Assembly (NCBI GenBank): GCA_024763435.1
Contig: JANTFN010000002.1
Span: forward strand, 1-37,378
Origin: Thermodesulfobacteriota bacterium
GTDB lineage: Bacteria; Desulfobacterota; S145-22
Direction: 5' to 3'
Length of the DNA: 37,378 nucleotides
Of this stretch, positions 1 to 37,378 are shown piece by piece (positions within the stretch are counted from its first letter, which is position 1; every line of letters begins with the position of its first letter). The position numbers were made by a program, and so were the translations under genes. The notes beneath the pieces were generated by a model. The model was not told where the DNA came from. It did not search any database and saw only the letters and a list, made by a program, of their open reading frames with translations.

Positions 1-143
1 TGGTGTGGAAAGAATTGGACGGAACAGGGGGACATACATAAAATTATAAGTTTATAAGGGAAAACAGAGGCGAAAAGAAGAGCATCCTTAAATATTTCAA
101 TAAATATTTGTTCGCGTGTTATTCCTTTGGAAAAAGACAAGGG

Positions 144-205
144 CGTCCTTAAATAATTCAATTCAAAGGGCAGAGATACGGTATAAAGAAAGTTTAGGAA
201 GCAGT
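144..205. repeat. Direct repeat, copy 1 (upstream flank of the yefM-yoeB cassette)
   Basis: 62 nt: cgtccttaaataattcaattcaaagggcagagatacggtataaagaaagtttaggaagcagt. The perfect 31-nt core gcagagatacggtataaagaaagtttaggaa at 170-200 recurs at 1208-1238. A weaker partial copy (catccttaaatatttcaat) lies at 83-101. Confidence 0.85.
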
Positions 206-523
206 TGCGTCCACTAACAAGGAAGGGTAGGGAATCGGGTATATCCCCGGCGAGCAGGTGGGGATCAGAGGCGGATGTCAGGGTGGCCATCGAGGGAATA
301 GAAAGGGCGCTAAATCTGTCAAGGCTGAAAACCTGATCCCGCAGTATTGCGTTCCCTATAGCACATAATACCTTGCTAATGGGAAAATTGCCGGAGACGA
401 ATTTTGTAGCTCTATTGCAGAATGCGGGAGCGGTAATTTGTCTTTCTAAACAATTTATTGAACGAAGCCGCTATCGCGGCGGGCAATTTTCAGCATTGGC
501 GGTCGAGAGATTACGCTGGAATC

Positions 524-563
524 TTGACATATTGGCCTAAAACATGTACAGCATATAAGTACA
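524..563 (+). promoter_or_regulatory. Putative yefM-yoeB promoter region with TGTACA-type operator cores
   Basis: TTGACA at 524-529 and TTGGCC at 532-537 are candidate -35 boxes. TATAAG at 554-559 is a candidate -10 box, 16 nt after TTGGCC. The palindromic hexamer TGTACA (545-550) and aGTACA (558-563) lie about 13 bp apart centre to centre and overlap the -10 region. An AGGGGG ribosome-binding site precedes the ATG at 583. Confidence 0.5.
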
Positions 564-582
564 GTTTTAAAAGGGGGAAAAT

Positions 583-861
583 ATGTCAATACAGACAACC
601 TATACAAATGCAAGAGCCCGTTTTGCATCGTTAATTGATGAAGTTGTAAAAAACAGGGAGGTTGTTTACATTAAACGGCGTGGTAGCGAGGATGTTGCCA
701 TGATAGCGGCAGACGAATTAGCAGGCATCCTTGAGACCGCACACCTTCTTCGATCTCCTGCCAACGCAGAACGACTCAACTCTGCCCTTGAAAGAGCAAG
801 GAAACAAGAGGGGTTACCTCAGACCATCGATGAACTCCGTAAAGAGGTCGGCCTTGAGTAG
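583..861 (+). CDS. yefM: Phd/YefM-family antitoxin (92 aa)
   Basis: The N-terminus MSIQTTYTNARARFASLIDEV and the segment ETAHLLRSPANAERL are typical of YefM. The size fits, and the gene lies directly upstream of and overlaps a YoeB-like ORF. Confidence 0.9.
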   Translation: MSIQTTYTNARARFASLIDEVVKNREVVYIKRRGSEDVAMIAADELAGILETAHLLRSPANAERLNSALERARKQEGLPQTIDELRKEVGLE

Positions 862-1138
862 CCGGTCTAAATCAAAGAAAAAAAGAGAAGCCATATTTCA
901 GCCTGAGTTCAGGGAAGATTTGCGATACTGGGTTGAGACAGATCGTAGATCGGCCATTCGAATCTTCAAGTTAATCGAGGCAGTCATGCGGGATCCGTTT
1001 CAGGGGATAGGCAAACCAGAGCCTTTAAAGTTTCTCGGCACAGGTGTTTGGTCCCGACGCATTACCCAGGAACATCGACTGGTTTATGTTGTTGGCCACG
1101 ACAGGGTTGATTTTGTGCAGTGCCGTTATCACTATTGA
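854..1138 (+). CDS. yoeB: YoeB/Txe-family mRNA interferase toxin (about 94 aa from a TTG start)
   Basis: The C-terminal 85 aa (FQPEFREDLRYW..DPFQGIGKPEPLK..GVWSRRITQEHRLVY..CRYHY) match the YoeB pattern, including the terminal RYHY. No in-frame ATG lies near the expected N-terminus. A TTG at 854 overlaps the yefM stop codon (859-861). The tracked ORF start at 731 lies deep inside yefM and is unlikely. Confidence 0.8.
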   Translation: MSSRSKSKKKREAIFQPEFREDLRYWVETDRRSAIRIFKLIEAVMRDPFQGIGKPEPLKFLGTGVWSRRITQEHRLVYVVGHDRVDFVQCRYHY

Positions 1139-1176
1139 CACGAATCAGTACAAACAGACAAATAGGGCAAATATAA

Positions 1177-1243
1177 CGTCCTTGAATAATTCAATTCAAT
1201 TCAAATAGCAGAGATACGGTATAAAGAAAGTTTAGGAAACAGT
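1177..1243. repeat. Direct repeat, copy 2 (downstream flank of the yefM-yoeB cassette, upstream of the STAS gene)
   Basis: 67 nt: cgtccttgaataattcaattcaattcaaatagcagagatacggtataaagaaagtttaggaaacagt. It is the same as copy 1 apart from one extra ATTCA unit and a few substitutions. Confidence 0.85.
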
Positions 1244-1259
1244 ATTTCCGCGTCATAAC

Positions 1260-1288
1260 TTGACACACCCCTTGCCTGCCTGTTAAGA
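1260..1288 (+). promoter_or_regulatory. Weak candidate sigma70-type promoter for the STAS-led gene cluster
   Basis: TTGACA (1260-1265), a 17-nt spacer, then TTAAGA (1283-1288). An AAGGGGG ribosome-binding site precedes the ATG at 1315. The -10 box is poor. Confidence 0.3.
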
Positions 1289-1314
1289 AACAAACTTGCA
1301 AAGGGGGTAAAATT

Positions 1315-1656
1315 ATGGAGATATCCCGTGAAACAGTCAATGGCGTGGACGTGGTCAGGTTTTCGGGACGCTTAAATACGACCAGTGCCCCGGACGCGGA
1401 AAAGAAAATTACGACTATCATAGAGGAAAATCCACAGGCGCTTCTCGTCAATCTGGCAGCGGTGGATTACATCAGCAGTGCCGGATTGCGGGTGCTGCTT
1501 CTCGGCGCGAAGATGATGGAAAAAGGGAAGGGGGCGCTGGGGCTTTGTTGTCTTCAAAATGCGGTCAAGGAGGTTTTTGATATCTCTGGGTTTACTGCTA
1601 TTTTCCGCATCTTCAATTCTGAGGACGCCGCGATTAAAGAGATAATGGCTGCATGA
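1315..1656 (+). CDS. STAS-domain anti-sigma-factor antagonist (SpoIIAA/RsbV-like, 113 aa)
   Basis: Size and motif VDYISSAGLRVLL, with the conserved serine (S54/S55) in the position of the SpoIIAA/RsbV phospho-serine, followed by KEVFDISGF. Confidence 0.9.
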   Translation: MEISRETVNGVDVVRFSGRLNTTSAPDAEKKITTIIEENPQALLVNLAAVDYISSAGLRVLLLGAKMMEKGKGALGLCCLQNAVKEVFDISGFTAIFRIFNSEDAAIKEIMAA

Positions 1657-2987
1657 GCGCGTCTTTAATCGAGAGCGCTATGCCTGTTTCGCTGAATACG
1701 TTTGCGGATGCGAGGTTTCTTCCGCTTGTCCTGTCCGTGGTGGAAAACGGCTGCAGGGCCCTGGGGGCCGGGAAGGCGGAAGCTCTGAAGCTGGTACTTT
1801 CCAGTGAGGAAATTTTTTCTCACCTTGCCTCTGTTTTGCCGGAAAAAACACCGCTTCAACTTGGGATTTCAACGGGGATTTACTATGATCAGGTGGAGAT
1901 GTCGGTTCCCGTTGGGAACGTTGATCTTCGGGCCCTGAATCTTACGGCAAGCGTTTCTCCGGAAAGAGCGGGAGACCTTGAGGACATGGGGCTTTTAATC
2001 GCGGCCCGGTCCGTGGATCACCTCCGTATCCTGAAAAACGAAAGCGGGGGCATTACCTTCCGAATTATCAAGGAACGGGCTTATCCTGAGGCAGAAGTTA
2101 TGCCGGATTTGGAAATACCGGAAGAGGCCCGAGAGATGACCGTAACGGCTGCCGAGCCAGAGGCCTTGAAGGCCTTTGTTTATTCTTTAATCAGACACTA
2201 CGAACCCGAGGCGTTTCCGGGCGCGTTCGCCTATCCGGGCAAACTGGTCGATATGATGAGGGGCGGGACGTATGGCAACCTGATCGCGCAGAATCGTGCA
2301 AAAGGGGTGCTGTATGGCGGGGTTGCCTGGCATGTCTTGAATAAACGCGTGGTGGAATGTTTTGGCCCTTATGTTTTTGTAAAAAAGGGTCGGAAAGAAG
2401 TCACGCGCGCCCTGCTGGACGGGGTTGTCGGGAAAATTGCCCGAACCCACGCCCTGGGGCTTATCAACCGGTTCCCTACCCGGGAAATGCCAACGGGATA
2501 TTTTGAGCAGCTCGGAACGGTCATGGATTTTGCGAAAACCGCCGAGGGGCGCGAATGCCCTTATTACTATCGCCTTCTCGACGAAGATCTGGGATCTAAG
2601 GTCTGGGCCACCCCGGAAATTGAAGCCTTTTTAAGAGCGGCCTTCCAGCGGCTTGTGTTGCCGAGGGAAGCCGTGATAACCCACAATGAGGGGGAGCATC
2701 TTCCCGCCCATTCCGTTATCGCGACTGAATTTGAACACCCCATGAAACGCGCCATCCTCCGTCCCATGCTGCTGGGGGAAGACAAGGCCGAAATCCTCAA
2801 CAGCCATGTTGCCGCGCTCGGAGGAGAAGCCATCGGCAATATCCTGTTTGAACTTGACCTTGGAATTTCTTCCAATGCCCTCTGGATTCCCGCGCTTATC
2901 CGGCAGCGTTTTGCCCCGAGGGTCCTCCTGCCGTATGCCGGGAAAGGCGACATCATCGTTTTTCAGTATGACGCAACCGCCGCTTAA
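1653..2987 (+). CDS. Unknown 444-aa protein: N-terminal degenerate RsbW-like (HATPase-like) domain fused to a GNAT-like region
   Basis: ATGA overlap with the STAS gene. Residues ~10-145 align collinearly by eye with the 135-aa kinase encoded at 11045. The kinase motifs are lost: N-box ALVNII becomes IFSHL, G1 DWGIPF becomes PVGNVD, and G2 GGMG becomes EDMG. The C-terminal ~290 aa resembles the protein encoded at 9970-10989. Confidence 0.7.
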   Translation: MSASLIESAMPVSLNTFADARFLPLVLSVVENGCRALGAGKAEALKLVLSSEEIFSHLASVLPEKTPLQLGISTGIYYDQVEMSVPVGNVDLRALNLTASVSPERAGDLEDMGLLIAARSVDHLRILKNESGGITFRIIKERAYPEAEVMPDLEIPEEAREMTVTAAEPEALKAFVYSLIRHYEPEAFPGAFAYPGKLVDMMRGGTYGNLIAQNRAKGVLYGGVAWHVLNKRVVECFGPYVFVKKGRKEVTRALLDGVVGKIARTHALGLINRFPTREMPTGYFEQLGTVMDFAKTAEGRECPYYYRLLDEDLGSKVWATPEIEAFLRAAFQRLVLPREAVITHNEGEHLPAHSVIATEFEHPMKRAILRPMLLGEDKAEILNSHVAALGGEAIGNILFELDLGISSNALWIPALIRQRFAPRVLLPYAGKGDIIVFQYDATAA

Positions 2988-4074
2988 TCAACTCGTTCCT
3001 GCCTATATCCGAGGGTTTGAGGCCTATATTCCCAGCAAACCCGATCCGGAGCTCATGAAGCTGTATGGCTGCTCCCGGATTTTCAGGCTGAATAATAACG
3101 AAAATCCCCTGGGGCCGCCACCCGCGGCCCGCCGGATTATTAAAGACTTTATTCCCTTCAAGGCGTCCATCTATCCCAGCGGGGATGCCTATTACCTGCG
3201 AACCAGGCTGGCCGAGCGATTCGGGTTCCACCCCGATCAATTTATTGTGGGGAATGGTGCCAATGAAGTCATCGCCTTTGTAATCAAGGCCTTTTGCCAG
3301 GAAGGGGACAACATTATCACCGCGGACAAGACCTTTGCCGTTTATGAATGGGTTGCCGAATTTTCCGGGTTCGAGGCGCAACTTGTTCCCCTGAAAGGGT
3401 TTGGATTTGACGACGCGGCAATGCTGGAGCGTATTAATGAACGGACCAAAATCCTCTTCGTCTGCAACCCCAACAACCCGACAGGAAGCTACTGGCCGGA
3501 GGAAAGACTGCGGAATTTTCTTGACCGAATTGACGGCCGGCAGATTGTGGTGGTGGATGAGGCCTATTTCGAATTTCTTGATCAACCAGATTATCCCGAC
3601 GGGATGAAACTGATTGCAGATTACCCCAACCTCGTTGTCTTCCGGACATTTTCCAAGATGTATGGACTGGCGGGGCTGCGAATCGGATACCTCGCGGGAA
3701 GCATGGACGTGGTGGATATCATCCGGCGGACCTGTGTGGTTTATTCCGTGAATGTGGTCGCCCAGGAGGCCGCGCTCGCCGCCCTGGATGACCCGGAGCA
3801 CATCCTGAAGACCCGGGCGCTGATTCGGGAAGAGAAGGCCTTTGTTACCCGTGAACTCGACGCGATGGGGATTCCCTATGTAAGCGGAGAGGCAAATTTC
3901 ATGATGATAAAACTGCCCATCAGCGATACCCTGGCCTATCGGAAGATGATGAAAAAAGGGGTGATGATTCGTTCGATGACGGGATTTCGGTATCCCAATT
4001 ACATCCGCCTGACCCTTCACACCCACGAGGCGATGGAGGCCTTTGTGGCGGCCCTGCGAGAGGTGGTGACATGA
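2968..4074 (+). CDS. hisC: Histidinol-phosphate/aromatic aminotransferase family protein (PLP-dependent, 368 aa)
   Basis: Motifs NNNENPLGPP, NPNNPTG and FSKMYGLAGLRIGY (PLP lysine). I placed the start at the ATG at 2968 (MTQPPLNQLVPAYIRGFEAY), not at the tracked 2806, which would run through the previous gene. Confidence 0.85.
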   Translation: MTQPPLNQLVPAYIRGFEAYIPSKPDPELMKLYGCSRIFRLNNNENPLGPPPAARRIIKDFIPFKASIYPSGDAYYLRTRLAERFGFHPDQFIVGNGANEVIAFVIKAFCQEGDNIITADKTFAVYEWVAEFSGFEAQLVPLKGFGFDDAAMLERINERTKILFVCNPNNPTGSYWPEERLRNFLDRIDGRQIVVVDEAYFEFLDQPDYPDGMKLIADYPNLVVFRTFSKMYGLAGLRIGYLAGSMDVVDIIRRTCVVYSVNVVAQEAALAALDDPEHILKTRALIREEKAFVTRELDAMGIPYVSGEANFMMIKLPISDTLAYRKMMKKGVMIRSMTGFRYPNYIRLTLHTHEAMEAFVAALREVVT

Positions 4075-6377
4075 GCCTTGTTCATGCCCGACCCCTCCAG
4101 ATCGGGGAATCTGAGCCGCGTGCCGACGCCCCCGCCAAGGCGGCAGGTCGTGAGCGCTACGCGATAGACTTTTACGAAGAAGGAATGCTCTGGGCCGGTG
4201 TTAAGCGGGCTGATATTCCCCATGCCGTCTTTGATGGGATCGACGTGGAGGCCGCCCTGAAAGTGCCGGGCGTTGTCGATATTCTCACGGCGAAGGATAT
4301 TACCGGGTCCAATCGCCAGGGAGTGGCGCGTCGCGACCAGCCTGTTCTCGTGGATGACAGGATTCGGCACCGGGGGGACGGTGTGGGCCTCGTCATCGCG
4401 GAGAACCGGGAGGCGCTGCGCACCGCTGTTCAGCGTATTACCGTCAAGGCCACTCCTTTGCCGGGGGTGTTTGATTTTGAGACCGCCCTCCGGGAAGACG
4501 CCCCGCGGATTCACGAAGACCACCCGGATGGGAATATTCTCCTCAAGGGACATCTCGAGACCGGTGACGGCACTGCCGCGTTCAAGGCCTGCGCGCATGT
4601 GGTGGAGGCTATTTTCGAGCTCCCGTATCAGGAACACGCCTATCTCGAAACCGAAGCGGGCTGGGCCGTTACGCGGGAAGACGGCACAGTAGAAATCACC
4701 GCTTCCACGCAAACCCCGTTTCGGGACCGGGCAGAAATAGCCGAGGCACTGGGGATTGAGGAGGAGAGGATTCGTGTCATTGCTCCCTTCTGCGGCGGGG
4801 CCTTTGGCGGTAAGGACGGCATCACGGTCCAGAGCCTTCTCGCCCTGGCGGCCCTGAAATACCCGGGGCGTCCCGTCAAGATGTGGTGGGAACGGGAGGA
4901 AAGCTTTGTGGCAAGCGCGAAACGCCACCGCGCCCGGTGCCATTACCGCCTCGGGGCCGGTGCCGACGGGCGGTTCCACGCCCTGGCGGCGGAACTCTTC
5001 TATGATACCGGCCCCTACGATCATCTCGGTGGCGCGGTCATGGCCCTCGGGTTGGAGCACACGGGCGGCCCTTACCGCATCCCCAATACCTGTTTGAAGG
5101 CGTGGGCGATTTACACGAACAACCCTGTCGGCGGCGCCTTTCGGGCCTTCGGAATCGCGCAGGCTACTGCCGCGATGGAACAGATGGTGGATATGCTGGC
5201 GGAAAAGGCCGGGTATTCTCCGCTGGAAATCCGCCGGATCAACGCCGTCAACCAGGGCGACAAAACCCCCTTGGGCGTTACTCTTCAGACCTCCACGGGG
5301 ATTGTGCAATGCCTTGAAATTCTTCAGGAGCATCGGATGTGGCGGGACCGCGCGGTCTGGAAAAATGAGGCGGGCCCCTTTAAAAAAAGGGGCGTGGGGC
5401 TTGCCGCCGTCATGCATGGCATGGGGTATGGGCCGGTTATCCCCGATGTTGCCAATGCCCGGATTGAACTGACCCACGACGGTCGCTTTCAGGTTGCCTG
5501 CGGGGTTGTGGACATGGGTCAGGGAAATGCCAGCACGTTTCTCCAGATAGCCGGGGATATCCTTTCGCAGGACAGGAAACACCTGACACTTGTCTTGCCG
5601 GATACGGCACGGACCCTACCCTCCGGCTCCGCCTCCGCCAGCCGGACGACCTACACCTACGGCAACGCCCTCATTAAGGCAACGTTTCTCCTCAGGGAAC
5701 GGGTCCTTAAACGCTGCGCGGATCTTATGATGGTCTCCGATCTCGGGGAGCTGGCACTTATCCCGGGTGCGGTTTGCCATGTCACGACGGAAAGGGAATT
5801 TGCGCTGGGCGAAATTGCCCGGGTGATGGACGGGAACGAGCGTGTGGCCGTCGCGCACTTTCGCGCCCCCCAGTCGTGCGAGCTTCCCGATATTGATCCC
5901 AATCTCCGGCTTCACGGAATTCCCCATGTTGTTTTTTCCTATGGGGCGCACCTCGCCGGCGTGGAGGTAGATCTGCTCACCGGCGACATCGCCGTTAAAC
6001 AGTACCTGGCGGTCAGTGATTGTGGCCGAATTCTCAACCCCCAGCTTTTTGAGCAGCAGGTTCAGGGGGGGATTGCCCAGGGGCTGGGTTACGCCCTGAT
6101 GGAGGAAATTCCGGTGGAAAAGGGGGAGATGAAGACCCTTAATTTCTCGACCTATCTCCTCCCGACCGCTCTCGACATTCCCGATATGACGGTTATCACC
6201 GCGGGGGGACATGAAGCAACCGGTCCCTACGGGTTGAAGGGCGTGGGGGAAATGCCCACCAGCGGTCCGCTCCCCGCCGTGGCCAACGCCGTGGCCGATG
6301 CCTGTGGAATCCGACTGCGCCACTTTCCCATGACACCCGAGCGGGTCCTTGCGGCGCTCAAAAAGGAACGTCCATGA
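4071..6377 (+). CDS. Xanthine dehydrogenase/aldehyde oxidase-family molybdopterin-binding large subunit (768 aa)
   Basis: The length fits. Motifs: N-terminal GESEPRADAPAKAAGRERYAIDF, GGAFGGK, and the GVGE active-site region near the C-terminus. The start makes an ATGA overlap with hisC. Confidence 0.9.
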   Translation: MSLVHARPLQIGESEPRADAPAKAAGRERYAIDFYEEGMLWAGVKRADIPHAVFDGIDVEAALKVPGVVDILTAKDITGSNRQGVARRDQPVLVDDRIRHRGDGVGLVIAENREALRTAVQRITVKATPLPGVFDFETALREDAPRIHEDHPDGNILLKGHLETGDGTAAFKACAHVVEAIFELPYQEHAYLETEAGWAVTREDGTVEITASTQTPFRDRAEIAEALGIEEERIRVIAPFCGGAFGGKDGITVQSLLALAALKYPGRPVKMWWEREESFVASAKRHRARCHYRLGAGADGRFHALAAELFYDTGPYDHLGGAVMALGLEHTGGPYRIPNTCLKAWAIYTNNPVGGAFRAFGIAQATAAMEQMVDMLAEKAGYSPLEIRRINAVNQGDKTPLGVTLQTSTGIVQCLEILQEHRMWRDRAVWKNEAGPFKKRGVGLAAVMHGMGYGPVIPDVANARIELTHDGRFQVACGVVDMGQGNASTFLQIAGDILSQDRKHLTLVLPDTARTLPSGSASASRTTYTYGNALIKATFLLRERVLKRCADLMMVSDLGELALIPGAVCHVTTEREFALGEIARVMDGNERVAVAHFRAPQSCELPDIDPNLRLHGIPHVVFSYGAHLAGVEVDLLTGDIAVKQYLAVSDCGRILNPQLFEQQVQGGIAQGLGYALMEEIPVEKGEMKTLNFSTYLLPTALDIPDMTVITAGGHEATGPYGLKGVGEMPTSGPLPAVANAVADACGIRLRHFPMTPERVLAALKKERP

Positions 6378-6853
6378 AAATATCCTTTGCGCTGAACGGC
6401 AGACCTGTTACCCGCGACCTTCCGCCGGACCGGCGGGTTGTCGATGCCTTGCGGGAGGACCTGGGACTGCCTGGAACCAAGGAGGCGTGTGGGACCGGAG
6501 AATGCGGGGCCTGCACGATCCTCGTGGATGGGGTTCCCAGACTCTCCTGCCTGATGCTTGCCGCCCAACTCGAAGGCAGGAAAATCACGACCATTGAGGG
6601 CATCGGCAAAGCAGAAAAGCCGCATCCCGTTCAGGAAGCCTTCGTCGAGGCCGGCGCGGTCCAGTGCGGTTTCTGTACCCCCGGGATGGTACTTACCGCA
6701 GTTCATTTCCTTGAGGAAAATCCCGGGCCTACCCGGGAGGAAATACGTGAAGCCCTGAGCGGGAACATCTGTCGATGCACTGGTTATCAGAAGATCGTGG
6801 ATGCCGTTGAACTGGCATCAAAAAGATTGTCTAAAAAAGGGACAACAGAATGA
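6374..6853 (+). CDS. [2Fe-2S]-binding small subunit of the molybdenum hydroxylase (159 aa)
   Basis: Cysteine motifs CGTGECGACT, CGFCTPGM and CRCTGYQKI. ATGA overlaps on both sides. Confidence 0.95.
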   Translation: MKISFALNGRPVTRDLPPDRRVVDALREDLGLPGTKEACGTGECGACTILVDGVPRLSCLMLAAQLEGRKITTIEGIGKAEKPHPVQEAFVEAGAVQCGFCTPGMVLTAVHFLEENPGPTREEIREALSGNICRCTGYQKIVDAVELASKRLSKKGTTE

Positions 6854-7710
6854 AGGTCTTTCTTCCGGGAACGCTTGAGGACCTCTGGGAACGGTGGGAA
6901 AAAATTCCCAACGCCCGGATTTACGCCGGTGGGACCGACTTTATGGTCAAACTGCGCGAAGGGGCGATTCAGGCTCCTGCCCTGATTTGTCTTGAACGTA
7001 TTCCCGCCCTGACGAAAATCAGAGAGGAAGAAAATACCCTCTTCATTGGGGCAGGGGTTTCTCATGCCGGGATTCTTACCCACCCCCTTGTTCAAACCTG
7101 GTGTCCTGTCCTGGTGGAAGCCCTGCGCGTCCTGGGATCTCCCCTTATCCGGAACATGGGAACCCTCGGGGGTAATATCGCTACTGCGTCTCCAGCAGGA
7201 GACAGCCTCCCCGCCCTCTACGTTCTGGATGCGGAAGTCGTTCTTGCTGATGCTCGTAAAACCCGGGTACTGCCCATAAGCGATTTTATTTTGAGCCCCG
7301 GGAAAACCAGTTTGAAGGAACGGGAAATCATTCGCGGTGTCCGAATCCCCAGGCCCATGCCTTACACCATGTCCCGCTATGAAAAGGTTGGGAAACGGAA
7401 GGCTATGGCTGTCGCGGTTGCGAGCCTGGCCGCCTGTCTTCGATTTGACACGAACGGAGTAGTGAAAATCGCCCGCCTCGCCTGGGGAAGTGTGGGCCCG
7501 ACTATTGTGACGGCTTCCCGAGTCGAAAAGGCGCTTGTGGGATTTCCTCTCAGCCGAAAGCACCTGGAAGAAATTGCTCCGATGGTGGAAGAGGCTGTTT
7601 CTCCTATTGACGATATTCGCGCCAGCGCGGTTTACCGGAAAAAAATAGCCATCAACCTTTTGTGCCGGCTTGCGGGAGACAGCAATTTCAATGGGAGGTT
7701 CACACCATGA
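6850..7710 (+). CDS. FAD-binding medium subunit of the molybdenum hydroxylase (CoxM/XdhB-like, 286 aa)
   Basis: Motifs AGGTDFMVKLR, GTLGGNIATASPAGD and a C-terminal SAVYRKK-type segment. Confidence 0.9.
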   Translation: MKVFLPGTLEDLWERWEKIPNARIYAGGTDFMVKLREGAIQAPALICLERIPALTKIREEENTLFIGAGVSHAGILTHPLVQTWCPVLVEALRVLGSPLIRNMGTLGGNIATASPAGDSLPALYVLDAEVVLADARKTRVLPISDFILSPGKTSLKEREIIRGVRIPRPMPYTMSRYEKVGKRKAMAVAVASLAACLRFDTNGVVKIARLAWGSVGPTIVTASRVEKALVGFPLSRKHLEEIAPMVEEAVSPIDDIRASAVYRKKIAINLLCRLAGDSNFNGRFTP

Positions 7711-8891
7711 CAGAACGGGGAAAACTCCTCACCCGGGATTTCCTTGTCCTGAATTTTATCATCTTTCTAACCTACTGTAATATCGCGGTATTTTTTCAGC
7801 TCCACGAGTATCTCCTGCATATCATCCACACCTCCCAGGAAGAGGCCGGATTCCTTATCGGGGTCTTTGCCCTCACGGCCCTGATCATCCGCCCCTTCAT
7901 CAGCCCATTCCTGCGGCCGGAAAATGCCCGTAAATGGATCCTTACCGGTGCGGTCGGCGTGGGCATCGCTCTCCTCTTTTATCACCTGGGCAGGGGATTT
8001 GCCGGGATGGCTGCCATTCGGATCATTCACGGGACCTTCTACGTCATCATGGCCACCGCGGTCATGGCGAGAATGGTAGCCTGTATTCCAAAGAATCGGA
8101 GCGCTGAAGCCTTCGGAATCATTTCTGTTATCACGCTTCTTCCCTATGCGGTCCTTCCTCCCCTGATCAATCCCCTCATCACCTGGTTCGGCGGTTTTCT
8201 CCCCGTCTTGGACATAACAGCCCTGTTGATGATTCCAATCCTCCCTCTGTTGGCCCTGATACGTCCTGTCGAAGAGGGAGGAGGGAAGCAAAGTGGAAGA
8301 CTTGCTGTTACCGAATTGAAGGAAAATCTTAAAAACAGACGGATAGTCGGTTTGCTCATCATTTCTCTCTTTGTTTTTACCGCCTTTACCCCTGTTTTCT
8401 ATTTTCTCAAGGGCTACGCGAGGAGTATTGGCATCCGGAATGCCGGGTGGTTTTTTACCATTTCAACTGCTGTGGAAATCCTTGTCCGGCTTATAGGGGG
8501 AAAATTTATGGACCGGGGAGACAAGCCCAGGATCCTCCTTTTTGCGCTGATTCTTCTTCTAACAGGCTATCTCATCCTCGCTCACACTTCATCACACCTT
8601 CTTTTCTATGCCCTCGCTCTTCTTTTCGGGCTGGCATGGGGTATTGCCCTGCCCATCCTGAATGGCCTTGTTTTTGACTACTCTTCTCCCAGATTGCGGC
8701 CACTCAACGCAAACCTGGGGCTTGAGATGTTTCAGGGCGGGTTTTTTCTCGGCCCTTTCCTCGGCGGAATTTTTCTGGCAACAGGGTCTTACCGCACCCT
8801 TTATTACGTTTGCGGCGGCCTGATTATTGTCGCCCTCGCCATGTTGCCCCTGCTGACCTCACCCAAAAACGTCAGGGAGGAAACGATATGA
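7707..8891 (+). CDS. MFS-type transporter (394 aa)
   Basis: About 12 hydrophobic segments. The start is at ATG 7707 (MTERGKLL), preceded by GGGAGG, and makes an ATGA overlap with the FAD subunit stop codon. Confidence 0.8.
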   Translation: MTERGKLLTRDFLVLNFIIFLTYCNIAVFFQLHEYLLHIIHTSQEEAGFLIGVFALTALIIRPFISPFLRPENARKWILTGAVGVGIALLFYHLGRGFAGMAAIRIIHGTFYVIMATAVMARMVACIPKNRSAEAFGIISVITLLPYAVLPPLINPLITWFGGFLPVLDITALLMIPILPLLALIRPVEEGGGKQSGRLAVTELKENLKNRRIVGLLIISLFVFTAFTPVFYFLKGYARSIGIRNAGWFFTISTAVEILVRLIGGKFMDRGDKPRILLFALILLLTGYLILAHTSSHLLFYALALLFGLAWGIALPILNGLVFDYSSPRLRPLNANLGLEMFQGGFFLGPFLGGIFLATGSYRTLYYVCGGLIIVALAMLPLLTSPKNVREETI

Positions 8892-9970
8892 TAATTGTCT
8901 GGACCGCAGGGATTTTCTTCATTCTCTTCATCCTTGTAGAAAGCTTTGCCCGCCTTTATCATCGTTTTCGATTCAAAATTCCCTTTCACTCGCGGGTTAT
9001 GGGGGAATATCCCTACAGCCAATTCGTGGAGCAGACTGATCCGCCGCTCTTCTACCGTTTTAAAAAGGGGTTTCGATCGCCCATGATTCATATCAACCGG
9101 TTTCGGTGCCGGGGAGAAGAACCTGCAGAAGACGGACAGAAAAAGCGGATTATGTTGATTGGTGAATCGATGTATTTCGGTGTTAAACTAAGGCATGAAA
9201 AAGAGCTTTGGTCATGCCGGCTGGAACATCTCCTTAAGGAACATGGTTATTCGAACTGGGAGGTTATCAACGCGGGGAACCCCATGTACAACAGCGTTCA
9301 GCACAGGCTTCTATGGGAACAGGACCTGTGCAGGGCAAAACCGGACATCCTCCTCATCAACATGGGGGGAAATGATGTTACCCAGGCCTGGATGATGGGT
9401 GCTCAATGGGAACCGGGCGCGCCCTGGCCCTGGAATTTTATCACGGCTTTGGAAAGAAAATCTCCCTGGTGGAACAAATTCCTTTCACGGTTCTGCTTTT
9501 ACTTTCTTCTTCGAAGAAGCATAACAGCGCGACGGCCCTTTTCCCGTCAGGACGAAATCTTCAAGTGGGAACAGTGCCTGAAAACGATTCACGAGAATTT
9601 TATATCTATCGCCGAGGATGCGGAGAAGGCAGGAGCAAAAGTGGGCTTTATCAGTTTTGCTCCTGCAAGCGACAAAGCCCCAAGGTCGGAAGACCACCCG
9701 AAACTGGAGGCGATTCAATCAAACTGGAAAACATTTGCAGAAGGAAGCTTTCCATACGTCTACCAAATGAACGATTCTTTCCGGGAGGATGTATGCCCGC
9801 AATACGGCTGCCCCTATATTGATCTGATGAAGGTTTTTCACGCCTGTCCGAACCGTTACGAACTTTTCTTTGATATCGGGCACTGGAATGCGGGGGGTAT
9901 GCGGGTCGTCTCGAACACCATTTTTGAGGAACTCGAAAACCTGAGATGGCTTGAAAGAGGAAAAAAGTAA
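8888..9970 (+). CDS. SGNH/GDSL-like hydrolase with an N-terminal membrane anchor (360 aa)
   Basis: N-terminal transmembrane segment IIVWTAGIFFILFILV. Block I LIGESM (GES in place of GDS), block III MGGNDV, block V DIGHWN (DxxH). ATGA overlap with the MFS gene. Confidence 0.7.
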   Translation: MIIVWTAGIFFILFILVESFARLYHRFRFKIPFHSRVMGEYPYSQFVEQTDPPLFYRFKKGFRSPMIHINRFRCRGEEPAEDGQKKRIMLIGESMYFGVKLRHEKELWSCRLEHLLKEHGYSNWEVINAGNPMYNSVQHRLLWEQDLCRAKPDILLINMGGNDVTQAWMMGAQWEPGAPWPWNFITALERKSPWWNKFLSRFCFYFLLRRSITARRPFSRQDEIFKWEQCLKTIHENFISIAEDAEKAGAKVGFISFAPASDKAPRSEDHPKLEAIQSNWKTFAEGSFPYVYQMNDSFREDVCPQYGCPYIDLMKVFHACPNRYELFFDIGHWNAGGMRVVSNTIFEELENLRWLERGKK

Positions 9971-10989
9971 TGGAGAAGGAAATCCAGCCCGGACAGGATG
10001 TATTGATAGACCGCTTTCGTCCGGAAGACGCGGAGGGGGTCGCTAACCTTTTTATCTCTGTTTACGGGGAGGGGTATCCCATTCGGGCCTACGTGGAGCC
10101 GGAACGTCTCAGGGAAGAAAATGCTGCCGAAACCATTATTTCGAGCGTGGCACGGACACCCCGGGGAGAGATTGTCGGTCACAATGCCCTGTTCAGGAGC
10201 GCGCCCCATGCGGGTGTCTATGAATCGGGCGCCGGCCTGGTCCATGAAAACTACCGGGGCGGAAAGGGAGTCTTCACAGAAATGGTTGCCCACGGGCAGG
10301 AACTGGCCCAAAAAACACCTGCCGTCGAAGGCATCTTCGGCGAAGCGGTCTGTAACCATGTTTTTTCCCAGAAACTGACCCATGGGTTGGGATGGAAAAG
10401 CATGGCTGTTGAGGTGGATCTCATGCCCGCCGCTGCTTATGTAAAGGAGAGGAGCGCCCGGGGACGGGTGGCTTCGATTCTTGATTTCAAGACAATTCGT
10501 CCCAGGACCGTCCGCGCCTGCCTGCCTGCCGTTTATGAAAAAGAACTGCAATTTATCTATGATGGCATGGATGATGAGAGAAATCTGGTTCCCTGCAAGG
10601 GATCCCCCCCCGATTCCGTGGAAACCCGCATTGAAAGCCGGTATTTCGAGTTTGCTAACGTGGCCCGGCTGGCCGTTTGGGAAATGGGAAAGGATTTCGC
10701 ACAGGCTTTCCCGGCCCGCGAGAAAGAGATGCTGAACCGGGGAGCAGCGATTACCCAGGTCTGGCTCAACACCGGCGTTCCCTGGTGCGGATGGGCCGTT
10801 GAAATTCTGAGAGATAAAGGGTATTTTCTGGGCGGGGTTCTTCCCCGATGGTTTGACAGTGACGGGTTGCTCATGCTCCGAATTCTACACCGTCCTTTCT
10901 GGGAAGAGATGCGGGTGCATTACGAGCGTGCCCGGAAAATCGTGGCTATCGCCAGAAATGACTGGCAGCGCCTCGGAAAAGAAACCTGA
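9970..10989 (+). CDS. GNAT-family acetyltransferase-like protein with a C-terminal extension (339 aa)
   Basis: N-terminal GNAT pattern (RFRPEDAEGVANLF ... IVGHNALF ... YRGGKGVFTEMV). The start overlaps the previous stop codon by 1 nt (TAATG). Confidence 0.7.
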   Translation: MEKEIQPGQDVLIDRFRPEDAEGVANLFISVYGEGYPIRAYVEPERLREENAAETIISSVARTPRGEIVGHNALFRSAPHAGVYESGAGLVHENYRGGKGVFTEMVAHGQELAQKTPAVEGIFGEAVCNHVFSQKLTHGLGWKSMAVEVDLMPAAAYVKERSARGRVASILDFKTIRPRTVRACLPAVYEKELQFIYDGMDDERNLVPCKGSPPDSVETRIESRYFEFANVARLAVWEMGKDFAQAFPAREKEMLNRGAAITQVWLNTGVPWCGWAVEILRDKGYFLGGVLPRWFDSDGLLMLRILHRPFWEEMRVHYERARKIVAIARNDWQRLGKET

Positions 10990-11044
10990 TTGCGCCGGGA
11001 TTTTCGGGGTGGACAGAAAAAGCCGCCTTTTACGTGGAGGTGAA

Positions 11045-11452
11045 ATGAGGCAAATTATATTGCCGGCCAGGCTGAAAAACCTTGGAGAACTTATTGGTTT
11101 CGTTTCGGCCTGTGCAGAGGATTACGGCCTTTCTCCGGAAAAGATTGGAACGATTGAACTGGCAGCGGAAGAGGCCCTTGTTAATATCATCCGCTACGCC
11201 TATCCGGAAAAGCCGGGGGAGATCGAAATATATTGTCATCAAAACGAAACGGTTTTTATGATTACCTTCAAGGACTGGGGCATTCCCTTCAACCCGCTTT
11301 CCAGGCCGGACCCGAACACGCATCTTTCCCTCGCGGAGCGGCAGATTGGCGGGATGGGAATTTTGCTGATTAAAAAAATGATTCCCGAAGTCCGGTATAA
11401 GCGGGAAAGCCGGACGAATATCCTCTCCTTTGTTATTCCGGAAGAAAAATAA
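11045..11452 (+). CDS. Anti-sigma regulatory factor-type Ser/Thr kinase (RsbW/SpoIIAB-like, 135 aa)
   Basis: Intact N-box (EEALVNIIRYA), G1 (DWGIPF) and G2 (GGMGILLIKKM). GGAGGTG precedes the ATG at 11045. The tracked start at 10853 overlaps the previous gene. Confidence 0.85.
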   Translation: MRQIILPARLKNLGELIGFVSACAEDYGLSPEKIGTIELAAEEALVNIIRYAYPEKPGEIEIYCHQNETVFMITFKDWGIPFNPLSRPDPNTHLSLAERQIGGMGILLIKKMIPEVRYKRESRTNILSFVIPEEK

Positions 11453-11463
11453 AAAGTGTCGCC

Positions 11464-13416
11464 GTGGGGAAAATGAGGTTGTCAAACAGTATTGAAAAAA
11501 GACTTGCCCTCTGGGTTATTTCGAGTGTTTCCATTATTCTTGCCTTTTCACTGGGGTACAATTACACGGTTTCCAAAAGGCTTATCACCCGGGAAATCGA
11601 GGGAAAGGCCATGGAAACCCTGCGGGCGACCATCAACCGTATGGATATCATTTTTTTTTCCATGGAAAAAGCCACAAAAACCCTGGCCATCCCAATGGAA
11701 GATCGCCGTGTTGCCTCGAATAAAGAGAATATCTTTTTTCTCCTCCAGCGGGTTGTTGCCGAAAACAGGGAAGTTTATGGGAGTACTGTGGCGTTTGAAC
11801 CCTACGCTTTTGATTCCCACCGCCGTTTTTTCGCGCCGTATTATTACAAACACGGCGGCAAGCTGAGTTTCAAGTATATTCCATACAATTACTTCGCGTG
11901 GGGCTGGTACATGATGCCCACGCTCCTCCACCGAGCCGTTTGGGTGGAGCCGTATTTTGATAAGGAAGCGGGAAATATTGTGATGTCCACCTATTCCGTT
12001 CCCCTCTACAGGGCGGATCCGGATAAGAAGGAATTTTTTGCGGTTGCCACGGTGGATGTGTCCCTCGCGTGGCTGCAGAGTATTGTTTCATCTATTAAGA
12101 TAGGGCACACGGGGTATGGTTTTCTTATTTCGAAGAAGGGAACCTTTGTGACCCATCCCGCCAGCCGTCTCGTCATGCGGAAGACTATCTTTGAAGTTGC
12201 CAGAGAAAGGGGAGACAAGGCCCTGTTGAACATCGGCCTGGAAATGATTCGGGGAAAAACCGGGTTTGTTCCCTATGCCGGCCCCTTTGTGAAGAAACCC
12301 GCCTGGTTGGCCTATGCCCCCTTGCGTTCCAACGGCTGGTCCCTCGCGATTATCTTTCCCCGGCAGGAACTTCTTGGAGATGTTCAAAAGCTGAACCGGC
12401 AGATTTTATTTATCAGCCTGCTGGGATTTTTCTTTTTGATGCTTGTCATCGCGTTGATTGCAAAAGGGATTACCCGGCCCCTGCGCTTTCTTGCCGTGGC
12501 GGCCGACCGGATTGCCACGGGTGAATGGGAAACCCCGCTCCCTCCTATTCGAAACGATGATGAAGTCGGGAAATTGACACAATCCTTTGAACACATGAAG
12601 ACCTCACTGAAAAAGTATTTCAATGACCTGAAGGAAACCACGGCGGCACGGGAAAGGATAGAAAGTGAATTAAGGATCGCGAGGGATATCCAGATGGGTC
12701 TTGTCCCCAAGGTGTTTCCGCCTTTCCCGGAAAAGAAAGAATTTGAAATCCACGCCATTCTTGAACCGGCACGTGAGGTGGGGGGCGACCTGTATGATTT
12801 TTTCTTTACCGATGAAACCCACCTTTGTTTTCTTGTGGGGGATGTTTCCGGTAAGGGGGTCCCCGCTGCGTTGTTTATGGCCATGGCCAAGACGCTGATT
12901 AAGTCGACCGCCGCAGGTAAAATCGATCCCGCCGTCATTGTCCGGATGGTAAATCGTGACCTGGCCGCGGATAACCCCTTTGTGATGTTTGTCACGCTGT
13001 TTCTCGGGATTCTCGACATCAAAACGGGGGCCCTGAGTTATTGTAATGGCGGGCATAACCCCCCGTTCCTCCGCCACTTTAATGGAGAGATTTCCCCCCT
13101 TGCGTCAACACACGGTCTCGCCCTCGGCGTTTCAGAAGACTTCACTTACACATCCAGCCAGATCGACCTCCAGCCTCGGGATGTCCTCTTCGTTTATACC
13201 GATGGTGTCACGGAAGCCATGGACCCGCTGGGGGGTCTCTTTGGTGAACAAAGGCTTCAAAACACGTTGTCTGAAATGGGGGAAATAACCGTTCAGGAAA
13301 TAAACGATACTGTCCTAAAAACGGTTTCTGATTTTGCGGATACGGCGCCCCAGGCAGATGATATCACCCTGCTTACCCTGAAATTTAATCAAAAATCTAA
13401 ATCATCGCCGATATAG
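11464..13416 (+). CDS. Membrane sensor PP2C phosphatase: Cache-like periplasmic domain, HAMP, SpoIIE/PP2C (RsbU-like, 650 aa)
   Basis: N-terminal transmembrane segment, ~280-aa extracytoplasmic region, second transmembrane segment ILFISLLGFFFLMLVIALIA, HAMP (DEVGKLTQSFEHM), and PP2C motifs GGDLYDFF, VGDVSGKG, GGHNPP, YTDGVTEA and DDITLL. The start is GTG 11464 or ATG 11473. Confidence 0.9.
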   Translation: MGKMRLSNSIEKRLALWVISSVSIILAFSLGYNYTVSKRLITREIEGKAMETLRATINRMDIIFFSMEKATKTLAIPMEDRRVASNKENIFFLLQRVVAENREVYGSTVAFEPYAFDSHRRFFAPYYYKHGGKLSFKYIPYNYFAWGWYMMPTLLHRAVWVEPYFDKEAGNIVMSTYSVPLYRADPDKKEFFAVATVDVSLAWLQSIVSSIKIGHTGYGFLISKKGTFVTHPASRLVMRKTIFEVARERGDKALLNIGLEMIRGKTGFVPYAGPFVKKPAWLAYAPLRSNGWSLAIIFPRQELLGDVQKLNRQILFISLLGFFFLMLVIALIAKGITRPLRFLAVAADRIATGEWETPLPPIRNDDEVGKLTQSFEHMKTSLKKYFNDLKETTAARERIESELRIARDIQMGLVPKVFPPFPEKKEFEIHAILEPAREVGGDLYDFFFTDETHLCFLVGDVSGKGVPAALFMAMAKTLIKSTAAGKIDPAVIVRMVNRDLAADNPFVMFVTLFLGILDIKTGALSYCNGGHNPPFLRHFNGEISPLASTHGLALGVSEDFTYTSSQIDLQPRDVLFVYTDGVTEAMDPLGGLFGEQRLQNTLSEMGEITVQEINDTVLKTVSDFADTAPQADDITLLTLKFNQKSKSSPI

Positions 13417-13476
13417 AGAAACTTGCCCTGTTTCAGGATTCTGCCCGGGCATTTTCCCTCTGAAAGGCATGGTGGT

Positions 13477-14682
13477 TTAAAGAACACGGCATAGAAGCCC
13501 CTTGAGATAACTGCCCTCGGGAAAGGCGACTCGAACGGGGTGATCCGGCCCCTGGAAAAGGCGCCGAAGGATCTGAATCTCCCGTTTGGCGTCAATCGCG
13601 GCCCAGGATACGATACGTTCAAAGGTTGCCGCGTCGATTCCACCCGAGCAGGAAAAGGTTGACAGGATTCCGCCGGGGCGCAGGAGTTTCATGGCAAGAA
13701 GGTTGATGTCCTTGTAGCCCCGGCTTGCCCGGTTCTGGTGACTTCGCGTGGGGGCAAGGCGGGGGGGGTCAAGGATAATCATGTCGAACTGCCTGCCGGC
13801 ATCCCTGAATTTCCGCAGTACCTGAAAGACGTTCCCCCGGATATTTTCACTTGGAGGCGGGGCGGGAAAATTGGCGGCAAGGTTTTTCTCCCCCAGCGAC
13901 AGGGCCTCATGGGAGGCATCAATCCGCGTGAGGGACGCGGCGCTGTGACCCGCTGTGTAAACAGAAAAACCACCGGTGTAGGAAAAGGCATCGAGGACAG
14001 TTCTCCCCTGCGCGTAAAGGGCCGTTATCCATCGGTTATCCCGCTGATCAAGGTAGAATCCCGTTTTGTGCCCACTGATTGGATTAACGAAGAATTCGTA
14101 CCCATTTTCCTGAATTGCAATGGTTTCAGGCGGTGTTACTCCCGCAAGAATACCGCAATGCGGGGAAAGCCCCTCGAGCTTCAAGATGTCGCTATCGCTC
14201 TTTTCATAGATGCCGCGGGGGGAGAGGATTTCCATCAGATGGTGGGCAATCCTGTTTTTAAGGCGTGCTATGCCGGGATTAAGGCACTGCATGATGAGGT
14301 GATCATTATAACGATCCACAATGAGCCCCGGCATGAAATCAGACTCGGAAAAGACAAGACGGCAGGCATTGGTTTTGTCGGGCAGGGTAGGGAAAACACG
14401 TAGGGAGATGGCGGTTTGAAGGGCCTTTTCCCAAAAATTGTCTTCAACGGATTCCCTGTGCCATGAAAAAAGGCGAACGGGGATGGGAGAAATCGGATTA
14501 TAAAAACCCGTTGCCAGGAGATTCCCCCCCCTGTCGGCAACACGAACAATTTCCCCAGGCTCCCCATGACCGACAACTCTCTCGACGGCACCCGACAGGA
14601 CCCAGGGATGCCGGCGTAAAACAGATTTTTCTTTCCCCTTTTTGAGAATTACCGTTATCATTACAGGTACAGTATAACACAT
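13477..14682 (-). CDS. rlmI: RlmI-like SAM-dependent rRNA (cytosine-C5) methyltransferase with a PUA-like N-terminus
   Basis: N-terminus ILKKGKEKSVLRRHPWVLSGAV resembles RlmI/YccW. Class I methyltransferase core (VLDAFSYTGGFSV, DMIILDPP). An alternative start at ATG 14661 is possible. Confidence 0.8.
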   Translation of the reverse strand: MCYTVPVMITVILKKGKEKSVLRRHPWVLSGAVERVVGHGEPGEIVRVADRGGNLLATGFYNPISPIPVRLFSWHRESVEDNFWEKALQTAISLRVFPTLPDKTNACRLVFSESDFMPGLIVDRYNDHLIMQCLNPGIARLKNRIAHHLMEILSPRGIYEKSDSDILKLEGLSPHCGILAGVTPPETIAIQENGYEFFVNPISGHKTGFYLDQRDNRWITALYAQGRTVLDAFSYTGGFSVYTAGHSAASLTRIDASHEALSLGEKNLAANFPAPPPSENIRGNVFQVLRKFRDAGRQFDMIILDPPRLAPTRSHQNRASRGYKDINLLAMKLLRPGGILSTFSCSGGIDAATFERIVSWAAIDAKREIQILRRLFQGPDHPVRVAFPEGSYLKGLLCRVL

Positions 14683-14805
14683 TTTTGTCCCCGCCGCCTG
14701 TTGCGCTTAAACCACGGTGGAGACAAAACAGGACTCTTTCGGAAATTTCTGTTTTTTATAAAGATGCGCTGATTTCAGAATTTTACGCCGCCCTGATTTC
14801 TTGGT

Positions 14806-17800
14806 TTACACCTTTTTTTCTCCATCAGAGGCGTGATGCAGGTGCTTGTTCGTAATGAAGTAGAGGATAGGAACGGCCATGCGCGACAGGAGCAGCGAGG
14901 CAACCTCGCCGGCCATGAGCGCGATGGCAAGCCCTTTAAAAATAGGGTCCAGCAGGATGACGGCACCGGTAATAATAACGGCCATCGCCGTTAAAACCAT
15001 GGGGCGGAACCTCACGGCCCCGGCATCGACAACGGCCTCATCGAGGGGCATTCCCTCACGGAGCCGGAGTTCAATGAAGTCTACAAGGATAATGGAGTTT
15101 CGGACCACAATGCCGGCCCCGGCGATAAATCCAATCATGGATGTGGCGGTGAAAAAAGCGCCCATAACCCAGTGCCCGGGGATAATTCCAATAAGCGAAA
15201 AGGGAATGGCGGACATAATGATGAGCGGGGTGAGATAGGAACGAAACCAGCCGACGACGAGAAGATAAATAAGAATCATGACGGCGGCAAAAGCGATGCC
15301 GAGGTCACGAAAAACCTCATAGGTAATTTGCCACTCGCCGTCCCATTTCATAGAAAACTTCTTCGCGGAAAAAGGTAAGTGGGAGCTGTATTGGGTAATT
15401 TCATACCCTTCGGGGATTTTTATTTTTGATATTTTCTTCCCCATTTTCAGGATGGCATAAACAGGGGATTCCTCCCGACCGGCAACATCTCCAAAGACAT
15501 AAACGACCGGCATCAGATTTTTATGGTAGATACTTTTGTCGATGATGGTTTTTTTAACATGGGTCAGTTCCTTCAGGGGAATCAACATACCCGCCCGGTT
15601 TTGTATTCGGAGGGCCTGAATATCCCGCAAGGCGGAGCGCTTGGCGCGGGGAACCCTCAAAAGGACAGCAACATTCTCTTTTTCCTTCGGGTCATGCAGC
15701 AGTCCCACAGGCATACCTCTGACCACGGTGCGAACCAGCTGGGCAATTTGTGCGGTAGTAATGCCGTTCAGTGTGGCCTTTTCCTTATCCACGATGAGAT
15801 TCCATTTTGGTTGATTGGCCTCCACAGTCCAGTCTACGTCCACGACGTCTTTCGTGGTTTCAAATATTTTTTTGATTTTATGGGCCAGCGCTATCTGGCG
15901 GGGATAATCGGGGCCATAAATTTCAGCAACCAGAGTTTCCATGACAGGGGGGCCGGGTGGCACCTCGGCCACTTTAACGGAGGCCCCGTATTTTCTGGCG
16001 ATCTGGTCAATTTTCGGACGCACCTCTTTGGCGATATCATGGCTTTGAATCCATCGTTTATGTTTGTTGATGAGATTGACCTGAAGATCGGCTACATTGG
16101 CGCCCCGGCGCAGAAAATAATGCCGCACAAGCCCCTGAAAATTAAAGGGAGAGGCAGTCCCCGTATAGGTTTGGATATTGACAACCTGCGGAATAGTCTG
16201 GAGGTATTCGGCAATTTCTCTTGTCACGCGGGCTGTCTTTTCCAGAGGCGTGCCCTCATCCATATCAACAATAACCTGGAACTCGTTCTTGTTGTCAAAG
16301 GGCAACATCTTAACCATAACACTTTTAAACCCAAACATGGAAAAGGCTGCGAGCAGCAGCACAACAATTCCGATCAGAAACCCCCATCGCCAGAGCGTGT
16401 GGTGAATCAGGGGCCCCATGACTTTTCGATAAAGCCGTGTCAGGGCCGATTCCTTCTCTTCCTGCTGTTCCTGTTTGCCTTTCAGAAGACGAAGAGAGGC
16501 CCAGGGGGTGACCACGAAAGCGACCCCGAGGGAAAAGAGCATGGCGAAGCTGGAGCCAATGGGGATGGGGCGCATATAGGGACCCATTAATCCACCGACA
16601 AACGCCATGGGGAGAACCGCCGCGATTACGGTAAAGGTTGCGATAATCGTTGGATTTCCCACCTCGTCCACGGCCTCCACGGCGATATCCGCCAAAGGTC
16701 TGCCCCTGTTTTCCGGCAGGTGATAATGTCGTATAATATTTTCCGCCACCACGATGGCGTCATCCACAAGGATGGCGATACAAAAGATGAGGGCGAAGAG
16801 GGTAATTCGATTAAGCGTATAACCATAGAAATAATAGACGGCAAGGGTAAGGGACAAGGTGGAAGGAATTGCCAGGGCAACGACACCCGCGACACGAAGA
16901 CCCAGCATAAACCAGATAAGCAGACTTACCCCGAAAACGGCCAGTGCCATGTGAAAGAGCAATTCATTTGATTTATCTTCAGAGGTTTCACCGTAATCCC
17001 TTGTCATCGTGACAGTAACATCCGAAGGGATAATCGTTCCCTTCAAAAGATCAACCTTTTTCGCTATCTTACGCACAATAGAAATAGCATTGGCGCCCTT
17101 TCGCTTCGCGATTGAAAGGGTAATGGCTGGTTCCTGAGGTTTCCCTGAAGTGAGGTAATAAACATAACTGACCGGCTCTTCCGGCCCGTCTTCAATGCGC
17201 GCCACATTCTTCAACGTGACAGGTCTTCCACGGAAGGCACCAACCACAAGCCTTTCAATATCTTCCCTGCTTGCAAGAAAATTACCAGTTTCAACAACCA
17301 CCTCTTGATTGAGGCGATCAAGTGTTCCTGATGGCATTTGCTGGTTAGCCCCTTTCAGCATCTGCATGATTCTGAGGGGATCCAGGTGATAAGCATCAAG
17401 TTTCGCGGGATCCAGTTGAACGCGGATTTGTCGCCGCTGTCCGCCAATGAGCGTGGTTTCAGAAACGTCCGGAATGCGCTTGACGGCCTCCTCAACCTGA
17501 GCGGCGATACGGCGCAGGGTAAAGGCCGTATACCGGTTGCTGTGAAGAGTCAGCGCGCAGACAGGGACATCGTAAATGGTTCTTGGCCGAATCAGGGGTG
17601 GCGAGCAGCCTGGAGGGATAATATCGAAGTGTTCATAGAGTTTCTGGTTGAGGCGGACAATGCTTTTTTCCTCGTCCTGCCCTACATAAAATCGGACAAT
17701 CACCATGGACATACCGGCCTTTGAGGTGCTGTAAACATATTCAACCCCGGGAATTTCCCATAAAAGACGTTCCATGGGGCTGGTAACCCTGTTTTCTACC

Positions 17801-17991
17801 TCTTTTGCGGAAGCGCCCGGCATCCGAACAAAAACATCTATCATTGGCACGACAATTTGAGGCTCCTCTTCTCTTGGAAGCTCCAGTGTTGCCATAACAC
17901 CAATCAGGATGGAAGCAATAATGAACAGTGGGGTCAGTTTGGAATTTATGAACGTATGGGCAATTTTTCCGGCTAGCCCGATTTTTCTCAT
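14806..17991 (-). CDS. RND efflux transporter permease (AcrB/AcrD/AcrF superfamily, ~1061 aa)
   Basis: The length and the 12-transmembrane/two-large-loop layout are typical of the family. GGAGGAG lies immediately upstream of the second ATG (17991). The first ATG (18006) would place that Shine-Dalgarno sequence inside the ORF. Confidence 0.93.
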
Positions 17992-18197
17992 ATCCACTCC
18001 TCCCATGGCGGTTCTTTTTTATATGAAACATGATTACGTTAAAGGAAAACTGCCATGAAATCAAGACTGATTTAAAATTTAAAATTGAGAAACTCCGAAA
18101 GGCCACTACTTTCTTTTATTGTGAATCGTTTTCTGGTAAAAGGTGAAGTGAATTACAGACCAGAGCAAAAAACAACGGAGAAACCACAGAAAAAACT

Positions 18198-19121
18198 ATG
18201 GCAGAAACAAAACAGAAGGCAGCAAGAGTACCTTTCCATTCAGGATTTGTGGCCCTTGTAGGCCCGCCAAATGTTGGCAAATCCACGCTCCTGAACAGGA
18301 TCATGGGGGGACATTTTTCTATTGTCACCGAAAAACCGCAAACCACGCGGACGTCTATTCGTGCCATTAAGAATCTACCGCATGCCCAGGTTATTTTTGT
18401 AGATACCCCCGGCGTACATCATTCGAGAAAGGCCTTCAACCGTTTACTGGTTCAGTCGGCGGAGGCTGCCAGCCGGGACGCAGATATGATCCTGTGCATG
18501 ATTTCAGCCGACAAAATTGAAAGCCTTGATAATTCACTTATGTTTTCGATGGTAGCGGCTATTCCCGGAATACCAAAGGCGCTTGCCATCAACAAGATAG
18601 ATAAAGTTCCGGCAGGCCGCCTGCCGTTTCTGCAAGAAAAGGCCAATGTCCAATTTATTTTTGATAAAATTTTTCCTGTTTCCGCCCTCGCGGGAACGGG
18701 TGTTGACGCGCTTGTTGAAGAAGCGGCACTTTTACTCCCAGAAGGACCACCTCTTTTTCCTCCGGATATGGAAACGGATATGACGGAAAGATTTTATGCC
18801 TCCGAGGTTATCAGGGAAAAAATATTTTCTCTCACAAAGGAAGAAATTCCTTATAATATCGCAGTTGGTATTGAGCGATTCAAGGAAGACACGCAAAAGA
18901 AGATGCTTATTATTTCCGCTGTTATTCATGTTAACCGGGAAAGTCAGAAGCGAATTATCATCGGTAAAAAAGGAACGCTTATCCGGGAAATCGGGAAACT
19001 GGCGCGAAAGGACCTGGAAAATTTTTTTGGGGTTCATATTTTTCTGGAGCTTTGGGTGCGTGTAAGTCGTAACTGGATAAAGAATCAGTCCATGCTGAAA
19101 GAGCTTGGTCTGAGGGGGTAA
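18198..19121 (+). CDS. era: GTPase Era
   Basis: G1 GPPNVGKST, DTPG, NKID and a C-terminal KH domain (VIHVNRESQKRIIIGKKG). Confidence 0.95.
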   Translation: MAETKQKAARVPFHSGFVALVGPPNVGKSTLLNRIMGGHFSIVTEKPQTTRTSIRAIKNLPHAQVIFVDTPGVHHSRKAFNRLLVQSAEAASRDADMILCMISADKIESLDNSLMFSMVAAIPGIPKALAINKIDKVPAGRLPFLQEKANVQFIFDKIFPVSALAGTGVDALVEEAALLLPEGPPLFPPDMETDMTERFYASEVIREKIFSLTKEEIPYNIAVGIERFKEDTQKKMLIISAVIHVNRESQKRIIIGKKGTLIREIGKLARKDLENFFGVHIFLELWVRVSRNWIKNQSMLKELGLRG

Positions 19122-19135
19122 CAGAGGAGTTCTGT

Positions 19136-20125
19136 ATGGAATCATTGGGTGTGACCTTAAAAAAGCTGAGGGAAGAAAAAGGGTTAACGGTCAAAGATAT
19201 TTCCGAGGCGACAAAAATCCGCGAGCCCCTGATTCTTGCGCTGGAGGCGGAAGAGTGGGAAAAGCTCCCGGAAAAGATTTTTATTCGGGGGTTTGTCCGG
19301 TCTTTTATTCAGGCTGTTGACGGAGATGTATCCCTGATTCTTGACATGTTTGAATCAGCCTGCCCGGGGGAAGAGGGAAAAATTGTTTATCCAGATTACC
19401 AGCAGAGGACCTTTAAGGGTTTGGAGCGAAAACACCGAAAATATTTATGGGTCATCGTTGTCGTTATTTTTCTGATAGGAATCGGCGGGGGGCTTGCTTA
19501 TTATTTTTTCAGCCCTTCTGAAAGTGTAGAGCTAATGGAAAAAACATCAGAGGTAAAGGACGTCCCCGCTGCGACAACGGAGACATCCGATAAGGGGAAG
19601 GATATCGGAAAAACTCAAAATAGTGAGGTAATAACAGGGGAAGCACCTGGAGAAACCGCCCTTTCGGAACAAGCCGGGGAGGAGCAGGGTTCTCAGGAAA
19701 ATCTTCCCCCGCAATCGGGCTCATCGGCGGCACAAAACGAAGCAACCGGCGTGAAGGCGCCCGCCAGGGAGAAGGCCTCTGCGCCTCCTGAGGCTACCGA
19801 ACAACCGGCAGTGATCGATGGAGAAAAGAAAAAAGAAAGCCCTGCCAGGGATGTCCCGGAAAAGACGGCGCCCGTTGAGAAACGGGGAAATCTCGTCATC
19901 AAGGCAAAAATGGAAACATGGATAAGCCTGAAGATTGACGGAAAGGCCCATAAGGAAATCCTCCTGAAACCTGGAGATCGATTTAAAGTACAGGTTCAAA
20001 AGACCGCCGATTTGCTGATAGGCAATGCGGGGGGGATTGATATAGAATTTAATGGAAAGGCCCTTGCCCCTGTTGGAAAATCAGGGCAGGTTGTCCGCTT
20101 GAAACTGCCTTTGGAAAAAAATTAG
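19136..20125 (+). CDS. rodZ: RodZ-like cytoskeleton-associated protein (HTH, transmembrane segment, low-complexity linker, DUF4115-like C-terminus)
   Basis: N-terminal [28 protein letters not shown] and [10 protein letters not shown]. One transmembrane segment [24 protein letters not shown]-rich linker. C-terminal beta domain. Confidence 0.85.
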
Positions 20126-21144
20126 AAAAGATTTTTTTGGGCATCAGCCGCGGGTTTGCGTTTGAAATGCTGATAAGCGGCAGGTGTGGCAATACGGCCT
20201 CGTGGTGTCCGCTTGATAAATCCCTGTTGAATCAGGAAAGGTTCATAAACATCCTCAATAGTTTCCTTGTCCTCGCTCAGGGATGTGGCGAGGGTATCCA
20301 GCCCCACAGGCCCCCCGTTAAATTTATCCAGAATAGCCAGCAATAGCCGCTGGTCCATGGGGTCAAATCCGCGCTTGTCAATTTCCATGGCAAGAAGCGC
20401 CTTGTCCGCGACTTCAAGGGTGATAATCCCCTCTGCCTTTACCTCGGCAAAATCCCTGACGCGCTTGAGAAGGCGGTTTGCAATCCTTGGCGTTCCACGT
20501 GATCTGGCGGCAATTTCCGACGCGCCGTCTTCTTTAATAGGAATTCCAAGAATTTTTGAGGAGCGTAAAACCAGGGTAGTGAGGTCGTTTGCCGAATAAA
20601 AATCAAGGCGTTGGACGATTCCGAACCGATCCCGAAGGGGTGAGGTGAGCATACCGGCACGGGTGGTGGCGCCAACGAGGGTAAAGGGTGCCAAATCGAG
20701 CTTGATGGAGCGGGCACTTGGCCCCTGACCGATGACGACATCAAGCTGAAATTCTTCCATGGCCGGGTAAAGAATTTCCTCAATCACGTGACTTAATCGG
20801 TGTATCTCGTCAATAAAGAGGACATCTCCGGGCGAAAGATTGGTCAGGATTGCCGCCAGGTCTCCCGGCCTTTCAATAACAGGACCGGAGGTGGCGCGGA
20901 TATGAACTGCCATTTCCCTCGAAATAATATGTGCGAGGGTGGTTTTCCCCAGCCCGGGGGGGCCATAAAAAAGGACATGGTCAAGACTTTCTTTGCGGTT
21001 TTTCGCGGCCTGAAGGTAGATGGAAAGACGCTCTTTAACCTTGTTCTGTCCAATATATTCATCAAGGGCCACGGGACGAAGGCTCGTCTCCATCACAATA
21101 TCTTCTTCGTTTGGTTCCGGATGCAAAAGGGTGCGTTCGTCCAT
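20122..21144 (-). CDS. ruvB: Holliday junction branch migration helicase RuvB
   Basis: [12 protein letters not shown], Walker [10 protein letters not shown], and DEIHRL. Confidence 0.97.
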
Positions 21145-21147
21145 GGC

Positions 21148-21759
21148 TTATCTTTGAAGGTCTTTAAGCGCGCGTTTAATTACACTGGCAAGAGAACTGT
21201 TTGCCTCAGGGGCACTAAGGATTTCTCGGACGGTTTTAGATGAGAGCTGGGCATTGAAACCCAGGTTTACAAGGGCCGAAACAGCGTCCATAAAAACTGA
21301 AGGAGAAGAGTTAATTGGTGTTCCGGTCCCTTCGGAAGGGATGGCCGATATGGCAAGAGCGGGTGATATCTCTTTTAATTCCAAAGTCATCCGAGCCGCC
21401 ATTTTTTTGCCTATTCCAGGAATTGCCTGCAGCCTTGAGGCGTCACTCGAAGCAAGGGCAACCTTCAGCTCTTCCACGGAGATGCCGGAAAGAATATTAA
21501 TGGCCAGACGTGGGCCAATACCGGAAACACGGATGAGGTGCCGAAACCATTCGCGCTCCAGACGATTGGAAAACCCGTAGAGGCTTATAAGATCTTCCCG
21601 GACATGCGTATGAACGTGCAGGGATAGCGCCTCGCCTGCTTCGGGCAGGGTGTAGTAGGTCGACAAGGGGATAAAGACGTGATAGCCGACACCGCCGACA
21701 TCAAGGGTTAACTCTCCCGTATTTTTTTCCAGCAGGGTTCCCTTCAGCCAGGCAATCAT
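21148..21759 (-). CDS. ruvA: Holliday junction DNA-binding protein RuvA
   Basis: MIAWLKGTL...GGVGYHV and HhH motifs GIGPRLA and PGIGKKMA. Confidence 0.95.
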   Translation of the reverse strand: MIAWLKGTLLEKNTGELTLDVGGVGYHVFIPLSTYYTLPEAGEALSLHVHTHVREDLISLYGFSNRLEREWFRHLIRVSGIGPRLAINILSGISVEELKVALASSDASRLQAIPGIGKKMAARMTLELKEISPALAISAIPSEGTGTPINSSPSVFMDAVSALVNLGFNAQLSSKTVREILSAPEANSSLASVIKRALKDLQR

Positions 21760-22250
21760 TGTATTCCCCTTTTAAACAGACCACCCTGAATATGCTGGAG
21801 ACAGCAAATTGCTGCCGCAAGGGCATCCGCGCCGTCGTAGGTTAAGTCACTTTTGATAACAAGAAGTCTTTGAACCATTGTCTTGACCTGCTCTTTGTCT
21901 GCTCTTCCGTACCCCGCGACGGCCTGTTTAATTTCAAGGGCACTGTATTCGTGTATATCAATGTTTTTTAAAATCCCCGGCAGCATGGCAACTCCCCTCG
22001 CATGGCCGAGAAGCAGCGCGGAATGCGGATTTTTGGCAAAAAAAACCTTTTCAATTGCGAGAACATCGGGCCGGTAAGTTTCAATAATATCGGAAATTTC
22101 CTTGAAGATAAGCCCCAGGCGCTTAAAAAGTGATTTCTTTTTCGGCATTTTGATGATCCCGTGGGCAAGGTAATGCGGGGTCTGATCTTCTGAAAAAACG
22201 ATACCATATCCGGTAATGTGCGAACCGGGATCTATCCCGAGCACTTTCAT
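21756..22250 (-). CDS. ruvC: Holliday junction resolvase RuvC
   Basis: MKVLGIDPGS..TGYG and the size. The stop overlaps the ruvA start by 4 nt. Confidence 0.95.
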   Translation of the reverse strand: MKVLGIDPGSHITGYGIVFSEDQTPHYLAHGIIKMPKKKSLFKRLGLIFKEISDIIETYRPDVLAIEKVFFAKNPHSALLLGHARGVAMLPGILKNIDIHEYSALEIKQAVAGYGRADKEQVKTMVQRLLVIKSDLTYDGADALAAAICCLQHIQGGLFKRGIQ

Positions 22251-22261
22251 TGGCTTCTGTT

Positions 22262-23005
22262 TCAGATGTTTTCCATGATGGATTCAGAAATGTCAAAATT
22301 CGCATAGGCATTCTGCACATCTTCGGCATCATCAAGGGCATCCATCAGCTTAAGCATTTTTTCCGCATCCTTTCCCTCAAGGGGAACGGTATTCTGGGGA
22401 ATCATGCCTATTTCGGCGACGAGGTATGAAAGGCCCGCTTTGTCAAAGGCCTCTTTTACCTGAATAAAATTAGAAGGGTCTGTCGTAACTTCAAATTCCT
22501 TCTCCGATTCAGTGATGTCATCGGCACCAGCCTCGAGGGCAATATCCATGATGTCATCTTCGGAAACTGAATCTTTTGAAAAAACAATGAGACCTTTTTT
22601 GTCAAACATCCAGGAGACACACCCGTTTTCACCCAGGTTTCCGCCATGTTTTGAAAAAATATGACGGACATCGGCAATACTCCGGTTTTTGTTGTCTGTG
22701 AGGATTTCAATTAGAATGGCAACCCCGCCGGGGCCATAACCCTCATAGACGATCTCCTCGTACTGGACACCTTCGAGTTCACCCGTTCCCTTTTTGATAG
22801 CCCTTTCAATATTATCCTTGGGCATATTTTCCGCTTTTGCGCCGGCCATAGCGGCCCGCAGTCGCGGGTTTGACTCAGGATCACCGCCACCCATGCGAGC
22901 CGCGACGGTAATTTCTTTAATGAGTTTAGTAAAAATCTTACCGCGTTTGGCATCCAGTGCGCCTTTTTTTCGTTTGATGGTACTCCATTTTGAATGGCCT
23001 GACAT
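22262..23005 (-). CDS. yebC: YebC/PmpR-family transcriptional regulator
   Basis: The N-terminus [28 protein letters not shown] is diagnostic of the family. Confidence 0.95.
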
Positions 23006-23040
23006 AGCTACCTCTTCATAAACGATAGAAATTTAATTCA

Positions 23041-23115
23041 TGGTGGGCGGTACTGGGATTGAACCAGTGGCTTCTACCGTGTGAAGGTAGCACTCTCCCT
23101 CTGAGTTAACCGCCC
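23041..23115 (-). tRNA. tRNA-Val (anticodon CAC), CCA encoded
   Basis: The reverse complement folds as GGGCGGT-TA-ACTC-AGAGGGA-GAGT-G-CTACC-TTCACAC-GGTAG-AAGCC-ACTGG-TTCAATC-CCAGT-ACCGCCC-A-CCA. All four stems are fully paired. Confidence 0.9.
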
Positions 23116-23134
23116 ACATTCAAATTCTTGCGAA

Positions 23135-23163
23135 AACATATCAAAAGTTCACCATGTTGTCAA
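23135..23163 (-). promoter_or_regulatory. Candidate sigma70 promoter for tRNA-Val
   Basis: On the minus strand: TTGACA (23163-23158), a 17-nt spacer, then TATGTT (23140-23135). The -10 box ends about 20 nt upstream of the tRNA 5' end. Confidence 0.55.
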
Positions 23164-23232
23164 ACAAAACAGGGAACACATACCGCTGTCTAACGTGAAA
23201 AATAGACGGGATGTTAGCACCAGCGGAACTGC

Positions 23233-23670
23233 TTACTGGCTTTCATTTTCACCCGTTTCACCCAATTTCTGCCGGAATTGATCAGCGGTATTTTCCATAT
23301 TTTCTAAAATCTTCTTTGCAGTTGCAACAGTTTTGATATTGCCGCAAATTCCCAGACTGTGTCTCAGGACGGGCCCCTGTTTCCCGTAAGTGTTAGAGGA
23401 GATAATAAGAGAATAAGCGCAACTGGGCCGGTTTTTGATTTTTACCGAGAGAAACTCACAGACAAGCATGGAGCCCTCATCGCCGGCAGCCTTCAAAGAG
23501 GCTGAATCACTGATGCCCCGCCTGATAAGGGTAACAAGTCGTTTCCCGACACTGTCATCCTGGCCGGATTGCGCGTTGAATTTAACGGCTATTTTTGTTT
23601 GGGCAATGCAGATAGAGGATGCAGAGAGAATACAAAAAACGATGGATATCTGTGCGAAACGTCTGAACAT
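23233..23670 (-). CDS. Small exported protein of unknown function (145 aa)
   Basis: I chose the internal ATG at 23670 because GGGGAGGAA lies 6 nt upstream of it. It gives a signal-peptide-like N-terminus, MFRRFAQISIVFCILSASSICIAQT. I recognised no family. Confidence 0.5.
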   Translation of the reverse strand: MFRRFAQISIVFCILSASSICIAQTKIAVKFNAQSGQDDSVGKRLVTLIRRGISDSASLKAAGDEGSMLVCEFLSVKIKNRPSCAYSLIISSNTYGKQGPVLRHSLGICGNIKTVATAKKILENMENTADQFRQKLGETGENESQ

Positions 23671-23744
23671 GGTATTTCCTCCCCGGCAATCTCCAAAGGG
23701 TTTATCGGATAGTGTTTTACACCTGTTACCGCCCCTGCTCATGC

Positions 23745-23820
23745 TGGTGCCCCCGGCACGATTCGAACGTGCGGCACCAGGATTAGGAATCCTGTGCTCT
23801 ATCCCCTGAGCTACGGGGGC
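23745..23820 (-). tRNA. tRNA-Arg (anticodon CCT), CCA encoded
   Basis: The reverse complement folds as GCCCCCG-TA-GCTC-AGGGGATA-GAGC-A-CAGGA-TTCCTAA-TCCTG-GTGCC-GCACG-TTCGAAT-CGTGC-CGGGGGC-A-CCA. Confidence 0.9.
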
Positions 23821-23830
23821 ATCTTAGTCT

Positions 23831-23859
23831 AAATATCAGAATTGCCGCAGATTGTCAAA
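23831..23859 (-). promoter_or_regulatory. Candidate sigma70 promoter for tRNA-Arg
   Basis: On the minus strand: TTGACA (23859-23854), a 17-nt spacer, then TATTTA (23836-23831), immediately upstream of the tRNA 5' end at 23820. Confidence 0.5.
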
Positions 23860-23872
23860 ACCGCGAAGACCG

Positions 23873-26575
23873 TTAAATAATATCGTCCACAACAGAAATA
23901 ATATCTTTTATCTTAAAGGGTTTCTTAATAAACTTTTTGACACCAAGTTTAAGGAGTTTTTTAGCCTCCTCGTCGGAGGCCACGGCGGAAATAACGATAA
24001 TTGGAAGATTCTTGACATTTTTAAATAGCCAGCCAATGAGCTCAACGCCATTCATTCTCGGCATGACAAGATCCAGAATAGCAACATCGTAATGAGTCTC
24101 TTTTAGAAAATCGAGGGCGACGAGGCCATCTTCCGCGGCATCAACATCCGTGGTTTCATCCGTGAGATTCTCTTTTAAAACCTCTCTGAGATATTGTTCG
24201 TCTTCAACCACCAGAATCCGACGCTTTTTCGCAGACACCGTATCTTTTTTGTCCGTGTATGCCCGGGCCACATCGCTTAAAGCGGGGCTCTGGTCAATGG
24301 GCAACCAGACGTGAAAGGAAGTTCCCTTTCCTTCTTCACTTTCAACAATAATTTTCCCGCCATTGATTTCGATAATTCTCTGCGAAATAGGAAGCCCCAA
24401 GCCTGTTCCTTTGCCTTCTGTTTTAGTTGTAAAGAAGGGATCGAATATTCTCGGCAGGTCTTCTTTTTTTATTCCGGTGCCGTTATCCGTTACAGAGACA
24501 ATGACATAATTTTTCACAACCTCTGTTCCTACACTTATCTCTCCGCTTTCCTCTAAGGCATGCCTGGCATTTATGACGAGGTTTATCAGAACCTGCTCAA
24601 TTTGCTTCGCGTCTGCGAACACAAAGGGCAGGTCTTCCGGTATATTGACGTTGAAAAGAATGCCTTTGAGGCTTACACGCGCGTTGATAACAGACTCGAC
24701 CTGGCCCAGGATGTCCCGAAGATGGATGGTCTCTTTTTTCGGCTTCGTGGGGCGTGCGAAATTCATCAGGTCTGAGGTTATTTTTGCAATTCTATCCGTC
24801 TGGCCAAGGATCACCTGGACAAATTTTTCGCCATCTTCTTTGCTTATTTTTTTCTCAAGCATCTGCGCCTTAACCGAGATAACAGCCAGGGGGTTGTTGA
24901 TTTCATGGGCCGCACCCGTTGCCAGTTGCCCGATGAGGGCAAGGCGCTGCTGGTGAATCATGCGTTCTTCACTCATCCCCAGTTTGCTGGAAAAGGTTGA
25001 AAGTTTTTCTTCTCTATGACTGATATTTTCCAGAGAGGTAATAATTGTTAACATACCGGACAAAACGCCCGAGAAACTATCAAGAAAGGGGGAAAAATCT
25101 ATACCATTCATTGCCGTTTCAGAATTTTCGGCGATTCGGCAAACAGCTCCCCCGGCCAGGATTTTCCCGCCATTAACATCGGAGAGGAAGAGGGGAACAG
25201 TCCATGTGAAAAGTGTTGTATCCGTCATAGATGGATTACGGGGTTTTTTTACAAAGGATTTTCCCTGCGTATAGGCCTCTTTCAGGCTTTCCCGCACTTC
25301 ATCACCGCTGTTAAAGGAGCTAAAGACAGTATCAAAATTTATAGCCTCAGCCTTGGGGTTCAAAATTCTTTCAGAGATTTCATCTTGCGTGACCTTGTAA
25401 AGGTAAACCTTGCCATCCGGGGCGGAAGAAAAATAAAAAACAAGCTCCTGTGCTGCCGCAAGGTGAGAGAAAAATTCCCAGGCAGCCAGAGCGAGTGTTT
25501 TAATCCAGGGTTGTGATGCGCAATGACTGATAAAAGCAGATAAAGCCTCGACATATTTTTCCAGAAAATAGAGCCGCGTTTGTTCCGCCTCTGCCTCAAT
25601 ATGCATCTTCCCAAGGGCAAGGTTGGCGTCACACAGGATTGAAACAAGGTCGTTTTCTGAGTTGGCCTCTGCTTCCAGTAACTGGGAGTATTCCCCCATT
25701 TTTGTATAAATATAGGCAAGAAGGGTTCGGATATCCGATTCCTTGATTTCCCATAATTCCTTCACCATATTAAAGGTGTTGGTATAATGGAGATGGCATC
25801 CCAGTTTAAAGCTGCTGTTGGAAAAGTAGTTTTCTCCTATCCCATAAACGTTGCATAAGGAATCTACGAACCTGACAAGTTGCGGCAATGTTTTTTGCGA
25901 ACCGTCAGATGAAAAAGGTTGATGGTGAAGCCATATACAATTTACAACCTCTTCCGGAAGTCCCCATTTTTCCGCGGCCCATTTACCCACAATCGTGTGA
26001 TCAACATGCCATATTTCGTTTTCCAGCATCAGGGGAGGTGTGTTGCGCTGGTCAAGATAGGATTGCGTCCCCAGCTTGTCGAGAAGGCTATCGAGCATCG
26101 AGGGGGCCTGAGAATAAATGATAAGTTTTCCAAGGTCGTGAAGAAGCCCTCCCAAAAAGCACTCCTCTTTGCCGGGGAGGTGTTTGCTTTGTGAACAGAA
26201 CCATTCGCATGCCAGGGCACACCCAATGGCGTGTTTCCAGAAGGCATGGAAGATTTCTTTATCTCCATTCCTGAAGGTGTCAAAGATAGCGGACGTGAGG
26301 ATGATGTTTCTGAGGATTCTACGTCCCAGAATCGTAATAGCCCTGGGTATTGTCAAAACTGGCCTGCGGCGGCCAAACAGGGCGGAATTGGAGATCCTCA
26401 GAATCCTGGATGCCAGTGCCGGGTCCAGTTTAATCTTTTCCGCCAGGTCCTCGACCTCAGATGTTTCGTCAATGACAGCGTGGATAAGGGGGATAGCAAT
26501 ACCGGGGAGAGACGGAATTTGATCCGGTGAGGAGATAAAACTTTTTGAAATTGAAGGGTTTTCCTTGTTTTCCAT
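23873..26575 (-). CDS. Soluble hybrid sensor: HDOD domain, unassigned central region, HisKA/HATPase histidine kinase, C-terminal receiver (900 aa)
   Basis: HDOD-like N-terminus (LPSLPGIAIPLIHAVIDETSEVEDLAEKIKLDPALASRILRISNSALFG, later HDLGK). H-box GAAHEINNPLAV. N, G1 and G2 boxes (NLVINARHA, DNGTGI, GTGLGL). Receiver RILVVEDE...AILDLVMPRMNG...KKPF. I saw no clear transmembrane segment. Confidence 0.9.
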   Translation of the reverse strand: MENKENPSISKSFISSPDQIPSLPGIAIPLIHAVIDETSEVEDLAEKIKLDPALASRILRISNSALFGRRRPVLTIPRAITILGRRILRNIILTSAIFDTFRNGDKEIFHAFWKHAIGCALACEWFCSQSKHLPGKEECFLGGLLHDLGKLIIYSQAPSMLDSLLDKLGTQSYLDQRNTPPLMLENEIWHVDHTIVGKWAAEKWGLPEEVVNCIWLHHQPFSSDGSQKTLPQLVRFVDSLCNVYGIGENYFSNSSFKLGCHLHYTNTFNMVKELWEIKESDIRTLLAYIYTKMGEYSQLLEAEANSENDLVSILCDANLALGKMHIEAEAEQTRLYFLEKYVEALSAFISHCASQPWIKTLALAAWEFFSHLAAAQELVFYFSSAPDGKVYLYKVTQDEISERILNPKAEAINFDTVFSSFNSGDEVRESLKEAYTQGKSFVKKPRNPSMTDTTLFTWTVPLFLSDVNGGKILAGGAVCRIAENSETAMNGIDFSPFLDSFSGVLSGMLTIITSLENISHREEKLSTFSSKLGMSEERMIHQQRLALIGQLATGAAHEINNPLAVISVKAQMLEKKISKEDGEKFVQVILGQTDRIAKITSDLMNFARPTKPKKETIHLRDILGQVESVINARVSLKGILFNVNIPEDLPFVFADAKQIEQVLINLVINARHALEESGEISVGTEVVKNYVIVSVTDNGTGIKKEDLPRIFDPFFTTKTEGKGTGLGLPISQRIIEINGGKIIVESEEGKGTSFHVWLPIDQSPALSDVARAYTDKKDTVSAKKRRILVVEDEQYLREVLKENLTDETTDVDAAEDGLVALDFLKETHYDVAILDLVMPRMNGVELIGWLFKNVKNLPIIVISAVASDEEAKKLLKLGVKKFIKKPFKIKDIISVVDDII

Positions 26576-26938
26576 ATTTCACCCGGAATCTTCGTAACAC
26601 ATAAAAATACAAAAATCAAGTATAATTTTACATTATTTTGCACTAATTTAGGTAAAATTAGGCAAAAAGAGATAAAAAGATTTAAAAATATAGATTATTT
26701 CAGTTTATTTAATACCATACTAACGCTATAAACCCCTGTCTTTCTCTGGGGCGCTTCTTTACAGGCACAAATACGAGTTTCTACAAATCCACTTGGATCA
26801 GGAAAAAGTCGCGGGGTTAAAACCGTGCCTATAAGTGCAAAACGTCTATGGTCGGTTCCGGAAATTGAATCAAGGCAAAAAGGCATTTCCACGCGAGAGA
26901 GGCTTGCCTTTCCTTCATTTTTTTCCTTTGCAACGCCG

Positions 26939-27733
26939 CTAAAGTTTCGCGTTTCTCCTCTCAACCAGCTTCTCCCCGACGGGATTCCAATAGGTCTTTG
27001 TTAACTGTTTCTTATGTGAGATAATCCATGCCAAGGCCTCTTTGAGGATTTCAACGACCTCCGGTGTTGTTTCTTTGAGCGCAACATAATCCCTGAACAC
27101 GTTCCTCGCGGGGACACTGTTATCTGTCGTAAATTCCTTTCTCTCGGTAAACATTCCAAATCCCAGAAAGAATTTTCCTGTCTTCATATCCCGGAGGCAC
27201 AGGATTCCCCCCATCTCGTCGTTTTTCCCCTCAACGGTCATGTCAATCAGGGACCGCACCAGAGAGGGCGGCAGAAATTTACGCAAAATATCTCGTTTTT
27301 TCCAGAAATTATACGTGACCCAGAAGCACCGTCTCGGGATATTGATCCCGAGTTTGGCATATTTCACATGAAGCCCTGTCCTTGTCTCAATTTTCCCGCG
27401 GTGATGATCAAAATCGTCAAACGCACGAAATCCCATGTTTTTGAGAATTTTTAGGGTATTGTCACGCTTAAAAACAGGGAAGAAGTCTTCCGGATTTTTC
27501 CGCATGCCCGCAGTGAGCGGTAACCCGCCCGCAACTCTGCCGGCTGCTACTTTTTCAAGAGGCGCTTTTGGCTTCTCCTGTGCTATAACCATCCTGACGC
27601 CAGTTAAAGCAACCAGAAAGGATACAAAAAACACGATTCCCAGGCACCGTGCTAATAAGTATTGAAGGTGTCGCGTCTGATGCAAACAAAAATATTTCAA
27701 GGCCTTTCCCCCCTTTACAGATAATTCCTCCAA
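26939..27733 (-). CDS. Hypothetical exported or membrane-anchored protein (about 253-264 aa)
   Basis: It has the same orientation as the two giant genes and lies directly downstream of them. The tracked start at 27733 is TTG. A second TTG at 27700, preceded by GGGGGGAAAGG, would give MKYFCLHQTRHLQYLLARCLGIVFFVSFLVALTGVRMVIAQE, which looks like a signal peptide. I recognised no family. Confidence 0.55.
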   Translation of the reverse strand: MEELSVKGGKALKYFCLHQTRHLQYLLARCLGIVFFVSFLVALTGVRMVIAQEKPKAPLEKVAAGRVAGGLPLTAGMRKNPEDFFPVFKRDNTLKILKNMGFRAFDDFDHHRGKIETRTGLHVKYAKLGINIPRRCFWVTYNFWKKRDILRKFLPPSLVRSLIDMTVEGKNDEMGGILCLRDMKTGKFFLGFGMFTERKEFTTDNSVPARNVFRDYVALKETTPEVVEILKEALAWIISHKKQLTKTYWNPVGEKLVERRNAKL

Positions 27734-28004
27734 GCCTTAATTCAATATCAGATTTAAAGGGCGTTGTAAAAACCTTACAGGTCATAGTTGTGGAGGATTT
27801 CCCAACTGTTCAGAAGGTCTGGTGGCTTCACCAGTTTGCGGATCTACCTTAAACCTCCCCGATATATTATTTGTTTTCCAAGGGCAAAATTTCCTCCCTT
27901 CTTTTATTTTGAAGATCACGCTGTAATTATATTTTTTAGCTTTTGTTAAATTCCTGGATAGCGCCCTCAGGATGCCAGTAAGGCCCCCACACGGGACTGC
28001 CCTC

Positions 28005-31000
28005 CTAATTTCCTACTGTTACCTTTCCAGAAGCCAGGAGGACCATTTCATTCCCCTTTTTCAGCCACAGGTGATAGGTGGTGACATCTCCCCGGGAGAC
28101 TCTGAAATACACTACCTGATCAATACTGTATTCGTCTCGGCGGAGGCTGATGCTTCCCGGGAACAACGTAGGAATGTCATAGGTGAAAGTCTTCTCCTGT
28201 GTCCCCTGTTCCAAGGCCAGAATGGCCCTGACCGTTGGGGTTACGAAAGAGGAAGAATTGCTTTTATTCCAGATCAGGAATTTAAATTGCAGCCCTGCCC
28301 AGAAGAGCCCCGTAGGTCTCCCCCCGGAATAAATTTTTTTGGTCAGGTCTGTTACCCCGAAACTCGTTTTTAACCAATTATTGTTCGTTGCCGCATTTGA
28401 AGCAGAAGGTGAAGACAATATGCCCGCAACTGTGTTGTTCTTATAACACAATTCCTTGATAGTCCTTTTCGGGTCGATGGTTGCGATATACAATTCACCA
28501 CCATGAATGGGTACTGGAAGCTCTGATCCCTTTATCGACCGGCTGGTTATATTGCCGACATCTAAAGCGCCCACAGGGATTGGTGGTGTCACGAGGTAAT
28601 GGCCCTCTTTGTGCCAGGGGGAATAATTTTTAGACAAAATAATATATTTCGGCTTGTATTTAAATACAAGGCTGGTACGTGGGGATTTATGATCCCCGCT
28701 ATTCTTGATTGTAAAAACCAGTCCGCTGCCCTCTTGCCGGCACGTTACACGTAGATCGGAGTAAGGTGATACATGATACAACATTCTGCCCCTATAATAA
28801 TTGTCGTTTTCATTAGATTCATCAATCACGTTTGAGGGATCGATCGCCACATGTACCCCCAGAGCAGTAATTTGAACCTTACATGTAAATTCTTTGTATA
28901 GGGTTCGCTGGTCCAGCATTGGGGCCAAAAGCTTACTATCAAAAGCTATCTTTTTTTTCCCTTCAAGAACTATAAATTGCAGACGAAAAGGTTTGGACTG
29001 ATAGGCCCCGGTATTTTCGATGATGGTTTGAATCCGGATCTGGTAAGGCTTTTGACAATCTCCGGAAAGCGCATTGGAAATAGAAACAGTCTTGAGTTTC
29101 AGGTTCGGTTTTGTGTCGGAGGTGATCGAAAACAGGTCGCTGATGCCCCTGCCGTCCGTCCCCTGCACTTTCACGCGGTAGGCGCCGGAGGTCAGATTGC
29201 TGCCAATCGTATAGTCTAGGGAACATTGTGTTGTATTGTCCACTATTTGAATGGGGGCATCGGGATGGTCTTTGGGTATCAGTGTGACGGTGAACGGTCC
29301 CGCGACCTGTCCCGCCCAGGCGATCTGGTAGGTTTTCCCTACTGCCCAGATCTTATTTTTATCCGGTGAAAGGATGGTGATTGGTTTGCCGGTAGGGGGA
29401 AGGGGCTTTTTACCAGCCAAGGTTTCAATAGCACCGCGGGGGATTTCCGTGTTTTTTGCAACGATTATCGTCTTTTTGTAAGCAACTTGGCCAGTGTCAG
29501 GCAGGAAATGGCCTTGTTTGTATACCGGAGTAACAACCTTAAACTGAAATGTTCCGGCGTTGGTGATTTTTCCATCCAGTACCAAGTCGAATGTTTCCCC
29601 CGGATAAAGTTCAGGAACGTCAAAACTATTGACGCCCGATTCGAAAATGAACGGGTGAATGCGCACGCTTACGGGTGGGAGAATGGCACGCGTTGAGGTT
29701 TGGTTCTGGAAACGAACTGTGAAGGAAACATTCCGGCCGGCAATGAGATGATCCAGCCCCATTACGCCGGTAACAACCAGCCGGGCATCGGGGCCATGGG
29801 TGCTGGAGGTGCTATGCGCCGATCCAGCTGCGTAGACCTGTAATGTATCGGCAATACGGTTATTATCTTCACGCATTTCATGAATGTGGTCGTGCGGATC
29901 CACAATGACAAGATACTCCTCTCTGCCGGTTGCGCCTTGCCATCTCTTATTGTAGTCATGGGTCCAGACCTCTCCAGGGGCAAGCCTTGGAATATTGTAT
30001 ATCGAATGAACATCATCAAAAACATTTGCAGTCCAGATGTAAAATTCGGCTGTCGTTTCAGGGGCATCGGTAACCCCGATGTTTTTAACCCTGATATGGA
30101 AATGACTTGTACCGACCGAGGCATGATCCCCTACTTTGTTAACAGTTGCCAGGAGATCCGGCAGGGGGCTGACGCCAAAAATGAAAGTCTTTTCACTTTT
30201 CGAAAGATCTTGGGTGGCAAGGGGGTAGTGATGATTGGCATCAGGCTCAAAAACCGCCCGGTATATCCCATAAAACGGCGGGGTAAAGGTAATGCCACAG
30301 GGGAATCCGGGCCCGTCATGCAGCATTGTAGCGGCACTGAACCGCTTTTCAGCGTAGAATCCACCAGGTCCATGGATGGCCACCTTGTGCCACATGGGCT
30401 CAAGCGCGTCGCAACCCGTATTGGTAATAAGCCCCCTTACCGTAACAGATTTTCCGATATACCGTGGCTTTGGACTGGCGGTCTCCTGTTTAACATGCAA
30501 ACGAACATGATCAATATAAAATGAGATTAAGAATGCATGAGTACCCCACTTTTTTACAATCCTTAATTCCAGATGGTATCGCCCCGTTGGGAGGTTTGCC
30601 ACATTCCAGGTATAGCTGCGAATGGAAGGATCCATGCCCCGGGCGATAATCAAATCGGGCATGTTCGGAGGGCCTTCAATGCAGCTTAAATAAAGCCAGA
30701 GCCGAGCATCCGGCCCCGGGTCGGGCATGGTCCAGGCGATGGTATAAGGCTTGTTGGGAGCGATTATTTCATTCTGTTGAGGGTGTGTAAAGGTTCCAAC
30801 CTGAGCGTCGTAGGTTGCTATCTTCACCGGCTTATGAATGTGGATGGGTTTGGCCTTTGAAAGGTTTTCCAGGACATTCGAATTAGGTGTCATCTCACCC
30901 GATGGTTGCGCTTTCGAAACACGCGCGGCGTTTTTGGCCAAGGTAGCCTGTCCGGCGTTAAATTTAACCTTTGGCGGATTGAAATAATGGGTCTTGGTAA

Positions 31001-31916
31001 AGAACCGTTCCTTCGGAGTAAAGGCAGCAAAATTGTGGAAGGAAGCGCCGCCAATCCCCTTGATCCGAAGTGTGTTGTAGCCCCTGGCCATCTGGAAAAA
31101 ACCCTCAATACGGTCTGTCTCGCCCGGCTTCAGTGCCCGAACCCTGAAAATATTCCGTTTCCGGGTCCCGTCCGCCCGATGAACCTGCACCTTGAATTCC
31201 CTCGCTGGCGTGACCTTTTCACCTATATTCTTAAGCGTGATGGCCACCCATGTCTTATCCGGCTTCCTGCCCCTGAAATCATCAAAGATGACCTTCTGGA
31301 CCACAAGCCTCCCCCGCCCCTTTGAGGCCTGGGCCTTTGACCCCCTGCGGGCGCCCTCTGCAACCTCTCCCCCGGGATTGGCAAGGGCCTGGGCAGGCTT
31401 CGCCAGTAAAAAATAACCCTTCTCCAGCCGATTGCCATGCCTATTGGCATCGTTGACGGAAACCTCCAGGGTATTATGGCCCGGCTTAACAGAGAACGTC
31501 CAGGTCAGTTCCTTTCTGGCACCAGCCTTCAAGGCTTGGACGGACCAGCTGTGCTTATCCCTGCTTCTATCTCCCCGGGTCAAAAGTGCCGATGCAGTCG
31601 TGGCCTTGGATTTCGCCTTACCCTCATTCTTGATGGTAACGGTCGTTTCAATCCGCCCTTTCCCTTTACTGGCGAACGTAATACCTGCCACCACAAGGTC
31701 AGGAAACGCAGCATGGGATAGGGTCTCGGCAGAAGGTTTGCCCGGAATGGCGCGAAATTTTCCCGAACCGGAGTGCCCGGGCATGTGTGTCAAGGGAGGA
31801 TTACCCGCCGCTAAGATGCCGGGCAACATGACCAAGAAAAACACTGCCAAGAAAAACACCAATCCCTTTAGACATATTCTGGAATAACCAGGGAAATAAA
31901 ACCGTAAAGCTTTCAT
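28005..31916 (-). CDS. Giant secreted protein A with multiple CARDB-like Ig-fold domains (1303 aa)
   Basis: AGGAGG ribosome-binding site and ATG start. Signal peptide ending ILAAG. Repeated modules begin with PDL-type strands (FPDLVVAGITF, LPDLLATVNKV, YSDLRVTC) and end with acidic/Asn CARDB-like tails (VDPHDHIHEMREDNN, IDPSNVIDESNENDN, IDPKRTIKELCYKNN). Two small beta domains of the form ITILSPDKNKIWAVGKTYQIAW...GAYRVKV are also present. Confidence 0.85.
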   Translation of the reverse strand: MKALRFYFPGYSRICLKGLVFFLAVFFLVMLPGILAAGNPPLTHMPGHSGSGKFRAIPGKPSAETLSHAAFPDLVVAGITFASKGKGRIETTVTIKNEGKAKSKATTASALLTRGDRSRDKHSWSVQALKAGARKELTWTFSVKPGHNTLEVSVNDANRHGNRLEKGYFLLAKPAQALANPGGEVAEGARRGSKAQASKGRGRLVVQKVIFDDFRGRKPDKTWVAITLKNIGEKVTPAREFKVQVHRADGTRKRNIFRVRALKPGETDRIEGFFQMARGYNTLRIKGIGGASFHNFAAFTPKERFFTKTHYFNPPKVKFNAGQATLAKNAARVSKAQPSGEMTPNSNVLENLSKAKPIHIHKPVKIATYDAQVGTFTHPQQNEIIAPNKPYTIAWTMPDPGPDARLWLYLSCIEGPPNMPDLIIARGMDPSIRSYTWNVANLPTGRYHLELRIVKKWGTHAFLISFYIDHVRLHVKQETASPKPRYIGKSVTVRGLITNTGCDALEPMWHKVAIHGPGGFYAEKRFSAATMLHDGPGFPCGITFTPPFYGIYRAVFEPDANHHYPLATQDLSKSEKTFIFGVSPLPDLLATVNKVGDHASVGTSHFHIRVKNIGVTDAPETTAEFYIWTANVFDDVHSIYNIPRLAPGEVWTHDYNKRWQGATGREEYLVIVDPHDHIHEMREDNNRIADTLQVYAAGSAHSTSSTHGPDARLVVTGVMGLDHLIAGRNVSFTVRFQNQTSTRAILPPVSVRIHPFIFESGVNSFDVPELYPGETFDLVLDGKITNAGTFQFKVVTPVYKQGHFLPDTGQVAYKKTIIVAKNTEIPRGAIETLAGKKPLPPTGKPITILSPDKNKIWAVGKTYQIAWAGQVAGPFTVTLIPKDHPDAPIQIVDNTTQCSLDYTIGSNLTSGAYRVKVQGTDGRGISDLFSITSDTKPNLKLKTVSISNALSGDCQKPYQIRIQTIIENTGAYQSKPFRLQFIVLEGKKKIAFDSKLLAPMLDQRTLYKEFTCKVQITALGVHVAIDPSNVIDESNENDNYYRGRMLYHVSPYSDLRVTCRQEGSGLVFTIKNSGDHKSPRTSLVFKYKPKYIILSKNYSPWHKEGHYLVTPPIPVGALDVGNITSRSIKGSELPVPIHGGELYIATIDPKRTIKELCYKNNTVAGILSSPSASNAATNNNWLKTSFGVTDLTKKIYSGGRPTGLFWAGLQFKFLIWNKSNSSSFVTPTVRAILALEQGTQEKTFTYDIPTLFPGSISLRRDEYSIDQVVYFRVSRGDVTTYHLWLKKGNEMVLLASGKVTVGN

Positions 31917-31974
31917 GATAATGCCTCCTAGGGTTCATGAAAAAAATTGATATTTGAAATCATCGGTTATTGTG

Positions 31975-32038
31975 CCTTCTTTTTATAAGTAAGTAACGAT
32001 TCAAGCAAAAAAGTTCACCGGTAAAGGAAATTTTTTTC
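31975..32038 (-). promoter_or_regulatory. Conserved upstream block of giant gene A (putative promoter/operator)
   Basis: It begins 58 nt upstream of the ATG at 31916. It shares acttacttat, a 14-nt perfect gtgaacttttttgc and an A/T tract with the block upstream of gene B. On the minus strand, a candidate -35 TTTTGC (32010-32005) is followed by a 17-nt spacer and a -10 TATAAA (31987-31982). Confidence 0.45.
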
Positions 32039-32066
32039 AGGATGAATTTATTTTCGAATTCGAAGC

Positions 32067-32092
32067 AAAAGGGAGGAAGCACAACTTCCCCC
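32067..32092 (-). terminator. Weak candidate intrinsic terminator between giant genes B and A
   Basis: The minus-strand RNA reads GGGGGAAG-uugug-CUUCCUCC (8 bp including one G-U) followed by CUUUUG. The T-tract is only 4 nt. Confidence 0.3.
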
Positions 32093-32169
32093 TAAATCTT
32101 GATAGCCCTGGAATTTCAATACCGCAAGGACTCATGACCAGCCCGTTCTCCCTTTCAGTTTTCCCAGTT

Positions 32170-35100
32170 TTACCCACATGTGTCATCCGTCACGGTTAGT
32201 TTTATCTTCCCAGAGGTCAACGGGACCATGTTATGCCCTTCTGGCCCATTCTTCAGGAACAGCGTGTAGGAGACATCTCCCTGCGAGGCCATGAAGGGCA
32301 CGGCTCTGCTTATCCGATATTCGTCCCGGCGCGAGGAGCGGCTAACAAAAAAGAGCGGCGGGACGTCATAGGTAAAGGTTTTGTCGCGATTTCTCTGTTT
32401 CAGGTAGAGCACTGCCTGGATGGGCGGATCTTCGGGTGTCACGACGAGCTCGCTCCTATTCCAGAGGACAAATCCGAAATGTAGGAGAATCCGGGGGTGG
32501 GTCTGAATATCCGCACGGCTCACCGTGGTATCATTTTGGCAATGAACCTCGACACCAAAGGCCGTCTTCCACCAGCCTTGAGGGACCCTCGACCGGGAAT
32601 TAGCAGACAGTGCACCCACGACCGTGTTGTTGTCAAGGCACAGCTCCTTAAAATCCCGATTCGGATTGACGGTGGCGACATACGTGTCGCTGCTGTGGAT
32701 GTGAAACGAGACAAAGGAAGGGCCGTCAACTTTCAGCGTTTTCCCGGCACCGATGCTTTTTACCGCGATAGGAGGCGCGACCATATAATCTCCGTCCCGA
32801 TGCCATCCCGGAAGAGGAAGATCCAAACTGTTGTGCAGTTTGAGTTTGAGCTTGATGGTGGTGGCACCCGAGATGCCGTCGCCGGTATTTTTCACCGTGA
32901 ACTTAAGTTTTCGGCCTGCCTGTTGACACGACAAGCGCAGGTCGGGATAGGGTTTAACGCGATACCTGCCATTGATAACGGTATTGTCGTTTTCATTCGA
33001 CTCATCCACCTTGCAATAAGCATCTGCATAAAGTTTCAACGTGTAAACCCCTCCCTTAGAAACATTTATTCGAATCCGCCCGGAACAGGTTCGACGATCC
33101 AGCATCGGCTCCAATTGAACCCCCGCCTTTTCAAGAAAAGACCCCGCTTCTTTACCCGTACACTCCAACAAGACGTTAAAGGGCTTTGTCTGGTATCCTC
33201 CCTTGTTTTCAAGGATAAACCGAACTTCAATGGTGTAAGGTTTCTGAGAAAATCCTGAAAGCTTGTTCGTGATGGAAACGGCCTTGAAGGTCAGATTTGG
33301 CTTGGAATTGCTGGTGATGGCAAAAAAGTCGCTGATTCCCCAGCCGTTTTCACTCTGCACCTTAACCCGATAGAGGCCGCTTTTAAGCTGTCTATTGACC
33401 GTGTAGTCAGTGGCATAGGTCGTAATATTCTCCGCGATCTGAACGGGGGTATTGGGGTGATCTTTAGGGATGAGCATAACGGTAAAGGGCCCCGTAGCCT
33501 CCCCCGTCCAGGCCACCTGATAGAGTTTATGAATTGCCCAAATTTTATTTTTCGAGGGAGACAGGATGGTAATGGACTTGATGGATCTGTCAGATTTGCC
33601 GGGATACGGCCTGGGATTCTTTGAGGCCAAGGCCTCCTGAACGGCGCGCTCTTGATTGCCGCTCTCTCGCACGATGATCGGACGTTCAAAAAGTGTCTGC
33701 CACTGCCCACTGCTGCAGTGCTTCCCTTTAGGAACGTTAATAGCTATCTTGAAAACATGCGTGCCAGTGGAATCCAGTCTAAATGAATCTCCCTGCTCGC
33801 CGCTGTAATAATCATCCGTCTCATCGGGATAAAGAGAAGTGCGATTTATGGGAAAATAATTTTCATGATAGATGGTATTGCCAATCATAATACGAAGGCG
33901 GTTAAGGCACCTGCCCCCCAACGGAACGCGGTCCGGGGAAACGCACTTGAAATGTACCAGAAAAGAGAGCGCGGTCCCGGGTGGAATCGGTGACGTGGGC
34001 AGGCCGTAAACCTTCGTGACCACCAGCCTGGGAGGAATCGGGGTATGCTTGGGCATGGGTTCACCGCCGCGATAGATGTGAAAACGATCGAAAATCCGAT
34101 TGTTGGCCTCATTGGCTTCCACGATCCTGTGCTCCGGATCCACGGTCACAGCATAGCGTTTTCGTCCGGTCCCGCCTGAATAGGACTGCCATTTTTTGGA
34201 AAAATCGTGTTTCCACAATGTCTTTCCATAACCAGAAACCCCAACGGGCTGTAGGGATGGCACGTCAAAGACTTTCCTATCCTGGTCGGTGAGGTCAAAA
34301 TACACCTTCGTGGGAGGGCTCGGAACAGTTCCCAGGTTTACGACCTTGATATGAAAATGCATCCTGCTGATCGCCAGGACGCCGTCCGGCACCTTATTGA
34401 TAAGAACCTTGAGGTCCGGCAGGCCTTGAACAGTGAAATTAAAAGTTCGGTTGATTTCGGGCGAGGCCTCTGTGGCCGGGATATATTTGTGCGTGATGTC
34501 CAATTCATAAACCGCCTTGTAGATACCCGGGAAGGGAGGCTTGAAAGAGAAATGGATGCGTCCCGATTTTCCGTGCGCCGGGGCAGCTATCTTGATGGAA
34601 CGGCTTTCAAGAACAAAATTTTTGGGGCCCGTGACCCTGACCTTTGCATAAAAGGGCTGGGAGCCACCCCCACCGGTGTTGACCACATCCGCGTACAGGG
34701 TGACCTCGTGATTGACAAACAGCCCGTTTGGGATCGCTGTCTTTCTGACGACGCCAAAATGCGGAGTATCGATTTTGATCTCCGTGGAGGCCAACAAACT
34801 CGCCGTATCCGCGTTGGTTTCATACAGCTGGAGGGTGTAGAGATGGCCAGCGGGAATGTTCCCGATGTCCCAGGGATAGCTGCGTGTGGCAGGGTCCAGC
34901 CCCCGCGCGAGGATCAGCTCCGGGAAATGTTTTGGGTTCGTGACCGACTTCAGATGGAGCTCCAGACGCGTGTCCGCGTCCGGCTGTGTATTGTTCCATG
35001 TCCAGCGAATAAAGCAGTGCTGGTTGGGGGGCAAAACAGCATGTGGCTGTGGCTCCAGAAAGCGGGTTATCTCCCCGCCATAGGTCGATGTCCCCACCTG

Positions 35101-36207
35101 TTTGGGGAGGGTGATGCGCTTTTCCTTTAAAAGGGCTTTCAGGGTATTCCCACTGGGCATTTCACTTTTTGTCGTTTTTCCCTTAGAAGCGCGGGCAGCA
35201 TTCTTCGCCAGGGAGGCGTTATTCTTCCGAATCTCCGTGAACAAGTGGGGGTTAAAAATGTGCCGGGCGGTAAAACCCCGGGAAGCCCTGCTGAAAGTCG
35301 TCAGGGCTGACCGGTTTATCCCCCCGATCCCCATAACTTCCAGAGTGTTGACCCCGCGGGCCATCTTGATAAAATCTTCAATCCGGGTGGACTCACCCGG
35401 CATCAGTGCCCGGATTCTGAAAATCTTCCGTTTCCGGCTACCGTCCGCCCGATGAATCTCTACGGGGATGGAGGTCGCCGGTGTCACCGCCTTTCCCCTG
35501 TTTTCTATCTCGATGCTCACCCAAGTTTCATCGGGTTTTTTTCCCCTGTGGTCATCGAAGGTAATCTCTTTAATCGTCAGGATTCCCCGCTTTCCGGCCT
35601 TTTTCGAGAGACCCGTTCGCGCCCCCTTTGCCTTGATCGCTTCACGATGAGCCAGGACACCGGGACCCCGGACCATGATAAGGCAGAACTTCTCCAGGGT
35701 GTTGTTCTGCCGGTTGTTGGAATCGCTCACGGCGGCCTTAACAACGTTCTTCCCCGGGGTGGTGTGGATGAGCCATTTTACCTCTGTGGCATATCCCGCT
35801 TTCAGGGCCTTGACCCTGAAGGATTTTTTATCCCGGGTTCTATCCCCGCGCGTCAAAAGCGCCGAGACGGTTGTTTTGGAAGAGGTCACTTTTCCAATAT
35901 TTTTAACCTTGATAATGACCCATGCCGTATCCTTTTCTTTCGCCTTCTGCGTCTTAAAGGTAATGCTTGAGATGGTCAGGTCGGGGATGCCGGCAACATG
36001 GGAGAGGGTGCGTGAGGAAGGTTTTCCTGGGATGTTGGCGAACCCATTAGACGCGGGTTTGCCGGGAACATGGGTGAAAACAGTATTCCCCGCGAAGAGA
36101 CTGCCAGAAAATATCATCAGAAGGGCGCATGTCAGAACAAAAACAGACAGGTGCCATGGACGGTGAGTTTCTGAATGATGCCTTTGAAAAGCCAATAAAG
36201 CCTTCAT
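32170..36207 (-). CDS. Giant secreted protein B with multiple CARDB-like Ig-fold domains (1345 aa), paralogue of A
   Basis: GGAGG ribosome-binding site and ATG start. Signal peptide ending SLFAG. It is collinear with protein A along its whole length, for example ALLTRGDRTRDKKSFRVKALKAG vs ALLTRGDRSRDKHSWSVQALKAG, VDESNENDN in both, and ITILSPSKNKIWAIHKLYQVAW vs ITILSPDKNKIWAVGKTYQIAW. Confidence 0.85.
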   Translation of the reverse strand: MKALLAFQRHHSETHRPWHLSVFVLTCALLMIFSGSLFAGNTVFTHVPGKPASNGFANIPGKPSSRTLSHVAGIPDLTISSITFKTQKAKEKDTAWVIIKVKNIGKVTSSKTTVSALLTRGDRTRDKKSFRVKALKAGYATEVKWLIHTTPGKNVVKAAVSDSNNRQNNTLEKFCLIMVRGPGVLAHREAIKAKGARTGLSKKAGKRGILTIKEITFDDHRGKKPDETWVSIEIENRGKAVTPATSIPVEIHRADGSRKRKIFRIRALMPGESTRIEDFIKMARGVNTLEVMGIGGINRSALTTFSRASRGFTARHIFNPHLFTEIRKNNASLAKNAARASKGKTTKSEMPSGNTLKALLKEKRITLPKQVGTSTYGGEITRFLEPQPHAVLPPNQHCFIRWTWNNTQPDADTRLELHLKSVTNPKHFPELILARGLDPATRSYPWDIGNIPAGHLYTLQLYETNADTASLLASTEIKIDTPHFGVVRKTAIPNGLFVNHEVTLYADVVNTGGGGSQPFYAKVRVTGPKNFVLESRSIKIAAPAHGKSGRIHFSFKPPFPGIYKAVYELDITHKYIPATEASPEINRTFNFTVQGLPDLKVLINKVPDGVLAISRMHFHIKVVNLGTVPSPPTKVYFDLTDQDRKVFDVPSLQPVGVSGYGKTLWKHDFSKKWQSYSGGTGRKRYAVTVDPEHRIVEANEANNRIFDRFHIYRGGEPMPKHTPIPPRLVVTKVYGLPTSPIPPGTALSFLVHFKCVSPDRVPLGGRCLNRLRIMIGNTIYHENYFPINRTSLYPDETDDYYSGEQGDSFRLDSTGTHVFKIAINVPKGKHCSSGQWQTLFERPIIVRESGNQERAVQEALASKNPRPYPGKSDRSIKSITILSPSKNKIWAIHKLYQVAWTGEATGPFTVMLIPKDHPNTPVQIAENITTYATDYTVNRQLKSGLYRVKVQSENGWGISDFFAITSNSKPNLTFKAVSITNKLSGFSQKPYTIEVRFILENKGGYQTKPFNVLLECTGKEAGSFLEKAGVQLEPMLDRRTCSGRIRINVSKGGVYTLKLYADAYCKVDESNENDNTVINGRYRVKPYPDLRLSCQQAGRKLKFTVKNTGDGISGATTIKLKLKLHNSLDLPLPGWHRDGDYMVAPPIAVKSIGAGKTLKVDGPSFVSFHIHSSDTYVATVNPNRDFKELCLDNNTVVGALSANSRSRVPQGWWKTAFGVEVHCQNDTTVSRADIQTHPRILLHFGFVLWNRSELVVTPEDPPIQAVLYLKQRNRDKTFTYDVPPLFFVSRSSRRDEYRISRAVPFMASQGDVSYTLFLKNGPEGHNMVPLTSGKIKLTVTDDTCG

Positions 36208-36268
36208 TCCCTTTCCTCCTTTATTAGCGGTCTAATATATTTAATTGAAATGCTGTGTCCGCATTTTT

Positions 36269-36330
36269 CCTTCTTTGATAAGTAAGTGCGGGTTTTGGCA
36301 AAAAAGTTCACACGAGAAAAAATTTTTTTG
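36269..36330 (-). promoter_or_regulatory. Conserved upstream block of giant gene B (putative promoter/operator)
   Basis: It begins 61 nt upstream of the ATG at 36207. It has the same architecture as 31975-32038: -35 TTTTGC (36303-36298), a 17-nt spacer, and -10 TATCAA (36280-36275) on the minus strand. Confidence 0.45.
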
Positions 36331-36412
36331 ACGTGACGGAAAAAACATAGTATGAGGGCACGGGAAGATGAATTTTTCTCTAATTTACTTCGTGGAAAGG
36401 AAACCCGATCCT

Positions 36413-36454
36413 TCACAAAATAAAACAGAGAAGAGCGCTCAAGGCCTCTTCCCT
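36413..36454 (-). terminator. Candidate intrinsic terminator (second of two downstream of the DUF362 gene)
   Basis: The minus-strand RNA reads AGGGAAGAG-gccuugagcg-CUCUUCUCU (9 bp including one G-U) followed by GUUUUAUUUUGUG. Confidence 0.5.
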
Positions 36455-36518
36455 GAAATGGCAAAACATACCCCTTTTTAAAACCACGAGAAATCACTAC
36501 ACTTATCCCCGTACGCTC

Positions 36519-36563
36519 AAAAAACACTGAAGCGATCATCCTTCTGAAAGGCAGCGTCGCTTC
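36519..36563 (-). terminator. Candidate intrinsic terminator downstream of the DUF362 gene
   Basis: The minus-strand RNA reads GAAGCGA...(inner CCUU-ucag-AAGG)...UCGCUUC followed by AGUGUUUUUUG. It lies 129 nt after the stop codon at 36692. Confidence 0.5.
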
Positions 36564-36691
36564 CAAAACATTGTTTTATTGATAAATCGCTTTTATGGGT
36601 TTGTCAAGGTTTTTTTAAGCTGGATGATTTGTGTTTTTGGGATTGGAGTTTGGATATTTTTTTCTTTTCTTCAACCTAAATTCCCTGCTGC

Positions 36692-37378
36692 TCATGGCAG
36701 GCGATCAATCACAACGAGATTGTAATCGCGCAGGCCCAATCCCATCTTTTCGGCATGACGCAGGTGGATGGTCCAGTCAACCTTGGGATATTGCTTCTCG
36801 AAGGGATTTTCCATGGATTCATAAGGTAACTGGAGAAGTTCCCGTATCGCTTTCGGGGGACGGCAAATCAGGTCGACCGATGCCTGGTCAACGGCCACCG
36901 GGTCCGTGGAGGCCACAATCCCGATATCCGAGGCAATGGCCACGCCGGAATGGGAGTTGCAATCGCAGATGGGGCTGACCTGCCAGACAAAATTGAAAAA
37001 AAGACTGGTTTCTTTTTTGCCGGTAACGGCCGCGGCGGCATACTCGGCCATTTTTTCCTGAAAGGCGGGAATAGTTTCATTCCACTGGATTTGAATTGCC
37101 TTTTGCGGACATGTCGTGATGCACTCCCCGCATCCCACGCATTTTTCAGCGTCGATATGGGCCTTCTTGTTTTCTACCGTAATGGCGTTTTGGGCGCAGA
37201 CCTTAACGCAGGTAGCACACCCCACGCATTTTTTTCGCTTGACCTTGGGTGCGATAGTCGAATGCTGGGCGAGTTTTCCCTTTCGCGCGGCGCAGCCCAT
37301 GCCGATATTTTTAAGGGTTCCGCCAATCCCGGATAATTCGTGGGCCTTGAAATGGGTTGCCGCGATGATGGCATCCGC
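36692..37378 (-). CDS. DUF362-family protein with an inserted 2x[4Fe-4S] ferredoxin domain (partial; N-terminus lies beyond the window edge)
   Basis: The frame stays open from 37300 to the window edge (…ADAIIAATHFKAHELSGIGGTLKNIGMGCAARKGK), so the tracked Met at 37300 is internal. Two CxxCxxCxxxCP motifs are present (CVGCATCVKVCAQ and CVGCGECITTCPQ), and the C-terminal VASTDPVAVD is typical of DUF362. Confidence 0.8.
   Translation of the reverse strand, partial: ADAIIAATHFKAHELSGIGGTLKNIGMGCAARKGKLAQHSTIAPKVKRKKCVGCATCVKVCAQNAITVENKKAHIDAEKCVGCGECITTCPQKAIQIQWNETIPAFQEKMAEYAAAAVTGKKETSLFFNFVWQVSPICDCNSHSGVAIASDIGIVASTDPVAVDQASVDLICRPPKAIRELLQLPYESMENPFEKQYPKVDWTIHLRHAEKMGLGLRDYNLVVIDRLP

Follow-up and report, generated by a model that had tools for sequence, protein, structure and literature searches.

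A putative post-translational partner switch at an amino-acid-related gene cassette of a Thermodesulfobacteriota bacterium

Partner switches that act on an enzyme instead of a sigma factor have been described in Pseudomonas aeruginosa. The SiaABCD system comprises the PP2C phosphatase SiaA, the kinase SiaB, the STAS-like protein SiaC and the diguanylate cyclase SiaD; unphosphorylated SiaC binds and activates SiaD, an enzyme from the same operon, and no sigma factor is involved (PMC7647112; PMC8457831). In the HptB-HsbR-HsbA-HsbD system of the same organism the STAS antagonist HsbA binds the diguanylate cyclase HsbD directly and in a phosphorylation-dependent manner, and SiaC-SiaD and HsbA-HsbD are both established direct-binding switches onto enzymes (PMC7647112). 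In Mycobacterium smegmatis the kinase homolog RsbW3 is listed with the anti-SigF antagonists and not as an anti-sigma factor (PMC7693655, PMC10950880).

The locus described here lies in a window (the whole stretch of DNA that was analysed) of 37,378 nucleotides. It combines a complete partner-switching module (G1, G10, and G11) with a conserved amino-acid-related cassette in one operon-like unit, and the reading that we favor, at about even chances, is that the module controls the cassette after translation.

The gene train and its leader

Eleven genes (G1 to G11) occupy one strand (+) from 1315 to 13416, where the train stops at a convergent gene. The features are as follows:

1139..1314 (+): intergenic leader, 176 nt, following the YoeB toxin gene and preceding G1
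1315..1656 (+): G1, single-domain STAS protein of the anti-sigma-factor-antagonist type, 113 aa (PF01740, E 4e-19; TIGR00377, 79 bits)
1653..2987 (+): G2, soluble protein, proposed output of the switch, 444 aa (fold and profile evidence)
2968..4074 (+): G3, HisC-family PLP aminotransferase, 368 aa (PF00155, E 1e-56; TIGR01141, 303 bits, cut-off 276)
4071..6377 (+): G4, molybdopterin-binding large subunit of a xanthine-dehydrogenase-family hydroxylase, 768 aa (PF02738, PF20256, PF01315)
6374..6853 (+): G5, small subunit with two [2Fe-2S] clusters, 159 aa (PF01799, E 3e-35; PF00111)
6850..7710 (+): G6, FAD-binding medium subunit, 286 aa (PF00941, E 2e-47; PF03450)
7707..8891 (+): G7, MFS transporter, 394 aa (PF07690, E 2e-42; at least 10 hydrophobic segments)
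8888..9970 (+): G8, membrane-anchored SGNH/GDSL hydrolase, 360 aa (PF13472, 38 bits, cut-off 32.9)
9970..10989 (+): G9, tandem GNAT-like acyltransferase, 339 aa (weak GNAT assignment, based on structure)
11045..11452 (+): G10, RsbW-type serine kinase, 135 aa (PF13581, HATPase_c_2, E 2e-27)
11464..13416 (+): G11, membrane sensor phosphatase, 650 aa (PF07228, E 1e-50; PF22673, PF02743, PF00672)

The junctions listed in an earlier note on this DNA were all found on re-reading: ATGA overlaps at 1653, 4071, 6374, 6850, 7707, and 8888, one of TAATG at 9970 and one of 20 nt at 2968–2987, the largest intergenic gap being indeed 55 nt (10990–11044) and the other one 11 nt (11453–11463). Internal promoters or terminators that might split the train were sought by sequence scan and neither exceeded shuffled controls (10 promoter-like matches vs. 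9.5 and 16 terminator-like matches vs. 22, all of them in coding sequence). The overlaps and this lack of motif excess suggest that G1 to G11 form a single operon-like unit. The leader, the sole sizeable non-coding stretch ahead of the train, is a candidate promoter region; it contains a perfect TTGACA at 1260–1265 but a poor -10 element, a TGACAC-N5-TTGC match at 1261–1275 that is not above chance, and no match to an Rfam family. A YoeB toxin gene lies upstream of it.

Switch proteins, G2, and the cassette

The switch components named in the earlier note are present at both ends of the train. G1 (structure matches by phmmer: SpoIIAA, RsbV, RsfB) carries the expected serine motif, Y(I/M/V)SSAGLR, which occurs in 16/16 cassette-linked STAS proteins. 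Its Ser55 (codon 1477–1479), predicted from this alignment to be the phospho-acceptor, aligns with a SpoIIAA position which is Ser in one entry and Ala in an otherwise identical variant, and which we take to be the phospho-serine. G10 retains, in alignment with Bacillus subtilis RsbW, the N box (EEALVN), the G1 box (DWGIPF) and the G2 box (GGMG), as do 16/16 cassette-linked homologs, and judged by these motifs the kinase appears catalytically intact, as had been claimed. The Cache-HAMP-PP2C architecture proposed for G11 was likewise recovered (dCache-HAMP-SpoIIE); hydropathy and domain matches place TM1 at residues 14–32, a periplasmic dCache domain at ~93–296, TM2 at 314–332, HAMP at 331–383, and the PP2C/SpoIIE domain at 451–641.

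G2 had been described as GNAT-like, which is correct for its tandem GNAT-like module (residues ~150–443, nt 2100–2981) but overlooks a second, degenerate domain at residues ~6–145 (nt 1668–2087) that resembles RsbW/SpoIIAB. Neither the G2 nor the G9 family rises above threshold in Pfam and NCBIfam searches. The AF2 model of G2 (pLDDT 87.9, pTM 0.85) has as best Foldseek matches RsbW (6m37/6m36), UsfX (8ih8), and SpoIIAB (1til/1l0o/1th8) with E 3e-7 to 1e-5 and TMt 0.72–0.84, followed by GNATs. Profile comparison by hhalign relates residues 6–131 to the RsbW (G10) family of the operon itself (prob 97%, E 1e-10) and residues 150–443 to the G9 family (prob 94%, E 1e-7); moreover, the G10 HMM directly matches several G2 homologs, and four homologs have a precomputed PF13581 (HATPase_c_2) match. 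The position of the N-box Asn is occupied by Tyr (61), His (14) or Phe (5) in G2 homologs and by Asn in 0/80, and the column of the G1-box Asp in G10 faces a non-Asp column of G2, residue losses that mark the N-terminal domain as a pseudokinase. Its mean column conservation equals that of the remainder (0.55 vs. 0.54), thus it is under selection.

Between the switch genes lie the aminotransferase, molybdenum hydroxylase, MFS transporter, and SGNH hydrolase reported previously, all identified by Pfam or NCBIfam. The nearest structures to G3 are histidinol-phosphate and phenylalanine aminotransferases. G4, G5, and G6 make up a three-subunit enzyme of the xanthine-dehydrogenase family (Mo, 2Fe-2S, and FAD subunits); the best NCBIfam match of G4, pucD, reaches 528 bits, under the equivalog cut-off of 784, and its nearest structures are nicotinate dehydrogenase, 4-hydroxybenzoyl-CoA reductase, and aldehyde oxidoreductase. 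A MATE protein replaces G7 in Firmicutes loci, and G8, with one N-terminal hydrophobic segment (residues 2–20), is found in ~10/80 related loci. G9 is a paralog of G2, the relationship covering the C-terminal two thirds of that protein. In its AF2 model (pLDDT 90.3, pTM 0.88) the N-terminal half matches GNATs of the amino-acid N-acetyltransferase type by Foldseek (3igr, 2j8m, 1yr0, 5jtf; TMt 0.68–0.76), and its family (>1300 members, all annotated "hypothetical", with 0 Pfam matches) has an invariant YRG inside VHxxYRGGKGIF that resembles an acyl-CoA loop, conserved in G9 but absent from the GNAT-like module of G2. G9-like proteins also occur as fusions, to an AMP-dependent ligase in locus L078 and, independently of G2, to an intact, Pfam-significant HATPase_c_2 domain in L067, so that the combination of an RsbW domain with a GNAT recurs.

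Related loci and the target of the switch

The cassette was compared in 80 related loci from Desulfobacterota, Firmicutes syntrophs, and others. G3 is immediately downstream of G2 in 79 of them (extrapolated gap -20 to +11 nt; identity 65–86%), and in the metagenomic protein P0272, whose contig occurs in two samples, the two form an in-frame fusion of 813 aa. The question of whether the switch genes always flank the cassette is answered in the negative: STAS, RsbW, and PP2C genes adjoin it in 20/80 loci (8/35 of those with full flanks), in at least six arrangements and in both Desulfobacterota and Firmicutes, while in ~75% of the cases the 10 kb around the cassette are free of switch genes and yet the pseudokinase domain is kept. 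Strong matches to switch genes were found always at the cassette border and nowhere else in the ~20 kb flanks. An ATGA overlap joins the STAS gene to G2 in this train and in three relatives (L001–L003), the kinase gene directly overlaps the G2 start in five (L006, L011, L020, L029, L051), with no STAS gene in between, and the phosphatase gene adjoins it in two (L049, L080). The module had been said to be split around the cassette; this is true here, with ~9.4 kb of metabolic genes in between, but not in general. STAS-RsbW-(SBP)-PP2C are contiguous in most relatives that have switch genes, hence the split is derived and specific to this small clade; it arose once more, independently and in another form, in L049. 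L003 repeats the 11-gene order at 52–83% protein identity. The earlier note had stated that no sigma factor is present; a Pfam scan of the larger ORFs of the 37-kb window found none, nor was one found beside the switch genes in the 20 related loci.

Since the first protein of the cassette contains a copy of the switch kinase that is catalytically dead, the target of the switch is probably metabolism itself and not transcription. The non-transcriptional output suggested earlier thus gains support that is specific though indirect, because G2, whose gene overlaps that of STAS, joins an RsbW-like pseudokinase domain to a GNAT-like module, because it is coupled and once fused to the aminotransferase, because the switch genes recur at cassette borders in two phyla, and because a sigma factor adjoins them in no locus. 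A periplasmic ligand bound at the dCache domain would set the activity of G11, which jointly with G10 would determine the phosphorylation of Ser55. Unphosphorylated STAS would then dock on the N-terminal domain of G2 which, devoid of ATP/Mg-binding residues, would hold it with neither phosphorylation nor release, altering either the activity of the GNAT-like module or the grip of G2 on G3 and so gating entry into a pathway that would also include G9, the xanthine-dehydrogenase-family hydroxylase, and the exporter-type transporter. Both STAS-G2 binding and the direction of regulation are inferred from sequence. The missing acyl-CoA loop of G2 speaks against a GNAT-like module tuned by STAS.

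A conventional anti-sigma circuit, in which G10 sequesters a remote sigma factor and STAS and PP2C relieve it, is rather unlikely. The module would then sit in the cassette for co-expression only, for example because the cassette makes or consumes the signal or belongs to the regulon, and the RsbW-like domain of G2 would be an ancient one that serves dimerization or as a scaffold and has no link to the switch. None of the kinase and anti-sigma motifs is lost from G10, so that this intact protein could truly act as the anti-sigma factor of a sigma from another part of the genome; STAS proteins 51–58% identical to G1 are generic, orphans among them, and occur in unrelated gene contexts, so G1 is not of a cassette-dedicated lineage, phylogeny does not reveal its target, and there is room for a sigma factor or other target elsewhere. 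In addition, since most cassettes keep the pseudokinase domain with no switch genes nearby, this domain may have a switch-independent role, for instance dimerization. The same points weigh against the reading that we favor. The lack of a sigma factor in the window and beside the switch genes of 20 loci argues against such a circuit, as does the start-to-stop coupling of each of the three switch genes to G2 in some lineage, which would be puzzling if G2 had no part in the switch; the RsbW fold in exactly the cassette protein that adjoins the switch genes would be a coincidence.

G2 might instead take the place of the sigma factor, G10 pairing with its pseudokinase domain through the RsbW-type dimer interface and keeping G2 (and G3) inactive until unphosphorylated STAS binds G10 and thereby releases G2. 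Kinases of the RsbW/SpoIIAB type work as dimers, the two domains are homologous, and the five loci with a kinase gene overlapping G2 fit such a putative heterodimer; in this train, however, the gene coupled to G2 is that of STAS, and the sequence data do not separate this pairing, which we consider quite improbable, from STAS-G2 docking. That switch genes and cassette are independent neighbors, brought together by the abundance and mobility of partner-switch genes in these genomes, would agree with a STAS protein that is not cassette-specific, with the variable arrangements, and with the 75% of cassettes lacking the module, but it is very hard to reconcile with switch genes exactly at cassette borders in 20/80 loci and nowhere else in the flanks (chance adjacency ~1%, a rough estimate and not a computed value), with the ATGA overlaps and 11–55-nt gaps, or with the gene order repeated in L003.

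Comparison with described partner switches

The best structural matches to the GNAT part of G2 and the first half of G9 are GNATs of the amino-acid N-acetyltransferase type (PA4866/YncA/phosphinothricin acetyltransferase/ArsN, RimJ), with identity of just 12–18%; unlike these, G9 and G2 carry one more alpha/beta domain at the C-terminus as well as conserved motifs of their own. RsbW1/2/3 of M. smegmatis are a precedent for non-kinase roles of RsbW homologs in a partner switch, although these paralogs still feed the sigma factor SigF and, unlike G2, have no fused enzyme-like domains.

With the Bacillus modules RsbU/RsbV/RsbW-sigmaB and SpoIIE/SpoIIAA/SpoIIAB-sigmaF the train shares three protein families and their motifs (STAS Ser, GHKL N/G1/G2 boxes, PP2C), and the N-terminal domain of G2 superposes on RsbW and SpoIIAB. 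In contrast to them, it has no sigma factor gene, its switch genes are ~9.4 kb apart across metabolic genes, and a second, catalytically dead kinase-like domain is fused to a GNAT-like module. HptB-HsbR-HsbA-HsbD receives its input through a phosphorelay that leads to a fusion of response regulator, PP2C and kinase, and its output is c-di-GMP signaling, whereas in the present train a dCache-HAMP-PP2C sensor provides the input and the output is proposed to lie within a metabolic operon. In SiaABCD, as proposed for this train, the phosphorylation state of an antagonist-like protein depends on a small kinase and on a PP2C phosphatase in the membrane; the phosphate goes to a Thr of a DUF1987-type protein in the former and, by prediction, to a classical STAS serine here. 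SiaABCD acts on a GGDEF cyclase that lacks a kinase-like docking domain, while the presumed output of this locus is a protein with an RsbW-like pseudokinase domain, encoded in a metabolic cassette together with aminotransferase, GNAT, and Mo-hydroxylase genes.

The gene train and its partner-switch proteins

Eleven ORFs on the forward strand (G1–G11) form a train spanning 1315–13416, and all starts, stops and junctions listed for it in the earlier note were reproduced exactly. A STAS gene (G1) opens the train and genes for an RsbW-type kinase (G10) and a PP2C phosphatase (G11) close it; these three are referred to here as switch genes. Between them lies a metabolic cassette encoding a 444-aa protein (G2), an aminotransferase (G3), three Mo-hydroxylase subunits (G4–G6), a transporter (G7), a hydrolase (G8), and a 339-aa GNAT-like protein (G9). 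Six junctions are ATGA overlaps (1653, 4071, 6374, 6850, 7707, and 8888), one is a TAATG overlap (9970) and one an overlap of 20 nt (2968–2987), and G10 and G11 are preceded by gaps of 55 and 11 nt, respectively. Gene order and junctions suggest a single operon-like train. Promoter- and terminator-like matches within it show no excess over shuffled controls and all fall in coding sequence, and no sigma-54 or sigma-70 promoter signal rises above shuffled controls upstream of G1. A search with Rfam for a riboswitch or leader RNA that might name a metabolite yielded only two tRNAs for the window and no match for seven related loci.

GC content reaches 0.60–0.63 over the Mo-subunit gene (4001–6000) against 0.44–0.50 in the flanks and 0.48–0.52 over the kinase and phosphatase genes; the rise may stem from the amino acids encoded or from a separate origin of the Mo-enzyme genes. 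The 3' end of the train abuts a convergent methyltransferase gene, and the remainder of the window encodes AcrB, Era, RodZ, RuvABC, and YebC in addition to the following features:

583–1138, forward strand: YefM (Phd) antitoxin/YoeB toxin pair, directly upstream of the train and 176 nt from the STAS gene
23044–23115 and 23748–23820, reverse strand: two tRNA genes flanking a 169-aa ORF without a Pfam match
23873–26575, reverse strand: HDOD-HisKA-HATPase-receiver hybrid kinase
28005–31916 and 32170–36207, reverse strand: two tandem giant paralogues (1303 and 1345 aa) with CARDB and Kre9/KNH-like Ig domains

G1 is a single-domain STAS antagonist (PF01740, E 4e-19) whose Ser55, in the DSSG-like loop, aligns with a column occupied by Ser in one SpoIIAA entry and by Ala in its otherwise identical variant, which we take to be the phospho-serine position. 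The surrounding SSAGLR motif is kept in all 16 cassette-linked STAS proteins. G10 is a HATPase_c_2 kinase (PF13581, E 2e-27) in which the N, G1, and G2 boxes of Bacillus subtilis RsbW are all present by alignment, as they are in 16 of 16 G10 homologues. G11 is a dCache-HAMP-SpoIIE (PP2C) phosphatase (PF07228, E 1e-50 across the full profile), and its sensor is extracytoplasmic, because the Cache domain lies between two hydrophobic segments in the hydropathy profile. The locus thus holds the STAS protein, the kinase and the PP2C phosphatase with input domain of an RsbV/RsbW/RsbU-type partner-switching system but not the linked sigma factor; the earlier note had reported none, and a Pfam scan of the 37 kb bears this out, with no match to a sigma-factor family among the larger ORFs. 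Judging from their sequences, G1, G10, and G11 would constitute a switch based on phosphorylation and dephosphorylation of Ser55.

The pseudokinase-bearing protein G2 and its relative G9

Members of the G2 family are proteins of ~440 aa named "hypothetical" in databases, a few JGI entries reading "anti-sigma regulatory factor." G2 has no Pfam or NCBIfam match above threshold, the gathering threshold of PF13581 included, and a precomputed PF13581 match exists in only 4 of 78 homologues. When an AlphaFold model built from 35 homologues (pLDDT 87.9, pTM 0.85) was compared with the PDB by Foldseek, RsbW, UsfX, and SpoIIAB ranked at the top (E 3e-7 to 1e-5; target TM 0.72–0.84 over about 135 aligned columns), followed by ordinary GNAT acetyltransferases. 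In hhalign comparisons the G10-family profile aligned to G2 residues 6–131 (probability 97%, E 1e-10) and the G9-family profile to residues 150–443 (probability 94%, E 1e-7), and the G10 and G9 HMMs each detect G2 homologues directly. The kinship of G2 and G9 is visible with profiles only, direct BLASTP between the two giving no match, and a search of PDB sequences with the G2 profile gave only a marginal match (RsbW 8jzt, E 1.8).

The N-terminal domain (G2-N, residues ~6–145) thus shows the RsbW-type Bergerat/GHKL fold and homology. It lacks the residues that a kinase needs for Mg-ATP binding: where the N box of G10 (EEALVN) has the Asn that binds Mg, G2 has His (EEIFSH), and over 80 G2 homologues this position is Tyr in 61, His in 14, Phe in 5, and Asn in none, while the Asp column of the G1 box in G10 faces a non-Asp column in G2, as read at profile level only from the hhalign alignment. 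Because these catalytic motifs fail, G2-N is called RsbW-like rather than a kinase. Its mean column conservation nevertheless equals that of the rest of the protein (0.55 vs. 0.54), with or without switch genes nearby. Fold, profile homology, lost catalytic residues and equal conservation together identify G2 as a fusion in which a tandem GNAT-like module follows a pseudokinase domain of the RsbW-like kind. The "GNAT-like" label of the earlier note was therefore apt for the second part of the protein but overlooked the dead RsbW-like domain.

The module at G2 residues ~150–443 has a GNAT-like fold, is homologous to G9 and has lost the acyl-CoA loop: where G9 retains the acyl-CoA-loop-like motif YRGGKG (with invariant Y95-R96-G97, and one residue longer than R/Q-x-x-G-x-G/A), the G2 family has the consensus FGPYxF and beyond it no conserved residues. 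G9 represents the module as a separate, paralogous protein. It has no Pfam or NCBIfam match above threshold (Acetyltransf_3, 17 bits vs. a cut-off of 25), and a search of PDB sequences with its profile gave marginal matches only (dopamine N-acetyltransferase, E 0.01). Its model (pLDDT 90.3) has the GNAT fold and retrieves many GNATs with Foldseek (E 5e-9 to 1e-7, TMt 0.68–0.76), amino-acid N-acetyltransferase-type enzymes being the closest in structure. G9 relatives in two related loci (L067 and L078) score 26–28 bits with Acetyltransf_1, above the cut-off of 20.7 bits. All members of the G9 family are unnamed.

Conservation and chemistry of the cassette

A neighbourhood scan with one genome per species and an alignment of 14 sequences returned 80 loci with a G2 homologue (L001–L080). 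They occur in Desulfobacterota (Syntrophorhabdaceae, Syntrophobacteraceae, Smithella, Desulfobacteraceae, Desulfatiglans), in Firmicutes (Syntrophomonas wolfei subsp. methylbutyratica, Pelotomaculum, Dethiobacter, a Veillonellaceae MAG), and in Acidobacteriota and Methylomirabilis. A wider profile search with G2 found 721 representatives at 50% clustering (E ≤ 0.001), of which 296 reach E ≤ 1e-30; nearly all are proteins of 420–460 aa that match from end to end. A 543-aa "extended" homologue (P0229) was set aside, its low-complexity tail marking it as read-through after a frameshift.

G3 directly follows G2 in 79 of the 80 loci (extrapolated spacing -20 to +11 nt), and in the sole locus without a G3 match the contig stops about 250 nt past G2. 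Identity to the window proteins is 65–86% for G3 but only 33–61% for G2. The two are also found as one polypeptide: P0272 (813 aa, L081:2093–4534) is an in-frame G2::G3 fusion whose residues 442–799 are 59% identical to G3 (E 4e-156); its contig was found in two samples, and a distant G9 homologue and a ThiF-family gene precede the fusion. Because of this conserved adjacency and the fusion, G2-G3, usually with G9, is taken as the core unit. Mo-enzyme genes, a transporter and G9 usually follow in varying order, the transporter being of the MFS type but MATE in Firmicutes. Genes for XdhC-like and MocA-like maturation proteins occur in some related loci, and G8 in about ten of the 80. Two further fusions involve G9-like modules, one with an AMP-dependent acyl-CoA-type ligase (861 aa, L078:93–2675) and one, of GNAT type, with a motif-intact HATPase_c_2 domain significant in Pfam (E 2e-24; 544 aa, L067:1832–3463). 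RsbW-type domains have thus become joined to this type of GNAT more than once.

G3 is a HisC-type aminotransferase (TIGR01141, 303 bits vs. an equivalog cut-off of 276.55); its family also includes aromatic aminotransferases, and histidinol phosphate is a putative substrate here. G4–G6 belong to the xanthine-dehydrogenase family, with Mo-pterin, 2x[2Fe-2S], and FAD subunits all recognized by Pfam. Assignment as xanthine dehydrogenase, nicotinate dehydrogenase, 4-hydroxybenzoyl-CoA reductase (4-HBCR), CO dehydrogenase, or aldehyde oxidoreductase failed, all NCBIfam equivalog scores being far below their cut-offs (the best, pucD, 528 vs. 784). By eye the Mo-enzyme protein contains GGAFGGKD, GAFRAFG, and GVGE, which in bovine XDH numbering would presumably correspond to retention of Arg880 and Glu1261 and to Asp in place of Glu802. 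4-HBCR was set aside on the FAD subunit as well, which matches the 4-HBCR beta subunit weakly and partially (118 bits vs. 404.55); that subunit carries an extra Fe-S insertion, for which the 286-aa FAD subunit seems too short. G7 is an MFS transporter and G8 an SGNH hydrolase with a single N-terminal anchor.

A speculative pathway can be drawn from these parts. G3 might form or consume an amino acid or amine, which G9 might N-acylate, a reading prompted by the ligase fusion and the structural neighbors of G9; the Mo enzyme might hydroxylate a ring, and the product might be exported by the exporter-type MFS or MATE protein, the SGNH hydrolase possibly stripping the acyl group outside the cell.

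Some cassettes adjoin genes for amino-acid or peptide uptake (Liv ABC, CstA, M1 aminopeptidase). Other signaling genes take the positions of the switch genes in some cassettes, namely SBP_bac_3-PAS-GGDEF inside one (L019:17505–20177), and dCache-GGDEF-EAL (L080:13023–15380) and PAS histidine kinases (L072:7073–9379 and 15868–18447) in or beside others. Since such signaling and uptake genes accompany cassettes, the picture fits a pathway responding to external amino-acid-type cues. In L080, from a Firmicutes MAG, an NRPS fragment with A-T-C domains (1–5112) and a 4'-phosphopantetheinyl transferase gene (5425–6132) lie directly upstream of a STAS-RsbW-SBP-PP2C-G2-G3 block. A 579-aa multi-pass membrane protein (L054:7929–9668), encoded just upstream of a G2 cassette, matches the G10 HMM over its C-terminal ~120 residues (460–576).

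Linkage of the switch to the cassette and its possible output

Strong HMM matches to G1, G10, or G11 occur in 20 of the 80 loci, and to all three in 11; of the 35 loci whose flanks extend 8 kb or more in each direction, 8 have a switch-gene match. The switch genes always lie directly at the cassette border, with no strong match elsewhere in the flanks. STAS overlaps G2, with RsbW-PP2C at the far end, in the window and in L003, with L001 and L002 being truncated; a STAS-RsbW-(NMT1-type binding protein)-PP2C block follows the last cassette gene in L005, L022, L026, L064, and L078, and precedes G2 in L080 and L029; RsbW alone overlaps the start of G2 in L006, L011, L020, and L051; and the blocks are divergent or convergent in L031, L010, and L015. 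Because most linked loci keep the three genes contiguous beside the cassette, the split in the window is a derived feature of a small clade. Splitting occurred independently once more, in another form, in L049, where binding protein-PP2C lies ahead of G2 and STAS-RsbW behind G9. Neighbors of the switch genes include Smr, metallo-beta-lactamase, PfkB, Pat-like acetyltransferase, solute-binding proteins, and PPTase. In most related modules an NMT1/THI5-like periplasmic binding protein gene stands between RsbW and PP2C (L005:11907–12878, with equivalents in L026, L031, L049, L064, L078, and L080); the window has none, its RsbW and PP2C genes being 11 nt apart.

The expectation that switch genes always flank the cassette does not hold, about three quarters of the cassettes having none within 10 kb. 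Nor is the STAS protein a cassette-dedicated clade: homologues 51–58% identical to G1 sit in unrelated contexts (L082–L086), one being an orphan with a xanthine/uracil-permease-family gene on one side and ApbA on the other, another lying after an Amt-GAF-PAS-SpoIIE-HATPase_c_2 giant, so the STAS is generic and recruited. Both points limit what can be concluded on the link between switch and cassette. The post-translational output on a cluster enzyme proposed in the earlier note is supported in part: it gains from the pseudokinase nature of G2 and the recurrent linkage, and loses from the generic STAS and the many cassettes without switch genes.

A scheme in which G11 and G10 act through STAS on G2 is the most economical, and most likely, reading of the locus. 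How far Ser55 is phosphorylated would depend on G10, the kinase, and on G11, the phosphatase with the dCache sensor; unphosphorylated STAS would bind the pseudokinase domain of G2 and be held there, as it would not be phosphorylated and hence not released; and its binding would alter how the GNAT-like module of G2, or a G2-G3(-G9) complex, behaves at the pathway's entry step. Both the STAS–G2 contact and its sign are what we infer, as is the chemistry. Tentatively, and as a possibility only, the RsbW-like domain of the G2 family could be a portable, kinase-dead reader of the STAS phospho-state, wiring partner switches onto G2-G3-G9 as a metabolic regulator or enzyme complex.

An ordinary anti-sigma circuit whose sigma factor is encoded elsewhere, with G2-N serving only as a scaffold, is compatible with the generic STAS and the intact G10, but no sigma factor lies beside the switch genes in 20 related loci and the explanation is judged unlikely. 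Doubtful to a greater degree is a G10/G2-N heterodimer disrupted by STAS, with G2 in the place of sigma; the loci with RsbW alone against G2 would suit it, but in the window the gene coupled to G2 is that for STAS. That switch genes and cassette are unrelated neighbors, as the many unlinked cassettes might suggest, is very improbable given the recurrent position at the border.

Partner switches are among the commonest bacterial signaling modules, and no target is known for most of the orphan ones, those lacking a nearby sigma factor. The locus offers such a switch a concrete candidate target, a dead-kinase-bearing protein permanently coupled to an aminotransferase. If the portable-reader view is true, it would represent a new class of partner-switch output in which a domain derived from an anti-sigma kinase takes the place of sigma. 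If STAS docks on G2, an extracellular signal would control a metabolic entry step directly and rapidly in syntrophic anaerobes, and the pseudokinase-as-receiver principle could help assign targets of other orphan modules. The analysis also defines a widely distributed cassette (G2-G3-G9 with Mo-hydroxylase and exporter-type transporter) and two uncharacterized families, G2 (about 300 clusters at 50% identity) and G9 (>1300 proteins), for which the portable-reader view, if true, would provide a first functional handle in syntrophic anaerobes.

The literature search returned no paper with both RsbW and GNAT, with an RsbW-GNAT fusion, or with the G2-G3-G9 cassette. RsbW paralogues with non-canonical roles are described for Mycobacterium smegmatis. 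Partner switches that act on an enzyme by direct binding are already established: SiaA/B/C control the diguanylate cyclase SiaD in this way, with no sigma factor (PMC7647112; PMC8457831), and HsbA controls HsbD (PMC7647112). The likeness to these systems lies in an output other than a sigma factor; unlike SiaD or HsbD, the presumed output here is a kinase-dead RsbW-like domain joined to a GNAT-like regulator of an aminotransferase, within a metabolic operon.

Follow-up and report, generated by a model that had tools for sequence, protein, structure and literature searches.

Partner-switching modules are among the commonest signalling devices in bacteria, and outside the sigma-B and sigma-F systems their outputs are mostly unknown. 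The locus described here raises the question of what such a module controls when the gene coupled to its STAS gene appears to encode a metabolic protein rather than a sigma factor. The earlier note on this DNA, made from the sequence alone, had read the 444-aa product of that gene as a degenerate RsbW-type kinase fused to a GNAT-like module and as a candidate non-sigma output of partner switching. The window, i.e., the whole stretch of 37,378 nucleotides that was analysed, comes from a Thermodesulfobacteriota bacterium; the runs that contain its sequence are hydrothermal-vent metagenomes, DNA only. The operon in question has the following features.

1315..1656, + strand: STAS-domain protein of the anti-sigma-factor-antagonist type, 113 aa (Pfam STAS 3.9e-19, TIGR00377 2.3e-22)
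1653..2987, + strand: 444-aa protein, pseudo-kinase domain plus two-lobed GNAT-fold module (ORF, homologs, AF2)
1686..2081, + strand: residues 12-143 of the 444-aa protein, RsbW/SpoIIAB-fold domain with its ATP-binding residues replaced (hhalign, Foldseek)
2139..2582, + strand: residues 163-310, GNAT-fold lobe 1 (Foldseek, loop residue table)
2595..2972, + strand: residues 315-440, second alpha/beta lobe (hhalign, secondary structure of two AF2 models)
2968..4074, + strand: HisC-family PLP aminotransferase, 368 aa (TIGR01141 303 bits, cutoff 276.6)
4071..7710, + strand: XDH-family molybdenum hydroxylase in three subunits, Mo 4071-6377, 2Fe-2S 6374-6853 and FAD 6850-7710 (Pfam/NCBIfam matches, all below equivalog cutoffs)
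7707-8891, + strand: MFS transporter (Pfam MFS_1 2.2e-42)
8888-9970, + strand: membrane-anchored GDSL/SGNH hydrolase (Lipase_GDSL_2 2.8e-9)
9970..10989, + strand: two-lobed GNAT protein, 339 aa (hhalign E 2.1e-6 to the 444-aa protein; AF2; Foldseek)
11045..11452, + strand: RsbW-type serine kinase, 135 aa (HATPase_c_2 1.9e-27)
11464..13416, + strand: RsbU-type membrane sensor phosphatase with dCache, HAMP and PP2C (SpoIIE) domains (SpoIIE 1.4e-50, MCP-like_PDC_1 1.5e-25, HAMP 1.2e-11)

The 444-aa ORF runs from the ATG at 1653 to the stop codon at 2985-2987. Its start overlaps the stop codon of the STAS gene in an ATGA, its end is overlapped over 20 nt by the start of the aminotransferase gene, and the operon is closed by the phosphatase gene, beyond which the following gene is convergent. 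All parts of a partner switch are encoded in the operon. Its STAS protein carries a phosphorylatable Ser in the motif DYISSAGLR (both serines, S54 and S55, are kept without exception across 16 cluster-linked STAS proteins), its RsbW-type kinase has intact motifs (E43, N47, D77, G79, G102, G103 and G105, invariant in 14 cluster-linked kinases), and its phosphatase is of the Cache-HAMP-PP2C type. Domain searches detected a sigma factor gene neither in the operon nor in the 13.4-26.6 kb part of the window.

Searches with the 444-aa protein retrieved 78 homologs; at E<=1e-30 there were 299 cluster representatives, with lengths of 430-445 aa in almost every case. The hosts of this ~440-aa family are anaerobes (Desulfobacterota, Syntrophorhabdus, Syntrophus, Syntrophomonas, Pelotomaculum, Dethiobacter and Sporomusaceae). 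A 543-aa relative, P0113, was rejected as a genuine variant, its tail being low-complexity read-through. The family profile and all residue counts given below for the family are those of 46 aligned relatives, and loci were scanned for with a 10-sequence family alignment. Pfam and NCBIfam gave no match to the window's own 444-aa protein, and PDB sequence searches returned nothing useful with either the single protein or the family profile. The AF2 model of the protein has a pLDDT of 88.3 and a pTM of 0.85.

When the family profile was aligned to the 14 cluster-linked RsbW kinases, residues 12-143 of the 444-aa protein fell on kinase residues 2-134 (hhalign probability 97.9%, E 6.2e-13), in the same register as both example pairs with which collinearity with the kinase at 11045 had been proposed. 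Pairwise BLASTP of the 444-aa protein was not significant against that kinase (E 0.085) and returned nothing against the 339-aa protein; its homologies to the two proteins are visible by profiles only. At E<=1, 24 of the 46 relatives match the Pfam model HATPase_c_2 (PF13581), with E-values down to 4.4e-7, but the protein of the window does not. Foldseek on the AF2 model bore out the suspected GHKL-type fold, with RsbW, UsfX and SpoIIAB as the top matches at E about 3e-7 (entries 6M37, 8JZT, 1TIL and 1L0O, E 2.6e-7 to 1e-5, target TM 0.73-0.85), and residues 12-143 form a Bergerat-type alpha/beta fold collinear with RsbW.

The ATP-binding residues of this domain are replaced in every family member, so a normal ATP-dependent kinase role would be impossible. 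The position of the G1 Asp is Val85, with Asp in 0 of 46 relatives and a hydrophobic residue (Phe, Val, Ile or Leu) in all 46, and the G1 Gly is replaced as well. The G2 motif GGxG has become E-D-M-G, Glu110-Asp111 standing for Gly-Gly, and acidic residues replace this pair in the family. The earlier note had described the loss of the G1 Asp and the EDMG sequence correctly, and the loss of these residues is family-wide, but the residue at the N-box is His57 and not the neighbouring Ser56, as the profile alignment makes clear; the family has Tyr, His or Phe at this position and Asn in none of the 46. Of the ATP motifs, only the Glu of the N-box and the final Gly of G2 are left. Judged from these residues, the segment 12-143 is an RsbW-type domain that is catalytically dead. 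The domain is as conserved as the GNAT lobes (mean pairwise identity 44%, against 40-46% for the lobes), which argues for its being under selection, and a lid-equivalent segment, A-F-N-L-T with N96 invariant, and the segment M112-R119 have stayed invariant despite the lost nucleotide-binding residues.

The remaining ~290 aa had been called GNAT-like and related to the protein encoded at 9970, and both descriptions hold. A profile-profile comparison aligned residues 154-444 with residues 3-310 of the 339-aa protein over 281 collinear columns (hhalign probability 89.4%, E 2.1e-6). The order of secondary structure elements is the same in the two AF2 models, that of the 339-aa protein having a pLDDT of 92.8; the models have GNAT neighbours in common in Foldseek, and the two families share the invariant residues E235/E85, G238/G87, P427/P292 and D433/D298. 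The module follows the GNAT order b1-a1-a2-b2-b3-b4-a3-b5-a4-b6-b7, with helix alpha4 reduced in the AF2 model. Lobe 1, which keeps the beta4 Glu235 and Gly238, matched ArsN/PAT, RimI/J, AAC(6') and the tabtoxin resistance protein (Foldseek to ArsN, CBU0801, TTR, AAC(6')-Ii, Ard1 and RimI, E 6e-6 to 2e-4, target TM 0.6-0.7), and the 339-aa protein has, in its C-terminal lobe, a collinear counterpart of lobe 2 (315-440), P427 and D433 being the shared invariants in this part. The support for a full-length, collinear homology of both lobes to the 339-aa protein is solid without being overwhelming; on this comparison, the GNAT-fold module derives from the same stock as that protein. The 339-aa family itself has more than 1300 database relatives, every one annotated as hypothetical, its model matches RimJ/L, ArsN/PAT/YncA and SpeG, and some genomes encode it as a fusion with an AMP-binding ligase (865 aa in L067).

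The gene context of the family was then compared across 71 loci. In 70 of them the gene directly downstream encodes the HisC-type aminotransferase (64-85% identity), i.e., the 444-aa gene is obligately paired with an aminotransferase gene, and the two overlap. One 813-aa representative, P0151, is a putative in-frame fusion of the two proteins. Further companions among the 71 loci are the XDH-type Mo enzyme (43-48 loci), the MFS transporter (39), the 339-aa GNAT (33) and the GDSL hydrolase (7). These genes define a conserved and uncharacterised cluster of pseudo-kinase-GNAT protein, HisC-type aminotransferase, XDH-type Mo enzyme, GNAT and exporter, common to syntrophic and sulfate-reducing anaerobes of two phyla. 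Three known functions were considered for the aminotransferase and XDH genes and rejected: a xanthine dehydrogenase pathway, with all XDH subunits below every equivalog cutoff; 4-hydroxybenzoyl-CoA reductase, whose beta model fits the FAD subunit over its first third only (protein residues 2-111); and the ectoine EctA/B pathway, with an EctA match of E 0.012.

Against this constant background the partner-switching genes come and go. The earlier note had called for a survey of whether the fusion always co-occurs with a STAS gene, and the answer is that STAS is not a family trait; the constant neighbour is the aminotransferase. Among the 27 fully visible loci, i.e., those in which some 9 kb or more of sequence is available on both sides of the target gene, 17 have no partner-switching gene within 10 kb, and ten, from two phyla, have such genes inside the cluster, eight of these with all three parts. 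The gene immediately preceding the target is STAS in no loci but those of the window's clade (L005-L007) and one Dethiobacter locus (L052), and it is RsbU in three loci (L031, L045 and L064); in others STAS-RsbW(-RsbU) follows the 339-aa GNAT gene or the aminotransferase gene. The fact that the linkage is repeated in shuffled gene orders in two phyla points to function over chance and argues for a real functional link between these genes and the cluster, yet an optional one. The 17 loci without the module keep the same N-domain residues, and the N-domain must therefore have a role independent of any cluster-encoded STAS; its conservation shows no informative difference between loci with and without a nearby module. 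One genome that carries the family with no module in the cluster is that of Syntrophomonas wolfei subsp. methylbutyratica JCM 14075. The idea of a non-sigma output is strengthened by the complete module, its recurrence in two phyla and the lack of a nearby sigma gene, and weakened by the optional nature of the STAS coupling. We regard the 444-aa protein as a plausible candidate for a non-sigma target of the partner-switching genes of its operon. The folds, the homologies, the losses in the ATP motifs and the CoA loop, the aminotransferase pairing, the cluster company, the optional insertion of the partner switch and the absence of a sigma gene are, taken jointly, very probably correct.

The reading that we favour is the following. 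The 444-aa protein would work alongside the aminotransferase in some small-molecule pathway and, where a partner switch is present, would be its output. A signal sensed by the Cache-HAMP phosphatase would lead to dephosphorylation of STAS, and the unphosphorylated STAS would dock on the kinase-derived domain, which could not phosphorylate it and so let it go. Docking would alter the effect of the GNAT module on the aminotransferase or on the GNAT pathway, and the true RsbW kinase would reset the switch by phosphorylating free STAS. As a whole chain, from metabolic partner of the aminotransferase to partner-switch output by direct STAS docking, this is a tentative proposal, which we consider quite possible without calling it probable.

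The alternative that fares best is that the kinase-derived domain is merely a structural or dimerisation module, while the partner-switching genes control some other target: the 339-aa GNAT, or a sigma factor or enzyme whose gene lies elsewhere. The majority of loci, where the N-domain residues persist with no partner-switching gene nearby, would fit this view, and a pTM of 0.85 in a chain with three lobes suggests rigid packing of the N-domain on the GNAT lobes. STAS-RsbW also often adjoins the gene of the 339-aa GNAT instead of the target (L009, L042, L045 and L065). However, a purely structural role leaves unexplained both the repeated recruitment of a complete module to this cluster in two phyla and the invariance of A-F-N-L-T (N96) and M112-R119 after the loss of nucleotide binding, and we consider it somewhat unlikely.

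A second alternative keeps the protein as the output and changes its contact. In the canonical topology, the 444-aa protein would stand in the place of the sigma factor, RsbW would hold its kinase-derived domain in a like-with-like manner, dephosphorylated STAS would pull RsbW off, and STAS would never touch the pseudo-kinase. RsbW-family proteins are established to act as dimers, as in the crystal structures of RsbW and SpoIIAB. In four loci (L010, L013, L018 and L068), the target gene is preceded by an RsbW gene that overlaps it by 4 nt, with no STAS gene in view; RsbW also comes immediately before it in L036, and L073, a locus of the related ~500-aa fusions described below, has the operon order STAS - RsbW - RsbW-GNAT. 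The four loci count against the favoured reading, and L073 counts for it too. Against this stand the window's clade and Dethiobacter, in which the gene adjoining the target is STAS and not RsbW, the Dethiobacter locus L052 having no kinase within 10 kb. Mirror-tree distances, which are weak evidence and confounded by shared ancestry, are nearly uncorrelated between RsbW and the N-domain (r 0.13), and those of STAS correlate with the target at r 0.67-0.75 and with its kinase at r 0.44. Overall, we find the canonical topology rather unlikely, and direct docking of STAS on the pseudo-kinase is retained in the favoured reading.

Whether the GNAT module is an enzyme bears on what the switch would control. 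The earlier note had taken enzyme activity as the readout, which is made doubtful by the acyl-CoA pyrophosphate loop. The canonical loop (Q/R-x-x-G-x-G/A) is not conserved in the 444-aa family: the beta4-alpha3 loop, positions 243-249, varies in length, is gapped and acidic or proline-rich, and has no conserved R/Q or G. In contrast, the 339-aa family, which has no kinase-like domain, keeps helix alpha4 and the R-x-x-G of its loop, (Y/F)-R-x-x-G-(I/V), with the R in 20 of 23 members and the G in 19 of 23. Pfam GNAT models are reached by none of the 46 members of the 444-aa family at E<=1, as opposed to Acetyltransf_1 in 9 of 23 members of the 339-aa family. With the canonical loop, judged by sequence, lost from lobe 1, the 444-aa protein may be no enzyme at all.

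One could still suppose that the protein is a working N-acyltransferase, dependent on acyl-CoA and acting on the amino acid that the aminotransferase makes, with catalysis switched on or off by STAS binding; this overlaps with the favoured reading on the STAS link and differs on catalysis. The neighbouring aminotransferase could provide the amine substrate, the structural neighbours of the module are amino-acid N-acetyltransferases (e.g., ArsN/PAT and YncA), the invariant beta4 Glu235 is common to the 339-aa GNAT family, and the polar residues D200, E285, R338, D402 and D433 are invariant. However, a pyrophosphate loop without its conserved residues next to a co-encoded paralog that retains them, the absence of any Pfam GNAT match and the reduced helix alpha4 make such an enzyme quite improbable. 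A substrate-binding or regulatory subunit would be likelier than a standard acetyl-CoA-dependent enzyme. In its most specific form, the favoured reading makes the protein a doubly dead pseudo-enzyme, both kinase and acetyltransferase, that acts as a partner-switch-controlled regulatory subunit of the HisC-type aminotransferase/GNAT pathway, with the kinase-derived domain as a non-phosphorylating receptor of dephosphorylated STAS; this specific form we hold to be doubtful as it stands. Finally, a metabolite-sensing anti-sigma factor or anti-activator, whose RsbW-like domain sequesters a sigma or transcription factor encoded elsewhere while the GNAT-like module senses an intermediate, would suit the classic sigma-binding fold of RsbW and the general capacity of GNAT-like domains to serve as ligand sensors, but it is very improbable given that the family has no conserved sigma factor gene in its neighbourhood and that the gene to which it is obligately and translationally coupled encodes an enzyme, not a regulator.

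Among known systems, RsbW, SpoIIAB and UsfX (6M37, 1TH8, 1L0O and 8IH8) have the same collinear fold as residues 12-143 and likewise have STAS and PP2C partners co-encoded, whereas the 444-aa protein differs from them in its 290-aa GNAT-like fusion, its dead ATP motifs and the lack of a linked sigma factor. Partner switching with non-sigma outputs is known from HsbR/HsbA and SiaABCD of Pseudomonas. It is also known from Vibrio fischeri SypE/SypA and Bordetella BtrU/V/W (review PMC8256260), and in Anabaena the HenR/All4160 partner switch acts directly on an EPS biosynthetic enzyme (bioRxiv 10.64898/2026.04.08.717354), a precedent that speaks for the favoured reading. These switches (Syp, Btr, HenR, Hsb and Sia) resemble the present one in combining STAS, a serine kinase and PP2C with no obvious sigma factor and a likely biosynthetic or metabolic readout, but in none of them is the proposed target a kinase-dead RsbW copy fused to an effector, and for the 444-aa protein the putative link comes from gene context. 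In the cNMP-binding-GNAT (MtPat), ACT-GNAT and PatZ proteins, a regulatory domain is fused to a protein acetyltransferase that is active and has its CoA motif intact. Like the 444-aa protein, whose Foldseek matches include PatZ (9ISQ), they have a GNAT fold preceded by a domain for sensing or regulation; in the 444-aa protein, the preceding domain is a pseudo-kinase, and the GNAT fold lacks the CoA motif.

The earlier note knew of no characterised example of such a fusion, and a literature search for RsbW/HATPase_c_2 together with GNAT/acetyltransferase, and for pseudokinase, likewise returned nothing relevant. The architecture as such is not new, however, since RsbW-GNAT fusions of ~500 aa with intact kinase motifs (HATPase_c_2 plus Acetyltransf_1) are widespread in databases and uncharacterised, e.g., P0348 of Syntrophomonadaceae and P0459 of Desulfonatronum lacustre, under automatic annotations such as "ATP-binding protein", "GNAT family N-acetyltransferase" and "serine/threonine-protein kinase RsbW". 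They share the two-part architecture, and in the GNAT part a relationship with the 339-aa protein is visible (23% identity, 93% of its length covered); STAS was present in only one of four sampled contexts, that of L073, which weighs against the favoured reading. The ~500-aa proteins differ from the 444-aa family in having Pfam-detectable kinase and GNAT domains, in occurring in many more phyla and in being untied to the aminotransferase/XDH cluster. By these comparisons, the 444-aa family is a diverged branch of the RsbW-GNAT architecture in which both signatures have eroded. The present work brings this large and unstudied fusion family to notice and offers, in the 444-aa protein, a testable target for an orphan partner-switching module. 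If the favoured reading is true, the fusion of a kinase-dead RsbW with a metabolic protein would offer a simple route from STAS phosphorylation to metabolism that bypasses transcription, and the doubly dead protein would form, together with the ~500-aa RsbW-GNAT family, a new class of partner-switching outputs that are metabolic rather than transcriptional.

The ORF of the 444-aa target protein begins with an ATG at 1653 and stops at 2985-2987, its ATG sharing an ATGA with the TGA stop codon of the 113-aa STAS gene just upstream and its 3' end overlapped over 20 nt by the start (2968) of a 368-aa aminotransferase gene. It belongs to a run of eleven plus-strand genes from 1315 to 13416, all abutting or overlapping, which is flanked by a YefM/YoeB toxin-antitoxin pair upstream and a convergent gene downstream.

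Features of the operon and its surroundings
583-861, +, PhdYefM antitoxin (Pfam 1e-15) of a type II pair just upstream of the operon
about 858-1138, +, YoeB toxin (Pfam 2.6e-33), pairing with the PhdYefM antitoxin
1315-1656, +, STAS protein
1653-2987, +, 444-aa target
2968-4074, +, HisC-type aminotransferase
4071-7710, +, XDH-family Mo, 2Fe-2S and FAD subunits
7707-8891, +, MFS transporter
8888-9970, +, GDSL hydrolase
9970-10989, +, 339-aa protein
11045-11452, +, RsbW-type kinase
11464-13416, +, dCache-HAMP-PP2C phosphatase
23873-26575, -, hybrid protein of 900 aa (HDOD, HisKA, HATPase_c and receiver domains)
28005-31916, -, large ORF
32170-36207, -, large ORF

No sigma factor gene is present in the operon or in the next 13 kb. 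None of the XDH-family subunits (4071-7710) reaches an NCBIfam equivalog cutoff, whether for xanthine dehydrogenase, 4-hydroxybenzoyl-CoA reductase, aldehyde oxidoreductase or glyceraldehyde dehydrogenase. The G+C content of the XDH large-subunit gene, taken over 4001-6000, is markedly high at 0.62, compared to 0.47 at the operon start and 0.45-0.54 over most of the window, which may stem from codon or amino-acid bias or from a separate origin. The runs that hold the window are exclusively of metagenome DNA, from hydrothermal vents and marine sediment.

By itself, the target protein retrieved no match in Pfam, NCBIfam or PDB sequences, and BLASTP against the kinase encoded at 11045 gave an E value of 0.085. 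We collected 78 homologs of about 440 aa, and an exhaustive profile search at E<=1e-30 retrieved 299 cluster representatives, almost all of them of full length; PF13581 (HATPase_c_2) is matched at E<=1 by 24 of the 46 aligned family members, at best with 4.4e-7. When the family was compared to a profile of 14 RsbW kinases from related clusters, target residues 12-143 matched residues 2-134 of the kinase (probability 97.9%, E 6.2e-13), in the same register as the example pairs of the earlier note. The AF2 model of the target (pLDDT 88.3, pTM 0.85) has its best PDB matches in RsbW, UsfX and SpoIIAB (E 3e-7 to 1e-5, target TM 0.73-0.85). Profile alignment and structure search thus bear out the degenerate RsbW fold that the earlier note had proposed for the N-terminus. 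The ATP-binding catalytic signature is missing family-wide.

Kinase residues and their counterparts in the target and 46 relatives
N-box Asn47: His57 in the window; Tyr 27, His 16, Phe 2, Ser 1, Asn 0 among the relatives
G1 Asp77: Val85; Phe, Val, Ile or Leu in 46/46
G1 Gly79: Val87; no conservation
G2 Gly102-Gly103: Glu110-Asp111; mostly acidic
N-box Glu43: Glu53; retained
G2 Gly105: Gly113; retained, invariant

The replacement of the ATP-binding residues therefore stands as claimed, except that Ser56, previously named as the substitute for the Asn, gives way to His57 in the profile alignment, a minor amendment. Far from being a relic, the N-domain is as conserved as the GNAT lobes: mean pairwise identity is 44% in the N-domain, 40% and 46% in the two lobes and 26% in the linker. 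Little or no variation is seen in the lid-equivalent A-F-N-L-T segment (N96) and in M112-G-L-L-I-A-x-R119.

BLASTP of the target against the 339-aa protein found no match; comparison of the two family profiles aligned 281 columns, target 154-444 against 3-310 of the 339-aa family (89.4%, E 2.1e-6). In both lobes, the AF2 models of the target and of the 339-aa protein (pLDDT 92.8 for the latter) run through strands and helices in the same order; they differ in secondary structure only at helix alpha4, reduced or missing in the target. Both models have the amino-acid N-acetyltransferases ArsN/PAT and YncA and the RimI/J/L group as structural neighbours, with SpeG an additional neighbour of the 339-aa protein. 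Four invariants are common to both families: in beta4, E235/E85 and G238/G87; in the C-terminal 'LP....D' pattern, P427/P292 and D433/D298. Together, these results uphold the proposed GNAT-like C-terminus related to the 9970-10989 protein, including the shared C-terminal pattern.

In GNATs, the pyrophosphate-binding motif is a loop between beta4 and alpha3. The 339-aa family retains this loop as (Y/F)-R-x-x-G-(I/V) (R 20/23, G 19/23); in the target family it is acidic or proline-rich, variable in length and without conserved Arg, Gln or Gly, and none of the 46 aligned members reaches the Pfam GNAT models. With the loop not conserved and no Pfam GNAT match, canonical acyl-CoA binding by the target family appears doubtful on sequence grounds, and the target may thus be a pseudo-enzyme twice over.

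Near the cluster, a Syntrophomonadaceae MAG encodes a 544-aa protein with an intact HATPase_c_2 domain (2e-24) and an Acetyltransf_1 domain, which shares 23% identity with the 339-aa protein over 93% of length. Its family of about 500 aa (>256 clusters, many phyla) is auto-annotated as 'ATP-binding protein', 'GNAT family N-acetyltransferase' or 'serine/threonine-protein kinase RsbW', and this wide distribution means that the RsbW-GNAT architecture is already in databases; our literature search found no characterisation of it. Four contexts were sampled, one with the order STAS, RsbW, RsbW-GNAT (L073) and three without STAS. The target is a diverged branch of this RsbW-GNAT family with both enzymatic signatures eroded.

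We surveyed 71 related gene-cluster loci (L numbers), 67 from species-representative genomes and four from contig look-ups, with tblastn and home-built HMMs. The HisC-type aminotransferase lies directly 3' of the target in 70 of the 71, the other locus ending at a contig edge, which makes the aminotransferase, not STAS, the main functional partner of the target. Aminotransferase identity across loci is 64-85%, against 34-64% for the target. Also frequent are the XDH subunits (43-48 loci), the MFS transporter (39) and the 339-aa GNAT (33). In one database representative (P0151, 813 aa), a target homolog and a HisC-type aminotransferase are joined in frame (junction ...FRRPAA|LNSLVPDF...), which may be natural, as a Rosetta-stone fusion, or may stem from a frameshift artefact of metagenome assembly. 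The cluster ranges over Desulfobacterota, Syntrophorhabdus and Syntrophus and, within Firmicutes, Syntrophomonas wolfei subsp. methylbutyratica, Pelotomaculum, Dethiobacter and Sporomusaceae. MAGs of Sporomusaceae and Veillonellaceae encode an 865-aa protein (L067:3451-6048 and L061:93-2678) that combines a 339-aa-type GNAT with an AMP-binding (acyl-CoA ligase-like) enzyme (Pfam AMP-binding 1.4e-85), hinting at a pathway that activates a carboxylic acid. A Desulfobacteraceae locus has an RsbW-target-aminotransferase-MFS-GDSL set with a LivHMGF-type branched-chain amino-acid ABC transporter on its 5' side (L068:2972-6488) and an FGE-sulfatase-domain protein on its 3' side (L068:12361-13272, Pfam 3.7e-61).

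Homologs of the partner-switching proteins were found by tblastn in fewer of the 71 loci (STAS 21, RsbW 19, PP2C 16). Where about >=9 kb is visible on both sides, at least one partner-switching gene is present in 10 of 27 loci and all three in 8; the remaining 17 have none, so the co-occurrence of STAS with the fusion raised in the earlier note does not hold as a rule. L005-L007, of the window's clade, have STAS directly 5' of the target, and so, independently, does Dethiobacter L052, where neither kinase nor phosphatase lies within 10 kb. That position is taken by RsbW, with a 4-nt overlap, in L010, L013, L018 and L068, and by RsbU in L031, L045 and L064. In L061 and L067 it is the aminotransferase that STAS-RsbW(-RsbU) follows; in L009, L045 and L065 it is the 339-aa GNAT, which STAS also follows in L042. 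Recruitment that recurs in two phyla and in shuffled gene orders would be difficult to account for if there were no functional link, yet the same N-domain residues are conserved in the 17 loci without these genes; the link to the cluster is thus real but optional. A mirror-tree comparison over 14 loci, which is suggestive only, gave r 0.67-0.75 for STAS against the target and r 0.44 for STAS against RsbW. One Peptococcaceae MAG (L055:3792-5513) encodes the PP2C phosphatase and RsbW kinase of the cluster-linked module as a single fused membrane protein of about 573 aa.

We infer that the target acts with the aminotransferase in a small-molecule pathway and, where the partner-switching module is present, is that module's output. 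In our preferred version, tentative when taken as a whole chain, the Cache-HAMP phosphatase would dephosphorylate STAS, which would then dock on the kinase-derived domain; this domain would be unable to phosphorylate and release STAS, docking would alter the action of the GNAT module, and the true kinase would reset the switch. Only slightly less likely, in our view, is a purely structural role for the kinase-derived domain, with the module acting elsewhere, a reading that the module-free majority of fully visible loci supports. Alternatively, the true kinase might hold the target via like-with-like contact until STAS frees it; we consider this arrangement, supported by the loci in which RsbW adjoins the target without STAS, rather less likely than either. 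The earlier version, an active acyltransferase, is weakened by the missing CoA loop.

The earlier observation is therefore confirmed and its interpretation partly supported. The N-domain is like RsbW in fold but without its defining ATP-binding motifs, and is not filed as a kinase; the C-terminal module is like GNAT in fold but without the CoA motif, and is not filed as an acetyltransferase. Non-sigma outputs of partner switches have precedents in SypA and BtrV (PMC8256260), and a partner switch in Anabaena directly controls a biosynthetic enzyme (bioRxiv 10.64898/2026.04.08.717354), so the concept is not new. What would be new, if true, is a kinase-dead RsbW copy, fused to an effector, as the receiving end of a partner switch.

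Follow-up and report, generated by a model that had tools for sequence, protein, structure and literature searches.

Long chains of immunoglobulin-like (Ig-like) domains in the adhesins of diderm bacteria project a binding tip from the cell. T1SS RTX adhesins carry GGxGxD nonapeptide repeats and an uncleaved C-terminal signal and have no N-terminal Sec signal; T5SS autotransporters, intimin and invasin possess a 12-stranded outer-membrane β-barrel at the C or N terminus; and T9SS cargo bears a C-terminal sorting domain in a host equipped with a T9SS. In sortase- or exosortase-type anchoring, a C-terminal motif precedes a transmembrane helix and then a basic tail. Substrates of type II secretion are equipped with a Sec or Tat signal and fold in the periplasm; they have no linear secretion signal, and no structural one is defined for the pathway. 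Generic multi-CARDB (PF07705) surface proteins of bacteria and archaea combine a Sec signal with arrays of CARDB/E-set Ig-like domains, contain no catalytic domain, are lineage-specific with few homologues and are taken as adhesion or matrix proteins. The CARDB proteins of syntrophic sulfate reducers are treated as such lineage-specific putative adhesins with few homologues (PMC10553843). In the archaeal VARTIG modules of Thermococcales (Makarova et al. 2021, PMC8416519), large secreted CARDB-type Ig proteins with a C-terminal sorting signal and a hypervariable distal Ig domain occur in mosaic, variable loci with Ig-domain neighbour genes and with downstream genes for small membrane proteins in an arrangement resembling a polymorphic-toxin locus.

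The two genes described here, A and B, share all these traits of generic multi-CARDB proteins and differ from them in that their 11 domains follow a fixed order, two of them being of the Kre9/KNH type, their N-terminal module is very basic, and they have a C-terminal sandwich of their own and a dedicated promoter-like motif. They have long Ig-like chains in common with LapA/BapA-type RTX adhesins (T1SS), intimin/invasin and autotransporters (T5SS) and T9SS cargo, but the diagnostic export and anchor elements of those systems, which were tested, are absent. Our preferred reading, held with modest confidence, is that A and B encode Sec-exported, accessory, lineage-specific adhesin-like envelope proteins of an uncultured Desulfobacterales-type diderm.

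A and B lie within the window (the whole 37,378-nt stretch analysed; Table 1), and each encodes a ~140 kDa product composed almost wholly of Ig-like domains. The products form a single full-length collinear BLASTP alignment (41% identity, 55% positives, E = 0), with identity per 60-column window ranging from 20% to 63%; together with the open reading frames themselves, this bears out the sequence-only reading of a tandem pair of same-strand collinear paralogues. The public gene call of B (P0021, 1259 aa) starts at Met45 and leaves the signal out. In favour of the 1303-aa start, AGGAGG lies 8 nt upstream of it and residues 1-44 are conserved in the related locus L003.

Table 1. Positions of genes, protein regions and control elements in the window.
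Feature	Position	Strand	Remark
Segment with A, B and control regions	27714..36696		~9.0 kb
Gene A	32170-36207	minus	1345 aa
Gene B	28005-31916	minus	1303 aa
N-terminal module of A	35071..36090	minus	aa 40-379; PGKP motif, two CARDB-type domains, two basic linkers
C-terminal domain of A	32173..32607	minus	aa 1201-1345; 8-strand Ig-like β sandwich
C-terminal domain of B	28008..28418	minus	about aa 1167-1303
Shine-Dalgarno AGGAGG of A	36215..36220	minus	
Shine-Dalgarno AGGAGG of B	31924..31929	minus	
Promoter-like motif of A, TGAACTTTTTTGCCAAAACCCGCACTTA	36283..36310	minus	75 nt before start codon
Promoter-like motif of B, TGAACTTTTTTGCTTGAATCGTTACTTA	31990..32017	minus	73 nt before start codon
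Terminator-like hairpin and U tract between A stop and B motif	32072..32092	minus	conserved in L003
Terminator-like hairpin and U tract upstream of A motif	36416..36455	minus	conserved in L014
Far-upstream sigma-70-like site, TTGACA-N17-TATCAA	36579..36607	minus	
w264, small exported protein gene	26939..27733	minus	
DUF362/4Fe-4S gene	36692..37378	minus	runs off window

The A product opens with a signal peptide (aa 1-39), a PGKP linker, a CARDB domain, a basic linker, a CARDB-like domain and a second basic linker; these are followed by a KNH domain, three CARDB-like domains, another KNH domain, two CARDB domains and the C-terminal sandwich. Pfam searches recovered CARDB (PF07705, gathering threshold 22.7 bits) at 117 bits over five stretches in A and 121 bits over four in B, and Kre9_KNH (PF10342, threshold 24.6 bits) at 42.6 bits in A and 37.7 bits in B, with two stretches in each, all above threshold. 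Segment scans of A place CARDB at residues 75-180, 481-593, 594-712, 967-1083 and 1086-1200; three single segments score 31.2, 39.9 and 28.5 bits and two more fall just under threshold (21.1 and 19.3), residues 481-593 and 1086-1200 being sub-threshold when scanned alone. KNH occupies residues 380-480 and 879-966, with single-segment scores of 25.1 and 26.5 bits. Because profile-profile comparison also ties residues 208-300 (93%) and 725-850 (75%) to CARDB, the earlier count of about seven CARDB-like modules and two small β domains is a fair one. The PDL start and ESNE.NN tail of the modules in A and B are what we take to be the plain CARDB signature of the Pfam model.

The last 380 residues are modelled as all-β, forming three sandwiches (pLDDT 70), and Foldseek matches this model to tandem Ig/FnIII/MG arrays. 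The MG-array matches have a TM of about 0.2, a generic Ig-array similarity. Alpha-2-macroglobulin- and complement-like proteins are recognised by a thioester CxEQ motif and by a TED domain set among their MG domains; this candidate identity was rejected, as A and B contain no CxEQ motif and no A2M families in Pfam searches.

The final ~145 residues form the conserved C-terminal domain that had been proposed (45% between A and B), with no match in Pfam or NCBIfam. Modelled alone with AF2, the domain adopts an Ig-like sandwich (pLDDT 86.5, pTM 0.81), with RhoGDI, ApaG and factor XIII sandwiches as the best Foldseek matches (TM 0.4-0.5) and no T9SS CTD among the best 50 matches listed. It is weakly CARDB-like by hhalign (E = 1e-3). 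An HMM search of 1.84e9 proteins with this domain yielded 12 representatives, one clearly spurious, and found it in this one architecture only. Being another Ig-like sandwich confined to a single family, it is not a shared sorting tag, and that candidate role was set aside.

Each protein has one hydrophobic segment, at the N terminus, with nothing hydrophobic outside residues 10-42. The segment spans 16-24 residues across the family, and a family alignment, from which cleavage was judged by eye, displays a conserved helix breaker and small residues at -3 and -1. A and B would thus be exported by Sec via a cleavable N-terminal signal; the sequence implies export only as far as the periplasm, and the earlier label "secreted" overstated this. 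The mature proteins are very basic (pI 9.7-9.9, ~9.8), with the N-terminal module contributing +39 of a net charge of +71.

Searches for a sorting or anchoring signal agree with the earlier failure to see one, with Pfam, NCBIfam, motif scans and structure search all negative. The motif scan of A and B found no lipobox, C-terminal LPXTG, RTX, PEP, Tat or CxxCH motif. No [LVI][ASTVI][GAS]C lipobox stands at the signal-peptide end, and the h-region Cys of A is not conserved in the family. For sortase- or exosortase-type anchoring (LPXTG, PEP-CTERM, GlyGly-CTERM), there is no PEP motif and no NCBIfam sorting-domain match, and the two LPxTG matches in B (805 and 839) are internal. No type A/B CTD model of T9SS cargo matches at E <= 1 in Pfam or NCBIfam; the sole NCBIfam match is to a CARDB-like stretch of PorU2, at 22.8 bits against a cut-off of 450. 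Pfam contains no barrel-family match indicative of a T5SS autotransporter or inverse autotransporter, and both termini argue against one, the last 380 residues being three modelled sandwiches and N-terminal segment 75-180 itself CARDB. A T1SS RTX adhesin is opposed by the lack of any GGxGxD match and the presence instead of an N-terminal hydrophobic signal.

The sequence-only reading had treated the missing signal as an anomaly. In a diderm, which the RuvABC, YebC and AcrB-type RND pump genes of the window indicate, it is none: a type II secretion route, whose substrates match this set of negatives, or envelope residence is possible, and the proteins pose no new secretion problem because several export routes are expected to lack a recognisable signal. 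Type II secretion (gsp) genes and sigma-factor genes are absent from the 37 kb window and the related loci. A and B might never cross the outer membrane at all, serving instead as structural or scaffold proteins that reside in the periplasm or envelope, perhaps kept at the inner membrane by an uncleaved signal anchor. The lack of any known outer-membrane translocation or anchoring signal, the fairly long N-terminal hydrophobic stretch and the absence of secretion genes adjoining family genes in every locus examined are in keeping with that placement, but ~11 Ig-like domains would extend ~40 nm, more than the usual periplasm width, the helix breaker and small residues at -3/-1 fit a cleaved signal, and the accessory, mosaic, fast-diverging pattern is typical of exposed proteins. 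We regard this placement as unlikely.

The conserved block noted upstream of each gene is real: 31981-32036 and 36274-36329 are 73% identical over 56 nt. It holds a family-wide promoter-like motif, TGAACyTTTT-N12/13-nACTTA, with only two matches in the window versus 0 expected; that of A is preceded by an A7T6 tract. Across ~250 kb (the related loci, some duplicated, plus the window), the motif occurs on the coding strand only, and every copy precedes either a family gene or a neighbouring gene that encodes a secreted Ig-like protein. ECF-sigma-dependent promoters consist of an "AAC" -35 element and a cognate -10 element read by a group-4 sigma factor. The motif fits GAACTT-N16-xCTxA loosely and appears to resemble an ECF/RpoE-type promoter more than a sigma-70 or sigma-54 promoter.

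Both intergenic regions also contain a terminator-like hairpin. That between A and the B motif has a folding z of -2.2 in the window and -3.0 in L003. The one upstream of A, with z = -0.7 in the window, is weak on energy alone; the copy in L014, another related locus, carries a change that strengthens the stem and reaches z = -2.8. The far-upstream sigma-70-like site sits in a non-coding leader of 430 nt that shares about 89% identity with L014. A 120-aa open reading frame in this leader is not coding, because its indels relative to L014 are not multiples of three.

The upstream blocks had been read as a sign of alternative expression. As A and B share one family-wide motif, co-regulation is favoured instead. 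The same result bears on the proposal that the proteins build an S-layer or cell coat of which A and B are alternative variants, a reading to which the large, exported, all-β products without an enzymatic domain and the two paralogues with a promoter each would be suited. Nothing in the shared motif hints at a switch; the inverted repeats that surround the B promoter are A/T runs conserved neither in L003 nor upstream of A, and no recombinase gene lies nearby among the window genes. Since the pair is missing from the corresponding site of a related genome and the family numbers about a dozen among 1.84 billion proteins, we consider such a coat very improbable.

That related site, on contig L006, lacks the entire ~9.0 kb segment, and the flanking DUF362/4Fe-4S and w264 genes there are ~10 bp apart (blastn: window 37377-36697 matches L006 9273-9953 at 85%, and 27713-26929 matches 9964-10718 at 82-84%). 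B is followed by w264 and by a gene for a histidine kinase; w264 is a conserved syntenic neighbour, not a partner. The relatives are titled Thermodesulfobacteriota or Desulfobacterales, and family members come from metagenome-assembled genomes of these groups. An ISL3 transposase adjoins one homologue.

Alignment of the homologues reveals mosaics in which the N-terminal module and the body are swapped at conserved junctions. The L014 protein is A-like over aa 1-250 (87-97%) and B-like over aa 263-960, and the L003 protein is B-like over aa 1-250 (77-97%) and A-like from aa 270 (83-97%). The pair is reciprocal, A-head/B-body and B-head/A-body. These contigs are short-read metagenome assemblies in which chimeras are possible in principle, a worry countered by the lack of long exact matches between A and B (best repeat 139 nt at 76%). 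The N-terminal module of A is also common to two proteins of 750-770 aa, P0006 and P0030. The most variable A/B windows fall in D4, D6 and D8.

Such shuffling invites comparison with VARTIG, and A and B could be its bacterial counterpart: large secreted Ig proteins diversified by recombination, which in dense communities of sediments or vents would serve to tell self from non-self, to recognise partners or to take part in inter-microbial conflict. Large CARDB-containing proteins with a signal peptide, modules shuffled among paralogues and genomes, variable locus content and, in relatives, downstream genes for further Ig-domain proteins, preceded by the same promoter motif, are features of this kind. 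Unlike VARTIG, A and B are bacterial, have no C-terminal hydrophobic or sorting signal, display no sequence relationship to arCOG07710 or homology beyond the CARDB fold, and are followed in the window by no small membrane-protein or toxin/immunity-like genes; variability is not concentrated in the distal domain, and about 10 sequences are too few to establish hypervariability. We therefore hold a VARTIG-like role in such communities to be doubtful. Equally speculative is a bacterial analogue of VARTIG made up of the A/B family and its Ig-domain neighbours, a separately regulated regulon of recombining, cassette-like surface proteins serving partner or kin recognition in aggregates of vent or seep Desulfobacterales: a sigma factor or regulator of its own would act on TGAAC...ACTTA, the basic N-terminal module would be a constant base for attachment, and specificity would reside in the shuffled body and the C-terminal third.

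Under the adhesin reading, which for Ig arrays is the default, each gene would be a self-contained expression cassette running from an insulating hairpin through an A/T tract, the promoter-like motif, a ~75-nt 5' UTR and a strong Shine-Dalgarno sequence to the open reading frame. Since A and B carry the same motif, a single dedicated factor probably turns on both at once. After Sec export and presumed cleavage of the N-terminal signal, the products are predicted to fold as a chain of about 11 β-sandwich domains. Since they contain neither a catalytic nor a membrane-spanning nor a known sorting element, they would act by binding or as structure, most likely in the form of an extended adhesin or matrix protein at the cell surface or in its surroundings. 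To cross the outer membrane they would most plausibly take a route that needs no linear signal, type II secretion being one, and the basic N-terminal module (net +39) may provide retention by binding anionic LPS, EPS or eDNA. The cassette appears to be gained and lost at variable sites, with homologous recombination between paralogues probably reshuffling the N-terminal module, the body and the C-terminal third.

The A/B family is thus a known kind of protein, very rare, recombining and accessory, and its members are probable surface or matrix adhesins. If this is right, the gain is chiefly one for annotation: another lineage-specific adhesin-like family, with a C-terminal Ig-like domain family and a basic N-terminal module that are both new and lack a Pfam model. 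The compact promoter-like motif could mark out a small regulon of envelope genes in uncultured Desulfobacterales. The mosaics, being reciprocal, offer a clean natural case of module exchange between tandem paralogues, usable for studying the diversification of surface proteins in sediment and vent sulfate reducers.

Genes A and B lie side by side on the minus strand, where the sequence-only reading had placed a tandem pair, and their products align over the full length in collinear order. BLASTP gives an end-to-end alignment with 41% identity and 55% positives (E = 0), local identity ranging from 20% to 63% across 60-column windows. In both genes a strong AGGAGG ribosome-binding site stands 7-8 nt 5' of the ATG. 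As publicly annotated (P0021, 1259 aa), B begins at Met45 and so loses the signal peptide; two observations favor the longer start, namely the ribosome-binding site and the homologue on the related contig L003, where residues 1-44 are conserved. The mature proteins, ~140-145 kDa, are strongly basic (pI 9.7-9.9). Residues 40-379 of A, the N-terminal module, contribute +39 to its net charge of +71. Because this basic module is kept in two related proteins of 750-770 aa (P0006 and P0030) while their distal domains differ, it suggests a constant base that would attach electrostatically to anionic polymers of the envelope or matrix, the distal parts being variable.

Coordinates of genes A and B, their control elements and the Pfam domains of protein A
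Feature	Position	Strand	Basis
Gene A	32170-36207	-	long ORF, 1345 aa
Gene B	28005-31916	-	long ORF, 1303 aa
Promoter-like motif of A	36283-36310	-	TGAACNTTTT-N10-14-ACTTA match
Promoter-like motif of B	31990-32017	-	TGAACNTTTT-N10-14-ACTTA match
Terminator-like hairpin and U tract before A motif	36455-36416	-	conserved in L014
Terminator-like hairpin and U tract before B motif	32092-32072	-	conserved in L003
CARDB in A	residues 75-180, 594-712, 967-1083		segment scan, above threshold
CARDB in A	residues 481-593, 1086-1200		segment scan, just under threshold
KNH in A	residues 380-480, 879-966		segment scan

Both proteins are built from CARDB domains (Pfam, 117 bits in A and 121 bits in B; cut-off 22.7) and Kre9_KNH domains (42.6 and 37.7 bits; cut-off 24.6). 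When A was cut into ten segments, each scanned against Pfam separately, residues 208-300, 725-850 and the C-terminal 1207-1345 gave no match. Profile-profile comparison with the family's own best CARDB domain recovers residues 208-300 at 93% probability and 725-850 at 75%; the C-terminal domain aligns weakly (20% probability, E = 1e-3), with the CARDB core pattern reproduced in the alignment. The first strand with PDL and the tail with ESNE.NN are the signature of the CARDB model itself. Together, the Pfam, segment and profile-profile comparisons show the earlier domain parse, about seven CARDB-like modules with two small β domains and a conserved C-terminal domain, to be essentially right. 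Within LLTRGDR of the first CARDB domain lies a near-invariant, family-wide RGD (A residues 118-122, window about 35842-35856; B residues 112-116), which is probably structural.

The AlphaFold2 model of A residues 966-1345 is all-β (pLDDT 70) and matches only generic tandem Ig/FnIII/MG arrays, including integrin legs, complement, alpha-2-macroglobulin and mastigoneme. Modeled alone on a 12-sequence alignment, the C-terminal domain forms a confident eight-strand sandwich (pLDDT 86.5, pTM 0.81), with the RhoGDI, ApaG and factor XIII sandwiches as its nearest PDB folds (TM 0.4-0.5). No T9SS C-terminal domain or membrane barrel occurs among the best 50 PDB structure matches listed for it. A PDB sequence search returned one marginal match for A (2KUT, E = 0.03) and none for the C-terminal profile. 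A-type proteins (A, window 32173-32190; P0002, P0003, P0019, P0020 and P0022) share a conserved C-terminal tail, ..(N/D)G(T/A)C(G/T)G(E), whose single Cys has no conserved partner Cys inside the C-terminal domain; B-type proteins end without this tail.

Hydropathy scanning detects one hydrophobic segment per protein, at the N-terminus. It fits a cleaved Sec signal: judged by eye from the family alignment, a helix breaker stands 4-6 residues ahead of a conserved site at which ..L(F/A/P)A precedes G/A. The motif scan of A and B found no lipobox, Tat signal, RTX repeat, PEP motif, C-terminal LPXTG, CxxCH or thioester, and the curated sorting-domain models of NCBIfam gave only a far sub-threshold, CARDB-like match to PorU2. 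These scans bear out the claim that the pair has no recognizable sorting or anchoring signal. The accompanying claim that secretion is unexplained does not hold: type II secretion substrates carry no linear signal and an envelope location is possible, so the missing signal is no real anomaly. Type II secretion would be the default candidate for crossing the outer membrane, and the same lack of a signal fits a periplasmic or envelope-resident role, one of the main rivals to a surface function. No secretion machinery adjoins the family genes in the related loci L001-L005 and L014-L018. The C-terminal domain was rejected as a sorting tag, being an Ig-like sandwich in the model and occurring, among 1.84 billion representatives searched, solely at the end of this architecture or in pieces of it.

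The family is small. With A as query, a search of 5.8 billion proteins yielded just four other full-length relatives and one shorter protein; B added one further shorter protein. An exhaustive search of 1.84 billion representatives with a C-terminal-domain HMM matched 12 proteins, 11 of which are either of this architecture or pieces of it; P0029, the weakest match, is clearly a spurious hit to an unrelated repeat protein. Confined to one architecture, the domain is therefore not a tag common to diverse cargo. Across genome and metagenome scans, family loci occur solely in MAGs titled Thermodesulfobacteriota, Desulfobacterales or 'bacterium', the metagenome scan adding one new, short contig (L013); a family alignment with P0006 in it proved too divergent to serve in the locus scan. 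The gene content of the window is that of a diderm-like bacterium, with RuvABC, YebC, Era, RodZ and an AcrB-type pump. No source gives a name for any of the family proteins. A and B are previously uncharacterized members of the well-known multi-Ig envelope or surface proteins.

A and B are bounded by a DUF362/4Fe-4S gene and by w264, a gene for a small exported protein (26939-27733, minus strand). On the related contig L006 the same two flanking genes, with 82-85% DNA identity to the window, lie ~10 bp apart, which shows that the segment 27714-36696 (~9.0 kb, comprising A, B and their control regions) is present in one genome and absent from the other, through insertion or deletion. On L005, the w264 homologue has an A-like gene on one side and, on the other, a B-like remnant with frameshifts and an internal deletion; together with the absence in L006, this arrangement marks the neighborhood as a variable site. 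The B-like copy (L005 4803-6761) lacks residues ~80-680, carries several frameshifts and retains an intact promoter-like motif in front (4657-4685), and it is a decaying paralogue. On L014, an ISL3 transposase gene lies immediately upstream of the homologue. A tRNA-targeted island was discarded, the tRNA genes at 23041-23115 and 23745-23820 lying ~4 kb from the segment boundary.

w264 was rejected as a secretion or anchoring partner. It is near family genes in the window and L005, and its homologues elsewhere sit beside genes for 5'-nucleotidase, MutS or Mrp and lack a CARDB neighbor, so it is a syntenic marker. It has no Pfam or NCBIfam match and no assigned function, and the public call (217 aa) begins past its hydrophobic N-terminus. 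Its compact family (12 clusters, 60-83% identity) belongs to Deltaproteobacteria-type MAGs, usually with an adjoining 5'-nucleotidase gene. Downstream of w264 the window encodes an HDOD-HisKA-HATPase-REC hybrid kinase (23873-26575, minus strand); an HDOD gene is likewise downstream in L005, where an HDOD-GAF protein (6993-8507) occupies the equivalent place beside the B-like remnant, an arrangement that synteny or a regulatory connection may explain. Family genes in relatives are clustered with those for other signal-peptide proteins bearing KNH, CARDB or TIG domains (L002 6572-10799; L018 2754-7676; L016 148-6213) of about 160, 425-443, 620 and 545 aa, together with others of 364 and 1020 aa. 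The same TGAAC...ACTTA motif precedes some of the cluster genes, and the window holds no homologues of the cluster proteins.

Sliding-window identities reveal mosaic members of the family. P0005, encoded on L014, is A-like over residues 1-250 (87-97%), B-like over 263-960 (up to 100% per window) and neither beyond; the L014 DNA correspondingly shows 85-89% identity to the A upstream region and 5' end, then ~80% to B. The L003 gene has the reverse arrangement: its first 250 residues are B-like (77-97%), and from ~270 up to where the contig stops it is A-like (83-97%). P0002 also joins a B head to an A body at lower identity. Each of the four possible pairings of head type with body type is thus represented, and recombination is needed to account for this. 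Exchange points map to the two stretches with the strongest conservation, RADGxRKR..FRVRAL in domain two and the second KNH domain, and each head type is accompanied by its own upstream region. A caution is that these mosaics come from short-read metagenome contigs, though A and B have in common no long exact repeat that would invite chimeric assembly.

The conserved block noticed upstream of each gene is real, spanning 56 nt with 73% identity between A and B, and it is more than a relic of duplication. When seven family loci with proteins just ~50% identical are aligned, an invariant core emerges, TGAAC.TTTT...ACTTA, preceded by an A/T tract. The pattern TGAACNTTTT-N10-14-ACTTA has exactly two matches in the window, where none is expected. 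Throughout about 250 kb, comprising the fetched related loci (some duplicated) and the window itself, the motif is found on the coding strand only, 42-154 nt 5' of a start codon, in front of family members, shorter N-module proteins and neighboring genes for secreted Ig-like proteins (L002 6572, L018 4114). It does not match the sigma-70 or sigma-54 consensus and loosely resembles an ECF/RpoE-type promoter (GAACTT-N16-TCnnA); no sigma-factor gene is in view. The 430-nt leader of A, ~89% identical to L014, includes a TTGACA-N17-TATCAA site and has no Rfam match, as a riboswitch or RNA element, at the gathering threshold or at E <= 1. A 120-aa open reading frame in this region (36204-36566) is not coding: against L014 it shows indels whose lengths are not divisible by three, and it lacks a Pfam match. 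An inverton at the B promoter was likewise dismissed: the 14-nt inverted repeats (31935-31948 and 32029-32042) are A7/T7 runs, kept neither in L003 nor upstream of A, and no recombinase gene is nearby. The proposal that A and B are expressed alternatively or differentially gives way to co-regulation, to which the promoter-like motif common to both points.

Elsewhere in the window, an apparent partner-switching module (9970-13416, plus strand) comprises an RsbW-like HATPase_c_2 kinase (10853-11452) and a dCache-HAMP-SpoIIE phosphatase (11464-13416), preceded by a 339-aa ORF without clear family. A three-subunit molybdenum hydroxylase of the xanthine dehydrogenase/CO dehydrogenase type (4071-7710, plus strand; MoCoBD, 2Fe-2S and FAD subunits) is followed by MFS transporter and GDSL-like hydrolase genes. 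The AcrB-type RND transporter gene (14806-18006, minus strand) has no adjoining membrane-fusion or outer-membrane-factor gene among the ORFs scanned. Between tRNA-Val(CAC) and tRNA-Arg(CCT) (23041-23820, minus strand) lies a 169-aa ORF (23233-23742) with no Pfam or NCBIfam match. A 444-aa ORF (1653-2987, plus strand), also unmatched in both databases, runs into the annotated start of the next ORF, a class I/II aminotransferase (2806-4074), which makes it probable that one start or the other is misassigned.

Overall, the observation made from sequence alone stands and its interpretation survives in part, without unexplained secretion and alternative expression. A and B would be accessory proteins exported by Sec, with an adhesin-like or matrix role. 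The other main rivals are a VARTIG-like recognition system (PMC8416519) and an S-layer coat; the adhesin or matrix reading agrees with the published view of CARDB proteins from syntrophic sulfate reducers, namely putative adhesins that are lineage-specific and have few homologues (PMC10553843). The pair belongs to a small family that recombines, and each gene would be expressed from its own self-contained cassette under a single dedicated type of promoter. Of the new facts, the mosaicism and the dedicated promoter-like motif are the most useful.
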